Of a stretch of 64,000 bases of DNA, positions 1-64,000 are shown one piece after another (within the stretch, counting starts at the first letter, position 1; each line of letters begins with the position of its first letter). The notes beneath the pieces were generated by a model. That model had not been told where the DNA came from and did not search any database. It saw only the letters and a program-made list of their open reading frames with translations. The stretch is from a virus. A program made the translations under genes and the position numbers. The DNA is taken from positions 2,925 through 66,924 of the IMG/VR virus record IMGVR_UViG_3300033463_000109, one strand, 5' to 3'.

Positions 1-718
1 TCATCAGCTATACTTCCTAAAGTTGCTATCGTTGGCACATTATGGCACCAACCTGTCAAGCAGTCAATAGGTCCTTCAGCTATCATAGCACGCTTTAAGT
101 TATTTTTAATAATTATATTTAGATTATATACCTCTCTTCGTGCATCTTTTGGCATAAAGAAACTCTTATAGTCTATAGATCTCTTAGCAAATAATACTAA
201 ATCACCTTTAATATTATATACGGGAAAAATAACTTTTCTTTCTTTTGGGTCATACTTAACATTAAACTCTTCACAGACTGTTCTGTTAATCTTTCTTTGA
301 GCTAAATATTGACAGTAAGAAGTATAATCATCTAATATAGATTCGTCTATTTTAATACCTGTATTCTTTTTTCCTAATTGAATAGGGTCTCCGAGCTTAA
401 TACTTGTAGTTAATACCTTGCCATATCTTCTGATTAGCCAATCTTTTGCAAAGTCATATGAGCTTTCAAAGCAAGCTTGCACAAATTGAGCTAAGTTTCC
501 TGAAGCATCGCAGCTAAAACAATGCCAAGCGCCCGTTTCTGGGTCTATATAACAGCTATTCTTTCTCTCTAAGCCGTTTTTATGCACTGGGCAAGGCACG
601 CTATAACCTGCTGTCTTCATTTCGTGAAAAGCCAACTTGCCATTCGTCAAGTTAGCCTTTAAATCACTTACTATCTTAGATATTTCTTCATCTATATAAT
701 AATTATCTACTGTAATCA
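1..718 (-). CDS. DNA primase, DnaG-like (N-terminal part; gene continues beyond window start)
   Basis: Minus-strand ATG at 716-718 directly after the helicase stop. Translation 'MITVDNYY...CPVHKNGLERKNSCYIDPETGAWHCFSCDASGN' shows a CHC2 zinc-binding primase motif. No stop before position 1. Confidence 0.55.
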
Positions 719-2080
719 TTAGTTAAATACACTATCTGGGTTTACTATTGTTCCAGAGCTTATTGGTGCATAGCTGTCAGCTAAGTTTTGTTGGTCTTCT
801 GAGCTTGTTACACCATCACCTTCAACTGGAATATAATTAAATCTACCTGTATTGAAATCTGTTGTATACTTAAGCTTATTATGATCGCCACCATCTCTTG
901 CTTTGATGATGTTCAATGTAAGCTCTATTGTATGATTTTCAAAGTCAGGGTTTTTTTGCTCTAATGCAATAATTGTTGTTGCATATCTGCTAATCTTATC
1001 TGAGCCTGCAACTTGTGTTGTGTCTTGCTCACCATCTTCATTTTTTGTTCTATTCATTTGACAAACTGAAATGATAGGTATTTGCTTCTCAACTTGTAAT
1101 TGCTTAATTCTCTTAGCTATTAAACCAACTCTTTCATGCTCAGCCTTTACATAAGCATGCTCTTCAAGTAAGTCATATTGGTCTACAAATAAGATTTCTA
1201 AGTTCTCTTTCTCAATAAAAGCTTTTAATGTATCTACTGTTACTTCACCGCCTGGCACATCATTTGGTGTTAATACTTTAATTGGTGCATGAGGTGTAGC
1301 TTTTAATGAATCAATATATGCTTTATATCTTTGTTGCACAAATAAATCGCCACGATTAATTGAGCTATTTTGAATATGGCTTATGAAAGTATCAATTCTA
1401 TAACCTACTTTATCAGCTGTCATTTCACCTTCATATATACCAACTCGTTTACCTTCTAACCAAGCTTCAGCAGCCATCTTTAATAAGACTTGTGTTTTAC
1501 CTACACCTGTTCTTGCTATGATGACCATATTTTCTTCAAGCATATCAATACCGCCTTCACTTACGCCTGTATTGTTCTTGTCTGTTCGGCTTAGCTTTTG
1601 GTCAAGTTCTGGGAAGCCTGTTGAAATATAATATTTGTTTTTCTTAACTGACTTCTCTAAGTATCTATCATAACGACTTGTATCTGTAATTAAGTCTGTG
1701 CATTGAATACCAGTCGTTATCTTTGATATTTTTTCAGCACCTTCTCTAAGTATTTGTTCAGCTTTAGCATATTGACCACTTTCAAGTTTACGTTTAGATT
1801 CATTATACATTTCAACCATACAGTTTACTTTATAATCTTGAATAAGCTGTTCAACTAAAAAGTTATCTGGCTCTTTAACTTCAACATATGTAAAGTCTGG
1901 GAACATACCTAAGAATGTAATTTTATCTGGCACCACTTTATACATTTCATAGTGTTGCTTAATAAACTTATATTCATTTTTTGTATCAGGGAAGAAAGCT
2001 TCAGTTAAATTATTATTTGTAATAAGAGATAGGTCTTTCTTATCTAAGATTCTACATAAAGCTTGTACTTGGCTTGTCAT
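719..2080 (-). CDS. dnaB: replicative DNA helicase, DnaB/gp41-like
   Basis: 453-aa ORF with Walker A 'ARTGVGKTQ', Walker B 'ILFVDQYDLL' and RecA-like C-terminal domain. TAA stop. Confidence 0.8.
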   Translation of the reverse strand: MTSQVQALCRILDKKDLSLITNNNLTEAFFPDTKNEYKFIKQHYEMYKVVPDKITFLGMFPDFTYVEVKEPDNFLVEQLIQDYKVNCMVEMYNESKRKLESGQYAKAEQILREGAEKISKITTGIQCTDLITDTSRYDRYLEKSVKKNKYYISTGFPELDQKLSRTDKNNTGVSEGGIDMLEENMVIIARTGVGKTQVLLKMAAEAWLEGKRVGIYEGEMTADKVGYRIDTFISHIQNSSINRGDLFVQQRYKAYIDSLKATPHAPIKVLTPNDVPGGEVTVDTLKAFIEKENLEILFVDQYDLLEEHAYVKAEHERVGLIAKRIKQLQVEKQIPIISVCQMNRTKNEDGEQDTTQVAGSDKISRYATTIIALEQKNPDFENHTIELTLNIIKARDGGDHNKLKYTTDFNTGRFNYIPVEGDGVTSSEDQQNLADSYAPISSGTIVNPDSVFN

Positions 2081-2790
2081 TATGCTTGACCTCCCTTATC
2101 TTCTGTTTGTAATGTGTATGCAAGTGCTCTCTTATCTTTGCCTTTTAGCTCTACATCTATTGAGAGATTACATATTCTACTGCCTAAACGTTCACCTAAA
2201 GCTGCATAAATAGCATCTTTACCTAAGTTTGATGTATAAATATTAGCTTTTCCATCAATAATTCTTGGATCAATGAAGTTTAATAACTGATTAATTTCAT
2301 ATTCTGTGCCCATTTTATTACAAATATCGTCCCAAACTACCAAATCTGCTTCATAAATATGCTCTTTTATATATTTTGCATAGTCATTTGAACTATCAAT
2401 ATTGTCTTTTAGAGCTACCAAAAGCTTTGGCACACTAACAAATAAAGCTCTACAAGCTAAATCTGAGCCTGGCCAAATCTTATTAAAGTATGCTTCTATC
2501 ATTCTATAGCACCAACTTGACTTACCATTTCCGCAAGTTGATGAATGAATAAATAGATTTCTACCTTCTTTTACAAAGTTTTCTATATCAGCTTCAATAC
2601 CTGCTAATTGTGTAAACTCATTTAGGTCCGTGCCATCTGCATCAATATGCAAAGTAATATGCTTACGCTTATTCTCAGGAATCAAAGCAGCAGTATAAAG
2701 ACTATCCATCTTATACTTTCTTAAACAAAACTCTGCTTCGCAATCCTTACCATTGCATATAGATCTTAAATAGCAATCTTTAACTGCCAT
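2080..2790 (-). CDS. AAA+ ATPase, putative helicase loader (DnaC/IstB-like) with N-terminal Cys cluster
   Basis: 236-aa ORF with 'CGNGKSSW' P-loop and 'LVVWDDI' Walker B. Translationally coupled to the helicase gene. Confidence 0.45.
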   Translation of the reverse strand: MAVKDCYLRSICNGKDCEAEFCLRKYKMDSLYTAALIPENKRKHITLHIDADGTDLNEFTQLAGIEADIENFVKEGRNLFIHSSTCGNGKSSWCYRMIEAYFNKIWPGSDLACRALFVSVPKLLVALKDNIDSSNDYAKYIKEHIYEADLVVWDDICNKMGTEYEINQLLNFIDPRIIDGKANIYTSNLGKDAIYAALGERLGSRICNLSIDVELKGKDKRALAYTLQTEDKGGQA

Positions 2791-2792
2791 TA

Positions 2793-3467
2793 TTATTTTG
2801 TCTCCTTCTTGTCTGTGCTGCCTTGCCAGCCAGTGCCACGCTTTGTTTTTTCTGTATAAAACTCTTCTGGTGTCATATCAACAATTTCTACTGGGTCTGT
2901 TGAAATTAAATGTGGAATAAATTGAACTGCTTTCTTACCAAATTCTAAATGTTGATAATGGTCAGAAGTATTAATTAAATTAATATGCCATTCACCTTGA
3001 TAAGATGCGTCTATGACTGATGCACCAAAAATAAGTTGCTTCTTTGTTGCAATACCTGATTTATTATTAGCAATTAAAGCTAATTCTGGTCCAAACTTGC
3101 TCATAATGCCTGTTGGAATAATAATAGCTTTATGTGGTGCTATTTGAATAGTATCACCTAAAATAAATGATAAACTTTGTGCTCTGCATTCGTCTGCCAT
3201 CTCTAATTGTTTATTGCGCTCTTCATACTCAGCATAAGTCTCTTTTAGAAATTCTAACTTTTGATCATAGGTCATTTTACCACTTAAACCCATTGCTACA
3301 TTTTCTGCTATAGATTCATTACTAAATGTATCAACTAACCTAAAGTTTTTAGCACATAAAGCTTTTCTAAACTCTGGTGTATTCTCTGGTATGTAAAAAT
3401 CTATACCTGCATTTTCATTTACGTCTCTTTCTGGGTTTTTAACATCTCTTGTTTTAATAAATTGCAT
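2793..3467 (-). CDS. dut: dUTPase / dCTP-deaminase-fold protein
   Basis: 224 aa with motif 'GASVIDASYQGEW' (dUTPase motif III-like) and 'AGIDFY'. Confidence 0.55.
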   Translation of the reverse strand: MQFIKTRDVKNPERDVNENAGIDFYIPENTPEFRKALCAKNFRLVDTFSNESIAENVAMGLSGKMTYDQKLEFLKETYAEYEERNKQLEMADECRAQSLSFILGDTIQIAPHKAIIIPTGIMSKFGPELALIANNKSGIATKKQLIFGASVIDASYQGEWHINLINTSDHYQHLEFGKKAVQFIPHLISTDPVEIVDMTPEEFYTEKTKRGTGWQGSTDKKETK

Positions 3468-3591
3468 ACTTTGCTCCTTAAATATTCTATTTTATTATAC
3501 GCTTTATTCTTTATCAATTTGTCAAAAATAAGCTAATTAACCTTAAACTTTCTTAATTAGCCTATATGGGCTTATAACGAGCCCACATCAA

Positions 3592-3607
3592 TATATTATA
3601 CAATATA
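3592..3607 (-). promoter_or_regulatory. candidate promoter, minus-sense extended -10 'TTGTATAATAT' family
   Basis: Plus 'atatattatacaatat' = minus 'ATATTGTATAATATAT' (TGnTATAAT). Lies upstream of the dUTPase gene start. Confidence 0.45.
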
Positions 3608-3614
3608 AAAAACA

Positions 3615-3642
3615 AAAAAGCCTGCATTTCTGCAAGCTTTTT
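3615..3642. terminator. hairpin flanked by A-run and T-run (bidirectional rho-independent terminator-like)
   Basis: 'aaaaaagcctgcatttctgcaagcttttt': GC-rich stem 'gcctgca/tgcaagc' flanked by A6 and T5. Lies between the lipoprotein gene end and the dUTPase promoter. Confidence 0.4.
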
Positions 3643-3660
3643 CATTATTTTTCTTTTTTG

Positions 3661-5688
3661 CTATTTAACAATAACTATTGTTCCATCTGGAAGTCTGTAT
3701 TCGCCGGCTTCTAATGTTCCAACATCAGTATCAGCAGCAATAACCTTAATAGCACTTACTGAAATTGTTAATTCAATGCTACCAACTTTTACCTTAGTTG
3801 TATCAGCTGTTAATGTGCCTTCAACTTTAATTGCTCCGTTTTCAACAATAATATTGTCATCTGTAATATCGGCTAACTTTGTGAAATCTTCAAGTTTAAT
3901 ACCTGTGATTTCTTCACCAGTTACTAAGTTCTTTGTGCTAATAGTAATATCTAAATCTTTAGCTGTGCCATCAATGAAGATAATACCATCAACTGAAGCT
4001 TCTGTAATAACTACAGGATCACCAGCATCATATAATTTCTTTTCTTGTCTACCGTTGAAGAAGCTCTTTTCACCTGAAGTAATCTTAGCTACGCTGTATA
4101 AGAATTTAACATCATAATAAATACCACCCTCGAAGTAGTAGCCATATACAGCTGAAATATCATCTTCTTTTAGATTTGTTGTGCCAATAGTTCCATAAAT
4201 CTTGTTATAGTTTCCAACTTCAGCACCAATACCAGCAGAAATTACACCACCTAATAGATCAAATTTAATAGTTGCATTAACACCTAAATAGATAGTTGCA
4301 TTTCCATCAAAGTATACTGTTGCAGCATCAAAAGATAAACCTTGTGTTTCTGTAATCTTAGCTGATTTTTCATCTGTTGCAGGGTTATACTTAATTTCTG
4401 CCTTGAATCCAGAAGTTGCAGTAGCTTCTACACCAAGCTCTCCAGAGAAAGCTAAATCTAAAGCTGCATTTACTTGGAAAGCAACATCAGCAACACCGCT
4501 ACCAATTGGAACTACCCAATTAAATACTGGAATAGTAACTAAATCTTCATCAGCATTTTGAACCATAGCTTTAATCTTAGCAATAATAGTATCCAAGTCT
4601 GAGCCTTCTGAAATAGCTACGCCATCTTTAACTTCTACACCGAATGTTAATGTATTGTAGAAGTCAGCTGTAATATCAATTTTACTCTTATTTCCAATAA
4701 CAGATCCAAGATTAATATCTGTCTCAACAGTTACTTGTGAATCGATTATGAAAGATAATTCTAAGTCTAATGAATTAATACCATCTTTTTCGCCTAAAAC
4801 ATCTTTTACAGTTATAACAATACTTAATCTAACTGTATCTTCACCAACCTTATTAGCATCAACTCTTACAGGTCCTACATCAAAACCAGCACATGATACT
4901 AAATTAACAATTTCATTAGTAGCTTCTTCTACATTTCCAAAATCTACTTTACCTTCTTCTAAGTTAGCTGTTGAATTAGCTGTTAAAGTTTTATAAACTT
5001 TTTCATAGTCTGGTGTTACATAAGCAACTTTATTTGTGCCAGCAACATTTGTATTCGCTACACCAGCAACTAAATAAGCTCTTGTGCCAGTATAAACAAT
5101 GTCGCCCATTTCTAATTCTCTATCTATTAAAGTAGAAACTACATCAGCATCATATTGGAATGTATTTAAGTTGCCATTTGATGAGAAGTTAGATAAGTAA
5201 GCTGAATCTAATTCAATAACGTTAGCTCCTAAATCTCTCTTAGAAATATCTTCAGAAGTAATTACAATAATTAAAGCTGAATTATTTTTATATCTTTTTG
5301 TGCTATCCTTTGGGTCTACAATAGATAATCTGCTATCTGTAGCTTTGATTCTATAGCTTACTCCAGCTTCAAAATTTGGATAAGTAATAATTTTGTATTG
5401 ATTACCACCAATTGGAACAGCATCAATTTGCACTTGACCTTTGCCTTCTTGTACAAAGCTAATACCTGAAATAACTTCACTTCTATCCATTGTTTCAGAA
5501 GCTTCTACAATTATACGGCTTCCTTGGTCAACATACTTCATTTCATTTACTACGAATGATGACCCTCTTGTCTCTTCTTCAATAGTGTTTGTGTCATTAG
5601 TATCTTCTTTGTTGCATGAGATTAAACAGGTAGCCATGCATACTAGCAACATAAGCACTAAAATTACTGATAATAGTTTCTTATTCAT
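3661..5688 (-). CDS. large secreted lipoprotein (lipobox 'LISC'), function unknown
   Basis: 675 aa. N-terminus 'MNKKLLSVILVLMLLVCMATCLISCNKED' is a signal peptide with lipobox Cys. Body is Gly/Thr/Val-rich and beta-rich. Confidence 0.5.
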   Translation of the reverse strand: MNKKLLSVILVLMLLVCMATCLISCNKEDTNDTNTIEEETRGSSFVVNEMKYVDQGSRIIVEASETMDRSEVISGISFVQEGKGQVQIDAVPIGGNQYKIITYPNFEAGVSYRIKATDSRLSIVDPKDSTKRYKNNSALIIVITSEDISKRDLGANVIELDSAYLSNFSSNGNLNTFQYDADVVSTLIDRELEMGDIVYTGTRAYLVAGVANTNVAGTNKVAYVTPDYEKVYKTLTANSTANLEEGKVDFGNVEEATNEIVNLVSCAGFDVGPVRVDANKVGEDTVRLSIVITVKDVLGEKDGINSLDLELSFIIDSQVTVETDINLGSVIGNKSKIDITADFYNTLTFGVEVKDGVAISEGSDLDTIIAKIKAMVQNADEDLVTIPVFNWVVPIGSGVADVAFQVNAALDLAFSGELGVEATATSGFKAEIKYNPATDEKSAKITETQGLSFDAATVYFDGNATIYLGVNATIKFDLLGGVISAGIGAEVGNYNKIYGTIGTTNLKEDDISAVYGYYFEGGIYYDVKFLYSVAKITSGEKSFFNGRQEKKLYDAGDPVVITEASVDGIIFIDGTAKDLDITISTKNLVTGEEITGIKLEDFTKLADITDDNIIVENGAIKVEGTLTADTTKVKVGSIELTISVSAIKVIAADTDVGTLEAGEYRLPDGTIVIVK

Positions 5689-5720
5689 ATAATTTCCCCT
5701 TTATGAAATTTTGTGGTTAC

Positions 5721-5762
5721 TATATAATTTAGCAAAAAATAACCTACTATATTATACAATAT
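5721..5762 (-). promoter_or_regulatory. candidate promoter region carrying both conserved motifs
   Basis: 'tatataatttagcaaaaaat' followed by 'ctatattatacaatat', upstream of the lipoprotein gene start (5688). Confidence 0.4.
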
Positions 5763-5801
5763 AATAGGCTTAAATTTATCATTTGCTATATTTGTTGCAG
5801 T

Positions 5802-6146
5802 TTAATCTTCAAATGTGGCTATAATTCGCTTATCAAAAAGGCCTCTTTCTTCAGCTTTTTTCTTATAGGCTTCTGCTACTTCATCCACTGTAATTTCTAT
5901 GCCACTATTTAGTTTTGCAACATTTATTAAGGTTGCTAAAATGTCAGCAGCTTCATTAGCTAAAGCCTCTTTAGAATGCTCTGGGTTGCTTGGCCACGTT
6001 GCAATTCCAAACTCACCAAGCTCTTCATAAATCTTATCTACAGCAAAAGGTCTAAAGTCTTCATCATCTTTAGCTATTCTATAGCTGCATTTAACACCAG
6101 CTGCTTCCATAATCTCTGGGATCTTATCTCTAACTAATTTTTCCAT
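5802..6146 (-). CDS. mazG: MazG-like nucleotide pyrophosphohydrolase
   Basis: 114 aa with 'KIYEELGEF...EALANEAADILATL', the EExxE/D metal-binding pattern of MazG. Confidence 0.65.
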   Translation of the reverse strand: MEKLVRDKIPEIMEAAGVKCSYRIAKDDEDFRPFAVDKIYEELGEFGIATWPSNPEHSKEALANEAADILATLINVAKLNSGIEITVDEVAEAYKKKAEERGLFDKRIIATFED

Positions 6147-6661
6147 TATTTAACCCTCTCATAAGTACAGTATCTTGTTGTGTATTCATTGTCTTCAACT
6201 GGGTCTTCTTCTTCAATAAGCCTCCAGTCAGGATCTGCATCTAAGTTTGGAAAGTCTACTTCTCCAAAGCCATCTGCATCAACCTTAGTAATATAAGCTA
6301 AATCACAGTAAGGAAGCATAGACTTATAAAACATAGCTCCGCCTATAATAAATACATCACTGCCATGTCTTGATAGGTTTCCAAGACAACTTAATGTTTC
6401 ATCAAAGTCATGCAAGCAAATGCAGTCAGCTACTTCAATGCCAGGTGGGCAAAGCACTACATTAACTCTATTTGGAAGCGGTTTTGAGCCAGGAAGTGAT
6501 AGCAAAGTGTTATAACCCATTGCTACAATGCCTCCTGAAGTAAGCTTCTTAAAACGCTTTAGGTCTAAAGGAAGCTTAAATAAAAGCTCTCCTTTGCCAG
6601 TTTCTGGGTTCGTCTTTCCAATATTCCAATTTTTATCAACTGCAACAATAGTCTTAATCAT
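6146..6661 (-). CDS. dihydrofolate reductase
   Basis: 171 aa. 'IVAVDKNWNIGK...LPLDLKRFKKLTSGGIVAMGYNTLLSLPGSKPLPNRVNVVL' matches the DHFR signature. Confidence 0.8.
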   Translation of the reverse strand: MIKTIVAVDKNWNIGKTNPETGKGELLFKLPLDLKRFKKLTSGGIVAMGYNTLLSLPGSKPLPNRVNVVLCPPGIEVADCICLHDFDETLSCLGNLSRHGSDVFIIGGAMFYKSMLPYCDLAYITKVDADGFGEVDFPNLDADPDWRLIEEEDPVEDNEYTTRYCTYERVK

Positions 6662-6672
6662 AATTTATTCCT

Positions 6673-7392
6673 CTATTTATATATTACTTGCATTCTGCCT
6701 TCTGGTGCAGGTATATCAAGCTTAGTAAGTGTAGCTGGTATTTGTCTATAGTCCGCCATATAATAGCAGTGCTCGTAAGAAGCATATAATATTAGTAGCT
6801 TTGTTTTATATAAAAACTTTGTATTTTTACCATAATATTCCAAACCTTCTTCTCCATTTCTACATTGCTTTAATTCAACATCGATTTTCTTACCATTTTC
6901 ATCATTATAATAGAAGTCTGAAATATATTCGCCTCTACCTTGACATAATTTATCGTGATTTGTAGGTATACCATCCTTATTGGTTTCTTGAAGATACAAT
7001 GTATGTCCTTCCCAAGTATGATTAGGCACTTGCATTTCTGTTAAATAATTATTGTAGAATATTTTTAAACGTTGCCACCAACTATAACTTGTGCTACGAG
7101 GTGGTATGCTACGCTCTAATAAATACAGTTGTTGTAGCATCCGTGTAGATGTAGTTTTTGGGTTCTTTAAGAACTGACCTAATTGTGGGTAGTCAATAGA
7201 CGTAATGCCGCCTAACTGTTGTATATATTCTTGAGCCTTTGCTGCACGTTCATTTAAATCTGTCATATCTTCCAAAGTAGCTACCATTAATATAAACTCA
7301 TCTGAAGCACCTTTTAAAATGTTTACATTTGGTGTTGGTGTTTTTACATTGGCCGGTATTTTTGCTTCAAGTTCTGCTCTATCTATTTCCAT
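6673..7392 (-). CDS. hypothetical protein
   Basis: 239-aa intact ORF in an operon with the nucleotide-metabolism genes. No recognisable motif. Confidence 0.4.
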   Translation of the reverse strand: MEIDRAELEAKIPANVKTPTPNVNILKGASDEFILMVATLEDMTDLNERAAKAQEYIQQLGGITSIDYPQLGQFLKNPKTTSTRMLQQLYLLERSIPPRSTSYSWWQRLKIFYNNYLTEMQVPNHTWEGHTLYLQETNKDGIPTNHDKLCQGRGEYISDFYYNDENGKKIDVELKQCRNGEEGLEYYGKNTKFLYKTKLLILYASYEHCYYMADYRQIPATLTKLDIPAPEGRMQVIYK

Positions 7393-7393
7393 T

Positions 7394-7882
7394 TTAATCT
7401 CCTAATTTTGCATTTATATAATACATTAAATCTGTTTCTGCAAGCTCATTAATGTCTCTTAACAAACCTTGTCTATCTCTTGCATAAATAACACCAGCTC
7501 TTGTAATAACCTTTCTAATACCTGCATTTTTAATAAGTCTTAGGCAGATTTCACAAGGTTTTGGTGCAACTCGCTCTTCATTTGCTTCAGGGTCAAAGCA
7601 AGCCAAATAAAGTGTTGAGCCTATCATGTCCTTCTTAGCAGCTATTAGAACTGAATTCATTTCTGCATGTATAGCTGGACAAGTTGCATATTCTTGCATG
7701 TCTTTATTACTGTCTACTTTTGTACAGGTCTCACAATGTTTTTCGCCAGCAGGTGTACCATTATAACCTGTAGAAAGTATAAAGTCATCTTTAACAATTA
7801 CAGCACCGTAATGCTTTTTCAAGCAAGATGATCTCTCTGAAACTGTTAAAGCAACATCTAAATAGTAGCTATCTTTATTCAT
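7394..7882 (-). CDS. dCMP deaminase (cytidine/deoxycytidylate deaminase family)
   Basis: 162 aa with 'CPAIHAEMNSVLIAA' (HAE zinc ligand) and 'PCEICLRLI' (PCxxC). Confidence 0.8.
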   Translation of the reverse strand: MNKDSYYLDVALTVSERSSCLKKHYGAVIVKDDFILSTGYNGTPAGEKHCETCTKVDSNKDMQEYATCPAIHAEMNSVLIAAKKDMIGSTLYLACFDPEANEERVAPKPCEICLRLIKNAGIRKVITRAGVIYARDRQGLLRDINELAETDLMYYINAKLGD

Positions 7883-8603
7883 TTATAGCCTCCAATCTTG
7901 CTCTAGCTTTAACAAAGTATTCATCATCAAGTTCAATACCTATGAAGTCTCTTTCAGCTTCTAAAGCAGCTACACCAGTTGAGCCACAGCCCATAAATGG
8001 ATCTAAAACTACTTCACCTTTATTAGATAACACCTCTACAAAAAACTTTAGAAGTGTTGTATTCTTTTCATTTGGGTGAAGGTTCTTGCTTGCTCGCTTA
8101 GCTGTAGCAAAGCCCCATTCAGTCTTTATCCAGTTTGGATAAGCATATGTATATGGCTTCGGATTCTTATTACGCTTGTCTTTAAACCAGCCCTCAGAAG
8201 TTGGAATAAAATCTACCTCGTTAAAGTCTTTGCCTTTGCCCTTTGAAAGCACAAGTATTGGCTGGAATTGGAAGCCAAAGTTATTCTTAGGTGTTGGTGA
8301 GCCATTATTAAAGCAACGTGTAGCAACTATATTCTTAAAAGTAAAGCCTGCTTTTAGAGCTTCATCTATCCAGATATTAAGATTTCTTAAGCCTACATAT
8401 AAAACAACATAGCAGTCGTCTTTAAGTATTCTATACATCTCTTGATACCAGACAGGAATTAATTGCTCAATATAGTCAGCCGAATCATTATAGACGTCAT
8501 TTTTGAAGTCTACGCCATATGGTGGGTCGGCTAAAATCAAATCAATGCTGTCTGATTCTTGCTTTTTCATAACAGCTAAACAGTCATTATTATATAATAT
8601 CAT
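7875..8603 (-). CDS. DNA N6-adenine/N4-cytosine methyltransferase (beta class)
   Basis: 242 aa with 'ILADPPYG' (DPPY motif IV) and 'DPFMGCGSTGVAA' (motif I) downstream. Confidence 0.8.
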   Translation of the reverse strand: MILYNNDCLAVMKKQESDSIDLILADPPYGVDFKNDVYNDSADYIEQLIPVWYQEMYRILKDDCYVVLYVGLRNLNIWIDEALKAGFTFKNIVATRCFNNGSPTPKNNFGFQFQPILVLSKGKGKDFNEVDFIPTSEGWFKDKRNKNPKPYTYAYPNWIKTEWGFATAKRASKNLHPNEKNTTLLKFFVEVLSNKGEVVLDPFMGCGSTGVAALEAERDFIGIELDDEYFVKARARLEAINE

Positions 8604-8786
8604 TTAATTAACCTACTATCTTTGTTGCTACTTCTTTAATAGCTTCAACTAAAGCTGAGGTTTCTTCATCAATTTTGTCAACTTCATTAGTTGATATTGC
8701 CTTAGCTAAAGTGCCTAAAGTATTACCTGTTTGTACTAATTGCTCTTTTTCTTGCTCTGTAAGTGAGCCAATCTTCGTAATATTCA

Positions 8787-9368
8787 TTAGTTATACTCCT
8801 TCTCTAACTTTTCTTTATTCTTATTATACCAAGCTACAAAATCATCTAAGTCTTTTGATTCTGACATCTTAGTAATTAACTTTACAAATAAATCTTGTGA
8901 ATCTTTATGCATTGCTCTCTTGCCTTCACACTTAGCCTTCCAATAATCAAGTGGTGCTTTAACTGTCCACTTTGTCTTATTATAAGCTTTTCCTGCACCA
9001 ACGAAATCACAAACCATTTCAATAACTCTATCATAAGGCATCTTTACAGCTTTACAAATGATAGTAAATGTGCCATCATCATTAGGTGTTGCCTCGTTAA
9101 AATCTGTCCAGTATTCCCAGTGATGTAGGTTTCTTGACTTATGATGTATCCAGCTTGGGCTATAACCAAGCTTTTCTCTTGCTATATCATGTGGGCTCTT
9201 TGTGCCATCTGCATACTTATAAATGTCGAATTCATCTGGCATAAACTTGCTTAGGTCGTGTTGCTCACCAAGCTCAGGAATACCCATCTTATAGCATAGC
9301 TCTTTAACGCATTCAATATGCTTTAATATTGTTTCTGTGTGTAAATCTTTCTTTTCTTGATCTGTCAT
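8787..9368 (-). CDS. HD-domain phosphohydrolase-like protein
   Basis: 193 aa. 'HIECVKELCYKMG...EQHDLSK' gives the H...HD metal-binding pattern. Confidence 0.4.
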   Translation of the reverse strand: MTDQEKKDLHTETILKHIECVKELCYKMGIPELGEQHDLSKFMPDEFDIYKYADGTKSPHDIAREKLGYSPSWIHHKSRNLHHWEYWTDFNEATPNDDGTFTIICKAVKMPYDRVIEMVCDFVGAGKAYNKTKWTVKAPLDYWKAKCEGKRAMHKDSQDLFVKLITKMSESKDLDDFVAWYNKNKEKLEKEYN

Positions 9369-9874
9369 TATCTAAGCTCCTCAACAACTCTATACATGAG
9401 TGTCTTTAAATCTCTTTCATGGTATTTATTTAACCACTTTAATCTAATTTCAATATAATTATTCTTCTCAGCATAATCTGGCCAACCGATTAGAATTTTA
9501 TTAATCTCATCCCTATTTAAATAAGCACCAAGCTCTATATTGGTTGTAAAGGCAGGATCTTCCTTTGTTCTTGGAATCCAAAAAACAATTTTATCAGCTT
9601 GATACATTGCAGCTTGCTCCCAATGTGTTTGTTTCTCTAAGTAAAGCGGGTCATTTTTATCAAAATATGGATTAGTTGGATTAAAAATTATACCATCAAA
9701 ACCTGCTTCTTGCAAGTATTTTTCAGCTTCAAAACGCCAGTCTCTTTCATAGTCGCCTCTTGGAGATGGACCAGCTAAAAAGATGCTATGCTTAGGATCT
9801 TTTTGCCAAGCAACTATACCTGGACTATTAAGTTCTCCTCCAAACTTTTTCGATGGGTGCACTACTTCAAACAT
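9368..9874 (-). CDS. nucleoside 2-deoxyribosyltransferase-like protein
   Basis: 168 aa with 'SIFLAGPSPRG' (Rossmann-like start), a conserved E in 'NIELGAY' and a 'WIPRT' region, as in deoxyribosyltransferase/DUF4406 proteins. Confidence 0.35.
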   Translation of the reverse strand: MFEVVHPSKKFGGELNSPGIVAWQKDPKHSIFLAGPSPRGDYERDWRFEAEKYLQEAGFDGIIFNPTNPYFDKNDPLYLEKQTHWEQAAMYQADKIVFWIPRTKEDPAFTTNIELGAYLNRDEINKILIGWPDYAEKNNYIEIRLKWLNKYHERDLKTLMYRVVEELR

Positions 9875-10719
9875 TATTCAGCCACCTCAAACTTTTCTTC
9901 TAATTTTGTAGATTGATAATTATCTAATCTAAAATCATCTTCTGTAAAAGCATAAAAATCTTTTACTTCTGGATTTAGCCATAACTTTGGTGCGTCATAT
10001 TCAGGATTATCACAAAGCTTCTTAACTACCTCTAAGTGTCTATCATAAATATGTAAATTATTTACAATATGAACAAGCTCACCTACTTCATAGCCACAAA
10101 CTTGTGCTAGCATATGTGTTAAAATAGCATATTGCATTGTGTCCCAACCACCTGAAGCGGCTGCTGCTAATAAGTCACCAGACCTTTGAATGACTGTGCA
10201 ATTAAGCTTATTATCTGCTACATACCAAAGTGTTTCATAAACGCATGGAGGTAAGGCCATATCATGTAAATCTTCTGGGCACCACATAGTTGTAATCATT
10301 CTACGGTCCATCGGCTTATTTTTTAATAAATAAATTAAGTTGTCAACTTGGTCTAGGTCTCCATATTCATAGTGAGAAACCTTACCTAATTGATAACCGT
10401 ATGTTTTACCAATTGTGCCATCTGGACGCTCCCAGGCACGCCATATCGCAGCCGATTTTCCTAGCTCTTCTACTACGTTAGACTTCTTTTGCCACATCCA
10501 TAAAAGCTCTCTTACAACGCCTTTGAACGCTTGAGTTCTTAATGTTAAAGCTGGAAACTCTTTACTTAAATCATAGCGTCTAACTGCACAATATGTTTTA
10601 ATAGTATGTGCAGGTGTTCCATCTGGCCACTTTGGTCTAACTTCAAAAGCTTCATCACTAAAACCTTTTGTAAGTATTTCTTCGACTTCCTCTTTGAAGT
10701 ACTTGTCAGCTTTACTCAT
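9874..10719 (-). CDS. thymidylate synthase family enzyme (ThyA, or pyrimidine hydroxymethylase)
   Basis: 281 aa with 'ALPPCVYETLWYV...VIQRSGDLLAA' (active-site Cys in a PPC context, QRSxD motif). It is divergent in the region that is 'PFNIASYALL' in ThyA. Confidence 0.7.
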   Translation of the reverse strand: MSKADKYFKEEVEEILTKGFSDEAFEVRPKWPDGTPAHTIKTYCAVRRYDLSKEFPALTLRTQAFKGVVRELLWMWQKKSNVVEELGKSAAIWRAWERPDGTIGKTYGYQLGKVSHYEYGDLDQVDNLIYLLKNKPMDRRMITTMWCPEDLHDMALPPCVYETLWYVADNKLNCTVIQRSGDLLAAAASGGWDTMQYAILTHMLAQVCGYEVGELVHIVNNLHIYDRHLEVVKKLCDNPEYDAPKLWLNPEVKDFYAFTEDDFRLDNYQSTKLEEKFEVAE

Positions 10720-11063
10720 TATTTATCCTCCTCATTTACTGGTATATCTATAAACATATCATCGTCCTCTAGTAAGCCAAGCAATAATATTAAATAATTA
10801 GTTATATCACCTGTCTTTTCAAGCCATAAGTCTCTTGTAAACTTCTTGCCACTATTGACCATATCAATAATAGAAGTAAGGTGCTTTAATAGATAGCCAA
10901 ATAATACTTGCTCATTTGACCAACCTGAAATAGAAGCACCATTCTTAAAGTTAGATAATCTGTCATCATCTAAGTTATATTCGCCTGCTTTCTTAACTAA
11001 AAGCTTTTTAATACGCTCTTCTGTAAACTCTTCAACAATTTCATTAAATCTTTCTGACGTCAT
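10719..11063 (-). CDS. hypothetical protein
   Basis: 114-aa ORF, start codon overlaps the upstream stop. The 'TTGTATAATAT' promoter motif lies upstream at ~11081-11148. Confidence 0.4.
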   Translation of the reverse strand: MTSERFNEIVEEFTEERIKKLLVKKAGEYNLDDDRLSNFKNGASISGWSNEQVLFGYLLKHLTSIIDMVNSGKKFTRDLWLEKTGDITNYLILLLGLLEDDDMFIDIPVNEEDK

Positions 11064-11080
11064 TTTTTACCTCATCTATA

Positions 11081-11148
11081 ATAGTATACAATATAAATTG
11101 CTAGTTTTTAGCCAGCAACTCTAAAGCTTCAATATATTATACAATACA
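11081..11148 (-). promoter_or_regulatory. two tandem 'TTGTATAATAT'-family motifs
   Basis: 'atagtatacaatat' and 'atatattatacaatac', upstream of gene start 11063. Confidence 0.4.
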
Positions 11149-11251
11149 AAAAATAAAAAAACTAAGCACCTCTTAAAAAAGAAGTGCCTAGTAAAAGGAA
11201 TATAATAAGAAAGTTAGACTATGGGAAAATAATCTAACCCGGAAAGGCTAA

Positions 11252-11587
11252 TTATTCAATAATAATTAACTTTGTCTTATTTACTAATGTTTCAACATCT
11301 CTGTTAGCTTTTCTAACTTTGATGCTATAATAATATGTAGCTGGAGGAAGTAATCTTGTTTCTTCAGCTTCTAATTTAATTTCTTTGAAATATCTGTTAT
11401 CGCCCTCACGCTTGTCTTCATTTGTTAATGAATATGACTTGCGAATAAGAGCTTCTTCAAAAGGTTGCTTAGGTAATGTAACTCCAAAATAAAGTCTATC
11501 ACCTTCTGTATAACTGTAAGTTTCTGGCAATACATAAGTGTATTTTAATGTGTCGCCTCTATTAAGCATAAATATTCTTTCTGACAT
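11252..11587 (-). CDS. hypothetical protein
   Basis: 111-aa ORF with the AT-rich codon usage seen in neighbouring genes. Confidence 0.35.
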   Translation of the reverse strand: MSERIFMLNRGDTLKYTYVLPETYSYTEGDRLYFGVTLPKQPFEEALIRKSYSLTNEDKREGDNRYFKEIKLEAEETRLLPPATYYYSIKVRKANRDVETLVNKTKLIIIE

Positions 11588-11611
11588 AATTAAATACCTC
11601 TAATTTAATTT

Positions 11612-12064
11612 TTATATATTGCTATATAAGCTGTCTTCTACAACAAAGCCAGGTAGCTCATAAATTTGTCTAGCGCCACCTAATAAATCAAAAACAACTT
11701 CTACTTTTGTTATTTCATCAATGTCTACTGGTGCAAATGTTTTTGTATAGTCAGATGTCAATAAATAGCTAACATCGCCTGTTTCTGGGTCATAATTAAA
11801 ATTATGGTCTTCGTTTAACTTAAAAGCATCTGTCTTTCTTATATAATATCCGCCAGCATCTCTTTCTGTAGATAAATAGTTGATAATTAAAGTCAAATCT
11901 AATAGTACAGGTCCCTGCTCTGTTGGATAGCTACTATCATCAATACCATAATTTCTAACATTAAAAGAAATATAATCAGAAGCACCTCTTGTGATATAAA
12001 ATACTTCTGGCTTTCTAAATGTTGGCTTTGTATCTAAAGTTGTTTTAACTTGAAATTCTCTCAT
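11612..12064 (-). CDS. hypothetical protein
   Basis: 150-aa ORF. Confidence 0.35.
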   Translation of the reverse strand: MREFQVKTTLDTKPTFRKPEVFYITRGASDYISFNVRNYGIDDSSYPTEQGPVLLDLTLIINYLSTERDAGGYYIRKTDAFKLNEDHNFNYDPETGDVSYLLTSDYTKTFAPVDIDEITKVEVVFDLLGGARQIYELPGFVVEDSLYSNI

Positions 12065-12074
12065 TTTATATTCC

Positions 12075-12611
12075 TTATGAAATGCTTAATTTGCCATCTC
12101 TTTCTGAGAATAAAGTATATGTTTTACCATATCTAAGTGTTGTATCAAGCTGCATTGTGTATAAGCCATACTTAAGTGGGCTATCTCCTGTAGCATCTAA
12201 TTCTACGCAAACTGTCTTGTCGTCAAATAATATACCTATATTAGCATATTCGCTTGCTGGCTCGTCAGTTTCGGCTTCTGGCTCAGCATTTGGCACTGGG
12301 TCTAATTCTATTGTCTTAGAAAGCAATACCTTATGTTGCCTATCAAAAACCTTGAAATTAAAAATAGCATCAGAAAGCACTGGGTATAAGCTACCATCAT
12401 CAAATAAAGTATCTAAGCTGAAATACAACTTAAATACTGAATTATCTTTGGCCTCTATACCAATTGGCTCGCCTTTAACATTTCTTAATATTTTAGCACA
12501 ATTACAACTTTCAGGCTTTTCTGGCTTATTAAGGTCAGTATAGTGAGTACCTACATATGGATCAGTAGGTAATATAACCTTATGGTCATAGTTGTAAAAC
12601 ATATCTTTCAT
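12075..12611 (-). CDS. hypothetical protein
   Basis: 178-aa ORF. Confidence 0.35.
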   Translation of the reverse strand: MKDMFYNYDHKVILPTDPYVGTHYTDLNKPEKPESCNCAKILRNVKGEPIGIEAKDNSVFKLYFSLDTLFDDGSLYPVLSDAIFNFKVFDRQHKVLLSKTIELDPVPNAEPEAETDEPASEYANIGILFDDKTVCVELDATGDSPLKYGLYTMQLDTTLRYGKTYTLFSERDGKLSIS

Positions 12612-12631
12612 TTTGTTTTGTCTATTCCTTA

Positions 12632-12961
12632 TTATTTATTATTAACTGTCTTAGACCACTTAATAAGTTCTTCAATATAAGCTATTACTTTCTTTAATGA
12701 TTCTTCATCTAATGCAATATTATTTGCAGCACACATTTGCTTAACAATTGTTAAAGCCATGTCTAGCTTGTCTTGTCCTGCCATTTCAGGATGCTCAGCA
12801 GCATATGCTTCTGCTTGAGACATAGCATCTTGTGCAAATTTAGCAATAGCTGTCCAGTTCTTATCTTTAATCATTTTAACAACTATTGTTACTAATGATA
12901 CAACTGTTGGCACTACACCAACTAATGCAATAACTAATTCTAAAATCAATTGTGTTGACAT
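12632..12961 (-). CDS. small membrane protein, holin-like
   Basis: 109 aa. One N-terminal TM segment 'LILELVIALVGVVPTVVSLVTIVV' and a charged C-terminus. Confidence 0.3.
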   Translation of the reverse strand: MSTQLILELVIALVGVVPTVVSLVTIVVKMIKDKNWTAIAKFAQDAMSQAEAYAAEHPEMAGQDKLDMALTIVKQMCAANNIALDEESLKKVIAYIEELIKWSKTVNNK

Positions 12962-12982
12962 ATTATATTCCTCGCTTTAATA

Positions 12983-13438
12983 TTAATCTTTTTTATGTTG
13001 ATGATCTGGTTGGTCCATCAAATCTTTATAACACTTATCCATAACACCATTCTTTCCCATGGCATGATAGTTTTGATATAGGTTGTCAAAATCTGCTTTT
13101 ACATCTCTTGGACAATAACCCTTATCTATCCAGGCATCATAAACTTCATAAATGTTATGTCTTAAACTTGCTTGGCTGCCTCTCTTCAATAATGCTAAAT
13201 CATCTTTGATAGGTTGGATCTCTTTAGCAATACTTATTTCAATAGTGTTAGCTAAAGTCTTATTTCTTTCTTGTTCTCTAAAAGCTTCTAGTTCTTCATG
13301 TTCAGCTCTTCTTGCAGCTTCCTTTTCATCCCTTTTCTTAAAGTTTTTATCAGTAACGCGCTTAAGTATAATACCAACTATTGTTGTTATTATTGCTGGG
13401 ATAGCTATACTAAGTGTCCAAATGATTGCTGATTCCAT
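12983..13438 (-). CDS. membrane-anchored coiled-coil protein
   Basis: 151 aa. N-terminal TM helix followed by a charged coiled coil 'KRDEKEAARRAEHEELEAFREQERNK'. Confidence 0.35.
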   Translation of the reverse strand: MESAIIWTLSIAIPAIITTIVGIILKRVTDKNFKKRDEKEAARRAEHEELEAFREQERNKTLANTIEISIAKEIQPIKDDLALLKRGSQASLRHNIYEVYDAWIDKGYCPRDVKADFDNLYQNYHAMGKNGVMDKCYKDLMDQPDHQHKKD

Positions 13439-13485
13439 TTAATGATACCTCTCCAGAATTGTCATCTCTAAAACTCAGAGATTTC

Positions 13486-13505
13486 TATATAATTTAGCAA
13501 AAAAT
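13486..13505 (-). promoter_or_regulatory. conserved motif 'TATATAATTTAGCAAAAAAT'
   Basis: The identical 18-20-mer recurs at 5721, 46317, 50085 (variant) and 34353 (variant). Here it is upstream of the 12983..13438 start. Confidence 0.35.
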
Positions 13506-13573
13506 TAGCCGCATAAATTCTAATTTACACGGCTTGTAAAATCTAAGTATAATTTATGTAAAAACTATACTAA

Positions 13574-13834
13574 TTATGAATTTACTGTAGCTGAAAATGT
13601 AAAAGTAATACCACCAACTGTCATAGTAATTGTGCCGTCGCCATTATCAGTAATATTAGTAACAAATTTTTTGCTAGCACCATCAGCAATTAAATCAGCA
13701 TTTGTTGATGTATTTAAATATAAAGCATTAGCATCTTCTGAATAAGTTTGTCCATCTTTACTTAAAGAACCACCATTTTTTAATACAGTTAGATTCTCAT
13801 CTGAAATTGGAATTATATTTGTTAAATCTGGCAT
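13574..13834 (-). CDS. hypothetical small structural protein
   Basis: 86-aa ORF. Confidence 0.3.
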   Translation of the reverse strand: MPDLTNIIPISDENLTVLKNGGSLSKDGQTYSEDANALYLNTSTNADLIADGASKKFVTNITDNGDGTITMTVGGITFTFSATVNS

Positions 13835-13848
13835 ATCTTATTATCTCC

Positions 13849-15432
13849 TTAATTATAATAATTTATATTAGTATTTTTTATCAAATAAAATGGTACATTT
13901 ATATTATCAATTTCTTTTGTTATACTTTCATAAGCATCATAAGATGGAACTGTTGCTGGTAAAGTGCTTGTGTAATCAAATGTTCCTTCTTTATAATATA
14001 CTTTATGACTTCCCGTTGCTGTTCCAGGCTCATTTGAAACATAACCATAATAGCCATAAGAAACAGCTGATATATCGCCAGTAATGTCTGATTTACTAAA
14101 TACTGGAGTATAGCCTTTAACACCTAAGCTTCTATAATCTTCACCATTTAATGTGGTGCCATTAATTGTTAAAGCCTTTATAAATGTTCCATTTTTAGCA
14201 TTCCATTTAGCTGGCCCAATATATACTTTGTCTTGTGAATGACAAAAACCTATTTCATCATCAGTCACTGAATATTCTCTGCGATCAGTTGCTGCTGAAT
14301 TTTCGACATCTCCTGACATCCAATTAGTTAAATTAAATCTATGGCACCAATTATTTAAATCAGTGTTGTAATATAAATTAATTACTGAAAAGTTGTCACT
14401 TTTGCCATTACTAAAGCCAAACAATAAACCTCTTGATTTAGTGCTACCAACTTGTGGAATTTCCACATTAAATGTGCCGCCAATTTTTACTCCATTTACG
14501 GCAGCCATTGCATTACTTCCTATTTCTCCAATAAGAGCACCAATTCTGCCATAAGCATTACCATTGCCACTCTGGCCATCAGCTCTATTTACATTAAAAA
14601 TACCACTACCAGTAGCTGTAATATTTGTTAAGGTAATACTACCAGTAGCTTCACCTACAAATGCACCACAACACAAATAGCAATCTCTATTGTCTGTTGC
14701 TCAACCAGGTCTTGTTGTTTTAATAGCTAATCTATTCAATACTTCAACTGTAGTATTAATAATCGATCCACCTAACATCTGTCCTGTAATTCCGCCTAAA
14801 TTACAATGTTTACCTGATGTAACCATAGCTTCTACAAAGTTATTTGAGCAATTAAATTTAACATAAATATTTGAGACTGTTCCGGCATTAATTCTACCAA
14901 CTAAAACTCCACAACCAAATGACTGTTTTAATCAGTTACTTCCACTTGTATTATAATAGCGTGCAGTAGAATAATAAGTTAAATTTTTTACAGCACTTCC
15001 TGTATACATTTCTCTTATTAAGCCACCATAGTACCTTAAACCAGAATCTCTATCATCATTATAGCCATCTGTATTAGCTGTTATTGTATGTCCACAACCA
15101 TCTAAAATACCATTTAGATAGTTATCATTAGTGTAAGTAATCGCTGTTGCAATATTAGCAGTTAAATAGCCATATTTACCGGTATTATCACTACCTAAGA
15201 AGTTTTGTAGCTCGCTATCATTAGAAATAGCTACAGCAGTATAACCTGTTGTGTCTGGTACATAGCCTTTAGGCACATCTCCATCTTTTAAGCCGTCTCC
15301 TAGTGCGGCATAAGAAATAGCAAAATCACCACTTGGTATCTCAGCATAGTTTAGTGGGTCATAATTAGCAAAAGCTGTTTTGCCTGCTATATAAACACTT
15401 GCACCTTCTCTTCCATTAATATAAAATGACAT
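13849..15432 (-). CDS. tail-fibre/structural protein with two in-frame TGA (Trp) codons
   Basis: ORF-track pieces 13849..14676 and 14932..15432 share one frame. In-frame TGA at 14932-34 and 14701-03, no other stops between. TAA stop at 13849-51. RBS 'aaggaag' before ATG 15430-32. Confidence 0.6.
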
Positions 15433-15455
15433 TAAATATTATCTTCCTTTATTTA

Positions 15456-16820
15456 TTAAACAACAGGTGTTGCATCTGTTAAATCTATAATTTGAATAGC
15501 ATTTTGCTTACCATTCCATGTTGCTTTTTCTGTTGCATTTGTAAACTTAGCGGTTGTGCTTGTATCTGAAATATCGTCAGCATCTAAGACAACTGTTCCT
15601 GTTGCTCCATTAACTGAATCAACAGCACCACTTCCTGAAGCACTAATTGTATAAGCACCAGCAGATCCTGTAATAGAAACACCTGTGCCAGCAGCTAATG
15701 ATAAGCTCTCTGATGAACCTAAAGCTGTGCCATCAATAGTAATAGGTCTCCATGTATTAGAATCATTTTCTGTATGAACTACATCATAAATAATACTTGG
15801 TGTTAAAGCATCACAAACTAAAATATCACCTACATGCACTGTTTCTGTGCTGTAAGAAAATTGTGCACTTGCTCTTGCTCAATCGCCTGTCTTTGTTGGT
15901 GCTAATGCAGCTAATTCTGTAGCATCAGCAACAACACCTAAATATTGAACGTGGTTAGTTAAAATAGTGTCAACTTGAGCTTTTGAATAAACTGTTATAT
16001 CACTGCCAGAAGCATTAGCAATAGCACCAGAAGATTGGTTTACTCCTGCTTTTAATGTAACAACCCCGGTAGAAGAATCTAAAGAAGCTATTGTGGCAGA
16101 GCCATCAGTAAACTTGGCTTCATAAGTAGAAGCAGCAGTTGAAGTTGTTAGATAGCTTGAAGCATCTGACAATTCAGCAACTGTTGTTGGTACTGTTGGC
16201 TTATTTTTAATAAAGTCTTTCTTTGTGTTATCAGCTTGATTCCAGTCGCTTTGAATTTGAGCATCTGGAATAGCTGGCTTGTCATCTAAGCTTGTATAGC
16301 TATTAGATAAAGCTACAGCAGCTAAGTCTGTTGACTTTGTATAGTTAGCTAAGTCGTCTACATTTTTTGTAATAAAGCCACTTAAATCTGGTTTATTCTT
16401 AATAAAATCTAATTTTGTATTGTCAGCTTGATTATAATCAGCTTGAATTTGAGCAGCTGGAATTGATGGCTTATTAGTTAAGTCATCATAGTCTCCACTT
16501 GTAGCAACATTAGCTAATGTAGGAGCTCCAGATAAGTCTGAATATGCACCGGTAGTAGCAACATCTGCTAAAGAAGCTGTTGGTGTATAATCAGCTAAAT
16601 CTGTTTTTGTAGCAACTACTGTCTCATCAATACTAATTTCATCATTGGTTATATCAATACCATTACCAGCAGTATAAGGAACGCCAGGCACAGCTGAACC
16701 AGGCACACCTAAGATAGTGTGATTTTGTAGTATATTCTCACTATCTAAGTCAGGCTCATAAATAGCTTGACCTTGTGAGTTTGTTAATATTTTATTATCT
16801 ACTGAAATATACTTTCCCAT
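15456..16820 (-). CDS. tail-fibre protein with internal repeats and one in-frame TGA
   Basis: Pieces 15456..15839 and 15879..16820 are in the same frame and separated only by TGA at 15879-81. Repeats 'NQADNTK(L/K)DFIKNKP'. TAA stop. RBS before ATG 16818-20. Confidence 0.6.
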
Positions 16821-16833
16821 TAGTTATCTCCTT

Positions 16834-18306
16834 TTATGCTACTGACGCCGGTGCTTCTACCATGAAATCTGCAACATTTGACCAGTGTGAATCACTTTGT
16901 CATACGCTAAGCATACCATATGGCACAATAATCTTGAAATCAAAACTATTGTATTGATTATCAATAAAATATCCAGACCATGTGCTATCACTTGGTTGAG
17001 GCACTGATGTGCATTTACTAAAGTCTAATTCAACAATACTTGGAGCGTATTGCATAATAACATATGTTTGATTACCACTAGATGGCTCATAATATCCTGA
17101 AATAGTGCTGATATTAGAAAATTTAACTTTAGTTAATCTTGATGGTCTACCATTATTATATGAATTACCTATTAATGCGCCAGCAGGGAAAGTGGTTACC
17201 ATAGTGTTTGAAAAGTCTAATTCAGTGTCATTAATATAATTTAATAAATTTGAATAAGATGACATTGAAGAGCCGAAACTTACAAAACCATTAGGGAAAT
17301 AAATTTTCTTTTCTGCCATGCTTAATGCTGATGGCATGCCTATGCTTGTGACACCAGTAGGAATTACTAAATTTTCCATACGTGTCGAATATGCTATTTG
17401 TTCAGGTATTGTTGTTAAACTATCTGATAAAGTAAAATTACCCATTTGAATATAAACACCTTCACCACCAATTAATGAATTTACACTTGTAAGATCATAA
17501 TTAAGCACTACATATTTTAATTGGCTGCTATATAGTAATCCGCCTCCGCCCATATCAGAAGTTGGTAAATAACAGTTTTGTGGTAAAATAAATGATTCTA
17601 ATGCTACACCACCATAGAAGAAACTAGTGCTTAATTTAGCTGTTGTTGTGTTATCAATAGAACAATGTTTTAATGATCCACAATATGTTAATTCCATAGA
17701 ACCACTGCTCATAGAATCACCACCAATATGTCCGCTATAAATATCAGCTTCTATAATGTTTTGGCCACCAACACAATAACCTAATTGAATTAAGCCTGAA
17801 ACTTTGACAGTATATTCACCAACACTAGCGTATAAGTGTGAATATTCTTGACCTGATGATGTAATTGATGTAGTATCTCCATCGCCCCAATCAATATAAT
17901 TGCTACTTCCTGGGCTTGTAATATTCACTACACGTACACCAAATTGATTAAAATATGATGAAGTAGCAGCAGATTGGCCTAAACGGCTAATTTTAATTTT
18001 AAAAGTAGTAATTGGATCATTTAAAATATAAGTAGCCCCGATAACCACATTAGTTTTACCAACTGTAAGTGTATTACCATTATTTAATTGCTTTGGCGAA
18101 ATCCAGCAATCAAATGTTCTATCACTATGTGTTGGAGCCGTTGGCAATGTATAAGTATCACCTTCATTCTTTTTAACTTGCTCAATTATAGAACCATCAT
18201 AGTCTATAACTGTAATTGTATAATCACCTGTGGCACCACCAGCTAATGGAATAGTTGTTCCATTATAAGTAACTGCTGTAATTGTTTTACTAGTATCTAA
18301 ACTCAT
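16834..18306 (-). CDS. tail-fibre-like structural protein (C-terminus read through TGA 16900-02)
   Basis: 468-aa ORF ends at TGA. The same frame continues 22 codons to TAA at 16834-36. Confidence 0.5.
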
Positions 18307-18326
18307 TTTTATTTATACTCCTTCTT

Positions 18327-18599
18327 CTATACATCTGTAATTGCTAACGTTTGTGTATCACCACTAATTGTAGCTATAATATTATATTCTTCGCCAGCAC
18401 TTGGTGCATCAGTAATAGTTAATGTACAAGTATCTCCTGTTATTGTTTGTAAGATATAATATGTTGAACCACCACCGGATGGAATGCTTAAAATTTCGCT
18501 TGGAAAATCTTGTGGATTAATAAGAGCTGATGTTCCCTTCTTTGCTCTTATAGCATCTGCAATAGCCTCAAATAAATCTGCTAAATTTGTATAACTCAT
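18327..18599 (-). CDS. hypothetical small protein
   Basis: 90-aa ORF. Confidence 0.3.
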   Translation of the reverse strand: MSYTNLADLFEAIADAIRAKKGTSALINPQDFPSEILSIPSGGGSTYYILQTITGDTCTLTITDAPSAGEEYNIIATISGDTQTLAITDV

Positions 18600-18612
18600 T
18601 ATTTAAGCCTCC

Positions 18613-20838
18613 TTAAACAGGTGTATTCATTACAGTGCCTATTGCATCTTGTAAATCTTTTAATGTTGCTAATGTATAAGCACTTCCATTTACAACCCTC
18701 TTTATATCACCTATTGCTGCTTGTGAATAAGCTAGCATAAAGAATTGATAGTCCTCTGTTGGTACTCCATCTACTACCATGCCTAAACGTAGCCTATCAT
18801 ACATATCATCATTTAAAATACGTGGGCTATATGGAGACATAGGATCATATACACCAAATGTATGACTATTTTCTGCTAGTGTAGTGCCATTCCATACAGT
18901 AATATCATCTACTATAGTACTATTCTGTCCTATTATGTTTACACCCATTGCAAAAGTATCTGTAGTAGATAATAATCTTAGTTTAACAGCTCTATCTATA
19001 GCTTCATAATTTTCTATATACAATACATATTGCCAATACTTTGTTGGATTTGGATCACCTGGCCCTTGATTAGGCACTGATATACTAAATATATTTAAAT
19101 ATCTATTAGCAGAGTTATTTGGGTCAGTTTGTATCTCCATCCCATAATAATTTATCATATTGTTTAAGTATGTAGCTGTATTTTTACTTAAATTATAGTA
19201 AATAGAGCCTGTAAAAGCTTGGCTATAATTATTTCAAGTAAGAAGTGTTTCTTCTCCTTCAGTATCTGCAATCTTATAATATTTACCATTATTTTGTAAT
19301 AAAGCTGGTGTAATTTCTTCTACTGTTTCAATTGGAGAATCAGAACTTCCGCCGCCTTCACCAAGTTTATACTTCTTAGCTACATAATTATATGAATAGC
19401 TATCAAAATCAATATATACTATGTATTTATCAAAATCTGTATAAGAACTTGCGCCTGATGTATTTTGATCAACAAAATGACCTATATAAATATAATGATA
19501 TTTATATGTAAATGTGCTTTGATCATAAAGCTCATAATAATTAGCATATGTTGTATATAAATTTAAGTTAGTAAAATATAATGGAAGTTTAGCTTGTATA
19601 TACGAGCCAAAATTACAATAGGTTTCTGTATCATATGTTAAATTATATGATGTAGTATTTACACCTGAAGTAAAAGCCTCTCTAACTGCATTTACACTTG
19701 GAACATTTGTTGTTGAACTTGATTGTAAGTTATTTGATCTACTTGAAGTAGAAATATAACTACTTAAATCAGACGAATGTGTTATACCATTTAAAGCACA
19801 AGATCCGTAATAACCTGCAGTAGAACCTGTATTATTTGTTGTATAGCCATAATATATTGTATCAAAACTTGTTGATCCACCTATACAATATCAATGCCAA
19901 TATGTTGTACTGTGCATATTTACAAATAACAACACCGCTCCCGTATTTGGAATTGTTACAGTTGATGTGCTATTCTTACCATTATAATAAATAGATTTTT
20001 GTCCACCATATGTTAATTTATAAACACCAGGTGTTAATGTTGTAATTCTAATAGGTGATGTTGAAATTTCTGTTATACCTTCTGGAATAGTTGGTGTATC
20101 TGTTAAGTTGTTATAACTACCTGTTGTAGCAACTGTAGCAAGGTCTGATTTCAATGGAACTGTTGTATTATCAATACCGATTTCATTATTAGAAATACTA
20201 ATACCTGTTCCAGCAGTATAATTACCACCTGCATTTTGAATAGCATCATATACACCACCTGAAGTTACTAAGTTTGTGCTATTTTCTGTTGGCTCAGTAT
20301 CAATACTCTTAGCACCACCAGATGTAGTATCTTGTGTTGTAAAATTAGCAACACCATTTTGCACAATAGAAACGCCATTTAATTGGACATCTCTTGTAGC
20401 AGTAAATGTTGTTGTATTATCATTATTATCTGTTAGAGTTAAAGTATTTGTTTGGCTGTCTACAGCAGCTGCCTTGATATATTGTGAAATAGCCGAACCA
20501 GAGCCACCAAATTTTATCCATTCGTAAGTGCCTGACTCAATATATTTACCCCAAACATATTCATCTCCACATTCTTCTTGGCCTGATGTTCCAGTATATT
20601 TAACTGTATAGCAAAAGCCCACATTCTTAGCTTTTTGTGCCTCAGTCCAAGCAGAGCTCATTGCAGTTAAATCAGCATAATAATCAACAGCACCTTTATA
20701 TTTGATGCCATTTCCTAAGCCATCTACTTTCTCATTTAACTCGGCAATTTCAGCTAGGGCTAAATTTGCTTTTTCTAAAGCCTCTGCCCCTTCACCGCCT
20801 GCTGCTTTCTTAGCTAATATATATGCAACTATATCCAT
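18613..20838 (-). CDS. large tail-fibre protein with in-frame TGAs
   Basis: Pieces 18613..19158 and 19891..20838 are in the same frame. In-frame TGA at 19891-93 and 19234-36. TAA stop at 18613-15. Confidence 0.5.
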
Positions 20839-21583
20839 CTTCTACTAGCCTCCTTATTAGCCTAATTTAATCCATTGCTTATTTTCTGCATCAAAAATAT
20901 AAACTGTGCATGTATCCATCTCAAGCAAAACAGATCCATTACCAACGCCTTCAGTTGGCTTTGCATCTGTGCTTAGGCAATAATACTCATAAGTTTGTTC
21001 ATTGAAAGGTGTAATCATCTGTATAATTCTCCTTAATTTCAAGAATTTAGTCTTTCTAACTAATTAATTTAGCAGATTTATAAGCATAATAAAATAAAAG
21101 AGAGCCTCAAAAAGCTCTCTTTTTAGCATTAGTTTAATTTTGCCAGATTATATGCAAATTTTGCCAAGTACTACTAATAATACTATTATACCAATAGTGC
21201 CTATGTAAAATAAAACGTCTTCTTTATTCATCTGCTTGCTCAACAGTGTCTTCTTCAGGTGGTATATCTTCATCACCTTCAATATATGTATAAATGTTAG
21301 GTATGTCTATTGCATCTATATACTTATCACCTGTTTCATTTTGAATGATATACTTATTAGCATCACTATAAGTATGAACAAATTCATTTCCTTCAATTTC
21401 TATAATTTCTTGAATTAACATATTAACCTCCTACATTGCAAACATAAATGATACATAGTATGTCGTACCTGATTGTATATACGATTCATAAAGTTGTCCA
21501 CCCGAGCCTATACTATTACCTGTCATTTCGTTTACAGTTATGAGTGTTCTTGTCCACCAGGCTGCTCCTGTAGTAGTTCCTGC

Positions 21584-23662
21584 TTTATACTTTGTTCTAT
21601 AAGAATCAGAATTATGACTATTTCAATATGCTAACTTACCTAATATACTGCCAGTTTTATAGCTTATAGTTTCGTTACTATTTGCATTGATTTCTCCATA
21701 AGAGTTTATAAAGATTTTTACAATGGCATCCGAAACACTGCTATCTCCTTGATATTCATGATTAAAATATTTTATCTTAATATTATGTAATTGTGCTTTT
21801 AAGTCACTAGCTAATACATTATATAGTGTGCTATCTACATAAGCTTTAAGTTCTGAATTGCCATAATTTCTACCATAAAGTGGATTATATTTATTACCTG
21901 TTTCTTTGTTAAAGAAATATTCAGCTGTTGTTCCTGTTTGTGCACAATCAAATGTAATATATGTGTACATATCGTTGTCAACATCATAGTATCTACCTTC
22001 TAAGAATTCCATAATTCTTATTGTATAAGTATTACCATCTTCACCTATAGTATCTTTAGTATCTCCAATTTGCCAACCTATATCTTCTGCTATTCTATTT
22101 TCTGCTACATATCTTATTTGTGATCAAGAGTTGTTTGCAAATCCTGTTGTTTCATAAGGGTTATTAACTCCGTCATATACGCTTACAAAGATAGCTAAAC
22201 CTGCAGATGCTGTAACTGTATATGACAATGTTGATGTTATAGTAGTTGAATTAGCTCTGGCTTCGTAAATAACATAACTTGGATCATTTGGTGTATACTG
22301 TATAGTTAATTGAGTTCCTACTGGTATCCAATCACCTTCTTGATACGTATTAATTCCATCTGTAACTTCTACAGAGCAATCTAAACCTTTAAGTGATTTT
22401 AATTTCGTGTGTGTTTGTGATGTAGAGATTTCGCAATAGTAAGGTTCACCTACTATAGCTTCAGTTACTTGTGCACTTGCTGGTAAAGCGCTATTACCTC
22501 TTGTATAGTTAGAATACCAAGTTAATGAATAACCTTCTTCGTTAACAGCAGGTAAAATAGTTGATTCAGCTTCTGGCAACCACCCCTTAATCCAAGAAGC
22601 ATATGAAGACCAATTTGTTTTTACTTTTGCTTCATGTACTTGGTTGTACGGAACGAATAATAACGTGTATTGCATATTATAAAAAACATTAGATTGCGTA
22701 ATATTAGGAACGCTTAAAAACTTTGCTACGTTGTATTGCCAATATCCAAAAGAATATGAACCCGAAACAGTTGCAAGTACTTCAGGTAAAGAAATATCCA
22801 TATACTTAAATCTATAAGAGCTAGAATTCGCACCTATACAATAACTGCTGCCTAGAGTAGTGAATGTAGCATTTGTAAAATCTAAAGTTATTATGCTACT
22901 AGAAGGGGAACTTCTTGAAACACCCAGTTGTCTAAAAGCATGTTGTCCTACAGATGATACTCTACCTTTTAGCTTAAAGCTCGTTGCATAGTCTAAATAA
23001 CCAAAAGCTTGTGTACCTATTAAACCATTGACTTCTATATCAAAAGCACAATAATTATTTCTTATTGAACCAAAAGCATATTCAGCTACTGAACCTAAAA
23101 TACCTGTTACACTTTTTAAGTTTGCACCATTAAATGCATAGCTACCTACGTTGCATTGTTGTGCAAAATGTAGTTCTATTGTCTTATTAGATGTACTACC
23201 ACCTAAAGCATAAAAAGCATATGTGTTTATATTTGTTACTTTAGGTATACTCAAAGATGTACACAACTTACAAGAGCTAAATACATAGCTACCTATACTT
23301 CTACATTCTGGTAATGAAATTGATAAAACAGGGCGAGTACCTCCTTCTATATAATCTAAACTGAATGCACAATTACCTATAGTCTCTACTTTTGGTAATT
23401 CAAAAGTTGCAGGCATAGTAACTCCTTGAAAAGCATATTGACCTATAGTTATACAATTTGGTAATGTAGGAAAAATATTCATTGTACTCTCCCTATAGAA
23501 CATATAAGGTCTAACAGAAGTCCATGTAGATAAATCTAATTGCACATTTGTTAAGCTATTATCATTAACTTGTTTTAAGTAATCATTATCTGGTATGCTT
23601 ACACCGCCACCAGCTCCTGCTAATACTTTTCCATTATATACTACTATCTTTCTATCTGCCAT
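21584..23662 (-). CDS. BspA-type leucine-rich-repeat surface/tail protein with two in-frame TGAs
   Basis: Pieces 22124..23662 and 21623..22012 are in the same frame. TGA at 22124-26 and 21623-25. TAA at 21584-86. Repeats 'IGxxAFxxCxxLxSIxIPKVTxI'. Confidence 0.55.
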
Positions 23663-23667
23663 ATTAT

Positions 23668-24528
23668 TTATTCCTCTATTGCTTCAAATGTTATAGTGCC
23701 ATTATTATAAAGTGTGGATCAGTAGGTAGCCGCCTTATAGCTTTCAATTAAGCTTTCTGGCACATATACAGTTATGCCGGACTTGCCCCAATCAGTGCTA
23801 ACTAAGCTACAAACTGTGCTAGCACCTAATGTAACTGCAGCAAGTTTTGGGCAATTAAGAAATAAGCTTTCACCACTACTAGTATTATTTATTTTAGTTG
23901 CTTTTGGCAAAATAATTGTTTCTAAATTACTACAATAGGCAAAACATTTTCCAACAGTTATGCATTCAGGTAAAGTTAAAGTTTTTAATCCATAATTGCT
24001 TCTAAATGCCGAATTTCCGACTGATGTTACTTTTGGCAAATCATATGAAGATACACTAGAACAACCGCTAAAAGTTTCACTATTTAATGTAGTTAACTTA
24101 GGCAAAGAAATAGTTCCTGATAGTCTATTATCACTTGAAAATGCACCTAAGCCAATATCTGTTAGGCCTGCTGGATTTAAACCTGCTATTGTTTGCAAGT
24201 TTGTACATTGCATAAATGCATATGTGCCGATTGAAGTCAACTTCGGTATGCTAATTTTATAGCCTGTCAAACCAGTGCACCTTGAAAAAGCATAATTTCC
24301 CAATGTTGTAACATTTGGCAAATCAAGCTCAACTAGCTTTGGTAGACGGCATGACCCACCTGAAGCACTGCCTGATAGATTGGCAGTCACTTTAGTTACT
24401 TTATCTGTTTTAATAGAAGTAATACTGCCATCTAAAATACCTGATAAATCTGGAATAACATCTATAGTTGGCGTTCCAATATTACCTGTTAAAACTTTTC
24501 CATTACATGTTACTACTGCTTTACTCAT
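23668..24528 (-). CDS. BspA-type leucine-rich-repeat protein (read through TGA 23719-21)
   Basis: 269-aa ORF with 'LPNVTTLGNYAFSRCTGLT...IPKLTSIGTYAFMQCTNL'. Ends at TGA. The frame continues 16 codons to TAA 23668-70. Confidence 0.5.
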
Positions 24529-24972
24529 CTATATTCCTTCTATTCAGTTAATTGCTTTTGTGCCATATTTTGTAGCTGTGCCTTCAAACCATATAGCATC
24601 ATATTCTTTATTAGGTAGGCCTCTTCTATCTCTTATAGTTTGATACCAATATCTTATAACACTTGGTATTGCTACTATAAATAACTGTAACGGCCCAAAA
24701 ATTATATTTTGTAATGAATGTCCAAATTCATGTCTTCTTGTAGGTTGAAAATAATTTTCTCCTGAGTTCTCTATAAAAGAAATAACCCCTAAATTTAATC
24801 CTCCTCAATTATTTCCTACAACAACTATATAGCTAAATCCATTCTTATAGATAGGGCAACCAGCTAAGCCTAAAATAACTAAGCCAATTAAACCTGGTAT
24901 TGAAAGCAACGCTCCCCAGGTTAATGATAGTATCCAATATAAAATCTTTAATAATGTCTTTTTTATATCCAT
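24529..24972 (-). CDS. small integral membrane protein with in-frame TGAs
   Basis: ATG at 24970-72 with several predicted TM helices. In-frame TGA at 24805-07 and 24544-46. TAG stop 24529-31 directly before the next ATG. Confidence 0.35.
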
Positions 24973-24974
24973 TG

Positions 24975-25784
24975 TTATCCTTCAATCTGAAAGTCTATGT
25001 TTGACAAGTCTATATTAAAAGCTGCTACACAATAACAATATTGGTACGTTGCATCATAGTATGTGTCTATATAGCTGCCAGGGCTATTGCCTGTGCAATA
25101 CATTCAAGCTGCTGTCGAATTTGTTGCTGCAGCTGAACTGAATCGATATACATTAGCATCATCATCAGGTAAATCAAACATATTTTTTTTAATAGCTGTA
25201 GTGCTAATATTATAACTATTATTAAAATATGATACAATATCATCTATGTCTAAAGCAAAGCAATTCAATTCTCCATTTGTCTTTTGTGTCACTTTTGTAT
25301 AATAAATATTCATTTGTGTTGAATCATCATCTACCTGTAGACAAAAAGTCTCACTTCCGCTATGAGTAGTGCTTAGAGTATAACAACTTTGGACCCTATT
25401 AGTAGGTATAATTGCAGCTTTTACATTGGTAGCTAATGTATTATAATAAGTATTATTTAATTTTATTGATAATGTGCTATTTGTATAATCTTGATAATAA
25501 TTACCATTATCAAATTGAGCTGTTTTACTAGTTGTATTAAATGCTGACGCACCAACTTTATTTGATACTTCAAGTAGCTTAGCTACATTACCGCTAATAC
25601 TTAACACTCTAAAACGTATATTTGTGCCATTGGCTAATGCATTAAAGTTAATTATATCTCCTTTAACAGGCATTTTTTTATTAGCAGATCAAACTTCAAC
25701 GTTACCATTATATACCTTTTTAATTTCAGTATTACCATAAAATATTTTCTTTATTTGGTTTGTTCCAAAAAACATTCCTGACAT
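24975..25784 (-). CDS. structural protein with two in-frame TGAs
   Basis: ATG 25782-84 after RBS 'agagagg'. TGA at 25689-91 and 25104-06. TAA at 24975-77. The 25104..25673 track ORF is its central part. Confidence 0.45.
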
Positions 25785-25795
25785 AAAATACCTCT

Positions 25796-27703
25796 CTAGC
25801 CTGAAATTAAATAAATATATCCACTATATCTATTTGAAGGCTCTGAAGATAGATATACAATATGTATACCGCCATCTGATATAGCTGCTGTTGGAGCAGT
25901 TGTTTGTAATGTACACATTGAAGCATCTAGCTTTGAATATATCATATTTTCAACTGATGTATTATTAGTTAGTCTAAACCAACCCAAACCATTAAGTGCT
26001 CAGTATGCTTTACCATCTGCTATTCAAACTCGATTACCTTCTATTTGATTTTGTTGGCCTGTTCCTGGTCAAGTTTTGACATTTCAAGTTAAGGTAGCTT
26101 TATCTAAAACATATTGATTTAAGCCTAATGAGTAATAAAGATTATCTCCATCAGACCAAATGCAGATACCATCAAAGCTTGTTAAACCTGACCATGTTTT
26201 AGTAGATCATGTAGATGTTGATTTATCTAAAATATACTGAGTTGAACTGTTTGAATAATAAATATCTTCTCCGTCTGTTCAAACAGACCTACCATCAAAA
26301 TCTGTTAATCCTGTTCAAGTTTTAGTTGACCAAGTAGATGTTGATTTATCTAAAACATATTGATATGAGCCATATGAATAATAAGTATCAGTGCCGTCAG
26401 TCCATATATACTGACCATCTTCTGGAGTAAGGCCTGTCCAACTCTTAGCTGACCAAGTAGAAGTTGATTTATCTAGCACATATCAGCTTCCTAAAATCCC
26501 ACCAGCTTTAATATAAATATTCTCTCCATCTGTTCAAGCACTTTGACCATCAAGATATGTTGCACCTGTTCAGGTTTTAGCTGACCAAGTAGAAGTTGAT
26601 TTATCAAAAGCATATTGATAAGACATATACGAATAATAAATATTGTCCCCATCTGTTCATACATATTGACCATCGATAGCTGTTAAGCCGCTACTGTCTG
26701 GCATCTTACTTCAATAAGCTTCCATTAGCTTATCTTGCTTCTTTTCTTCAACAGCTTTAGCACTTGGCACTTGGCTCTCTCTTGATAAAGCTGATAACTC
26801 TTGCGTAACGAATGGCCCTTCAAAAGCTAATGTTTTGTCTAGTATATATTGGTCAGAGTCACTTGAATAGTAGATATTATCATTGTCTGATCAAATATCA
26901 CGCTTGTAAAAATCAGTGATACCAGTTCAAGTTTTTGTTTCTCAAGTAGATGTTGACCTGTCTAAAACATATTGAAAATAGCTGCTATTTGAATGATATA
27001 TATTTTTGCCATCAGATCAAATATACTGTCCAAATAAGTTATATAAATCAACATTATCTCCAGCTATTCAAATCTTTTCTTCTCAAGCAGATGTTGTTTT
27101 ATTTAAAATATATTGATCGGCTCCATTTGAATGATAAATATTACCATTGTCTGTTCATATATGTTGACCATAAACATTGTCAAACCCTGTCCAGATTTTT
27201 TGTGACCAAGTAGATGTGGCTTTGTCTAGCACATACTGATTGTTGGGACCAACCGACCAATAGATATTCTCACCATCAGACCAAATACTTTCAGATGTAA
27301 ATTCTGTTAATCCAATCCAAGTTTTTTCAGACCAGGTAGATGTAGCTTTGTCTAAAACATATTGTTCAGAGTTGTTTGAATAATAGATATTATCTCCATC
27401 AGATCAAATATAATCTCCTCTAAAGCTTGTAAATCCTGACCATGTTTTTTCAGACCAAGTAGATGTAGCTTTGTCAAGTACATAGTGAGTTGAGTCAGAA
27501 TAGAAAGTATTATCACCATCAGACCATATAAGTGACCCTGCAAAACCCGTTAATCCTGTTCAAGCTTTTGTTGATCAATTATTTGTATATTGATAATCTT
27601 TTACTGTGTTATCTTGCTTCTCAGCTAATTGTCCAGAAACTTGTGCATCATATTTTTCTTTAAATCTTTGTAGTTGTTCTATCTTAATTACTTCATTAGC
27701 CAT
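25796..27703 (-). CDS. tandem-repeat (~40-aa 'YVLDKSTSTWS...DG.NIYYS' units) structural/receptor-binding-like protein with many in-frame TGA (Trp) codons
   Basis: ATG 27701-03 with RBS 'aaggaaaag'. Same frame as terminal piece 25796..25987. DNA repeat of ~120 nt. No ORFs in the track because of roughly 20 in-frame TGAs. Repeat copies align TGG with TGA. Confidence 0.5.
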
Positions 27704-27725
27704 ATCTTATTCTTTTCCTTTACTA

Positions 27726-28424
27726 TTAATTAAATAAGTTATCTATATCATTATCTGTTGCAAATGTTAATGCATCTTGTTTATTTACTATATTTGCCAC
27801 AGAGATAGAGTTTGTTCCATCAGTTAAATTACGAGATAAGTATAAATCTCTCCATCTATTCTTTCCTGTACCTGTTCCTAAATCAACATTACCAGAACCT
27901 CTATCATAAGGAATAACTTTTGATGCATTTATTTGGACATATGTAAGATTAGTAGGATCACCTAATTCTATATTATTATTTAATCCTAATAATTGAAAAT
28001 CTCCATTAGTCCATCGTCCATAAATATACTTATATCTAGTAATATAAATATTACTATCAAATATCTTTGGACCTGTAATAGTTTGATTTCCATTTAATGT
28101 TACATAGTTACTTAAATCAGGTTGATTTTCCTTAATTACTTCCTCAATATTTTTAGCATCCCATTTAGTATTATCAAAATCTTCTGCTACATTTACTGCT
28201 GTTTTACATTTATATACTTGACCTTCATAAATAACTACATCACCTACTGCATATGTTGAAGTATTATCATATTCTTCAGCAATATTTGTTAAATCGGTTT
28301 TTGTGGCTAACTCAGTCTTATCTGCTTTAGCCTCTATAATGTCGGAAGTGCTAATAGCTGCAGCAGCTTGTGTGTCAGCTATAGTAGCTACCTGTGTATT
28401 TGTACTAAATGATGAATTTGGCAT
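27726..28424 (-). CDS. tail-fibre-like protein
   Basis: 232-aa ORF with TAA stop. Confidence 0.45.
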   Translation of the reverse strand: MPNSSFSTNTQVATIADTQAAAAISTSDIIEAKADKTELATKTDLTNIAEEYDNTSTYAVGDVVIYEGQVYKCKTAVNVAEDFDNTKWDAKNIEEVIKENQPDLSNYVTLNGNQTITGPKIFDSNIYITRYKYIYGRWTNGDFQLLGLNNNIELGDPTNLTYVQINASKVIPYDRGSGNVDLGTGTGKNRWRDLYLSRNLTDGTNSISVANIVNKQDALTFATDNDIDNLFN

Positions 28425-28445
28425 TCTCTATTCTCTCCTTTACTA

Positions 28446-29360
28446 TTACATTACTTGAGCACATCTTAAAATAATTTTTCCATCGCCACTATTTAAATAT
28501 GTTGAAATTTCATATAAGTCTGAACTTTCAGTTACAAAGAATAACCCAGCATATTCAAAGCTTGCATTTCTATTTAATGCTATGCTATGTGATGTGCCAT
28601 CAATTTTAATAGCTATTTTAATAATATCATTTTGAAGTGAATCATAATCATATGGCCAAGCAGAAGGTGTAATGACTAAGTAGTGGTTTGTCTTTAATGA
28701 AGTCCAATCACTTGCACTTACTATCAATGAGCTTGACATGCTAATTAAATCTTTAATAGTAGCACGAGTTGATTTTAAATTGTCTATATCAGTATAAATA
28801 TTACTTAATTTAATTTGGCTCCATTTAGTTGGGTCAAAAGCGCCTGTTTGTGTAGGTGCTTGTATACATCTATAATATAGGCCATTATAATTTACTATAG
28901 CACCCTTAATATATAGAGTATTTATGCTATAAGTAGGAGCTAAAGCAGTTAAAGTCATGTACTCTTGCAATACTTCTAATGCTTTAGTCATATCAGCTGC
29001 TGTTAAAATATCTTGCACAAAACTGTTTAGTATTAGTTTACCATTTACAAGTGTAGCATTTTTAACTGCTGCTGGGAAATCTGCCCAATTATAAGACTTT
29101 TGTGTAAATATTTCTTGACATTTAGCTAACGTTGGCTCTGAACCAGCACCATACATACGTGTTAAGTTTATAATCTTAAGGTAGTTTGTAGTAAATGCTA
29201 AGCCAGTATAGTTCCACATAACAATTTCATCTATATCTTGTGTTAATATTAATAGACTTTCTTTATTAGCTTCTATGAGTTCTAAATACTGTATTGTTGT
29301 TCCAGCTGCTTTAAGTGTAATACGCTCATTAACATTGTAAGAATTATTAGCATTAGGCAT
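28446..29360 (-). CDS. structural protein
   Basis: 304-aa ORF. An in-frame TAA at 29391-93 bounds it upstream. Confidence 0.45.
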   Translation of the reverse strand: MPNANNSYNVNERITLKAAGTTIQYLELIEANKESLLILTQDIDEIVMWNYTGLAFTTNYLKIINLTRMYGAGSEPTLAKCQEIFTQKSYNWADFPAAVKNATLVNGKLILNSFVQDILTAADMTKALEVLQEYMTLTALAPTYSINTLYIKGAIVNYNGLYYRCIQAPTQTGAFDPTKWSQIKLSNIYTDIDNLKSTRATIKDLISMSSSLIVSASDWTSLKTNHYLVITPSAWPYDYDSLQNDIIKIAIKIDGTSHSIALNRNASFEYAGLFFVTESSDLYEISTYLNSGDGKIILRCAQVM

Positions 29361-29393
29361 AGCATATGAAATATAAAGTATGTCGCCAGCTTT

Positions 29394-32300
29394 ATAATCT
29401 AATGAACTACCAGATATAGTAGCAACATCACCTACAGTATTTGCCCAAGTATATTCACCAATATATGTATTTGTTACTGCTTGTGAAAAGTTTACATCGA
29501 TAATACTAGCCTTATCTACTTTTGTAGCTAAAGCATCATATACACCACCAGAGGTTACTAAGTTTTCACTATCTTCTGTTGGCTCATCTTCAATAGATAA
29601 TAAGTCTGCTTCACTTGACGGTAAACTAATCTTACCTGTGTTGTCAACTGAATAAGCTGTTCCGTCAATTTCAATACTTGTTGCTGCATTTACATTAACA
29701 TTTTTATTTACAATAGCTAATGGTGTACCATTTAAATCTATTGTATCTATTTTACCACCAGCTAAATCTATTAATTGTAGAATACTAATTGCTGTCCATT
29801 TTAATGGATCAAAATCTTCTGCAACTGTAATTGCTGTTATACATTTATATAAAGTATTATTATAAATTACTACATCATTAACATTATAAGTTGCTGTATT
29901 ATCATAAGTATCTGTAATATCTGTATAATTTACTTTACCTGCTAATGCATTTTCTACATCACCAAAGCTATCTATTGCTGTGCCATCTTTAATATTTGTT
30001 ATTTCAGAAGATAGCTCACCTGATTTCTCATCTAAAAGAATTTCAGCTGCAGTTGCTCTAGCTGTTTCAGCACTTATAGCACCATGTAATGTAGCTTCTT
30101 CATTAGTTGTTAAAAACCATCTCTTAGCTTGTGGAGGTTCTGCACCACTATAAGCTAATACTTCTAGTGATGTATTTGTAAATGCTGCCCAACCAAAGAT
30201 ATATAAAACATTTTTTCAGTCTGCTGGTGCATACCAAGCACTTTCATCTGTAGCCTCAATCTCTTTAGTTGTGCCTATAGCATAGATTAAAGTCAATTTC
30301 TTTTGGTTATCTTCAATAGCAGTATCAGCTAGTATAGTATCCAAGCTAGCTACTAAGTTAGTATAAGCATCTTTCTTATTAGACCATTCATTTGCTCTAA
30401 TTTGTGTGTCAGTTAATGAGGTACGTCTATCTATAAGTTTTACATACTTAGTCGTTTCATCTACAATACTATTATATTCTACTCAGATGCTACCTATTAC
30501 TTCATGTTGTTCTTCCAAGTCTAGATCTGTAGTTATATCTTCTTGACAAACTTCAACAAATAAATCTAAGTCTGTTTTTAAATTTGCAGATGATGTTCTG
30601 CTATCAAAATATATACTATGAGAAGTATATGCAATATTTAATATGCCATCAAATGTAGCATCATTATAGAATTCAGCTTTATTTGATTGATATTTACCAT
30701 CAATACCTAAACCAATAATTGTGCCTAACTTATTACTATTTATTGTAATATTAGATGGAGTTGATGGTGGATATTCATAACAAGTAGAGCCTTTACCATT
30801 TCCAGCATTATGTTCCCAGCCAGCTCTTACCTTAACATCACCATTTGTTGTATAATAGCTTTGTCCTGTTGGTTGTGTTGCAATATCATACTTATTAAAG
30901 CCTGTATTGTTATTTGTTGAATAATTTAATATTCTATTTGCTTGCTGTGATGTCTTATTAGGATTTGTTTGAATGCTTGATAGCTTATTAGCTGTAAGCT
31001 TTAAGTCATTATAAACATTTATTGTTGTGAAAGGAACTAATGTCATTGTTCCCTCTTGACTTATAGGTTGTGGCTGTTGTGTAAATTCTATTTTGTAAAT
31101 ATAATTATTTCTAAATTGTCCACTATCTTGACCTGTATATCTAATATAATAGCCATTATAATTTGAAGTAATATAGTTATTTATTTCAGCTGGATTGCTT
31201 ACATTAATGAAGGCTTCTTTTTCTAATTGGTCTTGAACAGCCTTTGTAGTTGGAGCATTATTATTATTTATATTTCCGGCTTGACCCTTAGTAAATGAAA
31301 CTTCAAAACCTTGCGGAGTAGCTGTAATAATACCATCAACTTCAACAATAGTCTTTAAGTAGCTTCCATCTTGTCCTACATTTGCTGTATTTAACGCTGC
31401 AATTTTTGTATCTGTATATGTTTTTGCAGCTAATGTTGTAGGCGCATTATTATCTGTTGGTGTCTCAAAGTTGGTATCAAATGCTTTTGTATGTGAATGA
31501 GCAATACCATCAGTTTCAGTAATATAATCTACATACTCACCATTTGTTGTTGATTCAGCTGTATTATCTAAAGCAGCAATAGCTGAGCTTACTGTGCTTT
31601 CAGTAGCTAGCTTGTTAGTGCTTGCATTATAAGTGCCATCTACAGCAAAGTCTACATTTTTATCTTGGTCAATTGGTAGCTTTGTCTTATCACCATTAAT
31701 TGATAGCGTATCAATTTTACCACCTTCTGTTTTTACATAGTTTTCGGTAGCAAGTTGATTATTATAAGCAGCATCATCTGGAAGAATATCTCCGGCATCT
31801 ACTAATGTGTGATTAGTATCATCCCATACAACAAGTTGACCATCAACTAAAGCACCTCTTGTAGCGATTTTTTGGCCTTGATTTGTATCAAAGTCAAACT
31901 CTCCATCAATATATTTGCCTTCGCCTAACATCAAAGCATTTTCTACAGGGTCATATAAGCCAACACCTTCTGCTTTAGCTACATAATATTGACGTCCTTG
32001 TGTAAATGTTAATGAATCATCTAATTTATATTTATTTGTTTCATATTCATAATAATATGTGTCAGGCTTATAATCTTGCTCTAACAAAGCATATTCAGCA
32101 TATTCGCCTGTAAGAGCCACTACACCTGTTAAATCAGTTAATGGTGCATTTGTACTATTAGTAACTAATAAATTAGATTTAGCTTGAATAGTTTCTTGGT
32201 CAACAGTAGTAGTTGTGCCCTTAACAGTTAAGTCTCCCATAACTGTTGTATTATTTTTAGCCGTTAAGTTTCCTTGACCATCTACTGCTATTGCTGTATC

Positions 32301-32549
32301 AAACGTATCAAGTCTGCTATCTAAAGCACTTTCTGCTGCTCTTGCTGTTTCTGCTTCTTGAGCTAAATCTAGTGATAAAGCCCTTTCAGCAGCCTTTGCT
32401 CTAGCCTCTTCGTCGTCCACATCAGCTACTCTATTAGCTTCTTCAGTATCTATTCTATTTTTTACATCATTATTAAGCTTATTAAGAACCTTATCTGATT
32501 CTTGTTTATAAAGCTTTAATTCTTCTAATGATACTATTTTATCACTCAT
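29394..32549 (-). CDS. giant tail-fibre protein. The 30483..32549 portion is secure; the extension to ~29394 through TGA codons is likely.
   Basis: The 688-aa ORF ends at TGA 30483-85. The same frame stays open for at least 30 further codons. No M-initiated ORF is listed for 29361-30482, which fits multiple TGAs. Nearest in-frame TAA is at 29391-93. Confidence 0.35.
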
Positions 32550-32580
32550 TTTTTGTTCTTTTCCTTTTTGTTATTTTATA

Positions 32581-33030
32581 TTATAATGCTGTTACTGTAT
32601 CTGTAAATCCTGTACCTGGCGTATAAATTGTAACCGAATATAAGCTGCCTTCTTCTAAAATCAATGCTGTCAATATAGCACGTGTATCTGATCCATCATA
32701 AATTATACTGCAAGGTAAGCCTGATATTATATAAGAGATTGCTTCATAATCACTATAACTAAGCGTTTCGCTAAGCTTAGTAAAAGCTGTTGACTTAGTA
32801 GTATAGATATAAAAAGTATCCTCTACCTCGCCATCTTCAGAATAAGCAATATCAATAGCATGCTTATATAATTGTGTACCGCCTCCACCTGAAACTTCAG
32901 CAAATTCTAAAGATAAATCATCTTTAACTTTTAAATATTTACCTACATCAGCATTTGTAATATTAGGCATTCTAATATCTTGAATATCTGTAACTTCTTG
33001 ACCTTTTTGTACTTGATTAATATATCCCAT
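32581..33030 (-). CDS. hypothetical structural protein
   Basis: 149-aa ORF. Confidence 0.35.
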   Translation of the reverse strand: MGYINQVQKGQEVTDIQDIRMPNITNADVGKYLKVKDDLSLEFAEVSGGGGTQLYKHAIDIAYSEDGEVEDTFYIYTTKSTAFTKLSETLSYSDYEAISYIISGLPCSIIYDGSDTRAILTALILEEGSLYSVTIYTPGTGFTDTVTAL

Positions 33031-33043
33031 AAAGCATTCTCCT

Positions 33044-34312
33044 TTATTCTAAAACTAGTTTATTATTTACTATTTGGCTATTTGTGCCAATATTTAATTC
33101 TAATGTATTATTACTAATATTGTCAGCTTCTGTTAATTCCATTGTCTCATCTACAATTTCATTACCACTTGTGTTAAACAAATCTAAAATATCTTGTTGA
33201 GTTGCTCTTGTATTTAATTGCTCCTGTAAATTAGCTTCAACACCTTTAGCTCTTGTCTCTTCTGTATCAACATCAGCTGCTCTGTCGATTATTTCTTGAT
33301 CAATTTTATCATCTAAGACACCTTCAGCGGTTGTAGCTCTTAGCTCTTCAGCATCAACATCATCAGCTCTATCTTGAATTTCTTGATCTAGCTTGGCTTC
33401 TATTCTGGCCTCTTCATCACCAGCTCTTTGCTCTTCAGCTTCAATATTATCTTGTAAGACGCCCTCAGCTTCAATCGCCCTGGCTTCTTCTGCATCTACA
33501 TCATCTATTCTATCTTGAATTTCTTGGTCTATCTTCTCGTCTAAAGCTGTTTCAGCATCTATAGCTCTAGCCTCTTCATCATCGACATCTTGAATTCTAT
33601 CTGCTATTTCTTGATCAATTTTATCATCTAAGTCTTTTTCAGCTGCTTTAGCTCTTGCAATTTCTGCTATTAAATTTTCGTTTAGATTTTCTAAAATATC
33701 AATGCCGGCTAAAATTCTAACTTCAATTTCATCCAGCTCCGCTAAATATTCATTCATAGTGTCTGCATTTAGCTTTGCAAGTTTAGCTATTTCAACTTCT
33801 GGCTCTGGGTCATCTCTTTTTAATCTAGCATCTGTAACTTGTGCAGTTGTCGCCCAGGCAGCAGTATATCTATCTCCTGTTTCAGCATCTGTATATATTA
33901 CACGCAAATAAAGTAATACTTGCTCTAAATAGATAGGCACACGATTAAAATATTCGGCAGGAATTGTAAATGTTTGACCAATTGGGTCTATACCTTCTAT
34001 TTTATCTGTAGCATCTATTATAGCATTATAATTTAGACCTTCAACAGCTGAAGTTAATTTAACAGCTCTAATCTTTCTTAATTCTGAGTCATCATTTGAA
34101 ATATATACATAGTCAGAATCTAAAAGAGCATCAAAATCCGGAATCTCTTTTGCTATTCTTTTTGTATTTTTTGGAACTAGTCTATCTTCTAAAACCTTTA
34201 ATCTGCCATTTTCGCCTAAATCTCTTGGAGCACCAGGAACAACTGGAGCAGCATTAGGCACAATTGGTGGTCTATTTGGATACAAAGGTTGATTTATTGG
34301 CTTTTTATTCAT
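33044..34312 (-). CDS. acidic coiled-coil repeat protein (tail-fibre or assembly-associated)
   Basis: 422 aa. N-terminus is Pro-rich. The body has repeats 'IDQEIQDRIDDVDAEEARAIEAEG'. Confidence 0.4.
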   Translation of the reverse strand: MNKKPINQPLYPNRPPIVPNAAPVVPGAPRDLGENGRLKVLEDRLVPKNTKRIAKEIPDFDALLDSDYVYISNDDSELRKIRAVKLTSAVEGLNYNAIIDATDKIEGIDPIGQTFTIPAEYFNRVPIYLEQVLLYLRVIYTDAETGDRYTAAWATTAQVTDARLKRDDPEPEVEIAKLAKLNADTMNEYLAELDEIEVRILAGIDILENLNENLIAEIARAKAAEKDLDDKIDQEIADRIQDVDDEEARAIDAETALDEKIDQEIQDRIDDVDAEEARAIEAEGVLQDNIEAEEQRAGDEEARIEAKLDQEIQDRADDVDAEELRATTAEGVLDDKIDQEIIDRAADVDTEETRAKGVEANLQEQLNTRATQQDILDLFNTSGNEIVDETMELTEADNISNNTLELNIGTNSQIVNNKLVLE

Positions 34313-34967
34313 TTAGTGCTCTCCTGCGCAATATTTTTAACTTGTCAGTCAAATAATTTAGCATAAAAATACCAGCTAATAATTAAATTGCTGGTGTTGG
34401 TTTGAATAAAAAATGAGCTCATTATAAGCCCATATTTCAACGAGATTATAATAGGTAGATATTTTGCTTGCTTATAGCTTTATAAGTCTTATATAAGACT
34501 TAGCTAAGTCATATAAATAAAATGAGACGGCTCCCGTAAAGCAGAAAGTCGCCCCATCCTATATTTTAGCCCCAGTATGAATTTAATCCATAACCGGTAA
34601 CTTTTCCTAAATCAATTAAGAAGTCTCTTAACCAATTAGACTTGCTTTGTTTTTGTTGAACTTTTTTGCGTCCACACATTAAAATTATACTTACCATACC
34701 TCTCATTTACCCGGATACTTGCTCTTTTTGTATCCTTCCTTTAAAACATATATTTAATCTTTGCTCTAAAATAGCACATTTTAGCACCTAATATGCTCTA
34801 CACCTAAGTAATTAGCTTAGATATTAGCTTTTCATAGCACTATTTTAAGATTATCTAAGTAATTTGCCTCCAGAATCACCTTAATTTAGCTTAAAATTGC
34901 AACAAATTATTGCAAATTTGCCACACTCTAGGCTATAAAAGTAGAGCCAAATTTGGCCCTTGCTTTT
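34313..34967. promoter_or_regulatory. 655-bp ORF-free regulatory region rich in perfect palindromes
   Basis: It contains 'TAAGTCTTATATAAGACTTA' (a 20-nt perfect palindrome), 'GGCCAAATTTGGCC', the hairpin 'CCAGCtaataattaaattGCTGG', repeated 'TTGCAA', and the 'AATAATTTAGCATAAAAAT' motif. Confidence 0.35.
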
Positions 34968-35168
34968 TTAATACTTAACCTTTGGTCCTAAACCTAAAGA
35001 AATGCCTGAAGGTGGAAGCTCTCCTTCTTTTAATTTATACTGGCAAGTCCTCACGCTGTCTTTGCATCTAAACTTGCATCTTGGTGTCTCACAATAATAG
35101 CAGCATAAAAACTTTTTGTCTTTATCTTCACACATATTCTTAAAACTACAATTATAAGTCTTACTCAT
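34968..35168 (-). CDS. small Cys-rich (zinc-ribbon-like) protein
   Basis: 66 aa with nine Cys arranged as CxxC pairs. Confidence 0.3.
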   Translation of the reverse strand: MSKTYNCSFKNMCEDKDKKFLCCYYCETPRCKFRCKDSVRTCQYKLKEGELPPSGISLGLGPKVKY

Positions 35169-36093
35169 CTAAAAGTTCGTCCTCCAATACCAACATATTT
35201 ATTTTATGTCCATAAACTGTGCAATGATCACAGAAAATAACCTTATGCTTTTCATCTACTACATAGTTATATTCTTCTGGTTTTACATCTTCTTTGCTCC
35301 ACCAGCCATCAAAGAATTCAGCTCTTGGCCCAAAAGCAAATGCATGCCAATGACCTACCACTATCCACTTATCCCAACCATTTGGAAAATAGCTGCAGTG
35401 TTGTGCATAATCAAAAGGTGTTTTAGTCCATATCCAATGATGCCAATCTTCATCTGAATACTTATTAAGTTTTTTATAGTCATAAACCATATCATAATTA
35501 TAATCAGATAGCTTAGGTGATTTCTTCACTTGTCTATAAGGAAGCCAGCCATGTGTAAAAACATAGTTTTTAGTCTCAAAATAATATGGTAAATTATCAC
35601 ACCATTCTTTTAGCTGCTTTCCTTCGCCAAGCATATTTACAGCACAAACTTCTTCTTCATATGACTTGCCAAAATATCTATCATAGAATTTGTCCGGTTC
35701 AGGCTTATCTGGTAGACTATTAAGGTAATCATAAACCGGATCCATTATATCTGGGTCTTTATTTATATTTTTTATATTAGCAAAGAAGCTAAGTATCGTT
35801 TTGTCTTCGCCATTTTGTTCATCAAGGTCTGATACAAAGCCTTTTTCAAGCATTTTAGCTACAAAGTATTCTTCGTGATTACCCTTAATACAAATAGGCT
35901 TATTTTTATGTGTATTAGAAATTAAGTATCTCCAGATACCATAAGGACCCTTACCTGTTGTAGCACGGCCAAAATAGTCGCCAATAACAACTATTTGATG
36001 ATCTGGATTCTTTTTGTCATAGCCAGATTCTTTAATAGCTGCCATCATAGCTTTATAATCGCCATGAATATCGCTCATTACAAATAACTTCAT
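35161..36093 (-). CDS. calcineurin-like metallophosphoesterase
   Basis: 310 aa with 'VMSDIHGD' and 'VVIGDYFGR' (MPE motifs I and II). Confidence 0.6.
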   Translation of the reverse strand: MKLFVMSDIHGDYKAMMAAIKESGYDKKNPDHQIVVIGDYFGRATTGKGPYGIWRYLISNTHKNKPICIKGNHEEYFVAKMLEKGFVSDLDEQNGEDKTILSFFANIKNINKDPDIMDPVYDYLNSLPDKPEPDKFYDRYFGKSYEEEVCAVNMLGEGKQLKEWCDNLPYYFETKNYVFTHGWLPYRQVKKSPKLSDYNYDMVYDYKKLNKYSDEDWHHWIWTKTPFDYAQHCSYFPNGWDKWIVVGHWHAFAFGPRAEFFDGWWSKEDVKPEEYNYVVDEKHKVIFCDHCTVYGHKINMLVLEDELLDE

Positions 36094-36452
36094 TTCTTCT
36101 TACGCTTATCCTTTTTTGGCTTATTGTTCCAATACCATAGCACATCCCAGTTATTATACTTACCTATCATAAATAACAAGATAATTGCTGATGTAAATGA
36201 AACACCTAATGCCACCCATCCATTAACCATTCTTTTTATCCTCCTTGGTGTATAAAGCTCTATTGCTCTTAATTATAATCAAAACATCATCAAGCTGTTC
36301 AATTTTGCCTGTTAAAATGTCAATCTTTTCTTTCATAAGCTTACTTCTAAACAAGAAAAATTGTTTATCATACATCTTTTTTAATGCTTCTCTTTCTGCT
36401 ATTAAACCATTTCTTTTTAGCTCTAATGTTTTGTATAAACTAACGCTCATCT

Positions 36453-37082
36453 TTAATACTCCTTTGTTTCTGGTATATATTTATCAAATTCTTCAATTTG
36501 AATAGGTCTAAAGTTTTGTCTTTCAACACAAACGCATTGTGAGTGCTCTGTATGTGTATTATACATTGAGTTTCCATGCACGTGCCCATAAATATTAAAA
36601 AATGGCATATTGTCATTCATATAAGCAAGCGGCGCATGAGAAAGCACAAAGAAATCTTTTAAGATAATTGGATACTTAGATACATACTCAAAGCCGCCAT
36701 CTAAATAAGCTGCAAGTGGCAAGTTATCGTGATTTCCCATAATCATACGCTTGTGTCCATTTAGCTTTTTGATGAAGTCTTTAATGTTAGCTTTATTTCC
36801 CATAGCTAAATCGCCTAAAAACCAAACTGTATCTTCTGGTTTTACAACCTTATTCCAGTTTCTTATCAAGCACTCATTATGCACTTCTAAGATAAACTTT
36901 CTTTGCTCTTCATCCTCTAAGTATTCCAATACCTTATTTACTTTTTCTGCATGGCTTAAGCCTTCATTCCATCTATACTTTTTTTCGAGCTCCTCAATAA
37001 CCATATCAATACGAGATGGCTCATATTTTAATATGTTCTTATGGTTAAAATGTAAATCGCTTATAAAGTATGTCTTGTTCAT
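36453..37082 (-). CDS. calcineurin-like metallophosphoesterase
   Basis: 209 aa with 'ISDLHFNH', 'LGDLAMGN', 'GNHD'. Confidence 0.6.
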   Translation of the reverse strand: MNKTYFISDLHFNHKNILKYEPSRIDMVIEELEKKYRWNEGLSHAEKVNKVLEYLEDEEQRKFILEVHNECLIRNWNKVVKPEDTVWFLGDLAMGNKANIKDFIKKLNGHKRMIMGNHDNLPLAAYLDGGFEYVSKYPIILKDFFVLSHAPLAYMNDNMPFFNIYGHVHGNSMYNTHTEHSQCVCVERQNFRPIQIEEFDKYIPETKEY

Positions 37083-37834
37083 TAAAAGTTAATCCTCTTT
37101 TCAATATAGTCTCTGCCTTCATTTACAAACTTAGGAATGTCTAAGTCTACAAACCAGCCATCATTATTTCTAACTGCACAGCTTCCTCTCTTTAGATAAG
37201 TTGGAAAGTTATTCCAGTTAATTCCCTTTTGAAGCATTAGCATATCTTGAAGCTCATTACAGCTCTTACCTTGAAGCTCCTTGTGCGAGAAGTTTGCTTG
37301 AGCTACCATTTGCACAGAGTTTCTTTCAGCATCCATTTGTCTCCAAAGCACACAGTTGCATACTTCTTCTTTAGGGATATTAAATGCTCTTGCATCAAAC
37401 ATAGCTTGTCCAAGCTTTTTAGCATAAGCTTTAAACTCATCTGTATTGCCGGTCATCTCAGCTACATTTTCAGCAAAGTGCTTATTAAAGCTAAGTGTTG
37501 CAATAGAAGCTCCAATTGATACAATCTTTTGTACTTGATAATCAAACCAAGCTTCTGATTCTAATGTCTTATAATCTACTAAGACTAATGTAATTTCATC
37601 TGATTGTGTGTAGCCTAATACACAGCCTTGCACATTCTTACATAAGTCTAACATTGTGTCTTGCATTGTCTTTACAAGAATATCATCAAAAGGCTTGCGC
37701 ATCTGTTTCGTAAACGAATGAAATGCGCGACCATCTAAACGCATAATAACAGGCACACGTCTTGTTAAGTATGTTTTAGATCTATTCTCGTAGTTTTCTT
37801 TCATTCTGTTTCCTAAATCATCTCTTAGTGCCAT
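37082..37834 (-). CDS. Thg1-like protein (tRNA-His guanylyltransferase family, 3'-5' nucleotide addition)
   Basis: 250 aa. 'VPVIMRLDGRAFHSFTKQMRKPFDD' matches the Thg1 'VVRLDGRxFHxFT...KPxD' signature. Confidence 0.5.
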   Translation of the reverse strand: MALRDDLGNRMKENYENRSKTYLTRRVPVIMRLDGRAFHSFTKQMRKPFDDILVKTMQDTMLDLCKNVQGCVLGYTQSDEITLVLVDYKTLESEAWFDYQVQKIVSIGASIATLSFNKHFAENVAEMTGNTDEFKAYAKKLGQAMFDARAFNIPKEEVCNCVLWRQMDAERNSVQMVAQANFSHKELQGKSCNELQDMLMLQKGINWNNFPTYLKRGSCAVRNNDGWFVDLDIPKFVNEGRDYIEKRINF

Positions 37835-37860
37835 AATTATATTCCTCTTTTATCTTTTAT

Positions 37861-38211
37861 TTAGCCAATTGTAAAGCCACATAAACCTTCCCATTCTTTT
37901 GGCCTTTCAATATGTTGATACTTGTCATCAATCCATTCAAAAAATATTGGGTCAAGGTCATCTGGATATAGCCCTGGCTCAAGGCCTTCAATTACTGCAT
38001 ATTTATAGCAGTTTTCATGTATATCACATTTATTCTTTTCAATTACATCAATAGCTTCATCTAAGGTCCCAAAGAAACCGACTACTCTGCTAATATCTCC
38101 GCTTAAGTCTTCTATTGTTGCTACAAAATATAACTTCATATTAATCTCAAACTTCATATTAGTCCCACCATCCTCTAAAATGTCTTGATACGTACAAGAA
38201 GAAGTCATCAA
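37861..38211 (-). CDS. hypothetical protein
   Basis: 116-aa ORF. Confidence 0.3.
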   Translation of the reverse strand: MMTSSCTYQDILEDGGTNMKFEINMKLYFVATIEDLSGDISRVVGFFGTLDEAIDVIEKNKCDIHENCYKYAVIEGLEPGLYPDDLDPIFFEWIDDKYQHIERPKEWEGLCGFTIG

Positions 38212-38875
38212 AAGCTTTTTGTTCAGCTTTATATGCTTTTCTTAGCTTATACTTCCATATATACTTGTTTATGAAGCAGTCCCATCTTGAGCAGTAAGAA
38301 TAATGCACATCTTTATAGTTTTTATGACCATTAGCTTTGCACCAGTCATCTGCTTCTTGATTCTTCAAGAAATTAAGCTCCTCTTTCCTATCATCTCTTA
38401 TTTCTTTAGTCTTATATAGAAGCTTTCCACTATGCATACAGTCGCCTTCGTGTATTTCTACCCAGCTATATGTATGCTTATTTGCCCAAGTGTACACATT
38501 ATCATCAAAATCAGTATCTTGAGCATAATTATAAAGTCTTATGGCTTCCTCTATCTCAGCTGCTATCTTCCCACGCTCTTCTTCCGCAGTCATACCAAAA
38601 CGAGAAAACCAAGCTTTCATCTTTTGTAGCTTATATAAAATCAAGTCCATTAAGAAGCCATGATCCCAGTCCATATCATATTTGATAAAGTCCTTCCACT
38701 CAGCTTGCCATTGGCTGTTTACATAGCTTCTTGGCTTATCTTTAGGTGCATGCTCTTTTTGAAGCTCTTTTATTTCAGCTAAGAAATCAGGATAGCCTGC
38801 TTTTAAGCCTTCTCTATAAGCTTCCTTACAAGCCTCTAATTCTGCCATTGGGTCTCTTTCTAATTCTTCTGCCAT
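38159..38875 (-). CDS. hypothetical protein (Trp/Tyr-rich)
   Basis: 238-aa ORF. The 'TTGTATAATAT' promoter motif lies upstream at ~38901. Confidence 0.35.
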   Translation of the reverse strand: MAEELERDPMAELEACKEAYREGLKAGYPDFLAEIKELQKEHAPKDKPRSYVNSQWQAEWKDFIKYDMDWDHGFLMDLILYKLQKMKAWFSRFGMTAEEERGKIAAEIEEAIRLYNYAQDTDFDDNVYTWANKHTYSWVEIHEGDCMHSGKLLYKTKEIRDDRKEELNFLKNQEADDWCKANGHKNYKDVHYSYCSRWDCFINKYIWKYKLRKAYKAEQKAFDDFFLYVSRHFRGWWD

Positions 38876-38900
38876 ATTAGTCCTTTCCTTATTATACTAA

Positions 38901-38916
38901 TATATTATACAATATT
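38901..38916 (-). promoter_or_regulatory. 'TTGTATAATAT'-family motif
   Basis: 'atatattatacaatat', upstream of gene start 38875. Confidence 0.4.
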
Positions 38917-39268
38917 TTATTTATTTTTATTATACTTTATCAATAAATAAATGTTAAAAAACATAATAAAAAGTTGTAGGAGACCCACAACTAAAATTAA
39001 AAATGAAAAATTGCCTGATAACATTTCAGTCCAAATTGTCTGTAGCCAAGTTAGCATATACACAAATACCTCTCTAAATAGTTTTACAAAATTTAGCAGA
39101 AAAAAAGACCAAGATTATTCTTTTGCTTGATCGGAGCAGTGAATAACCTTGGCTGAAATATTACAGTGGCTAAACTATTAAATAGGTGTGCTACCGTTAC
39201 ACTATCGCCCTATACATTGTTGGCAGGGCTTATCGGAGTCGAACCGTTCCACCGGATTTGTAGTCCTA

Positions 39269-39288
39269 AGAAATAAGTATTAGCTCTA
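39269..39288 (-). repeat. conserved 20-nt motif, copy 1 (plus 'AGAAATAAG-N5-GCTCTA'; minus sense 'TAGAGC-N5-CTTATTTCT')
   Basis: 'agaaataagtattagctcta'. Lies immediately 5' (minus sense) of a tRNA 3'-half-like segment (T-arm 'GGTTCGACTCC', ...CCCTGCCA). Confidence 0.5.
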
Positions 39289-39345
39289 TGTATTTAGTTT
39301 TTTGGCCTAACTATCCTTTTTAATAATCCCAATTTGCTAAAAAAT

Positions 39346-39364
39346 GAAATAAGTATAGGCTCTA
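39346..39364 (-). repeat. conserved motif, copy 2
   Basis: 'gaaataagtataggctcta'. Confidence 0.45.
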
Positions 39365-39395
39365 AAACTTTATGTCAAAATTTGGCTTGGCTAGT

Positions 39396-39476
39396 GTAAT
39401 ACAAGCCGCTGCTCTACCCCTGAGCTACACCCGGCATACTGTGTCGGGTGATGGGAATCGAACCCATGACTCGCGG
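39396..39476 (-). ncRNA. permuted tRNA-like unit (3' half then 5' half; anticodon-stem halves split between the two)
   Basis: Minus sense: 'GGGC GCCGC GAGTC ATGGG TTCGATT CCCAT CACCCGA C' + 'ACAGTAT G' + 'CCGGGTG TA GCTC AGGGGTA GAGC A GCGGC'. CCGGGTG/CACCCGA pair 6/7. GCGGC/GCCGC pair as an anticodon stem. Confidence 0.35.
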
Positions 39477-39494
39477 CGCCCTTTAATATTTGTT

Positions 39495-39514
39495 AGAAAT
39501 AAGCACAAGCTCTA
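39495..39514 (-). repeat. conserved motif, copy 3
   Basis: 'agaaataagcacaagctcta', 5' of a tRNA 3'-half-like segment 'ATGGG TTCGATT CCCAT CACCCGA'. Confidence 0.5.
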
Positions 39515-39540
39515 ATTGTTATATTCAAGTTTGAGGCCAG

Positions 39541-39598
39541 GCTATTAATAATACGCGGTTTGGTTGCGTATTATAGGAATCGAACCTATAATAACCAT
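39541..39598 (-). ncRNA. permuted tRNA-like unit (T-arm + acceptor 3' strand, linker, then perfectly complementary acceptor 5' strand)
   Basis: Minus sense: 'ATAGG TTCGATT CCTAT AATACGC A ACCAAACC GCGTATT AT...'. GCGTATT is the exact complement of AATACGC. Confidence 0.3.
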
Positions 39599-39599
39599 T

Positions 39600-39619
39600 A
39601 GAAATAAGCACTGGCTCTA
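39600..39619 (-). repeat. conserved motif, copy 4
   Basis: 'agaaataagcactggctcta', 5' of a 3'-half-like segment 'ATAGG TTCGATT CCTAT AATACGC'. Confidence 0.5.
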
Positions 39620-39737
39620 ATTGTTGGCTGAACTATAAATCTGTTTGGCTGGGACTGCAACCCAGATTTCCGCCTTAGGAGGACGGTGTTTTTTACGCTT
39701 TTTAAACTACCAAACTTGGTCTTTTGTTAAGAAAGAT

Positions 39738-39757
39738 AGAAATAAGTATCAGCTCTA
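39738..39757 (-). repeat. conserved motif, copy 5
   Basis: 'agaaataagtatcagctcta', 5' of an anticodon arm 'CCGTC CTCCTAA GGCGG' and T-arm-like 'CTGGG TTGCAGT CCCAG'. Confidence 0.45.
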
Positions 39758-39766
39758 TTTTTATTG

Positions 39767-41734
39767 TTAATTTGCATTAGCTAAGGCTACTAGCTTTTCT
39801 AGTTCAAATGTTCTAATAACCTTTTGCTTTTCTGTATTGATTACAGCTGTATCATCTAAGACAATATCAGCTTCTTCTGGAGTGGCTACTAATTCACCTC
39901 TTTGCTCCATAATATTACCAATATTCAAGTCTAAGAATGATGGGTCTAAATACTTGTCAAAACCTGCACCATCTGAAGCTGTCAATGTTCTAGCGTTGCA
40001 TTCTACCATTAAGTTTAATGAAATGATTTCCATTGTATCTAAATCAATAGCAAATGCTGTGCAGTATCTTGTATCACCCTTTACATGGAATTGTAAAGCC
40101 ATATTCTTTGGATCCCAAGCTCTTGTATTTAGATCATCCTTGTTTTGGTATCCACAGTAGATTTCACCCTCATTTAGAGTGCTTTGGTAGCCATGTAAAC
40201 CTTGAATGATGTACTTACATCCTCTTGCCTTCATGGCTTGTAGGTTAATGTCAAAGTATTCAGCACCATCTCTACCTCTGTCATCGCCTGAGAATAAAAT
40301 GTCGTTTCCAAATGGCTTTTCTGAATAATTGCAATAGTTCATTGTAGCTACTCTGCCATCTTCAAATATTAATAGTAAGTCTGAATCAATATCATAAGCA
40401 TTCTTCCAATAGATGAAAGATCTAATATACTTACCTTGACAAGCTACTCTTGAGCCTGTTGGTAATGTATCAATGCCCTTACCAGAAGCTGAAGTATTAG
40501 TTGGTAAACCAATGTTATAGAAAGCTGGGTTAATGTAAATCTTTCCTAACTTTGGCAAATTAGCATAGTATTCTAATACCTTTCCAATGCACTTTTCTCT
40601 TAGGAACTTTAATGTGCCTTCTGATAATCTTGACTTTCTCCATCTTGCTTCGTAGTCAGTTTCAACGTGTCTCTTAACCTTATTCTTAGCGAAGAATGTG
40701 AATGTTCTAGCTTGATTTCCATCAGCCTTTAATGTATTTACCAATTGTAGTAAAACGATTGGATTCTTGGCTTCTAACAAGCCCAAAATCTTAATTTGGT
40801 CTTCTGGATTAGCTCTTGATAAAAGCATCTTTAGGTTTCTTTGCAATAAAGAACCATTCTTAGCATATACTTGTGCTGCTTCATAAATCTTACCTTGCTT
40901 AAACAAAGCTGTAGCCTTCTTATATGGAGAGTTGGCTTCAACTTGCTTCATAAAAGCTGCATCACCAAACTTTTGGATTAGCTTGTTGAAATACTTAGCT
41001 TGCTTCTTTGACAATGGGCAGTTTCTTGATAGCTTCAAAGCAGCTTCTAAAATAGTAGCTTGCTTGTCTGACAAAGCCTTTACAGCTTGATCTAATGAAG
41101 CCTTTTCACCCATGTACTTAATAGATAGCTTTACTACGTCCTTCTTATCTAAGAACTTAGCGAATTCAACATTCTTATCTAATAATAACATAATGTTATC
41201 CTTACACTTTAAGCCATTTTCTGTATCTACTAAGCCTTCATTGAATAGCAATTCAAATTCAGCTACTTCGTCTAAGCCGAATGGTCTTGTGTAAGCACAG
41301 TAAGCATCAGCTACTTCTCTTAGCTTAGCTAAAGCCTCTGTTGGCTCTAAGATAGTGAAATTACGTAAAACAATTTCATCGCCTACCTTATATTCTGGCA
41401 AGTCCTTCTTAAAGATTTCTGGTCTTGTATAAATTCCTGTGCCTGTTTCAACTAAGAAATATGAAACTAATTGTTCAATTAGCAACTCTGACTTAGTAAA
41501 ATATCTTAAATCTTGTGGATTTGCATAGAAAGAAGCTGGAACATTTAGCTTGTAAAGTCTTGAAATGTCTTCTACCATTTCCTTTGTTAACAAACCTGGC
41601 TTATCTACAGCTATACCATAATTGCATAGCAAATAAGCATTCATGTAAGCATTCTTAGAAGCATCCCTTGTACCTGCTTCATCTGCGACTAAAAAACGTC
41701 TCTTAACTAATAAATCCTTTAATTCCTTTCTCAT
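39767..41734 (-). CDS. large protein with C-terminal TerD-like (Ca-binding) domain, embedded at the edge of the tRNA island
   Basis: 655 aa. 'ILFSGDDRGRDGAEYFDINL' resembles the TerD 'SGDNxTGEGDGDDE' motif. An internal 'LKADGNQAR' resembles ligase motif I but is unverified. Confidence 0.4.
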   Translation of the reverse strand: MRKELKDLLVKRRFLVADEAGTRDASKNAYMNAYLLCNYGIAVDKPGLLTKEMVEDISRLYKLNVPASFYANPQDLRYFTKSELLIEQLVSYFLVETGTGIYTRPEIFKKDLPEYKVGDEIVLRNFTILEPTEALAKLREVADAYCAYTRPFGLDEVAEFELLFNEGLVDTENGLKCKDNIMLLLDKNVEFAKFLDKKDVVKLSIKYMGEKASLDQAVKALSDKQATILEAALKLSRNCPLSKKQAKYFNKLIQKFGDAAFMKQVEANSPYKKATALFKQGKIYEAAQVYAKNGSLLQRNLKMLLSRANPEDQIKILGLLEAKNPIVLLQLVNTLKADGNQARTFTFFAKNKVKRHVETDYEARWRKSRLSEGTLKFLREKCIGKVLEYYANLPKLGKIYINPAFYNIGLPTNTSASGKGIDTLPTGSRVACQGKYIRSFIYWKNAYDIDSDLLLIFEDGRVATMNYCNYSEKPFGNDILFSGDDRGRDGAEYFDINLQAMKARGCKYIIQGLHGYQSTLNEGEIYCGYQNKDDLNTRAWDPKNMALQFHVKGDTRYCTAFAIDLDTMEIISLNLMVECNARTLTASDGAGFDKYLDPSFLDLNIGNIMEQRGELVATPEEADIVLDDTAVINTEKQKVIRTFELEKLVALANAN

Positions 41735-41783
41735 TTTTTTATATTCCTTTCCTTTATTTATTTGGCTCAGCTGTTATATAAGG

Positions 41784-41864
41784 TGCTCTACCGATTGAGC
41801 TACTGATAGCTTCGCAGCTACCAGACGGGGCTCGAACCCGCAACCACCCGCTTAGAAGGCGATC
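41784..41864 (-). ncRNA. circularly permuted tRNA-like unit: 3' half (anticodon TCT arm + T-arm + acceptor 3' strand), 7-nt linker, then cognate 5' half (acceptor 5' strand + D-arm)
   Basis: Minus sense: 'ATCGC CTTCTAA GCGGG TGGTT GCGGG TTCGAGC CCCGT CTGGTAG C' + 'TGCGAAG' + 'CTATCAG TA GCTC AATCGGTA GAGC A'. CTATCAG pairs with CTGGTAG (6 Watson-Crick pairs + 1 G-U). Confidence 0.4.
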
Positions 41865-41875
41865 ATAGAAATAAG

Positions 41876-41896
41876 CATGAGCTCTTATAGGTATTT
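41876..41896 (-). repeat. conserved motif, copy 6
   Basis: 'agaaataagcatgagctctta', 5' of a permuted tRNA-Arg(TCT)-like unit. Confidence 0.5.
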
Positions 41897-42004
41897 TTAG
41901 ATATATCCGCCGCCTGATCAAATTGACCAGGACGGCTAGTTTAATTTGCTTTCGGGGACTCAACATCCCAATGCACCAAAAGCAAACATCAACTTCAATT
42001 TTAT

Positions 42005-42085
<81 letters not shown>

Positions 42086-42089
42086 TTAG

Positions 42090-42465
42090 TTCTTTGCCCA
42101 GTGAACTTGTGATCTCTGCTCAAGGGATCTAGTGGTATTTCACACATCGCACTCTCTCCTTGGAAGCTCGTGCTTGCCCTCTCGCTGCAGCTATTGAGGG
42201 TCTGTTGAGAACGCTTCTTATTCAGGGAGGACTATTATAGTGTTAGTGGTTATCTCACAATGAGCATACGTCTTAATATTTTCACTATTATTATAGGAGC
42301 ACTCTGTTCTTCCAGCTACTTCCACCACTTGTCTTCCAACAACAGCTTGAGCAGTGCCCTTCCACCTGACTGTGAGCTTTTCACCTAAATAAGATTTACG
42401 CCAACTAGCCGGCCGAATATCTGGTATACAATATCGCCTCTGTATATAGGCAAGCCTTTTGATAG
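42090..42465 (-). ncRNA. ORF-free GC-enriched block with its own upstream extended -10 motif. Candidate structured ncRNA, identity unresolved.
   Basis: No ORF of 60 aa or more on either strand. About 45% GC versus about 35% in the genome. Lies between tRNA-Met and tRNA-Cys. A minus-sense 'TTGTATAATAT' motif sits at 42471-42486 just upstream. Confidence 0.3.
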
Positions 42466-42525
42466 GCTCAATATATTATACAATATACGTTTTCATTTTT
42501 TATTAAAAAAACTAAAATATTTTTC

Positions 42526-42601
42526 TGGAGCACCGACCTAGATTTGAACCAGGGAATAGTGGTTTTGCAGACCACCGCCTTAACCACTTGGCTACCGGTG
42601 C
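42526..42601 (-). tRNA. tRNA-Cys (GCA)
   Basis: Anticodon arm 'GTGGT CTGCAAA ACCAC'. T-arm 'CCTGG TTCAAAT CTAGG'. Acceptor GCACCGG/TCGGTGC. CCA encoded. Confidence 0.7.
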
Positions 42602-42606
42602 ATATT

Positions 42607-42682
42607 TGGCAGGCCTGAAACGACTCGAACGCCCATCTCGCGAATTTGGAGTTCGCTGTTTTACCAATTAAACTACAGACCT
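42607..42682 (-). tRNA. tRNA-Trp (CCA)
   Basis: Anticodon arm 'GCGAA CTCCAAA TTCGC'. Acceptor AGGTCTG/CAGGCCT. The T-stem has G-U pairs. Confidence 0.6.
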
Positions 42683-42687
42683 ATATT

Positions 42688-42763
42688 TGGTGTGCCGTAG
42701 AAGATTCGAACTTCTGACAGAGCGTTCGTAGCGCCCTATTTTAATCCACTAGACTAACAGCAC
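42688..42763 (-). tRNA. tRNA-Arg (ACG)
   Basis: Anticodon arm 'GGGCG CTACGAA CGCTC'. T-arm 'AGAAG TTCGAAT CTTCT'. CCA encoded. Confidence 0.65.
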
Positions 42764-42768
42764 ATATC

Positions 42769-42842
42769 TGGAGCGGGATAACGGTTATGCTCCGTCGTCT
42801 GAACATTGGCAATGTCCTATTCTGCTATTAAACTAATCCCGC
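42769..42842 (-). tRNA. tRNA-like, probable Gly (GCC), non-canonical T-loop 'AGCATAA'
   Basis: Acceptor GCGGGAT/ATCCCGC. Anticodon arm 'GGACA TTGCCAA TGTTC'. The T-loop lacks T54-T55-C56. Confidence 0.45.
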
Positions 42843-42845
42843 ATA

Positions 42846-42920
42846 TGGAGCGCGAAGCGGATCCTGCCACCGCACCTGAGGTTTGGAAGACCCCAATACT
42901 GACTTTTATACGATTCGCGC
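42846..42920 (-). tRNA. tRNA-like, probable Gly (TCC), non-canonical T-loop 'GGCAGGA'
   Basis: Acceptor GCGCGAA/TTCGCGC. Anticodon arm 'GGGGT CTTCCAA ACCTC'. Confidence 0.45.
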
Positions 42921-42925
42921 ATTTA

Positions 42926-43006
42926 TGGTCTACGTAGAGAGACTTGAACTCCCATGAAAATATCCTGACCCCAAATCAGGTGGCTTACCAATTAGCCCAT
43001 ACGTAG
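42926..43006 (-). tRNA. tRNA-Pro (TGG)
   Basis: Acceptor CTACGTA/TACGTAG. Anticodon arm 'CCTGA TTTGGGG TCAGG'. T-arm 'GGGAG TTCAAGT CTCTC'. Confidence 0.6.
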
Positions 43007-43013
43007 ATATTTA

Positions 43014-43090
43014 TGGTCAGGGTACCGTGACTCGAACACGGATAACTCCTCGTTCCAGGCGAGGCAGCCTACCAATTGGCCCATACCCTG
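43014..43090 (-). tRNA. tRNA, anticodon TGG (Pro-like; C33 in loop 'CCTGGAA')
   Basis: Acceptor CAGGGTA/TACCCTG. Anticodon arm 'CCTCG CCTGGAA CGAGG'. T-arm 'CCGTG TTCGAGT CACGG'. Confidence 0.5.
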
Positions 43091-43103
43091 ATATTTATTA
43101 TTC

Positions 43104-43179
43104 TGGTCCTTCTACTTGGATTTGCACCAAGACTTTGTAAGGTTTGAGCTTACCGCCTCTGCTATTGGGCTATAGAAGG
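43104..43179 (-). tRNA. tRNA, anticodon CAA (Leu anticodon but short variable arm), T-loop 'TGCAAAT'
   Basis: Acceptor CCTTCTA/TAGAAGG. Anticodon arm 'GTAAG CTCAAAC CTTAC'. Confidence 0.5.
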
Positions 43180-43184
43180 ATATT

Positions 43185-43274
43185 TGGTGGAAACGGTGAG
43201 ATTTGAACTCACACAAACCTTTCGGTTTCCAGTTTCTAAGACTGGTGCGTCTCAGCCAGTTGCGCCACGCTTCC
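43185..43274 (-). tRNA. tRNA-Leu (TAG), class II
   Basis: Anticodon arm 'CCAGT CTTAGAA ACTGG'. Long variable arm 'AAACCGAAAGGTTT'. T-arm 'GTGAG TTCAAAT CTCAC'. CCA encoded. Confidence 0.75.
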
Positions 43275-43378
43275 ATATTAAATATTGCCTCACGTCACAC
43301 TATCCCGATGCTCCCTTACCCAGGCGGTCTTTGTCATTCCTGGCACGTTCGTTGTTTACTGAGCTTTTGGCAATACTT

Positions 43379-43456
43379 TGGTCGGAGTGGAGAGATTCGA
43401 ACTCTCGATTGTATAGGGCTTAAACCTACTGCGTATGCCAGTTCCGCCACACTCCG
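43379..43456 (-). tRNA. tRNA, anticodon TAA (Leu anticodon, short variable arm)
   Basis: Acceptor CGGAGTG/CACTCCG. Anticodon arm 'GTAGG TTTAAGC CCTAT'. T-arm 'GAGAG TTCGAAT CTCTC'. Confidence 0.55.
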
Positions 43457-43461
43457 TTATC

Positions 43462-43537
43462 TGGTGCAAGCTATAGGACTCGAACCTATAATCTACGCCT
43501 TAGAAGGACGCTGCGTTATCCATTGCGCCAAGCTTGC
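43462..43537 (-). tRNA. tRNA-Arg (TCT)
   Basis: Acceptor GCAAGCT/AGCTTGC. Anticodon arm 'GCGTC CTTCTAA GGCGT'. T-arm 'ATAGG TTCGAGT CCTAT'. Confidence 0.65.
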
Positions 43538-43745
43538 ATATTTCGGAGGCCACTTAAGGAATCGAACCTACAATTACTACTAAAAAGCTTTTTACTAATA
43601 CTTACTCTATCTTGTATGCATCCAAATAAAGCAGTATATTAATAATACACTTACCATTTTAAGTCATCTTGCTGACACTTAATTGTGTTAGTATTATCCA
43701 CAATAAGCATGTGCGCCGCCTTGGCGTGTCCATATTTGTTATTAT

Positions 43746-43833
43746 TGGTGGGTCGGGTAGGATTCGAACCTACGATGTATCAGACGTCCCTGTTTTACAG
43801 ACAGGTGCCCTCGCCAGCTAGGCATACCGGCCC
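43746..43833 (-). tRNA. tRNA-Tyr (GTA), class II
   Basis: Anticodon arm 'CCTGT CTGTAAA ACAGG'. Long variable arm. T-arm 'GTAGG TTCGAAT CCTAC'. CCA encoded. Confidence 0.75.
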
Positions 43834-43855
43834 ATACGTATTTTAAGTTTCATTT

Positions 43856-43930
43856 TGGAGCACCCAGTCCGCAACGATCGGGCAACTATTGCTTACAAGG
43901 CAATTGTTTTGCCAATTAAACTATAGGTGC
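43856..43930 (-). tRNA. tRNA-Thr (TGT)-like, non-canonical T-loop
   Basis: Acceptor GCACCTA/TGGGTGC. Anticodon arm 'ATTGC CTTGTAA GCAAT'. Confidence 0.45.
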
Positions 43931-43988
43931 ATTTTTGAGTAATTAGTTTAAACAGCGTCGCCAACGTGAAGGCTTACTCAATGACGCC

Positions 43989-44061
43989 AGCTCCCGGGTC
44001 GATTTGAACGGCCGATCTGCTGTTTACAAGACAGCTGCCTTAACCGCTGGGCTACGGGAGC
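43989..44061 (-). tRNA. tRNA-Thr (TGT)
   Basis: Acceptor GCTCCCG/CGGGAGC. D-arm GCCC..GGC. Anticodon arm 'GCTGT CTTGTAA ACAGC'. CCA not encoded. Confidence 0.65.
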
Positions 44062-44169
44062 ATAAGACCTACAAAAGCAGTACTACTTTTATAGGGTTGC
44101 AGGTTACGCCAATTGGCCTGCTATTTGTCGCTTAGCAAGACTGATCAGGTCTGGACCGCGTGCGATCAC

Positions 44170-44246
44170 TGGTAGTGATGGTAAGATTCGAACTTACGAC
44201 TTCCTGTGTATCAGACAGGTACTCTAACCAACTGAGTTACACCACT
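44170..44246 (-). tRNA. tRNA-Ile (GAT)
   Basis: Anticodon arm 'CCTGT CTGATAC ACAGG'. D-arm 'ACTC AGTTGGTTA GAGT'. T-arm 'GTAAG TTCGAAT CTTAC'. CCA encoded. Confidence 0.75.
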
Positions 44247-44260
44247 ATACTTATTTTTAT

Positions 44261-44333
44261 TGGCTCCCTCCCGATGAGTTGCACATCGCTTCGCAGTTCA
44301 TGATGCTGCGAACCACCTGGTCTTCAGAGGGCA
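44261..44333 (-). tRNA. atypical tRNA-like element (T-arm 'CGATG TGCAACT CATCG', enlarged anticodon loop containing CAT)
   Basis: Starts TGG + acceptor-like 'tccctcc' + perfect T-arm hairpin. Anticodon-arm candidate 'TTCGCAG CATCATGAA CTGCGAA'. The 5' acceptor match is imperfect. Confidence 0.25.
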
Positions 44334-44337
44334 TATT

Positions 44338-44429
44338 TGGCGATGGTGGAGAGACTCGCACTCCCAATACGGCTCTGCACCGTACTAACGCTTTTCAAGA
44401 GCGTCCCCTCATCTAGCCGGATCACCACC
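44338..44429 (-). tRNA. tRNA-Ser (TGA), class II
   Basis: Acceptor GGTGGTG/CACCATC. Anticodon arm 'ACGCT CTTGAAA AGCGT'. Long variable arm. CCA encoded. Confidence 0.6.
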
Positions 44430-44463
44430 AAACTATATTTTTGTTTTTATAATAATTATTTGC

Positions 44464-44552
44464 TGGCGGAGAGTATTGTTGCTGCCACAAATAGCCTAAT
44501 GGCTACGCAACGCTTAGCAGGCGTGCTCCAGGACTGCCTGGATTTGCTCTCC
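44464..44552 (-). tRNA. tRNA-Ser (GCT), class II, T-loop 'GGCAGCA'
   Basis: Acceptor GGAGAGC/ACTCTCC. Anticodon arm 'ACGC CTGCTAA GCGT'. Long variable arm. CCA encoded. Confidence 0.5.
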
Positions 44553-44557
44553 ATATT

Positions 44558-44638
44558 TGGTGGGCAAGGCTAGAGTCGAACTAGCGAACCTCTGGTTTTT
44601 CAGACCAGCGCTCTAAACCTGATGTGAGCTACTTGCCC
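44558..44638 (-). tRNA. tRNA-Phe (GAA)
   Basis: Acceptor GGGCAAG/CTTGCCC. Anticodon arm 'CTGGT CTGAAAA ACCAG'. T-arm 'GCTAG TTCGACT CTAGC'. CCA encoded. Confidence 0.7.
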
Positions 44639-44642
44639 ATAC

Positions 44643-44717
44643 TGGTCCGCGGGACAGGAGTTGAACCTGCATCGGCGGGGTCACAATCCGCTGCACTAAC
44701 CGTTGTGCTACCCAGGG
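44643..44717 (-). tRNA. tRNA-His (GTG)
   Basis: Anticodon arm 'GCGGA TTGTGAC CCCGC'. T-arm 'GCAGG TTCAACT CCTGT'. CCA encoded. Confidence 0.65.
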
Positions 44718-44723
44718 TATATC

Positions 44724-44811
44724 TGGTGTCGGATGAAGGACTTGAACCCTCGTAAACCTTTCGGCCCCCTGGATGTAAGCCAGGTGCTCTAACCAACTGA
44801 GCTAATCCGAC
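44724..44811 (-). tRNA. tRNA-Val (TAC) with unusually long variable region
   Basis: Acceptor GTCGGAT/ATCCGAC. D-arm 'GCTC AGTTGGTTA GAGC'. Anticodon arm 'CCTGG CTTACAT CCAGG'. T-arm 'GAGGG TTCAAGT CCTTC'. CCA encoded. Confidence 0.65.
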
Positions 44812-44820
44812 ATAATTTGT

Positions 44821-44861
44821 AATAAAAAAGATGCTTGAGTTTTTTGTTTGTCCCAAGCATC
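44821..44861 (-). terminator. rho-independent terminator-like hairpin upstream of the tRNA block
   Basis: Minus sense 'GATGCTTGGGacaaacaaaaaaCTCAAGCATC' followed by T-run (plus 'aataaaaaa'). Confidence 0.4.
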
Positions 44862-45373
44862 CTATAAATCGTTTTAATTATTATATACTATAATGTATTT
44901 AACAATCCAGGTCCTGAGACATATTCTTACTACCAAAGCTAATAGGGCGTGGGAAGCAATAAGAACTAACTGATGTTCTTCCAAGCACTAAAGATAAGGT
45001 ATGTCTCCAAGATCTCATGTTCATCATTTTTTGTTTTCCTTTTGCACTTCTACGTGCACACATAATAATTTAGCGTTATGTTTTGCTTAGTTTTTTATTT
45101 TTTTCATTTTTTGTAAGTAGTGTATGCTTTTCCCCTATCACCAGCTGCAACTTTACGATAGGTCCTTTTCTAACTTCTTTTCTCACGGTGTATGCTTTAT
45201 TTAGAGTTGAGTCGCTCCTTCAACTATACGCACCGAATAGGTTAGCTCTGGCACTGGTCTATCTCTCTTTTGAGAGGCCTGTATCTCAGGCACATATTAG
45301 CTTACTATTATATTATACAGTATTTTTTTTAATTTGTAAACTATTTTTACAAACTTTTTTTATTTTTTTATTT

Positions 45374-46294
45374 TTACTTTTTATAGCAGTTCTTATAAAA
45401 ATCTGGCATATGTCTAATCAACCACTTTTTAGCACTTTGATGCGATACATTAAGTAGTCTAGATAGGTCGGCAAGCCAGCCTGGAGCATTAAAATTAATA
45501 TTGCATTTTAAAATTATCTGCTCACGTTCTTTATTTGCTATATTAGCTTGTATCTTAAAGCTATTATCTGTCTCTCTTTTTGTTTTGCCTCTTATAAAAG
45601 CATTATCAAAGTAATTAGGATAGTGCTTAATTGTATCACGCACTTGGCCCCTGGTTAACCCTGTAGTATTTTGAACAGCTTCTTGCCAACCTTGCTTACT
45701 AAAGTCTACTTTGCTATCTAATATTAAATTAAGTCGTTTAGCCCAAATTTCAGGATCAAGCACACTTATTGTGGCTCTCCCTAAGCTGTTGACTCTACCT
45801 TGCTCTATTAAAGCTTCTTTTTCAAGTTGCTTCTGCTCTCTTTTTGAAATAAACTTTTCAATGAAAGCTGAATTTATAATAGCATCTTTGATAGCTAGTA
45901 AATAACTATGCTTTTCTTTTCTATTTAAAGCTTGATAGTCTGGCCAATATACTCTACCTATACACTTCCAGCCTAGATTAGATAAATATTCTGTTCTAAC
46001 TCTGTCATGCTCTTGCATCCAAGCAAGCTTATGCTGACTGCCATCAATTTCTAAATATATTTTTTTATCTGGCCAAGCAAAATCTAAAGTATATCTGTCA
46101 ATTTGTAGTTCTTGTGCCTCAAATATTTTTTCTTTCTTTAGCCAAGCTTTAAAATATTTTTCAGGATAACTCTCTTTAGATGAATGATTTAGCTTAAATG
46201 GCACCTTGTCAGGATGTTCATTTAAGTATTTTTTTCGTGCTTCACTAATCTTTCTCTTAGTTTCTTCTGTATGTTTGCTACCGTAAGTGCCCAT
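45374..46294 (-). CDS. homing-endonuclease-like protein (NUMOD-like N-terminus + Vsr/DUF559-like endonuclease domain)
   Basis: 306 aa. 'GSKHTEETKRKISEARKK' is a NUMOD-type motif. 'YTLDFAWPDKKIYLEIDGSQH' gives the D..D....E.DG..H restriction-endonuclease-like fold. Sits between tRNA blocks. Confidence 0.5.
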   Translation of the reverse strand: MGTYGSKHTEETKRKISEARKKYLNEHPDKVPFKLNHSSKESYPEKYFKAWLKKEKIFEAQELQIDRYTLDFAWPDKKIYLEIDGSQHKLAWMQEHDRVRTEYLSNLGWKCIGRVYWPDYQALNRKEKHSYLLAIKDAIINSAFIEKFISKREQKQLEKEALIEQGRVNSLGRATISVLDPEIWAKRLNLILDSKVDFSKQGWQEAVQNTTGLTRGQVRDTIKHYPNYFDNAFIRGKTKRETDNSFKIQANIANKEREQIILKCNINFNAPGWLADLSRLLNVSHQSAKKWLIRHMPDFYKNCYKK

Positions 46295-46357
46295 ATTTTA
46301 TTTCGCTCCCTCTACTCTATATAATTTAGCAAATAAAGTTGAGAGGTTTTTACAAAA

Positions 46358-46628
46358 TGGTGCGCCTGGAGGGATTCGAACCCTCGACCCCACGATTACT
46401 TCACCACATTTTTTTCAAGTAGTGGTCCGGACTTTGTCTTAGCCATATATTACTACTTAGGCTCTCCGTGTAAAGTCTCTACACATAAGAATTTCTTCTC
46501 TTGCTCGGCGTTATCATATGCTTTACACTTAGATTTCACCGAATTAGCGGAGTGTTCATCAATAAATTTCTTTATTGAGCTTCTATTAGTCAAAAGTCGT
46601 GTGCTCTAGCCATCTGAGCTACAGACGC
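46358..46628 (-). tRNA. tRNA interrupted in the anticodon loop by a ~180-nt group I intron (anticodon probably TTT, Lys)
   Basis: 5' exon (plus 46601-46628 reverse complement) 'GCGTCTG TA GCTC AGATGGCTA GAGC A CACGA CTTT...'. 3' exon '...TAA TCGTG GGGTC GAGGG TTCGAAT CCCTC CAGGCGC A CCA'. Acceptor and anticodon stems pair perfectly across the insertion. Confidence 0.55.
46413..46596 (-). mobile_element. group I intron (compact, no ORF) within the tRNA anticodon loop
   Basis: The intron contains 'GTGTAGAGACTTTACACGG' and 'AAGACAAAGTCCGGACC'. These resemble the group I P7/R-S core elements 'CAGAGACTA' and 'AAGATATAGTCCGGACC'. Confidence 0.5.
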
Positions 46629-46632
46629 ATAT

Positions 46633-46708
46633 TGGTGGAACGCATGGGATTCCAACCCATATCTTTCGGATTAAGAGTCCGATATATTAGCAATTATACG
46701 AACGTTCC
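46633..46708 (-). tRNA. tRNA-Lys (CTT), T-loop 'TTGGAAT'
   Basis: Acceptor GGAACGT/GCGTTCC. Anticodon arm 'TCGGA CTCTTAA TCCGA'. CCA encoded. Confidence 0.6.
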
Positions 46709-46761
46709 ATATGGCCTAGCTATCATACCGCAAATTTAAAAGATTTGTGCTCTGTCGAGCT

Positions 46762-46781
46762 CGAAATAAGCATAGGCTCTA
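46762..46781 (-). repeat. conserved motif, copy 7 (between tRNA-Gln and tRNA-Lys)
   Basis: 'cgaaataagcataggctcta'. Confidence 0.45.
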
Positions 46782-46785
46782 TTTA

Positions 46786-46860
46786 TGGCGCCGGGTGAGG
46801 GACTTGAACCCCCATAAGCTGGTTCAAAGCCAGCTGAATTAACCCTTATTCTAACCCGGT
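46786..46860 (-). tRNA. tRNA-Gln (TTG)
   Basis: D-arm 'GAAT AAGGGTTA ATTC'. Anticodon arm 'GCTGG CTTTGAA CCAGC'. T-arm 'GGGGG TTCAAGT CCCTC'. CCA encoded. Confidence 0.7.
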
Positions 46861-46862
46861 AT

Positions 46863-46896
46863 AAAAAATGCACTTCCTTTTTATCAGAAGTGCACT
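46863..46896 (-). terminator. rho-independent terminator-like hairpin
   Basis: 'GCACTTCC ttttttatca GAAGTGC', followed in minus sense by T-run. Confidence 0.35.
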
Positions 46897-47054
46897 TAGC
46901 TTTCATTTTTGCTTTTATAGTTTAGCTTTCTATAAATGCGCTTCTTTCAAGGCAAGGATAACCTAAGAATACTTGAGTACTCTTTTGTTTAGGTTGTTGT
47001 TTATATTGTTTAAAAATCAACTTTGTCATCTTTGTCTTTTCCTTTATTTTTATT

Positions 47055-47130
47055 TGGCCACGCATAGAGGATTCGAACCACTGTTAGATGGCTGAGAACC
47101 ACCTGTCCTAGTCCACTAGACGAATGCGCG
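47055..47130 (-). tRNA. tRNA-Glu (CTC)
   Basis: Acceptor CGCGCAT/ATGCGTG. D-arm 'GTCT AGTGGACTA GGAC'. Anticodon arm 'GGTGG TTCTCAG CCATC'. CCA encoded. Confidence 0.6.
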
Positions 47131-47199
47131 TTATGGTCGCACCTATGATAGGGTCTGGCCGAACTGACTATCATAACTTGTACAAGTCTTTCGGTGCAA

Positions 47200-47274
47200 T
47201 GGTCACGCCTACGGGAGTTGAACCCATATTCCCACCGTGAAAGGGTGATGTCCTAACCATTAGACGAAGGCGCG
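47200..47274 (-). tRNA. tRNA-Glu (TTC)
   Basis: Acceptor CGCGCCT/AGGCGTG. D-arm 'GTCT AATGGTTA GGAC'. Anticodon arm 'TCACC CTTTCAC GGTGG'. T-arm 'ATGGG TTCAACT CCCGT'. CCA encoded. Confidence 0.65.
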
Positions 47275-48058
47275 ATATAAATTTGCCTGCTCTAAATCAA
47301 AGATAACTCTCGTTTTCTTCTATAACTCACAGACCAGCACTTGATAGCCATTTACTAGTATAGCTATCATTAAACTGAGTTTGTTCCTTATGACTCAACG
47401 TGGTCCGCATTACTAGCTCTTTCGAGTGCGTGTTGAGTTCTCTTTTAACCCCGGGCCCGAAGGATTCACCGGGGTGCGATCCCAAAAACTCCTGGGCCCA
47501 AAGGCTTCCAGAAGTGCAATCGTATTTTACTAACCTTTTGGACTAAACTTATCAGCTAGCATTTTTCAGACAGATTCAAACCCTTTATTCAGCGTTTTTT
47601 CTAACTCCTCTGCCATGCCTACTCCACTATGCTACTCCGCTTTCAGCTTTTTTGAAGCAATTTCCATTCATCTACTAAGACTTCGGTCTTGTCTGTTTGA
47701 CTACTAACTGGCCGGCGCTCACAAGCTTTAGTATTCTGCTTTTTACCTCTGCTTTAATTTAGTCTCATCCAGCAGGTTGCTATACTAATTGTTGTTGCAT
47801 TCCCTTATAGTAGGCGTTTCCTAATGTTTGACGAGCCCAACCTCGTCTGGCGCGAAATTCGCTTGCGTTCTCCTGGCTTTCTTAACCCCACTGACTTGCT
47901 TTTGCAAACATGATGCAGTACCTTGGATGGTGGAGGTTTTTTAGCTTACATGGCTTCTCTGGCCATTTGACACACTCATAATCGTGCGGACATCCCTGGC
48001 TCTACCTGAGCCGAATGACTGGTGGGACTTGCTATTGCTATCCATCTCAGTAAGCTTC
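47275..48058 (-). ncRNA. ORF-free, GC-enriched ~780-nt block between tRNA-fMet and tRNA-Glu. Candidate large structured RNA(s) or intron.
   Basis: No ORF of 60 aa or more, even when TGA is allowed. GC-rich helices such as 'ccccgggcccgaagg...caccggggtg'. Cotranscribed with the tRNAs. Confidence 0.3.
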
Positions 48059-48132
<74 letters not shown>

Positions 48133-48184
48133 AATACTTATTGAGGCTTTCTTTTTGCAGTGGCGCCTCTACCACTGTATCTTA

Positions 48185-48259
48185 TGGTTGCAGCTGTGGG
48201 GGTTGAACCCACCTGTCGAGGGTATGAGCCTCGCGAGTAATCCGCTACTCTAAGCTGCT
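48185..48259 (-). tRNA. tRNA (CAT), third CAT-anticodon species (Ile2/Met candidate)
   Basis: Acceptor AGCAGCT/AGCTGCA. Anticodon arm 'CGAGG CTCATAC CCTCG'. T-arm 'GTGGG TTCAACC CCCAC'. CCA encoded. Confidence 0.55.
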
Positions 48260-48498
48260 ATAATTTTCAATGTCTACCAGGCAAAGAATCGAACTTGCAA
48301 TAATGACTTCAGGTACCTTGCCATTATCCTTTGCTCTCAACAGAACAGCTGCACCAGCAGCACCTGGCATACGTGTAGTTTTCTTTTGCTAAAGCTACTA
48401 TCTCCAGATAGCTACGCACCACACAGCGCATCTTAAGAATCGGCAATGAGCCATACCCAGCAGGTCATTCTCAACGTCTATCTTAAACTTTTTTTCCT

Positions 48499-48575
48499 TG
48501 GAGGCTCCGGAGGGATTTGAACCCACGACACCGCGGTTAACAGCCGCGTGCTCTGACCAGCTGAGCTACGGAGCC
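48499..48575 (-). tRNA. tRNA-Asn (GTT)
   Basis: Acceptor GGCTCCG/CGGAGCC. D-arm 'GCTC AGCTGGTCA GAGC'. Anticodon arm 'CGCGG CTGTTAA CCGCG'. T-arm 'GTGGG TTCAAAT CCCTC'. CCA encoded. Confidence 0.75.
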
Positions 48576-48727
48576 ATATAAAGAGATGCTTTCCTCATGA
48601 GCTACTCACATCTCTCCGTTGCCTTGGACAAAGCCTCTGACAACTAATACGTCTTCTTTGGGTCACATTGTTAAGAGGTGCAAAAAGTCCTGTTATACTG
48701 TTTAATCTATACTACAGCTAAGATTTC

Positions 48728-48827
48728 TGGCGATCCTAAGGAGACTCGAACTCCTACAAAAGCGATTTCGTCTTCCGGCTGACAACCGGGCGTTTTAACC
48801 ATTTAAACTATAGGACCATATTAAAAA
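48728..48827 (-). tRNA. tRNA-Asp (GTC) with long variable arm
   Basis: Acceptor GGTCCTA/TAGGATC. Anticodon arm 'CCGG TTGTCAG CCGG'. Extra-arm hairpin 'GACGAAATCGC'. T-arm 'AGGAG TTCGAGT CTCCT'. CCA encoded. Confidence 0.55.
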
Positions 48828-49047
48828 TAATAACGAGTAATGCTACCAATTACATCACATGTCGCTCGGGTGCTATTTCACCCGTGACCTTCATATTGCT
48901 ATGACTATTTGCTTATAGGTATGCTGGCACAGTTGGATTCGAACCAACACTTCTGTTATTATTCTTTGGATTATAGATAAATATTAGTTTTGGCTCGCTA
49001 AGAAACTCACTCAAAATGAAAAAAGCATTACATTTATTTATCTATAT

Positions 49048-49126
49048 TGGTGGAACCTGTCGGTAATGCTCCGACCTGCTTTCCGCATTGCAAGTGCGGC
49101 GACCACTCTATGCAGTCCCAGGCCCC
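49048..49126 (-). tRNA. tRNA-Ala (TGC)-like, non-canonical T-loop 'AGCATTA'. Overlaps the last codons of CDS 49108..50088.
   Basis: Acceptor GGGGCCT/AGGTTCC. Anticodon arm 'CCGCA CTTGCAA TGCGG'. T-arm 'GTCGG AGCATTA CCGAC'. CCA encoded. Confidence 0.4.
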
Positions 49127-50088
49127 ATTTTATTTAAGTATGATGGCTTATCTCTGTCGTATAGCTCAGTAAAATTGCTGCCATATACTTTTTTACAATA
49201 AGTTAAATATTTTTTTATACCATTCTTATAAATAATTTGATACTTTAAGTGCTTTGGAAAACAATCAATTTTTGCTTGAACTTGTTCTGTCCAGTAGTTT
49301 TTTATCTCTACATAAGTATCATCTATTATAAAATCTGGATAATAATTATGGTACTCACCATTATAGCTATAATTAAAACATTGTCTATTTCTTTTAACAC
49401 TAATATTATGGTCTAAACAATAAATTACATAAGCAAGCTCGTAGCTAGAATCGCACTCAATGCCTTTATATGTTCCATATTTAGCATTTCTTGTTGGATT
49501 TAGATTTCCACCATGTAGTTTGATAGCTGCAATAGTATTATTCTTTAATAACATATGCTTGCAAGCTTCACTACAAGTTTTTTTAGAACGACGCTCATAT
49601 GGTAGCTCTTTGCCGCAAATAACACAGAATTTAGGAGATAATTTATAAATTTCTCTATTTTCTATTGCTTTTTGTTTATTATCCGCTGCAGTTCCACTAG
49701 CTACTACCTTAAGTTTATCTGAAATTTTATGTTTTGTAAACGCAGATAACTTACGAGTATTAGCACAAGCTCTCGAACAAAACCTACCTGATCCAAATTT
49801 TTCGGTCATTACTTTACCACATTTTTCACAAGTATGCTTTTCAGACAACCATTTGTAGTTTGATAGCTTAATAGCATTAGCTGTTTTCATTTTACAAGTA
49901 TTACTAGAGTTTTTTCCTCTATTCTTAGCTTCTAAATCTACTTGTTCAATGGTTTTACCTTTTAATAATGCATGTATTTTACAATGGCTCTTATGTCCAT
50001 TATAACTTTGTGCATTTTCAAACTCTCTTCCACATTCACATTTATACATATTTATGCCTCTCATTATAGTATACAATAAATTTAGCAT
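49108..50088 (-). CDS. zinc-ribbon + PD-(D/E)XK-type endonuclease-like protein (possible homing endonuclease)
   Basis: 326 aa. Multiple CxxC/CxxH pairs. C-terminal 'CDSSYELAYVIY...YYPDFIIDDTYVEIK' gives a D...D/E.K nuclease motif. Two upstream 'TTGTATAATAT'-type motifs. Confidence 0.45.
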   Translation of the reverse strand: MLNLLYTIMRGINMYKCECGREFENAQSYNGHKSHCKIHALLKGKTIEQVDLEAKNRGKNSSNTCKMKTANAIKLSNYKWLSEKHTCEKCGKVMTEKFGSGRFCSRACANTRKLSAFTKHKISDKLKVVASGTAADNKQKAIENREIYKLSPKFCVICGKELPYERRSKKTCSEACKHMLLKNNTIAAIKLHGGNLNPTRNAKYGTYKGIECDSSYELAYVIYCLDHNISVKRNRQCFNYSYNGEYHNYYPDFIIDDTYVEIKNYWTEQVQAKIDCFPKHLKYQIIYKNGIKKYLTYCKKVYGSNFTELYDRDKPSYLNKMGPGTA

Positions 50089-50185
50089 AAATTTGGTGGA
50101 CTGTTTCTAAATTGAGCTCTGCTTTCCTATAAGGTTGCACTTATTATTTTTGGTTTTCAATGTTCATTCGTATATATTATACAAC
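50066..50185 (-). promoter_or_regulatory. two 'TTGTATAATAT'-family motifs plus a 'AATTTAGCATAAAT' variant
   Basis: 'tatagtatacaatataaatttagcataaat' and 'tatatattatacaac', upstream of the nuclease gene start 50088. Confidence 0.35.
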
Positions 50186-50530
50186 TTATTTTTTGTTTTG
50201 TAAACTGTTTTTGCAAAAAAATATCGACTTTTTTAGGGTCGATATTATCTGCTTCTATTTTTAGGATGAAAAAGTAAATAATATCTACCCGATAGATACC
50301 TCTTGTTCTGCTTTCGCATTATCTTGATTCTTCATAATAAATATTTTTAGCATTTTCTTCCTTCGCAATAGCATTTTCGCTATGCACTATAATTTAGCGT
50401 TAATATCTAAACCATTTTTTTATTTTTTTGCTTACACTATATTATACGCTATTTTTTTCAAATTTTCAATTTTTTTGAAAAATATTTTTTATCTATTATA
50501 ATTTACTGTTATGCTACCTTGACCATTTTC

Positions 50531-51208
50531 TCAGTTAGCAGCTTTTTGCATAGCATTCCAATTAGCTTGTGAGCTTGCATAGTCAATAGTTTGCGTTGTG
50601 TTTCTCGCTGGCATAAATGCGCCTGTGCCAATGCTTTCAAGTGTGCTTGGTAGATGGAAAGTAGTCTTGCCAGTAATACTTGCAAAAGCTCCATCACAGA
50701 TATATGTATAACCTTCTGGCACATAGACATTATTGCTACCTAAGCCAAACCAAACAGATCCTAAATCTATACTTAGTGGTTGGTCTATACCTATAATTGG
50801 ATATTCAACACCATTCACTGATAAAGCTGTTGGTAAATATACTGTGCTTCCAAAGAAAGCTAAAGCACCTGAATTAGAGGTTGTAAACTCTGTTAATACT
50901 AAGTCTCCATTTTCATTTGGCTCAATAGTAATGCTTACATCGCCTCTATCATAAGTATCATTTCCATTTACTGTTACTATTTCACCTTCAACTACTTCGT
51001 CATTTACAATAACTTGGCCTGATTCATCTACAACAATTAAAGTTCCAGGTGTAACTACAGGGTCAGTGTTTTCGAATACTCAGCTTAATACTACAGTGCT
51101 TATAGTTCTATTTAGCTCAACTTGAGGCATAAAAGTCCAAGCGGCATAAGATGTCCCTATTATTAAAATAAATATAAGTACAATAATAAATGCTATACTA
51201 CGCTTCAT
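50531..51208 (-). CDS. secreted protein with SipW-cognate-type signal peptide ('SYAAWTF') and BspA-like repeat. One in-frame TGA.
   Basis: ATG 51206-08 gives 'MKRSIAFIIVLIFILIIGTSYAAWTFMPQ'. In-frame TGA near 51080-82. The C-terminal 95 aa match the track ORF 50531..50818. Confidence 0.45.
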
Positions 51209-51953
51209 ATTGAATCTGTCTTAAATAATCTAATCTTTTTTTATTTACCTTATTGAATTGATAGCTAGCGAACTCAGAATTAATTATTACAGAAGCAATA
51301 GCAATAAAAGACCATATACCTAAATATGACTTTAAGTATAAAACAAAACTACCTATACCTTCTATTTTTCTTCCAGTATAGTGATAAATAATATTATCTC
51401 TCTTAACAAGCTTTCCTGAATACTTATAATCAGAGATAGCATTAGCATCCCCTTTGAATTCATAGCCTGTAGAATATATATTAATTAATCTATGGGTGAT
51501 TATTGTATTGTTATTCTTATAGCCGTAGACTTCGCCTTCTATCAGCTCTGTTTCTTGCTCTACACGCTCAAAGATGCAGATGTCGCCTATGTTAAATTGT
51601 AGGCTATCATCATATATCTCTTCATCATAATTTTTTGACATTGAGCCCGTTTTAATAACAAGTATTGTCTTGCCATCTATTTCTAAATCTTTATTCTGCA
51701 CTTTGAATACTATTCCTGCTGTGAATAAAGCTATAACAAATGCTAACAAAATATATGAGAATATAGAAAGAAGTATTTGTAATTTTTTCTTCTTTGCTGT
51801 ATATTCTGCATATATCTCTTTGTCATGCTTACCTTGATCAACCTCAGCTTTATATGCCTTCAAGCAATAATAGTAAGCTGCTCAAGATAATACAAAAATT
51901 ATAATTGTTAGAACAATAACTACGACTATCGTAATAATCGTAATTGGATTCAT
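51198..51953 (-). CDS. signal peptidase I, SipW-like (S26 family)
   Basis: 'VIKTGSMSKNY' carries the catalytic Ser. 'GDICIF' and 'IITHRLI' carry the His. True start is ATG 51951-53 with an N-terminal TM helix, reached through in-frame TGA 51882-84. Confidence 0.55.
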
Positions 51954-51973
51954 TTCTATTCTAGTCTAACCTC

Positions 51974-52633
51974 TTATGCTACTGATACTACATTAAATGT
52001 GAAGCTAAATGTTAAGCTTAAAGCATTTACTTCTGCTTGTAATAAATTAACTTCTGCTACACTTGTTGGGATATTAGCTACTACATAGCTTGGTGCCGGC
52101 AATGTAAATGTTGTTTGAACATCTGCATTCTTTGAAGCTGAAACAACTTCTTGGTTTAAAGCTGTTGTAGCTGCAATATTTACATAAGTTCCATTTACTG
52201 CTGCTGTTGCTGTAGATGCAAATAAACCTGTATAAGTAGTAATATCAGCAATATCATTATCATCTTCATTAACTGAACCAATTAATGTCAATGTAGTGAT
52301 AGGATTTGCTCCTTGTGCATCTGTTGCCCAATAAATACCGTCCCCTGCTACTAGACCTGTTTGTCCTGAAGGTGCATCACAAATTAAGTATAATGTTGTA
52401 ACTGCATTTCCATTGCCATCTTCTACTGCTAAGCCATTAGCTTCAATAGCAGCTGTAGCTTTTCCATCAATGACAGCACTGTCTGTTGCTTGGTTTGCGA
52501 ATGTCCATGCTGCAAAGCCAACACCTAAGATGGCAATTACAGCAATTACTGTAATAACTGTCAATTTGTTTCTTAAACTCATTCTAAAATACCTCGTTTT
52601 CTTATATTTTGCAGCAATATGCCACAAACTCAA
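51974..52633 (-). CDS. TasA/camelysin-like secreted protein with SipW-cognate signal ('GFAAWTF')
   Basis: 219 aa. N-terminus 'MSLRNKLTVITVIAVIAILGVGFAAWTFANQATD'. Body is Ala/Thr/Gly-rich and beta-rich. Confidence 0.45.
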   Translation of the reverse strand: MSLWHIAAKYKKTRYFRMSLRNKLTVITVIAVIAILGVGFAAWTFANQATDSAVIDGKATAAIEANGLAVEDGNGNAVTTLYLICDAPSGQTGLVAGDGIYWATDAQGANPITTLTLIGSVNEDDNDIADITTYTGLFASTATAAVNGTYVNIAATTALNQEVVSASKNADVQTTFTLPAPSYVVANIPTSVAEVNLLQAEVNALSLTFSFTFNVVSVA

Positions 52634-52768
52634 CTTAATTTAGCCAATTTTTGCCACAAAAGTATAAAAAAATAAGCAATATATTACTATTGCTTATTAG
52701 CATAATTTAGTTTCTCCATTTCTGGATACTTAGCAGGTTTACCACGTCAAGGTATATGCTCTAAACCT

Positions 52769-52863
52769 GAGGGGCTGCAGGATTCGAACCCGCGCCACTG
52801 AGTGTGGACCTCAGTCTTTCTACGGTTTTGAGGACCGCTGTACTACCGTTATACGAAGCCCCT
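52769..52863 (-). tRNA. suppressor tRNA, anticodon UCA (reads UGA), class II (long variable arm), CCA not encoded
   Basis: Reverse complement 'AGGGGCT TC GTA TAACGGTAG TAC A GCGGT CCTCAAA ACCGT AGAAAGACTGAGGTCCACACTCAGTGGC GCGGG TTCGAAT CCTGC AGCCCCT C'. Perfect 7-bp acceptor. Anticodon 34-36 = TCA, with C33 instead of the usual U33. Confidence 0.6.
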
Positions 52864-52951
52864 ATTTTATTATACATTATACATTAAGTTTTTTTAGTTC
52901 TCTTGGTTAATTTGCTTACTTAGCTTTCGGTGCTTGCCTATGGGCTTATAA

Positions 52952-53161
52952 TTAGCCCAAAAGCACCTTTTGGCCATCAGTTAGCTTATCTATTTGCTTA
53001 TAATCATCTGGGCTTATAAAGAAGTTATGTCCATTGACTAAACAAACCTTGTAATTATTTAAAGCTTCGTCTTTTGCTTCCATAATTTGTATATAAGCTA
53101 TATGATCTAAAAATAGGTCTAACTTTTCACCTGTTGTAGTAATTAGTTTATATTTTTGCAT
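52952..53161 (-). CDS. hypothetical small protein
   Basis: 69-aa ORF. Confidence 0.25.
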   Translation of the reverse strand: MQKYKLITTTGEKLDLFLDHIAYIQIMEAKDEALNNYKVCLVNGHNFFISPDDYKQIDKLTDGQKVLLG

Positions 53162-53615
53162 ATGCTGGTTCCTTTTCGACTGAAATATGATTTAGCACAA
53201 TTTGGTCTTGCAATAAATGTAGCAAAGCAGACAAGTTGTCTTTTGCAGATTCAACTTCTCTGACTGTTTTATTAACATTACGTACTAATTTTAGCAATTT
53301 ATTATAACCATCTTTAACTAAATCATCTGAAATTTTAATATCTTTTTCTGTAATAAACTTATATAAAGCTGTAATATTATTGAAGATCATTGTAAGCATT
53401 ATTTTATCATCTAACATTCTTGTGCTGGCTGAATAACCAAAGCTATCTGCTAATTCATTAGCTATTTTTGTAGCTTGCTTAAGGTCTAAAGTTGTATGTC
53501 TAATATCAAACTTTAATTCAGCTAATACTGGGTTAAATAAAGCTGCCACTTCGCTGCTATCTGAGAAGTTTAGTCCCTCTAATGTTAAACTGTAATCTAA
53601 TGCTGTCAATGTCAT
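53148..53615 (-). CDS. hypothetical protein
   Basis: 155-aa ORF. Promoter motif upstream at ~53646. Confidence 0.35.
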   Translation of the reverse strand: MTLTALDYSLTLEGLNFSDSSEVAALFNPVLAELKFDIRHTTLDLKQATKIANELADSFGYSASTRMLDDKIMLTMIFNNITALYKFITEKDIKISDDLVKDGYNKLLKLVRNVNKTVREVESAKDNLSALLHLLQDQIVLNHISVEKEPAYAKI

Positions 53616-53658
53616 CTTAATATCTCCTAATTATTTAATGTATTCATATTATTATACA

Positions 53659-54387
53659 TTATTGTTTATTATTTTTTAATTGTCTTTTTTGCTTTCTTTC
53701 TGTTGCTGTATCAACTGTGACTCTATGAATGTTTTGTATCTTTGACAAGCCACCCTTTTTTATAAAGTTTATTAAAGAAATTGGTGTATAGTCTATATGC
53801 TCTGCACAGACATTCAAATGATGTACTGTATCTTTAGTTTCTATATTTGCATGGTCATGTCCATGAATATTAAACATATAATCTGGCACAGCTATTGGCT
53901 CATGTGATAAGATAATTCTATCATTTATCATCAGTGGGCCTTCATAGACCTCATCAAATAAGCCATTATCTATCTTTTTAACCTTCATATACTTGGTATA
54001 TACTTCCATAAGCTTTTCTTCAAGCTTTGCTGGCTCTAAGTTGTATAAGTCAGCTGGGTCAGTTATATCCATTGTGTTAAAAGTAGCTACTTCAGTTATT
54101 TTTCGCTTGTAATTAGAAGCTCCTTTTTCATGATTTCCCATTATAAGCACTTTATAACCTGCTTTAATATACTTTACAAAGCTTGGATTCCCAATGTCGC
54201 CTAAACATACAAAAGTATCATTCTTGCTTACTTTTGCATTTATTCTTGCAACCTGTTCAGCATCAACTATATACTTATCTCCTCTTAGCTTAACCATTTC
54301 TGGGTCGGCGAAGTGCGGATCGCTGTATAAATATATATTTCCACCTGGTTTTTTCCAAGCTTTTTCAAATATCTCGTATAGAAACAT
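53659..54387 (-). CDS. calcineurin-like metallophosphoesterase
   Basis: 242 aa with 'CLGDIGNP', 'IMGNHE', 'GHDH'. Confidence 0.55.
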   Translation of the reverse strand: MFLYEIFEKAWKKPGGNIYLYSDPHFADPEMVKLRGDKYIVDAEQVARINAKVSKNDTFVCLGDIGNPSFVKYIKAGYKVLIMGNHEKGASNYKRKITEVATFNTMDITDPADLYNLEPAKLEEKLMEVYTKYMKVKKIDNGLFDEVYEGPLMINDRIILSHEPIAVPDYMFNIHGHDHANIETKDTVHHLNVCAEHIDYTPISLINFIKKGGLSKIQNIHRVTVDTATERKQKRQLKNNKQ

Positions 54388-54785
54388 TACATATCCTCTA
54401 ATCTTTCTTCTAAGCTGTCTGCAATTACTTTTGAATCTGCTAGCGCTTTTGCAAGTGCTTTTTGTAGCTTTTCAACTTCTTTAATAGCATTATATACTTC
54501 AGTATTAAAGTTTCTTTGCGCTAATAACTCAGCTTTAATTCTAGCTATCGTTTCACCTTTCTTAGCATCAAAAGTATCCTTAGGGTCTACTTTAGCTACA
54601 CCCTTAGTTTGATAATCCTCAAAATAAGGATCATTCTCATATTTAATAAAATTGATAATAGCTCTATTTGCTTTCCAAGCTTGGGTAGTTAAATCTGTTC
54701 CGGCTTTGATATATGCCTTTTGCTTAACAATTGTTGTTGTGCCATTTATAATTGGCTCTTCTTTCTTATATTTTAAGTAATTCAT
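54387..54785 (-). CDS. hypothetical protein
   Basis: 132-aa ORF. Confidence 0.3.
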   Translation of the reverse strand: MNYLKYKKEEPIINGTTTIVKQKAYIKAGTDLTTQAWKANRAIINFIKYENDPYFEDYQTKGVAKVDPKDTFDAKKGETIARIKAELLAQRNFNTEVYNAIKEVEKLQKALAKALADSKVIADSLEERLEDM

Positions 54786-54813
54786 TTTATACCTCTTGCC
54801 TTATGGCAACACC

Positions 54814-55890
54814 CTAAGGTGTTACCATAATTGTTGCTGATCCATCTGTCACAAGGGTTGTAGGTAATTCACCGTCCCAAGTCTCATAGTAGATGATTTG
54901 TTCTAATAGCTCAGCCATAAGCTTCTTATCTTCGGCAGTATCATATGTAATTGTATATGATGTTACCAAACCGTCTTCATCAAGTGTTGTTGTCATGTCT
55001 AAGTCTAATGCTTGTGCAATTTCAATAGCTTTATATCTTAGCTCAATAGCAACAGCCTTTGCTGCTTCTGCTTTAGCTTTCTTGTCTGCTTCAGCTTCAA
55101 TTAGCTTCTTTTCAGCTTGCTTCTTAGCTACTTCTACTTCAACTTCTGCTGCTCTTTGCTTAGCTTCAGCTTCTGCCTTTGCTTTAGCAATAGCTTGTTC
55201 GTTTTCATAGTCAGCTTGTAATTTCTTTTGTTCTGCAATCATCTTGTCTTCTACAGCTTTCTCAAATTGGTCTGTAAAGTCAATATTAGTTACTACAACT
55301 GTCGTGATAGTTACATAATAATCTGGCGTAATTGTAGCTCTAATTGTATCTGAAATAAGTGGTGACATAGTGCTTCTGTTAGCAATAATATCCATAGCTT
55401 TATATGCTGATAATACAGACTTTGTTTTTTCAATAGATACACTTTGAAGCTTATTTTCAAGTGCTGCTACATCACCATATTGATTTATAATATCAATTAG
55501 ATTTTCTTGATTCAAGTGATATTGAATAGTCATTGTAATATCCATCGTTTGAGCATCATTTGAATAAGTCATCGTCTCAATATCGATAGTTCTTACCTTC
55601 ATATCATACTTTTCAACTTTGTTTGTCATCCAGAAGTTAGCATATGTTCCAGATGCTTTAATTTCTTTAGCAACACCTAAGTCCTTAATAACTGCTGCTT
55701 CACCTGCTTGCACAGTGTAGAAGTTCCAAGGCACTAAAATAAATGCTACTAAACAAGCTAATGTAATAATTGTAATAATACCATCAGCTTTTGTCCAATC
55801 TTCATCGTTAACTCTACGCACAATACCTGCAATAAGTCCACCGATAAATAATAGGCCGAATAATACTGCTAATAAAACTCTAAAAACCAT
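54814..55890 (-). CDS. SPFH/band-7 (prohibitin/HflC-like) membrane protein
   Basis: 358 aa. N-terminal TM, SPFH core, Ala/Lys/Glu-rich coiled coil 'AKAKAEAEAKQRAAEVEVEVAKKQAEKK'. Confidence 0.55.
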   Translation of the reverse strand: MVFRVLLAVLFGLLFIGGLIAGIVRRVNDEDWTKADGIITIITLACLVAFILVPWNFYTVQAGEAAVIKDLGVAKEIKASGTYANFWMTNKVEKYDMKVRTIDIETMTYSNDAQTMDITMTIQYHLNQENLIDIINQYGDVAALENKLQSVSIEKTKSVLSAYKAMDIIANRSTMSPLISDTIRATITPDYYVTITTVVVTNIDFTDQFEKAVEDKMIAEQKKLQADYENEQAIAKAKAEAEAKQRAAEVEVEVAKKQAEKKLIEAEADKKAKAEAAKAVAIELRYKAIEIAQALDLDMTTTLDEDGLVTSYTITYDTAEDKKLMAELLEQIIYYETWDGELPTTLVTDGSATIMVTP

Positions 55891-56076
55891 TATTGATTAT
55901 CTCCTTCGTTTGTCTTATAATATTCCTTTAATGTTTTAACTAAAAGTTCGTCTTCTACAAAAAATGGATCTGGGTAAGGGTTTGAAATAAGTTGCCCTAA
56001 TCTAAAGTCAGGATATTTTTCCCATACTTTTCTAATCTCGTCTAAAATAACTGGTATTCTATTTGGATCTCTCATC

Positions 56077-56538
56077 TTATACCTCTCTTCTTATATATTC
56101 TCTTACTTCCATTAAAGCTTTGCCTAATAGATTAGTTCCATTTACTTGACTTACATCTGTTGAGCCAATGCCCCAGATTTTATCATATGGGCTTGCTTCA
56201 TAAAGCTCAGCATCGCCTGTGCCTAGTAACACACTTGCAATGCTTGGATTTTGCATAAACTTATCCTTTAAGATGTCAACCATAATTCTGTATCTTAAAG
56301 CTGCCCATTGCTCATCAATATAGCCTTTAACCTCGCGGCCTAAAGCTTTAATTTCATTTTGTCTTTGTGTTTGCATAATCTTAGCCATTGTTTCTGTATC
56401 GCCAAATAGCTTAGCTTTATGCCACATTAGTGCTTGCTCAGATGATATAAAATAATGACCTTCGTGCATAAATTCACTTATATACCAATTTGAAAAAGCA
56501 CCATATGTATCTGTTATTTTCCAAAAACCTATTTTCAT
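56077..56538 (-). CDS. NADAR (YbiA-like) domain protein
   Basis: 153 aa. 'FSNWYISEFMHEGHYFISSEQALMWHKAKLFGD' matches the NADAR/DUF1768 core. Confidence 0.5.
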   Translation of the reverse strand: MKIGFWKITDTYGAFSNWYISEFMHEGHYFISSEQALMWHKAKLFGDTETMAKIMQTQRQNEIKALGREVKGYIDEQWAALRYRIMVDILKDKFMQNPSIASVLLGTGDAELYEASPYDKIWGIGSTDVSQVNGTNLLGKALMEVREYIRREV

Positions 56539-56648
56539 TTACATTCTCCCGATACCAAATACGGCTAAGAAAATAGTAACCGTAATAGAAGCGGCCATTA
56601 ATAAGGCAAATATAATATCACTCTTATCTAAATCTGGTCGCTTCATAA

Positions 56649-57659
56649 TTATCTATAAATATGCTTATAGCACTTAGAATAGTTGCCTGTAACAACCTTG
56701 CTATTTGTTTTAACTACAAACTTATTGATCTTATCATAATCTACCTTATCTGGCACTACATCTAATTCCTTAGCTTTTTGTAGTCTGTCCTCTAAGTAGT
56801 TTAGATAGTCTCTAAATTCTTGTGTTAATTGATTATCCTTTACAAACTTACCTGCTCTGATTTCAAGTAAGAAATCTCTGTCAGCAGCTCTGTATGTATT
56901 AATTTCGCCCTTTTCTAAGATGTCAAAGCACATATGATATAGTCTTACTAAGTGCATAATATGCTTATTTAACTTAGCTTCTGTTGGCTTGTTATTTCTT
57001 TGTCCTGCTTTTGTAAAGTCTCTTTGAATATCTGTTAAAGTATTTAGAGCATCTTTAATTTCGTCTGTTGTTCTATCAACACAGTTAATGCTCCATAATA
57101 GCTTATCAGTATCAACTCTAACCTTGATTTCATCTTCCTTAAACATTGGTGTTCTGTCAGCTAATTTCACCTTAGTAACGTCAATTACTTCAGCTGTTCT
57201 CTTAGCTCTCATTTCTTCAGTTACTTCGCCATGCGTAAAGGCATTTTCAACTCTTCTTAATTGTGAATTAGCATAACCTGCAAAACTATATAAACACTTC
57301 TTGCTTACAAAGTCTTTTGCCATTCCAATTAGCTCTTCACCAATGTCATTGAAAATAATATATTGATTAGCTCCAAGCATTTCAACAACATTAGGGTTTG
57401 TATTGCATACTAACTTAATAAACTTATTAAACTCATATAAAGTTGTATCTGTTTCTGCATCCATTCTTTGCTCAAAATGCTTTAGACCAATTAGCTCATC
57501 TACTGTCGGAAGCATAACACCTCTAACATCAATATCAGAGCCTTCAATATTTGTACCGTAACTCCAGCTGCCACCTAGCGTAATAAAGCATAGTCTATCA
57601 CGATAATCATTTACCCAAGCATATTCAGGTCTCTTTAATACTTCCTCTAAATCTAACAT
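56649..57659 (-). CDS. Pol-beta-superfamily nucleotidyltransferase (possible tRNA 3'-end/CCA-type NTase)
   Basis: 336 aa. 'GGSWSYGTNIEGSDIDVRG' matches the GS...G....SDxD NTase motif. Confidence 0.45.
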   Translation of the reverse strand: MLDLEEVLKRPEYAWVNDYRDRLCFITLGGSWSYGTNIEGSDIDVRGVMLPTVDELIGLKHFEQRMDAETDTTLYEFNKFIKLVCNTNPNVVEMLGANQYIIFNDIGEELIGMAKDFVSKKCLYSFAGYANSQLRRVENAFTHGEVTEEMRAKRTAEVIDVTKVKLADRTPMFKEDEIKVRVDTDKLLWSINCVDRTTDEIKDALNTLTDIQRDFTKAGQRNNKPTEAKLNKHIMHLVRLYHMCFDILEKGEINTYRAADRDFLLEIRAGKFVKDNQLTQEFRDYLNYLEDRLQKAKELDVVPDKVDYDKINKFVVKTNSKVVTGNYSKCYKHIYR

Positions 57660-57683
57660 TTCTCTTTCCTCTTATTATCTTAC

Positions 57684-57707
57684 TATATTATTATACAATA
57701 TTATTTA
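57684..57707 (-). promoter_or_regulatory. 'TTGTATAATAT'-family motif
   Basis: 'ctatattattatacaatattat', upstream of gene start 57659. A similar motif at 53646-53660 precedes 53615. Confidence 0.35.
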
Positions 57708-58055
57708 TAGCTTTCTTATCATTCTTCCATAAATATTTTTCTTAGAAATCCAACCATTTACATGTTTATGATTATTTGATATTTGATATGTATTACCTTT
57801 AATTGCTGAAATAAGATGACAATAATAATGTCCCTTAACTTTACATAGCACTATATCATTTTTATGCAATTCTGTTTCTTCTGTTACGGGTTCCATTACT
57901 ACCGCCTCTCCAGACATTAATTTAGGAACCATAGAATTGCCATAACCTACAACAATACAGGTTTCACCTGCTTGCAAATGTTCTGCTGTATCTTTATTTT
58001 CTTTTCCTGTATACATCTTATTTATCTGTTTCTTTAATATTTCCTCGATATTCAT
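57705..58055 (-). CDS. S24/S26-type peptidase-like protein
   Basis: 116 aa with 'VGYGNSMVPKL', the Ser-nucleophile motif of the LexA/signal-peptidase fold. Confidence 0.4.
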   Translation of the reverse strand: MNIEEILKKQINKMYTGKENKDTAEHLQAGETCIVVGYGNSMVPKLMSGEAVVMEPVTEETELHKNDIVLCKVKGHYYCHLISAIKGNTYQISNNHKHVNGWISKKNIYGRMIRKL

Positions 58056-58620
58056 CTACAACAGTGCCATCTTCATTAAGCATTCCATACTTTTTAAGTA
58101 GTGCATTGGCTTCGTCTGCTGTATATGGTTCTTTCTTAAACTTTTTATTATATTGCTTTTTTGCTATACTAAAGTTATCACTGCCTGTCATAGCTTCTCT
58201 TACAGGTAAACCTGAAGCATATTCATCGAAAGGTTGCTTGTTTGGATCATTTGTAGTATCCATAGTTAGCTTAACTGTTGTGCCATCTGAAAGCTTTGTT
58301 GCCCCTGTGCCTGTTGTTGTTAAGCTTATATTTATATCTTGTGGCTTTGTAAGTGTATCTCTACAAGTTACTTTAAATGGATTCTTGCCGCACCAATAAC
58401 AACTATCATCTACTACCATTTCGCCTTTCTTAATTCTTTCATTAATTGGACAACCTTCACAAGGATTTGCAACTGGATTTGGCCAAATAGCTGGGTTTGT
58501 TGTAACGATAGGATAAGTTGGCTTTATATCCTTCTCTACTTTTTTATATTCTTTTAGAAAATCTAAAAGCTCTTCTAATGTTCCTTCAACTTTTGTTCCA
58601 TCATTCAAAATTAACTTCAT
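58018..58620 (-). CDS. hypothetical protein
   Basis: 200-aa ORF. Confidence 0.3.
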   Translation of the reverse strand: MKLILNDGTKVEGTLEELLDFLKEYKKVEKDIKPTYPIVTTNPAIWPNPVANPCEGCPINERIKKGEMVVDDSCYWCGKNPFKVTCRDTLTKPQDINISLTTTGTGATKLSDGTTVKLTMDTTNDPNKQPFDEYASGLPVREAMTGSDNFSIAKKQYNKKFKKEPYTADEANALLKKYGMLNEDGTVVDEYRGNIKETDK

Positions 58621-58629
58621 AATGTCTCC

Positions 58630-59865
58630 TTATTCTTCTTCACTATAAATTTCAGCTGAAATAGGATGCTCAGCTGCTCCCCAGAAATATTCTGGTTTTG
58701 GTCTTGCAATAATCTTATCTTTTGTAGCTTCAATCTTATCTACATCATCTGACATAATTAAACAGCCATGACCTAATAAGTTAATAACTGCAAACTTAGT
58801 ATCCTTACCTTCATAATTCTTTTCTAAAGCATTCATAATTTCAGCTACTTCTTCTAAAGCACCGCAAGGCAAAATTTCATTTGTAAAAGGTGCGCCTTTA
58901 ATATATGTATGTGTATGTAGCATATACTTAATATTAGGCAACTTGTCATATAATTGTAGTTGCACAGGTGAATCTACAGATGGTTTATTTTCGCCTAAAT
59001 AATAAACCTTATTATCTTTTAAGTATGTTGGGATAAACTCATCAATGGTAATATGAGACTTATCTACATTTCTTTTTGAAACAAAAATATATTCACCCTC
59101 TCTGAAAGATGGGAAACCTTTAGGACATCTGAATGAAGCATTACCTAAAAATCTTGTAATCTTCACAGGGTCTTCTGTTCTAAAAATTACGCCAGCTAAA
59201 ATAGGTGCATAATCTTTAACTACTTGTAAGAAGTGCTTTTTATTGTAAACGTCATATTCAGCTAAAACATCTTTTACATCCTTAGAAGTATCTGTCAACA
59301 TTTCTTCCTTAAACATATTAAAATACCAATTTAAGGCATCTCTTGATTCCTCTGCATTTAATGTTGAATGTCTTGTAATATTTGAAACAAAGCTTGCTCT
59401 TTTAACAATAGTTTTAGCTAACATTTCAATATCATTGCCACTATAGAAGATATTGCCAAGTGGGTCAGTTACATAAAAGCTAAACTTTCCATCAGCCTCT
59501 TTCTTAAATACTACACATAAGTTCATTTTTTGCACGAACATTCTTGATAGGATGTCTTGATATGAATAAGTATTATCATCATCACGCTTTGAAAGCACAG
59601 TGATAGTCTTATAATTAACTTCTTTGACATCTCTAATCTTTGCATAAGTATTTGGCACATTTGCCCACCAAATAGTAATATCGGCATCTTTTGCATGCTG
59701 AATAATCTCTGTTAATTCATTATAATTGCCACCATTATAAAACTCTGTTGTGTAGCCTTCTTTAACAATAAAAGTGTTTACCTTCTCAGCTAAACTAGAA
59801 GGTCTGCCACCATTATCATCAAATGATCCACCTACAAATAAAATTCTCTTATCCATATTACTCAC
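58630..59865 (-). CDS. hypothetical protein
   Basis: 411-aa ORF, no confident motif. Confidence 0.3.
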   Translation of the reverse strand: MSNMDKRILFVGGSFDDNGGRPSSLAEKVNTFIVKEGYTTEFYNGGNYNELTEIIQHAKDADITIWWANVPNTYAKIRDVKEVNYKTITVLSKRDDDNTYSYQDILSRMFVQKMNLCVVFKKEADGKFSFYVTDPLGNIFYSGNDIEMLAKTIVKRASFVSNITRHSTLNAEESRDALNWYFNMFKEEMLTDTSKDVKDVLAEYDVYNKKHFLQVVKDYAPILAGVIFRTEDPVKITRFLGNASFRCPKGFPSFREGEYIFVSKRNVDKSHITIDEFIPTYLKDNKVYYLGENKPSVDSPVQLQLYDKLPNIKYMLHTHTYIKGAPFTNEILPCGALEEVAEIMNALEKNYEGKDTKFAVINLLGHGCLIMSDDVDKIEATKDKIIARPKPEYFWGAAEHPISAEIYSEEE

Positions 59866-60469
59866 CTTGTCTCAAAGCACTTGCTAAGATTTCTTTATAT
59901 AATGCTAAATAACCTAAATAACCTGTCATAGTTAAAGGTAATTCATTACCCATAACTTTAGTTACTAATTCTTCAAACTTGAATACAGCTACTTCAATGT
60001 CTTCAGTTGGCTCTAAATGTTGCTTATCTGGTTTGCCTACTCTTGTTAAAGCAATAAAATTAGCTTCATCAGTCATACCTGCACACATTGGCATTGGGTA
60101 AGTTTGCAATAACTTGACCTTTAATGTTTCTGCTCCAATTTCCTCATAGATTTCTCTTTCAAAAGCTTGACCAATGTCTTCACCCTCTTCAATTAAACCT
60201 GCTGGGAATGAATAGACATACTTACCTAATGCTGATCTAAATTCTTTGATCATAACAACATAAATATGGTCTCCTTCCTCATAGTAAGTAATAGCTTCAA
60301 TAGCTGTTGGCTTTACAAACTTATTATTGACAGCTAAATCTTTCTTGTTATGTCTTGAAGCAAAATAATAATCTCGCTCAATATCGTCTGTTTGATATTT
60401 AGCTTTATAAAACTTTAGATGTTTATTATCTTGTAGTTTTTCTACACCTAATAATTTTTGCTTTTTCAT
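59858..60469 (-). CDS. Nudix hydrolase
   Basis: 203 aa with Nudix box 'GLIEEGEDIGQAFEREIYEEIGAE'. Confidence 0.65.
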   Translation of the reverse strand: MKKQKLLGVEKLQDNKHLKFYKAKYQTDDIERDYYFASRHNKKDLAVNNKFVKPTAIEAITYYEEGDHIYVVMIKEFRSALGKYVYSFPAGLIEEGEDIGQAFEREIYEEIGAETLKVKLLQTYPMPMCAGMTDEANFIALTRVGKPDKQHLEPTEDIEVAVFKFEELVTKVMGNELPLTMTGYLGYLALYKEILASALRQGE

Positions 60470-60487
60470 TACTCATTCTCCTTTTTT

Positions 60488-60883
60488 TTAAAATAATATT
60501 TCTTTATTTTTAACTTCTATTTGTTTAAGTGGTAATCCTTTTATTCCTTTTTCATACTTTTCTAATGGTATATATACATAAGCTGATGCATCCATAGTGC
60601 CTTTACTAAATCCCATCAAATACTTGCTGCTATCCATGTATGGACTAAAATAAATTTTAATATCTTTACCATTATCATCCTTATCAGTATCGATAAGTCC
60701 AGTAGTCTCTATCTTGCTATCTGGATAGATTATCTCTTTTACTTCTGATCCTATAATTGCATAAGAAAATACATAATCATCTTTATTAATTTTATTAGAT
60801 GCCATGATTTTAAGCATTTCAATGAACTTATCTCTAGTTACAAGTTTCTTAAAATCTTCTTTACCCATACTTATTTCAAACAT
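60488..60883 (-). CDS. hypothetical protein
   Basis: 131-aa ORF. Confidence 0.3.
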   Translation of the reverse strand: MFEISMGKEDFKKLVTRDKFIEMLKIMASNKINKDDYVFSYAIIGSEVKEIIYPDSKIETTGLIDTDKDDNGKDIKIYFSPYMDSSKYLMGFSKGTMDASAYVYIPLEKYEKGIKGLPLKQIEVKNKEILF

Positions 60884-60910
60884 AATTATACCTTCTTTCT
60901 AATAAATCCA

Positions 60911-61492
60911 TTAGATTACTTCAATTTGGCACATTGCCATAGCTTTTAAAGCATTCTCATGGCTTTCTGGTGTTAAGCCTGCACATAGGTCTTTCAAAAC
61001 CTTAAGGGGTGTTTCTGGGTTTTCAGCTTTCAAAATAATAGCATTAGAAATAACACAAATATCCGTGCAAGTTCCACAAACCTGAATCTCATCATCTGAG
61101 CTATGTGCATAATAGCCTAATAAGTTGGTTTCACCAAATTGCTTCTTATCTTTATACCAAATGTATCTATTCTTTTCTGCTTTTTCCCATTCTTCCGCAG
61201 CTTTTCTTAAGTCTTCATGCACACACCAGCCAGGTGTTCCTTCAATACAGTGCTCAACAGGGAGCTTTCTACCTTCTTGTGTTGTTAAATAATCTTTACT
61301 ATGCGTATCTCTTGTGAATACAACTTCGTCTCCATCAAAAGCTTTAATATATTCAGCTATCTTTGGCACAATAGCTGCTGCTGCTGGATTTGCTAAAGCT
61401 CCATCAATAAAGTCATATTGCATATCTACTACAACTAAGATTTTTTCAGGGTCTTTAATTGCTACACAAGTATCACATTTCATTTCTTCCAT
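60911..61492 (-). CDS. nicotinamidase / isochorismatase-family hydrolase (PncA-like)
   Basis: 193 aa with 'ILVVVDMQYDFIDG' and 'VCGTCTDICV' (catalytic Cys). Confidence 0.6.
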   Translation of the reverse strand: MEEMKCDTCVAIKDPEKILVVVDMQYDFIDGALANPAAAAIVPKIAEYIKAFDGDEVVFTRDTHSKDYLTTQEGRKLPVEHCIEGTPGWCVHEDLRKAAEEWEKAEKNRYIWYKDKKQFGETNLLGYYAHSSDDEIQVCGTCTDICVISNAIILKAENPETPLKVLKDLCAGLTPESHENALKAMAMCQIEVI

Positions 61493-62016
61493 TATTTTAT
61501 TTCTCCTTTAATAACTTTATATACATTTTTAGATATATACTTATTTATAATATCTTTTTGGCCTTGTTTTAGGACTATACGGCACTCAGTTCCGCTAATG
61601 ACAATATTGTGTCTGGTTAACCTTAATTCATCCATATTTGGGGCAATTTCATTTGTAAACCAACTTGACCTTTCTTTCTCACAACCTGTAATATACAAGT
61701 CTGGCAAGCAACCATTATCAGCTTTGAAAGTATCAAGCACATATTGTCCCCAAGAAGGACAGTTTCCTAAGCCTTGATCATATAGCGGGTTGATAACTAT
61801 TCTGCCAGCTCTAAACTCTTTTCCAAATACAGTTAGCAAGAAAAGCTTTCTATCATAATAGCTATATGGGTTAACTTCTGTGCCACCTTCTTGTGCTGAC
61901 CCTACATAAATATATACAATGTCACAAAGCGATAATGCACGTTTTATTAGAAATTCGTGCCCTTTATGTAGTGGTTGAAATCTACCTATAACTAAGCCTG
62001 TTTTATATAGTCTCAT
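61492..62016 (-). CDS. nicotinamide/nicotinate mononucleotide adenylyltransferase (cytidylyltransferase fold)
   Basis: 174 aa with 'GLVIGRFQPLHKGHEFLI' (the (H/T)xGH motif). Confidence 0.6.
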   Translation of the reverse strand: MRLYKTGLVIGRFQPLHKGHEFLIKRALSLCDIVYIYVGSAQEGGTEVNPYSYYDRKLFLLTVFGKEFRAGRIVINPLYDQGLGNCPSWGQYVLDTFKADNGCLPDLYITGCEKERSSWFTNEIAPNMDELRLTRHNIVISGTECRIVLKQGQKDIINKYISKNVYKVIKGEIK

Positions 62017-62021
62017 TATTT

Positions 62022-63080
62022 TTACCTCTCAACTGTATATAGTGGCATTACACAATGTTTAAATTCTGGTGCTTCTGCTTGTCTATCAACAAGAGCTTTA
62101 ACTTTATTATAAACTTCATCTGTTTCAGACAAATCTTGCACATAAGAATATGAATCTAACTTATGATAGAAGCGTCCATCCCAGTCACAATTTTTAATAT
62201 CCATATTTAGGTAATCTGATAAGTGCTCTCTTACATAATATATTGGTTGCTTAATATCAGCTATATGCCCTGTAACTACTCTCTTTGGCATCTTATCTGT
62301 CCATTCTGGATAGCAGCTATAGCCTTTTTCATTTAAGTCATCAATGTCTATAAATACATGGAATAATCTTGGCTCGGCAAGAAACTTTACTGCATAATGT
62401 TCTTTACTTGTAGCCCTATAATAGCCCGTTTGATAGTAGCTTTCCCAGTAAACATCTTTAATGTCAAATATTTTATAAATAGTTCCAAGATATACTTGTT
62501 TCTTTGTTAAAGTGCTTACAATATCACCCACTACATATTTATCAGTCTTTTTATTCATATTGGCTCTCATAACATCATCTAACTTAGATTGTTTATAAGA
62601 TTGCATATTTTCTGTATAAACACCTACTTGACTTGCTGTTCTACCTAAATAAACTTTATTTTGACAGGTGCCATTTATAAAAGTATTTTCTAATAAAGTA
62701 TCTAGCAGTAGCTCAGCATTAATACCTACTAAAAACTCTTTACCATCTGGTGCTGTTAAAACACAGTTCCAAAAAGATAACTTACCACTATTTGAGCTGT
62801 CATCTGCAGCATCTTGAAGCTTTAATTTAAAGCTACCATTTTCATAGGTGTGCTCAATGGGATCTGCATACCAACAACTTGCCCAATTTCTTGCTGATTC
62901 CAAGACCTTCTTATTGCCTTCGGCTACTACATAAGCTTGCGGAATTTTCTTTAGCCTATCTCTTATCCATGTATAAGTGTTATTATTTTTAGTTTCTTCT
63001 GCTTTAATCTTTGCTTCAGAAATATGCTTTTCAACTAATATAATATTTTTTGGAATATTAACTGCCTTATAATCTGCCAT
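62022..63080 (-). CDS. hypothetical protein inside the NAD-salvage operon (candidate phosphoribosyltransferase-like step)
   Basis: 352-aa ORF between the NMNAT-like and NadE genes. No recognisable motif. Confidence 0.3.
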   Translation of the reverse strand: MADYKAVNIPKNIILVEKHISEAKIKAEETKNNNTYTWIRDRLKKIPQAYVVAEGNKKVLESARNWASCWYADPIEHTYENGSFKLKLQDAADDSSNSGKLSFWNCVLTAPDGKEFLVGINAELLLDTLLENTFINGTCQNKVYLGRTASQVGVYTENMQSYKQSKLDDVMRANMNKKTDKYVVGDIVSTLTKKQVYLGTIYKIFDIKDVYWESYYQTGYYRATSKEHYAVKFLAEPRLFHVFIDIDDLNEKGYSCYPEWTDKMPKRVVTGHIADIKQPIYYVREHLSDYLNMDIKNCDWDGRFYHKLDSYSYVQDLSETDEVYNKVKALVDRQAEAPEFKHCVMPLYTVER

Positions 63081-63081
63081 A

Positions 63082-63993
63082 TTAAATCTCCTCTCCGTCT
63101 GGTCTCATATAACTTGGCATTTTCTTAAGCTTATGTAAATTAGCTAAATGTTTTCTCTCAACTTTATTTTGAAAATCTATAAGGTTAAACACATTTATGT
63201 CATCACCTAATCCTGCTTCTTTTTGAATTGCTTTATATTCAGCAAACTTATTATCCCAAGCTTTTTCATCAGCAATTGTTAATGCTTCTTTTGGAATAGC
63301 TTTAAAACTTTCTACATAATCTATCCAATTTATATAATTATCAAGTTGTCTATAAGTAAAACCTAAATTATCTTCATCAGTCTTGCCACATAGGCCGTCA
63401 GAAGGTGTTTTATGCACAAGCTCTTTTGGAAGCTCTTCCATAGTATCTCCAATAGCTAATACTTCTGAAACTAATAAGTCTTGAAGCACTGATACATCAC
63501 CTGCTTGGTCACCAAACTTAGTTGAATAGCCAATATAATCTTCAGATCTATTACAAGTATTAACTACCATAGAAGGCACTGGCTGACAAGCATTAACTAA
63601 ATATAGCTCTGTCATTCTTACTCTTGGTGGTGTATTAATCTTAGCTCCTTCTTTAATTGTAATGCCTGCTTTTTCATTAGTTTCCATAAAAGCTTTTGTC
63701 ATAGCATAAATGCTGATAATCTTGTAGTCAATACCTAAGCATTCACAAACCTTCTCAGCATCATTTATATCAGGCATTTCTTTGTCAGGCATGATAACGC
63801 CTAAAACTCTTTCTTTACCTAAAGCTCTAACTAATAAAGCTGCACAAATAGTTGAATCCTTTCCACCTGAGATACCAATAATAGCTCTTGAATTTGGATT
63901 CAAGCTATCAAACTTATTTCTTAAATATGTAATTATTTTTTCTCTTTCTTCTAATGCATTAAAGTTTAACATAAATCTCTCCTTAGTAATCAA
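63082..63993 (-). CDS. nadE: NAD+ synthetase (NadE), PP-loop ATPase
   Basis: 303 aa with 'IGISGGKDSTICAALL' (SGGxDS PP-loop). Confidence 0.7.
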   Translation of the reverse strand: MITKERFMLNFNALEEREKIITYLRNKFDSLNPNSRAIIGISGGKDSTICAALLVRALGKERVLGVIMPDKEMPDINDAEKVCECLGIDYKIISIYAMTKAFMETNEKAGITIKEGAKINTPPRVRMTELYLVNACQPVPSMVVNTCNRSEDYIGYSTKFGDQAGDVSVLQDLLVSEVLAIGDTMEELPKELVHKTPSDGLCGKTDEDNLGFTYRQLDNYINWIDYVESFKAIPKEALTIADEKAWDNKFAEYKAIQKEAGLGDDINVFNLIDFQNKVERKHLANLHKLKKMPSYMRPDGEEI

Positions 63994-64000
63994 TTATTAC

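Follow-up and report, generated by a model that had tools for sequence, protein, structure and literature searches.

A tRNA gene of an uncultured phage carries two anticodon-like arms, one with the loop anticodon UCA (arm 1) and a second, in the variable region, whose loop contains CCA (arm 2). The gene lies in a 64,000-nucleotide stretch of viral DNA, referred to here as the window. The tRNA is genuine. On balance, the evidence tips toward the reading that it is functional, has the identity of a tRNA-Trp, and decodes UGA through the UCA of arm 1, that its architecture reflects a duplication of the anticodon arm, and that arm 2 was most likely kept to show CCA to TrpRS. The two-arm design is common to dozens of uncultured phages.

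Structure of the tRNA(UCA) gene

The original prediction described a phage tRNA with anticodon UCA outside the main tRNA island, 95 nt long on the minus strand, with a 7-bp acceptor stem, a UCA anticodon arm, a long extra arm, a T arm, and no encoded CCA, and this description holds in all of these parts (Table 1). Rfam model RF00005 matched the gene at full length (model positions 1 to 71) with 49.1 bits (E value for the whole window, 1.8e-7; gathering score, 29 bits). The model thus accepts the cloverleaf, a check that had been proposed with the prediction. Its alignment places CCUCAAA in the anticodon loop, which gives anticodon UCA with C33, and leaves a variable region of 28 nt, in which the 25 nt after the anticodon arm are treated as an insertion. 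The minimum free energy structure obtained with RNAfold was the same five-helix cloverleaf (−33.8 kcal/mol; z = −2.5). Read along the minus strand, the segments of Table 1 follow one another directly, except for UC between the acceptor strand and the D arm and a single A between the D arm and arm 1; the 3′ acceptor strand AGCCCCU is followed only by the discriminator.

ARAGORN with default settings did not call the tRNA(UCA) at 52769-52863. With relaxed settings, it called Val(aac) or Leu(caa) with an "intron" at the locus; we rejected these calls, since they would disrupt covarying helices of the family described below.

Across four assemblies of different samples (ENA ERZ27257207, JGI 3300028797, SRR10393135, and SRR10393136), the 400-nt region around the gene showed 100% identity, and the locus is therefore not an assembly artifact. 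Neither the locus nor 11.5 kb of the window had a match among GenBank phages, and a search of IMG/VR with the neighboring phosphoesterase gave no relative. A scan for promoters and terminators around the gene found nothing. TATAAT repeats occur upstream, and an AT-rich hairpin with a T-run occurs downstream; these were not counted as evidence.

Table 1. Features of the tRNA(UCA) gene and related features of the window (positions are those of the window)
Feature	Positions	Strand	Description	Basis or remark
Whole tRNA(UCA) gene	52769..52863	−	95 nt including discriminator C73; no encoded CCA	Rfam, minimum free energy fold, four assemblies
Acceptor stem, 5′ strand AGGGGCU	52857..52863	−	Pairs with 52770-52776 (AGCCCCU)	A1-U72, G2-G5:C68-C71
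D arm GUAU-AACGGUA-GUAC	52840..52854	−		Rfam alignment, fold, family alignment
Arm 1 (anticodon arm) GCGGU-CCUCAAA-ACCGU	52822..52838	−	Anticodon UCA at 52831..52829; C33 at 52832	
5′ linker AGAAAG (arm 1 to arm 2)	52816..52821	−		
Arm 2 (extra arm) ACUGAG-GUCCACA-CUCAGU	52797..52815	−	Loop CCA at 52807..52805	6-bp hairpin
3′ linker GGC	52794..52796	−	Corresponds to the short variable loop of canonical tRNA-Trp	
T arm GCGGG-UUCGAAU-CCUGC	52777..52793	−		Rfam alignment, family alignment
Discriminator C73	52769..52769	−		Consensus of the two-arm family, G73
Structural, tail-fiber-like gene block	13849..32549	−	37 of 43 in-frame TGA codons	
Gene pair transcriptionally downstream of the tRNA	50489..51953	−	3 in-frame TGA codons	
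Canonical phage tRNA-Trp(CCA)	42607..42682	−	Loop CUCCAAA, G73, encoded CCA	Comparison for arm 2

TGA as a sense codon

The window has a G+C content of 34%, and nearly all of its genes are on the minus strand. The 62 predicted genes end in TAA (52 genes) or TAG (10 genes) and never in TGA; within them, TGA occurs in frame 43 times, compared with 198 occurrences of TGG. Many open reading frames of the structural block (approximately 13.8 to 32.5 kb) fuse once TGA is read as sense. A single gene (25796-27703) contains 22 in-frame TGA codons, and in its internal repeats of approximately 41 residues TGA and TGG alternate in three conserved tryptophan columns (STWSEKTW versus STxETKTx). No in-frame TGA was present in the replication genes (e.g., DnaB) or in the nucleotide-metabolism genes. 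The predicted reassignment of TGA is thus confirmed for this genome, in which TGA is never a stop codon and the in-frame TGA codons are mostly found at conserved Trp sites. The distribution matches the published pattern of the "Agate" phages of the cattle and pig gut, in which late genes are recoded from TGA to Trp (Borges et al., bioRxiv 10.1101/2021.08.26.457843), and TGA is most likely read as Trp in the structural and late genes of this phage as well.

The phage needs a UGA decoder. With Rfam and a hairpin scan, no second UCA tRNA was found in approximately 76 kb of the contig, i.e., the window and 10 kb beyond its start. Two tRNAs of the island that were detected by Rfam only were considered as suppressors and rejected, as their anticodons are Gly(GCC) and Phe(GAA). 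Arm 1 presents UCA in a 7-nt loop on a 5-bp stem, as an opal decoder should, and the tRNA(UCA) would allow late structural genes with in-frame TGA to be translated in a standard-code host.

Conservation of the two-arm tRNAs

We scanned IMG/VR for GGTCTTCAAAACC followed by 22 to 40 unspecified bases and GGTTCGA, a pattern that places no constraint on the extra arm. The scan returned 81 loci, which were sorted into four groups. Group A, with 40 distinct members, consisted of Trp-like tRNAs that have G73 and an acceptor stem of 7 bp, group B comprised 15 genuine tRNA-Sec, and group C comprised three tRNAs with a different acceptor stem; one class-A-like exception (L120) had no hairpin. In this unbiased scan, UCCA was present in the variable region of 39 of the 40 class A tRNAs but in only 1 of the 15 tRNA-Sec (Fisher p = 5e-11). 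With the same anticodon-arm and T-loop motifs, a single-arm tRNA(UCA) was found at 18 loci, versus approximately 40 distinct two-arm genes.

The scan set, a syntenic orthologue, further scans, and split genes (see below) together provided 52 distinct two-arm sequences from viral, metagenome, and genome contigs; many of these 52 are related, and counts taken from them are counts of cells rather than of independent events. The discriminator is G73 in 51 of the 52 sequences, and the arm 1 loop is CUUCAAA in the same number. These 51 relatives have CUUCAAA at the homologous position and fix the anticodon register of the window tRNA by homology, a point that the original prediction had marked for checking. 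The stem of the extra arm has 4 to 8 bp (most commonly 5 bp), and its loop is CUCCAAA (21 sequences), GUCCAAA (16), UUCCAAC (3), or another sequence, with UCCA retained in 51 of 52. The 5′ linker measures 0 to 9 nt, mostly 4 to 6 nt, and the 3′ linker mostly 3 to 4 nt.

Base pairing is conserved through sequence change. In 41 distinct loop-anchored 17-mers, the arm 2 helix was paired in 94.1% (53.0% in shuffles), two-sided changes occurred at all five pairs (89 versus 24 in shuffles), and the covariation score was 1.08 (versus 0.26; 0 of 500 shuffles were as high, and slid controls reached at most 0.25). For all five helices in 27 full-length sequences, 97.6% of the cells were paired (74.5% in shuffles) with a covariation score of 0.62 (versus 0.16; 0 of 500 shuffles as high). 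The acceptor helix of these 27 sequences was 100% paired, with covariation, and the helix of the extra arm (helix 4) was 91 to 94% paired across the family alignments. The window sequence aligns readily to this five-helix structure with its extra arm of 4 to 8 bp. Given that the arm 2 stem varies everywhere while the UCCA of the loop is fixed, the alignment argues for selection acting on the loop sequence of arm 2.

The syntenic orthologue (L062:11619-11713) has a neighboring phosphoesterase that is 62% identical. Its acceptor stem is AGGGGAU/AUCCCCU, arm 1 is AUCGU-CUUCAAA-ACGAU, arm 2 is ACCAG-GUCCAAA-CUGGU, the linkers before and after arm 2 are CUA and GAA, and the T arm is CCGAG-UUCGACU-CUUGG; the discriminator G and an encoded CCA follow. 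This orthologue thus has U33, G73, and CCA, and its arm 2 has a stem wholly different from that of the window tRNA and nearly the same loop, which is the loop of a tRNA-Trp anticodon arm.

A canonical tRNA-Trp(CCA) was present in 10 of the family loci, often directly adjoining the two-arm gene, and its loop was CUCCAAA in all 10. Two-arm genes were also detected in MAG contigs labeled Coriobacteriia, Treponema, and Bacilli, which are probably phage DNA binned with bacteria. Counts of open reading frames in the loci of the relatives (52 TGA-merged versus 8 TAG-merged) suggest recoding but carry little weight; the control loci, those of tRNA-Sec, are rich in G+C and do not allow a fair comparison.

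Decoding arm and origin of the second arm

With nothing but arm 2 (GTCTCCAAAAC) and the 3′ side of arm 1 prescribed, a further scan retrieved 23 distinct genes. Fourteen of them have an unsplit arm 1 loop CUUCAAA, and the other nine are split between U34 and C35 by an insert of 186 to 629 nt, with CUUCAAA restored when the exons are joined; arm 1 therefore carries UCA in 23 of 23 genes. The insert resembles a group I intron; however, Rfam Intron_gpI did not match it at the gathering score or at an E value of ≤10, and we do not claim this identity.

In all tRNAs, the anticodon arm begins one nucleotide after the D arm. Arm 1 occupies exactly this place, while arm 2 is at the position of the class-II variable arm. 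Arm 1 was also chosen as the anticodon arm by Rfam for the window tRNA and by ARAGORN for the relatives. From its position, the UCA in all 23 genes, and the choice of the two programs, we conclude that arm 1 is, as far as sequence can tell, the decoding arm.

None of the 50,697 GenBank phage records covers at least 80% of a consensus two-arm member. The two parts of the consensus have separate matches: nucleotides 50 to 96 (arm 2 to the 3′ end) are 83 to 89% identical to the 3′ two-thirds of tRNA-Trp genes annotated in Erwinia, Proteus, and Caulobacter phages, and nucleotides 6 to 40 (D arm and arm 1) are 91 to 94% identical to the 5′ half of tRNA-Trp genes of Bacillus phages. That both halves match tRNA-Trp genes separately suggests a tandem duplication of the anticodon arm and points to the two-arm tRNA being a tRNA-Trp in which the first copy of the arm changed from C34 to U. 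The order in the two-arm tRNAs is D arm, arm 1 (UCA), a linker of 4 to 6 nt, arm 2 (C/GUCCAAA), a linker of 3 to 4 nt, and T arm.

Probable tryptophan identity and the window copy

The identity set of bacterial TrpRS consists of G73, C34 C35 A36, A1-U72, and G2-G5 (PMC9976931). The window tRNA has the acceptor stem of a bacterial tRNA-Trp (A1-U72, G2-C71, G3-C70, G4-C69, and G5-C68 in AGGGGCU/AGCCCCU), but C73 in place of the discriminator G73. Its anticodon arm (xCGGU-C.UCAAA-ACCGx) is of the bacterial tRNA-Trp type. The sequence used for comparison was that of E. coli. The body of the window tRNA, with its A1-U72 and G2-G5 acceptor and Trp-like anticodon arm, is thus by its sequence of the tRNA-Trp type. 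Arm 1 has U34 C35 A36, in which C34 is gone, and a complete U-CCA is present in the loop of arm 2. Given the Trp-type body, the G73 and CCA of the relatives, and the conserved CCA arm, TrpRS is the expected charging enzyme, and we infer that it charges the tRNA(UCA). The 13 phage tRNA(UCA) assayed by Seki et al. all insert Trp in E. coli extract (PMC12636597). The canonical tRNA-Trp(CCA) that had been reported for the window is present (Table 1).

The window copy is an outlier of the family. Both C33 and C73, which the original prediction listed as unusual features of the tRNA, are real; they are, however, peculiar to this copy and are not traits of the family, which has U33, G73, and usually an encoded CCA. 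CCA is encoded by 26 of the 29 tRNAs of the window and is absent from the tRNA(UCA). The arm 2 loop, GUCCACA, retains U-C-C-A and deviates from the family pattern N-U-C-C-A-A-A only by a C for A at the sixth position ("37"); we counted it as an instance of this pattern. A search of IMG/VR for C33 combined with a long arm found only odd 3′ tRNA fragments beside tRNA-Ser. C33 recurs in two further two-arm tRNAs (L195 and L198) and in two single-arm UCA tRNAs (L016 and L049), all otherwise intact suppressors, and is therefore tolerated. A TrpRS that depends on G73 should recognize a tRNA with C73 less well, and the gene may be less active than its relatives. Because its helices are intact, its sequence is identical in four samples, and the phage has 43 TGA codons, we argue that it works.

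Proposed role of arm 2 and alternative explanations

TrpRS is the protein known to read the CCA of tRNA-Trp (PMC9976931). Since the change to UCA removes C34, a major TrpRS identity element, from arm 1, arm 2 may offer TrpRS an intact cognate CCA loop. This loop could improve charging or competition with the host tRNA-Trp, and identity (CCA in arm 2) would be physically apart from decoding (UCA in arm 1). We put forward tentatively, as an idea falling a little short of probable, that arm 2 is a decoy anticodon for TrpRS that uncouples identity from decoding while the reassigned stop codon is read by UCA. Mimics of anticodon arms in mRNA leaders, which synthetases are known to read, offer a parallel (PMC9976931).

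Strictly speaking, the phage could do without a decoy arm, given that E. coli enzymes charge the assayed phage UCA suppressors with Trp. For charging by TrpRS, the acceptor stem, the discriminator, and arm 1 with its C35-A36 might suffice, with arm 2 a neutral or structural relic of the duplication. The existence of single-arm phage tRNA(UCA) and the insertion of Trp by assayed phage tRNA(UCA) (PMC12636597) are in line with such a relic. So are tRNA-Val (88 nt) and tRNA-Asp (90 nt), likewise encoded by this phage, with extra arms whose loops (GAAA and UCGC, respectively) show no likeness to their anticodons; extra arms may accordingly have another or an added role. We nevertheless consider a relic unlikely: changes on both sides of the arm 2 stem at five pairs, with UCCA kept in 51 of 52 sequences, speak for selection and not drift, and two-arm genes outnumber single-arm genes under the same motif (approximately 40 versus 18). 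Selection on the loop is in itself consistent with any reader, and the CCA might be read by a partner other than TrpRS, for instance the specifier (UGG) of a T-box leader, an enzyme that modifies anticodon loops, a factor of the phage, or a host anticodon nuclease for which arm 2 would be the decoy. Protein-recognized mimics of anticodon arms do exist on mRNAs, the thrS operator being one (PMC9976931). We hold such a partner to be quite unlikely, however, as the remainder of the tRNA keeps the full TrpRS acceptor identity set, CCA is read by TrpRS (PMC9976931), and no candidate factor gene adjoins the tRNA(UCA) in the neighborhood inspected.

The remaining alternatives concern what the window copy does and which enzyme charges it. 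It could be decaying or weak, with UGA read by another suppressor in the rest of the genome or by the near-cognate tRNA-Trp(CCA). Its C33 and C73, in which it differs from 51 relatives, and the missing CCA would fit, and about 9 kb of the 84.7-kb contig, as well as any further genome, lies outside the scanned part. The identity of the locus in four assemblies, the intact helices, the 43 in-frame TGA codons with no second UCA tRNA in approximately 76 kb, and the recurrence of C33 elsewhere make this very unlikely. An exchange of roles, in which arm 2 is the true anticodon arm of a tRNA-Trp(CCA) reading UGG and arm 1 is inserted between positions 26 and 27 (or, as a variant, both arms are used on the ribosome), strikes us as highly improbable. 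The part that runs from arm 2 over its 3′ linker and the T arm to the 3′ acceptor strand does follow the 3′ two-thirds of canonical tRNA-Trp colinearly, and a sub-threshold Rfam alignment of one split gene picked arm 2. Against these stand the place of arm 1 one nucleotide after the D arm, its UCA in 23 of 23 unbiased cases, the intron-like insert at 34/35 of arm 1, the preference of both Rfam and ARAGORN for arm 1, and the need of the phage for a UGA decoder; moreover, an arm in the variable region is a known tRNA topology, whereas we know of no insertion at 26/27. Finally, the original prediction took the extra arm as class-II-like (Ser/Leu/Tyr/Sec) and left the charging synthetase open. This part has to be revised, as the body is of the tRNA-Trp type and the arm, whose loop has CCA in 51 of 52 sequences, appears to repeat the anticodon arm of tRNA-Trp. 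If SerRS, LeuRS, or TyrRS charged the tRNA (or if it were converted to Sec), UGA would mean Ser, Leu, Tyr, or Sec. This reading is suggested by the long variable arm, by the G73 and G2-C71 of the relatives (also favored by SerRS), and by the ARAGORN label of the relatives, "tRNA-SeC(tca)"; we give it hardly any credence in view of acceptor/T stems of 7/5 rather than 8/5, a D stem of 4 bp, TGA codons in conserved Trp columns, and an extra-arm loop conserved as CCA, from which the genuine tRNA-Sec of the same scan differ. We know of no class-II synthetase that requires CCA in the loop of the extra arm.

Comparison with known systems

Phage opal suppressors and the recoding of TGA to Trp are already known, and it is the two-arm architecture that is apparently undescribed: in the searchable full texts of articles outside subscription journals (without supplementary tables), among them the two principal studies of phage recoding and reviews on non-canonical tRNAs, we found no report of a tRNA-Trp, or of another tRNA, that has a second, conserved arm with its cognate anticodon. 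Reassigning a stop codon is difficult for amino acids whose synthetase recognizes the anticodon, since a mutated anticodon impairs charging. If our reading is true, an additional arm with the cognate anticodon would be a new natural route around this obstacle, and the two-arm tRNA may help to explain how UGA comes to mean Trp in standard-code hosts without a phage TrpRS. Portable identity arms would then also be a design principle for synthetic biology, offering efficient or tunable suppressor tRNAs. Given that ARAGORN missed the gene at default settings and labeled relatives as "SeC," suppressor tRNAs of recoded phages are probably undercounted.

The closest counterparts are the TGA-recoded "Agate" and "Jade" gut phages with tRNA-Trp(UCA) (bioRxiv 10.1101/2021.08.26.457843; PMC12636597). 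They resemble the phage of the window in low G+C content, in their origin from animal gut or rumen, in having their own tRNA(UCA), in the use of TGA as Trp mainly in structural and late genes and not in replication genes, and presumably in relying on the host TrpRS. The reports mention no extra arm, whereas the window tRNA has a second arm with CCA, C33, and C73. The tRNA-Trp(UCA) of code 4 (Mycoplasma, Spiroplasma, and mitochondria) has the same anticodon and the same UGA-to-Trp meaning, but it is an ordinary class-I tRNA that has coevolved with its own TrpRS; the phage decoder faces a standard-code host and adds a CCA arm.

Class-II tRNAs (Ser, Leu, and Tyr) and tRNA-Sec share with the two-arm tRNAs a long helical arm between the anticodon arm and the T arm. 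The two-arm tRNAs differ in their Trp-type acceptor, 7/5 stems, 4-bp D stem, and linkers on both sides of the arm (4 to 6 nt on the 5′ side and 3 to 4 nt on the 3′ side). Bacterial tRNA-Sec has a 13-bp acceptor and T branch (8/5) and a D stem of 6 bp with a 4-nt loop; the window tRNA has a 7/5 branch and a 4-bp D stem with a 7-nt loop. Class-II discriminators are G73 (Ser) and A73 (Leu and Tyr), and the window tRNA has C73, together with a conserved UCCA loop and TGA at Trp positions. [quoted passage not shown]

Two systems from outside the phage world resemble single aspects of the design. The nematode nev-tRNAs (PMC4300185) also combine a variable arm with an anticodon of a class-I family and have their identity set away from the anticodon. 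They, however, receive Leu by way of a Leu-type arm, contrary to their anticodon, while the phage arm repeats the loop of the cognate anticodon and its amino acid fits the new meaning of the codon. The anticodon-arm mimics in mRNAs (the E. coli thrS operator and the yeast AspRS mRNA) are likewise stem-loops that copy the cognate anticodon loop, and they are recognized through the rules of tRNA identity (PMC9976931). These mimics reside in mRNA leaders and regulate translation, whereas arm 2 of the phage is located inside a tRNA.

Detection and architecture of the phage tRNAs

Default ARAGORN missed 3 of the 29 window tRNAs found with Rfam, including the UCA suppressor, while Rfam at its gathering score missed both the window tRNA-Ser(UGA) and the syntenic suppressor orthologue on a related contig (L062). 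Counts of suppressor tRNAs in recoded phages may be too low.

U33 is nearly universal in tRNAs. The suppressor of the window carries C33 (loop CCUCAAA), as do four tRNA(UCA) genes at other scanned loci (L195, L198, and the two listed in the table). In all, C33 is present in no fewer than five phage tRNA(UCA) genes that are otherwise intact, and these represent two architectures; it is therefore tolerated in UGA decoders, and perhaps even favored.

Unusual variable regions were also present in other window tRNAs (Val, Asp, and Pro; see table), isotypes that, to our knowledge, normally lack a variable arm. At three loci (L090, L117, and L148), the long-arm tRNA(UCA) was of a third type, with acceptor GCCCCAG/CUGGGGC and discriminator U, again with CCA in the extra-arm loop (as AUCCA or AACCA). 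Separately, four loci from IMG/VR sample 3300045988 (L054 to L057) contained a 3' tRNA fragment (TCCTCAAAACCG...GGTTCGAATCCCTGTCCTTCCGC) between a complete tRNA-Ser(UGA), directly preceding it, and tRNA-Trp(CCA). This fragment may represent either a gene remnant or part of a split gene.

Coordinates of features in the window and at scanned contig loci (L numbers)
Feature	Location	Remark
tRNA-Pro(UGG)	window 42926-43006	variable loop, 10 nt
tRNA-Val(UAC), 88 nt	window 44724-44811	short extra arm in variable region, loop GAAA
tRNA-Asp(GUC), 90 nt	window 48728-48817	short extra arm in variable region, loop UCGC
tRNA-Gly(GCC)	window 42772-42842	missed by default ARAGORN
tRNA-Phe(GAA)	window 44561-44638	missed by default ARAGORN
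UCA suppressor	window 52769-52863 (-)	missed by default ARAGORN; C33 at 52832
tRNA-Ser(UGA)	window 44342-44431	missed by Rfam at the gathering score
tRNA(UCA) with C33	L016:6120-6190; L049:2896-2968	
3' tRNA fragment	L055:7022-7080	example
Repeat protein gene	window 25796-27703 (-)	635 aa
NAD-related cluster	window ~58630-63972 (-); L058:416-5758; L062:1042-7649	
ROOL RNA	L016:6693-7289; L160:7618-8177	
tmRNA	L151:7986-8409	
Split tRNA(UCA) gene	L156:11004-11213	example
Split tRNA(UCA) gene	L151 bases 533-1138	example; reverse-complement strand

TGA-rich gene and other features

One gene accounted for 22 of the 43 in-frame TGA codons of the window and used TGA more often than TGG (17 codons). 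Its product consists of about 11 repeats of about 41 residues each, with the pattern ..QYVLDKATSTWSEKTWSG....IWSDGDNIYYS..

The NAD-related cluster encodes NAD synthase, a CTP_transf_like-type nucleotidyltransferase, isochorismatase/nicotinamidase, and NUDIX, with NAPRTase in the relative and NADAR close by; as a group, these genes look like a phage module for NAD salvage or reconstitution. ROOL RNAs and a tmRNA were observed next to tRNA arrays of large phages.

An insert splitting two-arm tRNA(UCA) genes

In nine relatives (L151 to L157, L159, and L160, on IMG/VR contigs of 100 to 178 kb), the two-arm tRNA(UCA) gene was interrupted by an insert of 186 to 629 nt, located exactly between U34 and C35 of the decoding anticodon arm. 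The 5' exon ends in U and the insert in G. The conserved part of the insert is its 3' 180 nt, and the long forms contain a 153-aa ORF, with in-frame TGA in some copies. The insert is similar in appearance to a group I intron that encodes a homing endonuclease, like the intron in cyanobacterial tRNA-Leu(UAA), but an Rfam search did not find Intron_gpI.
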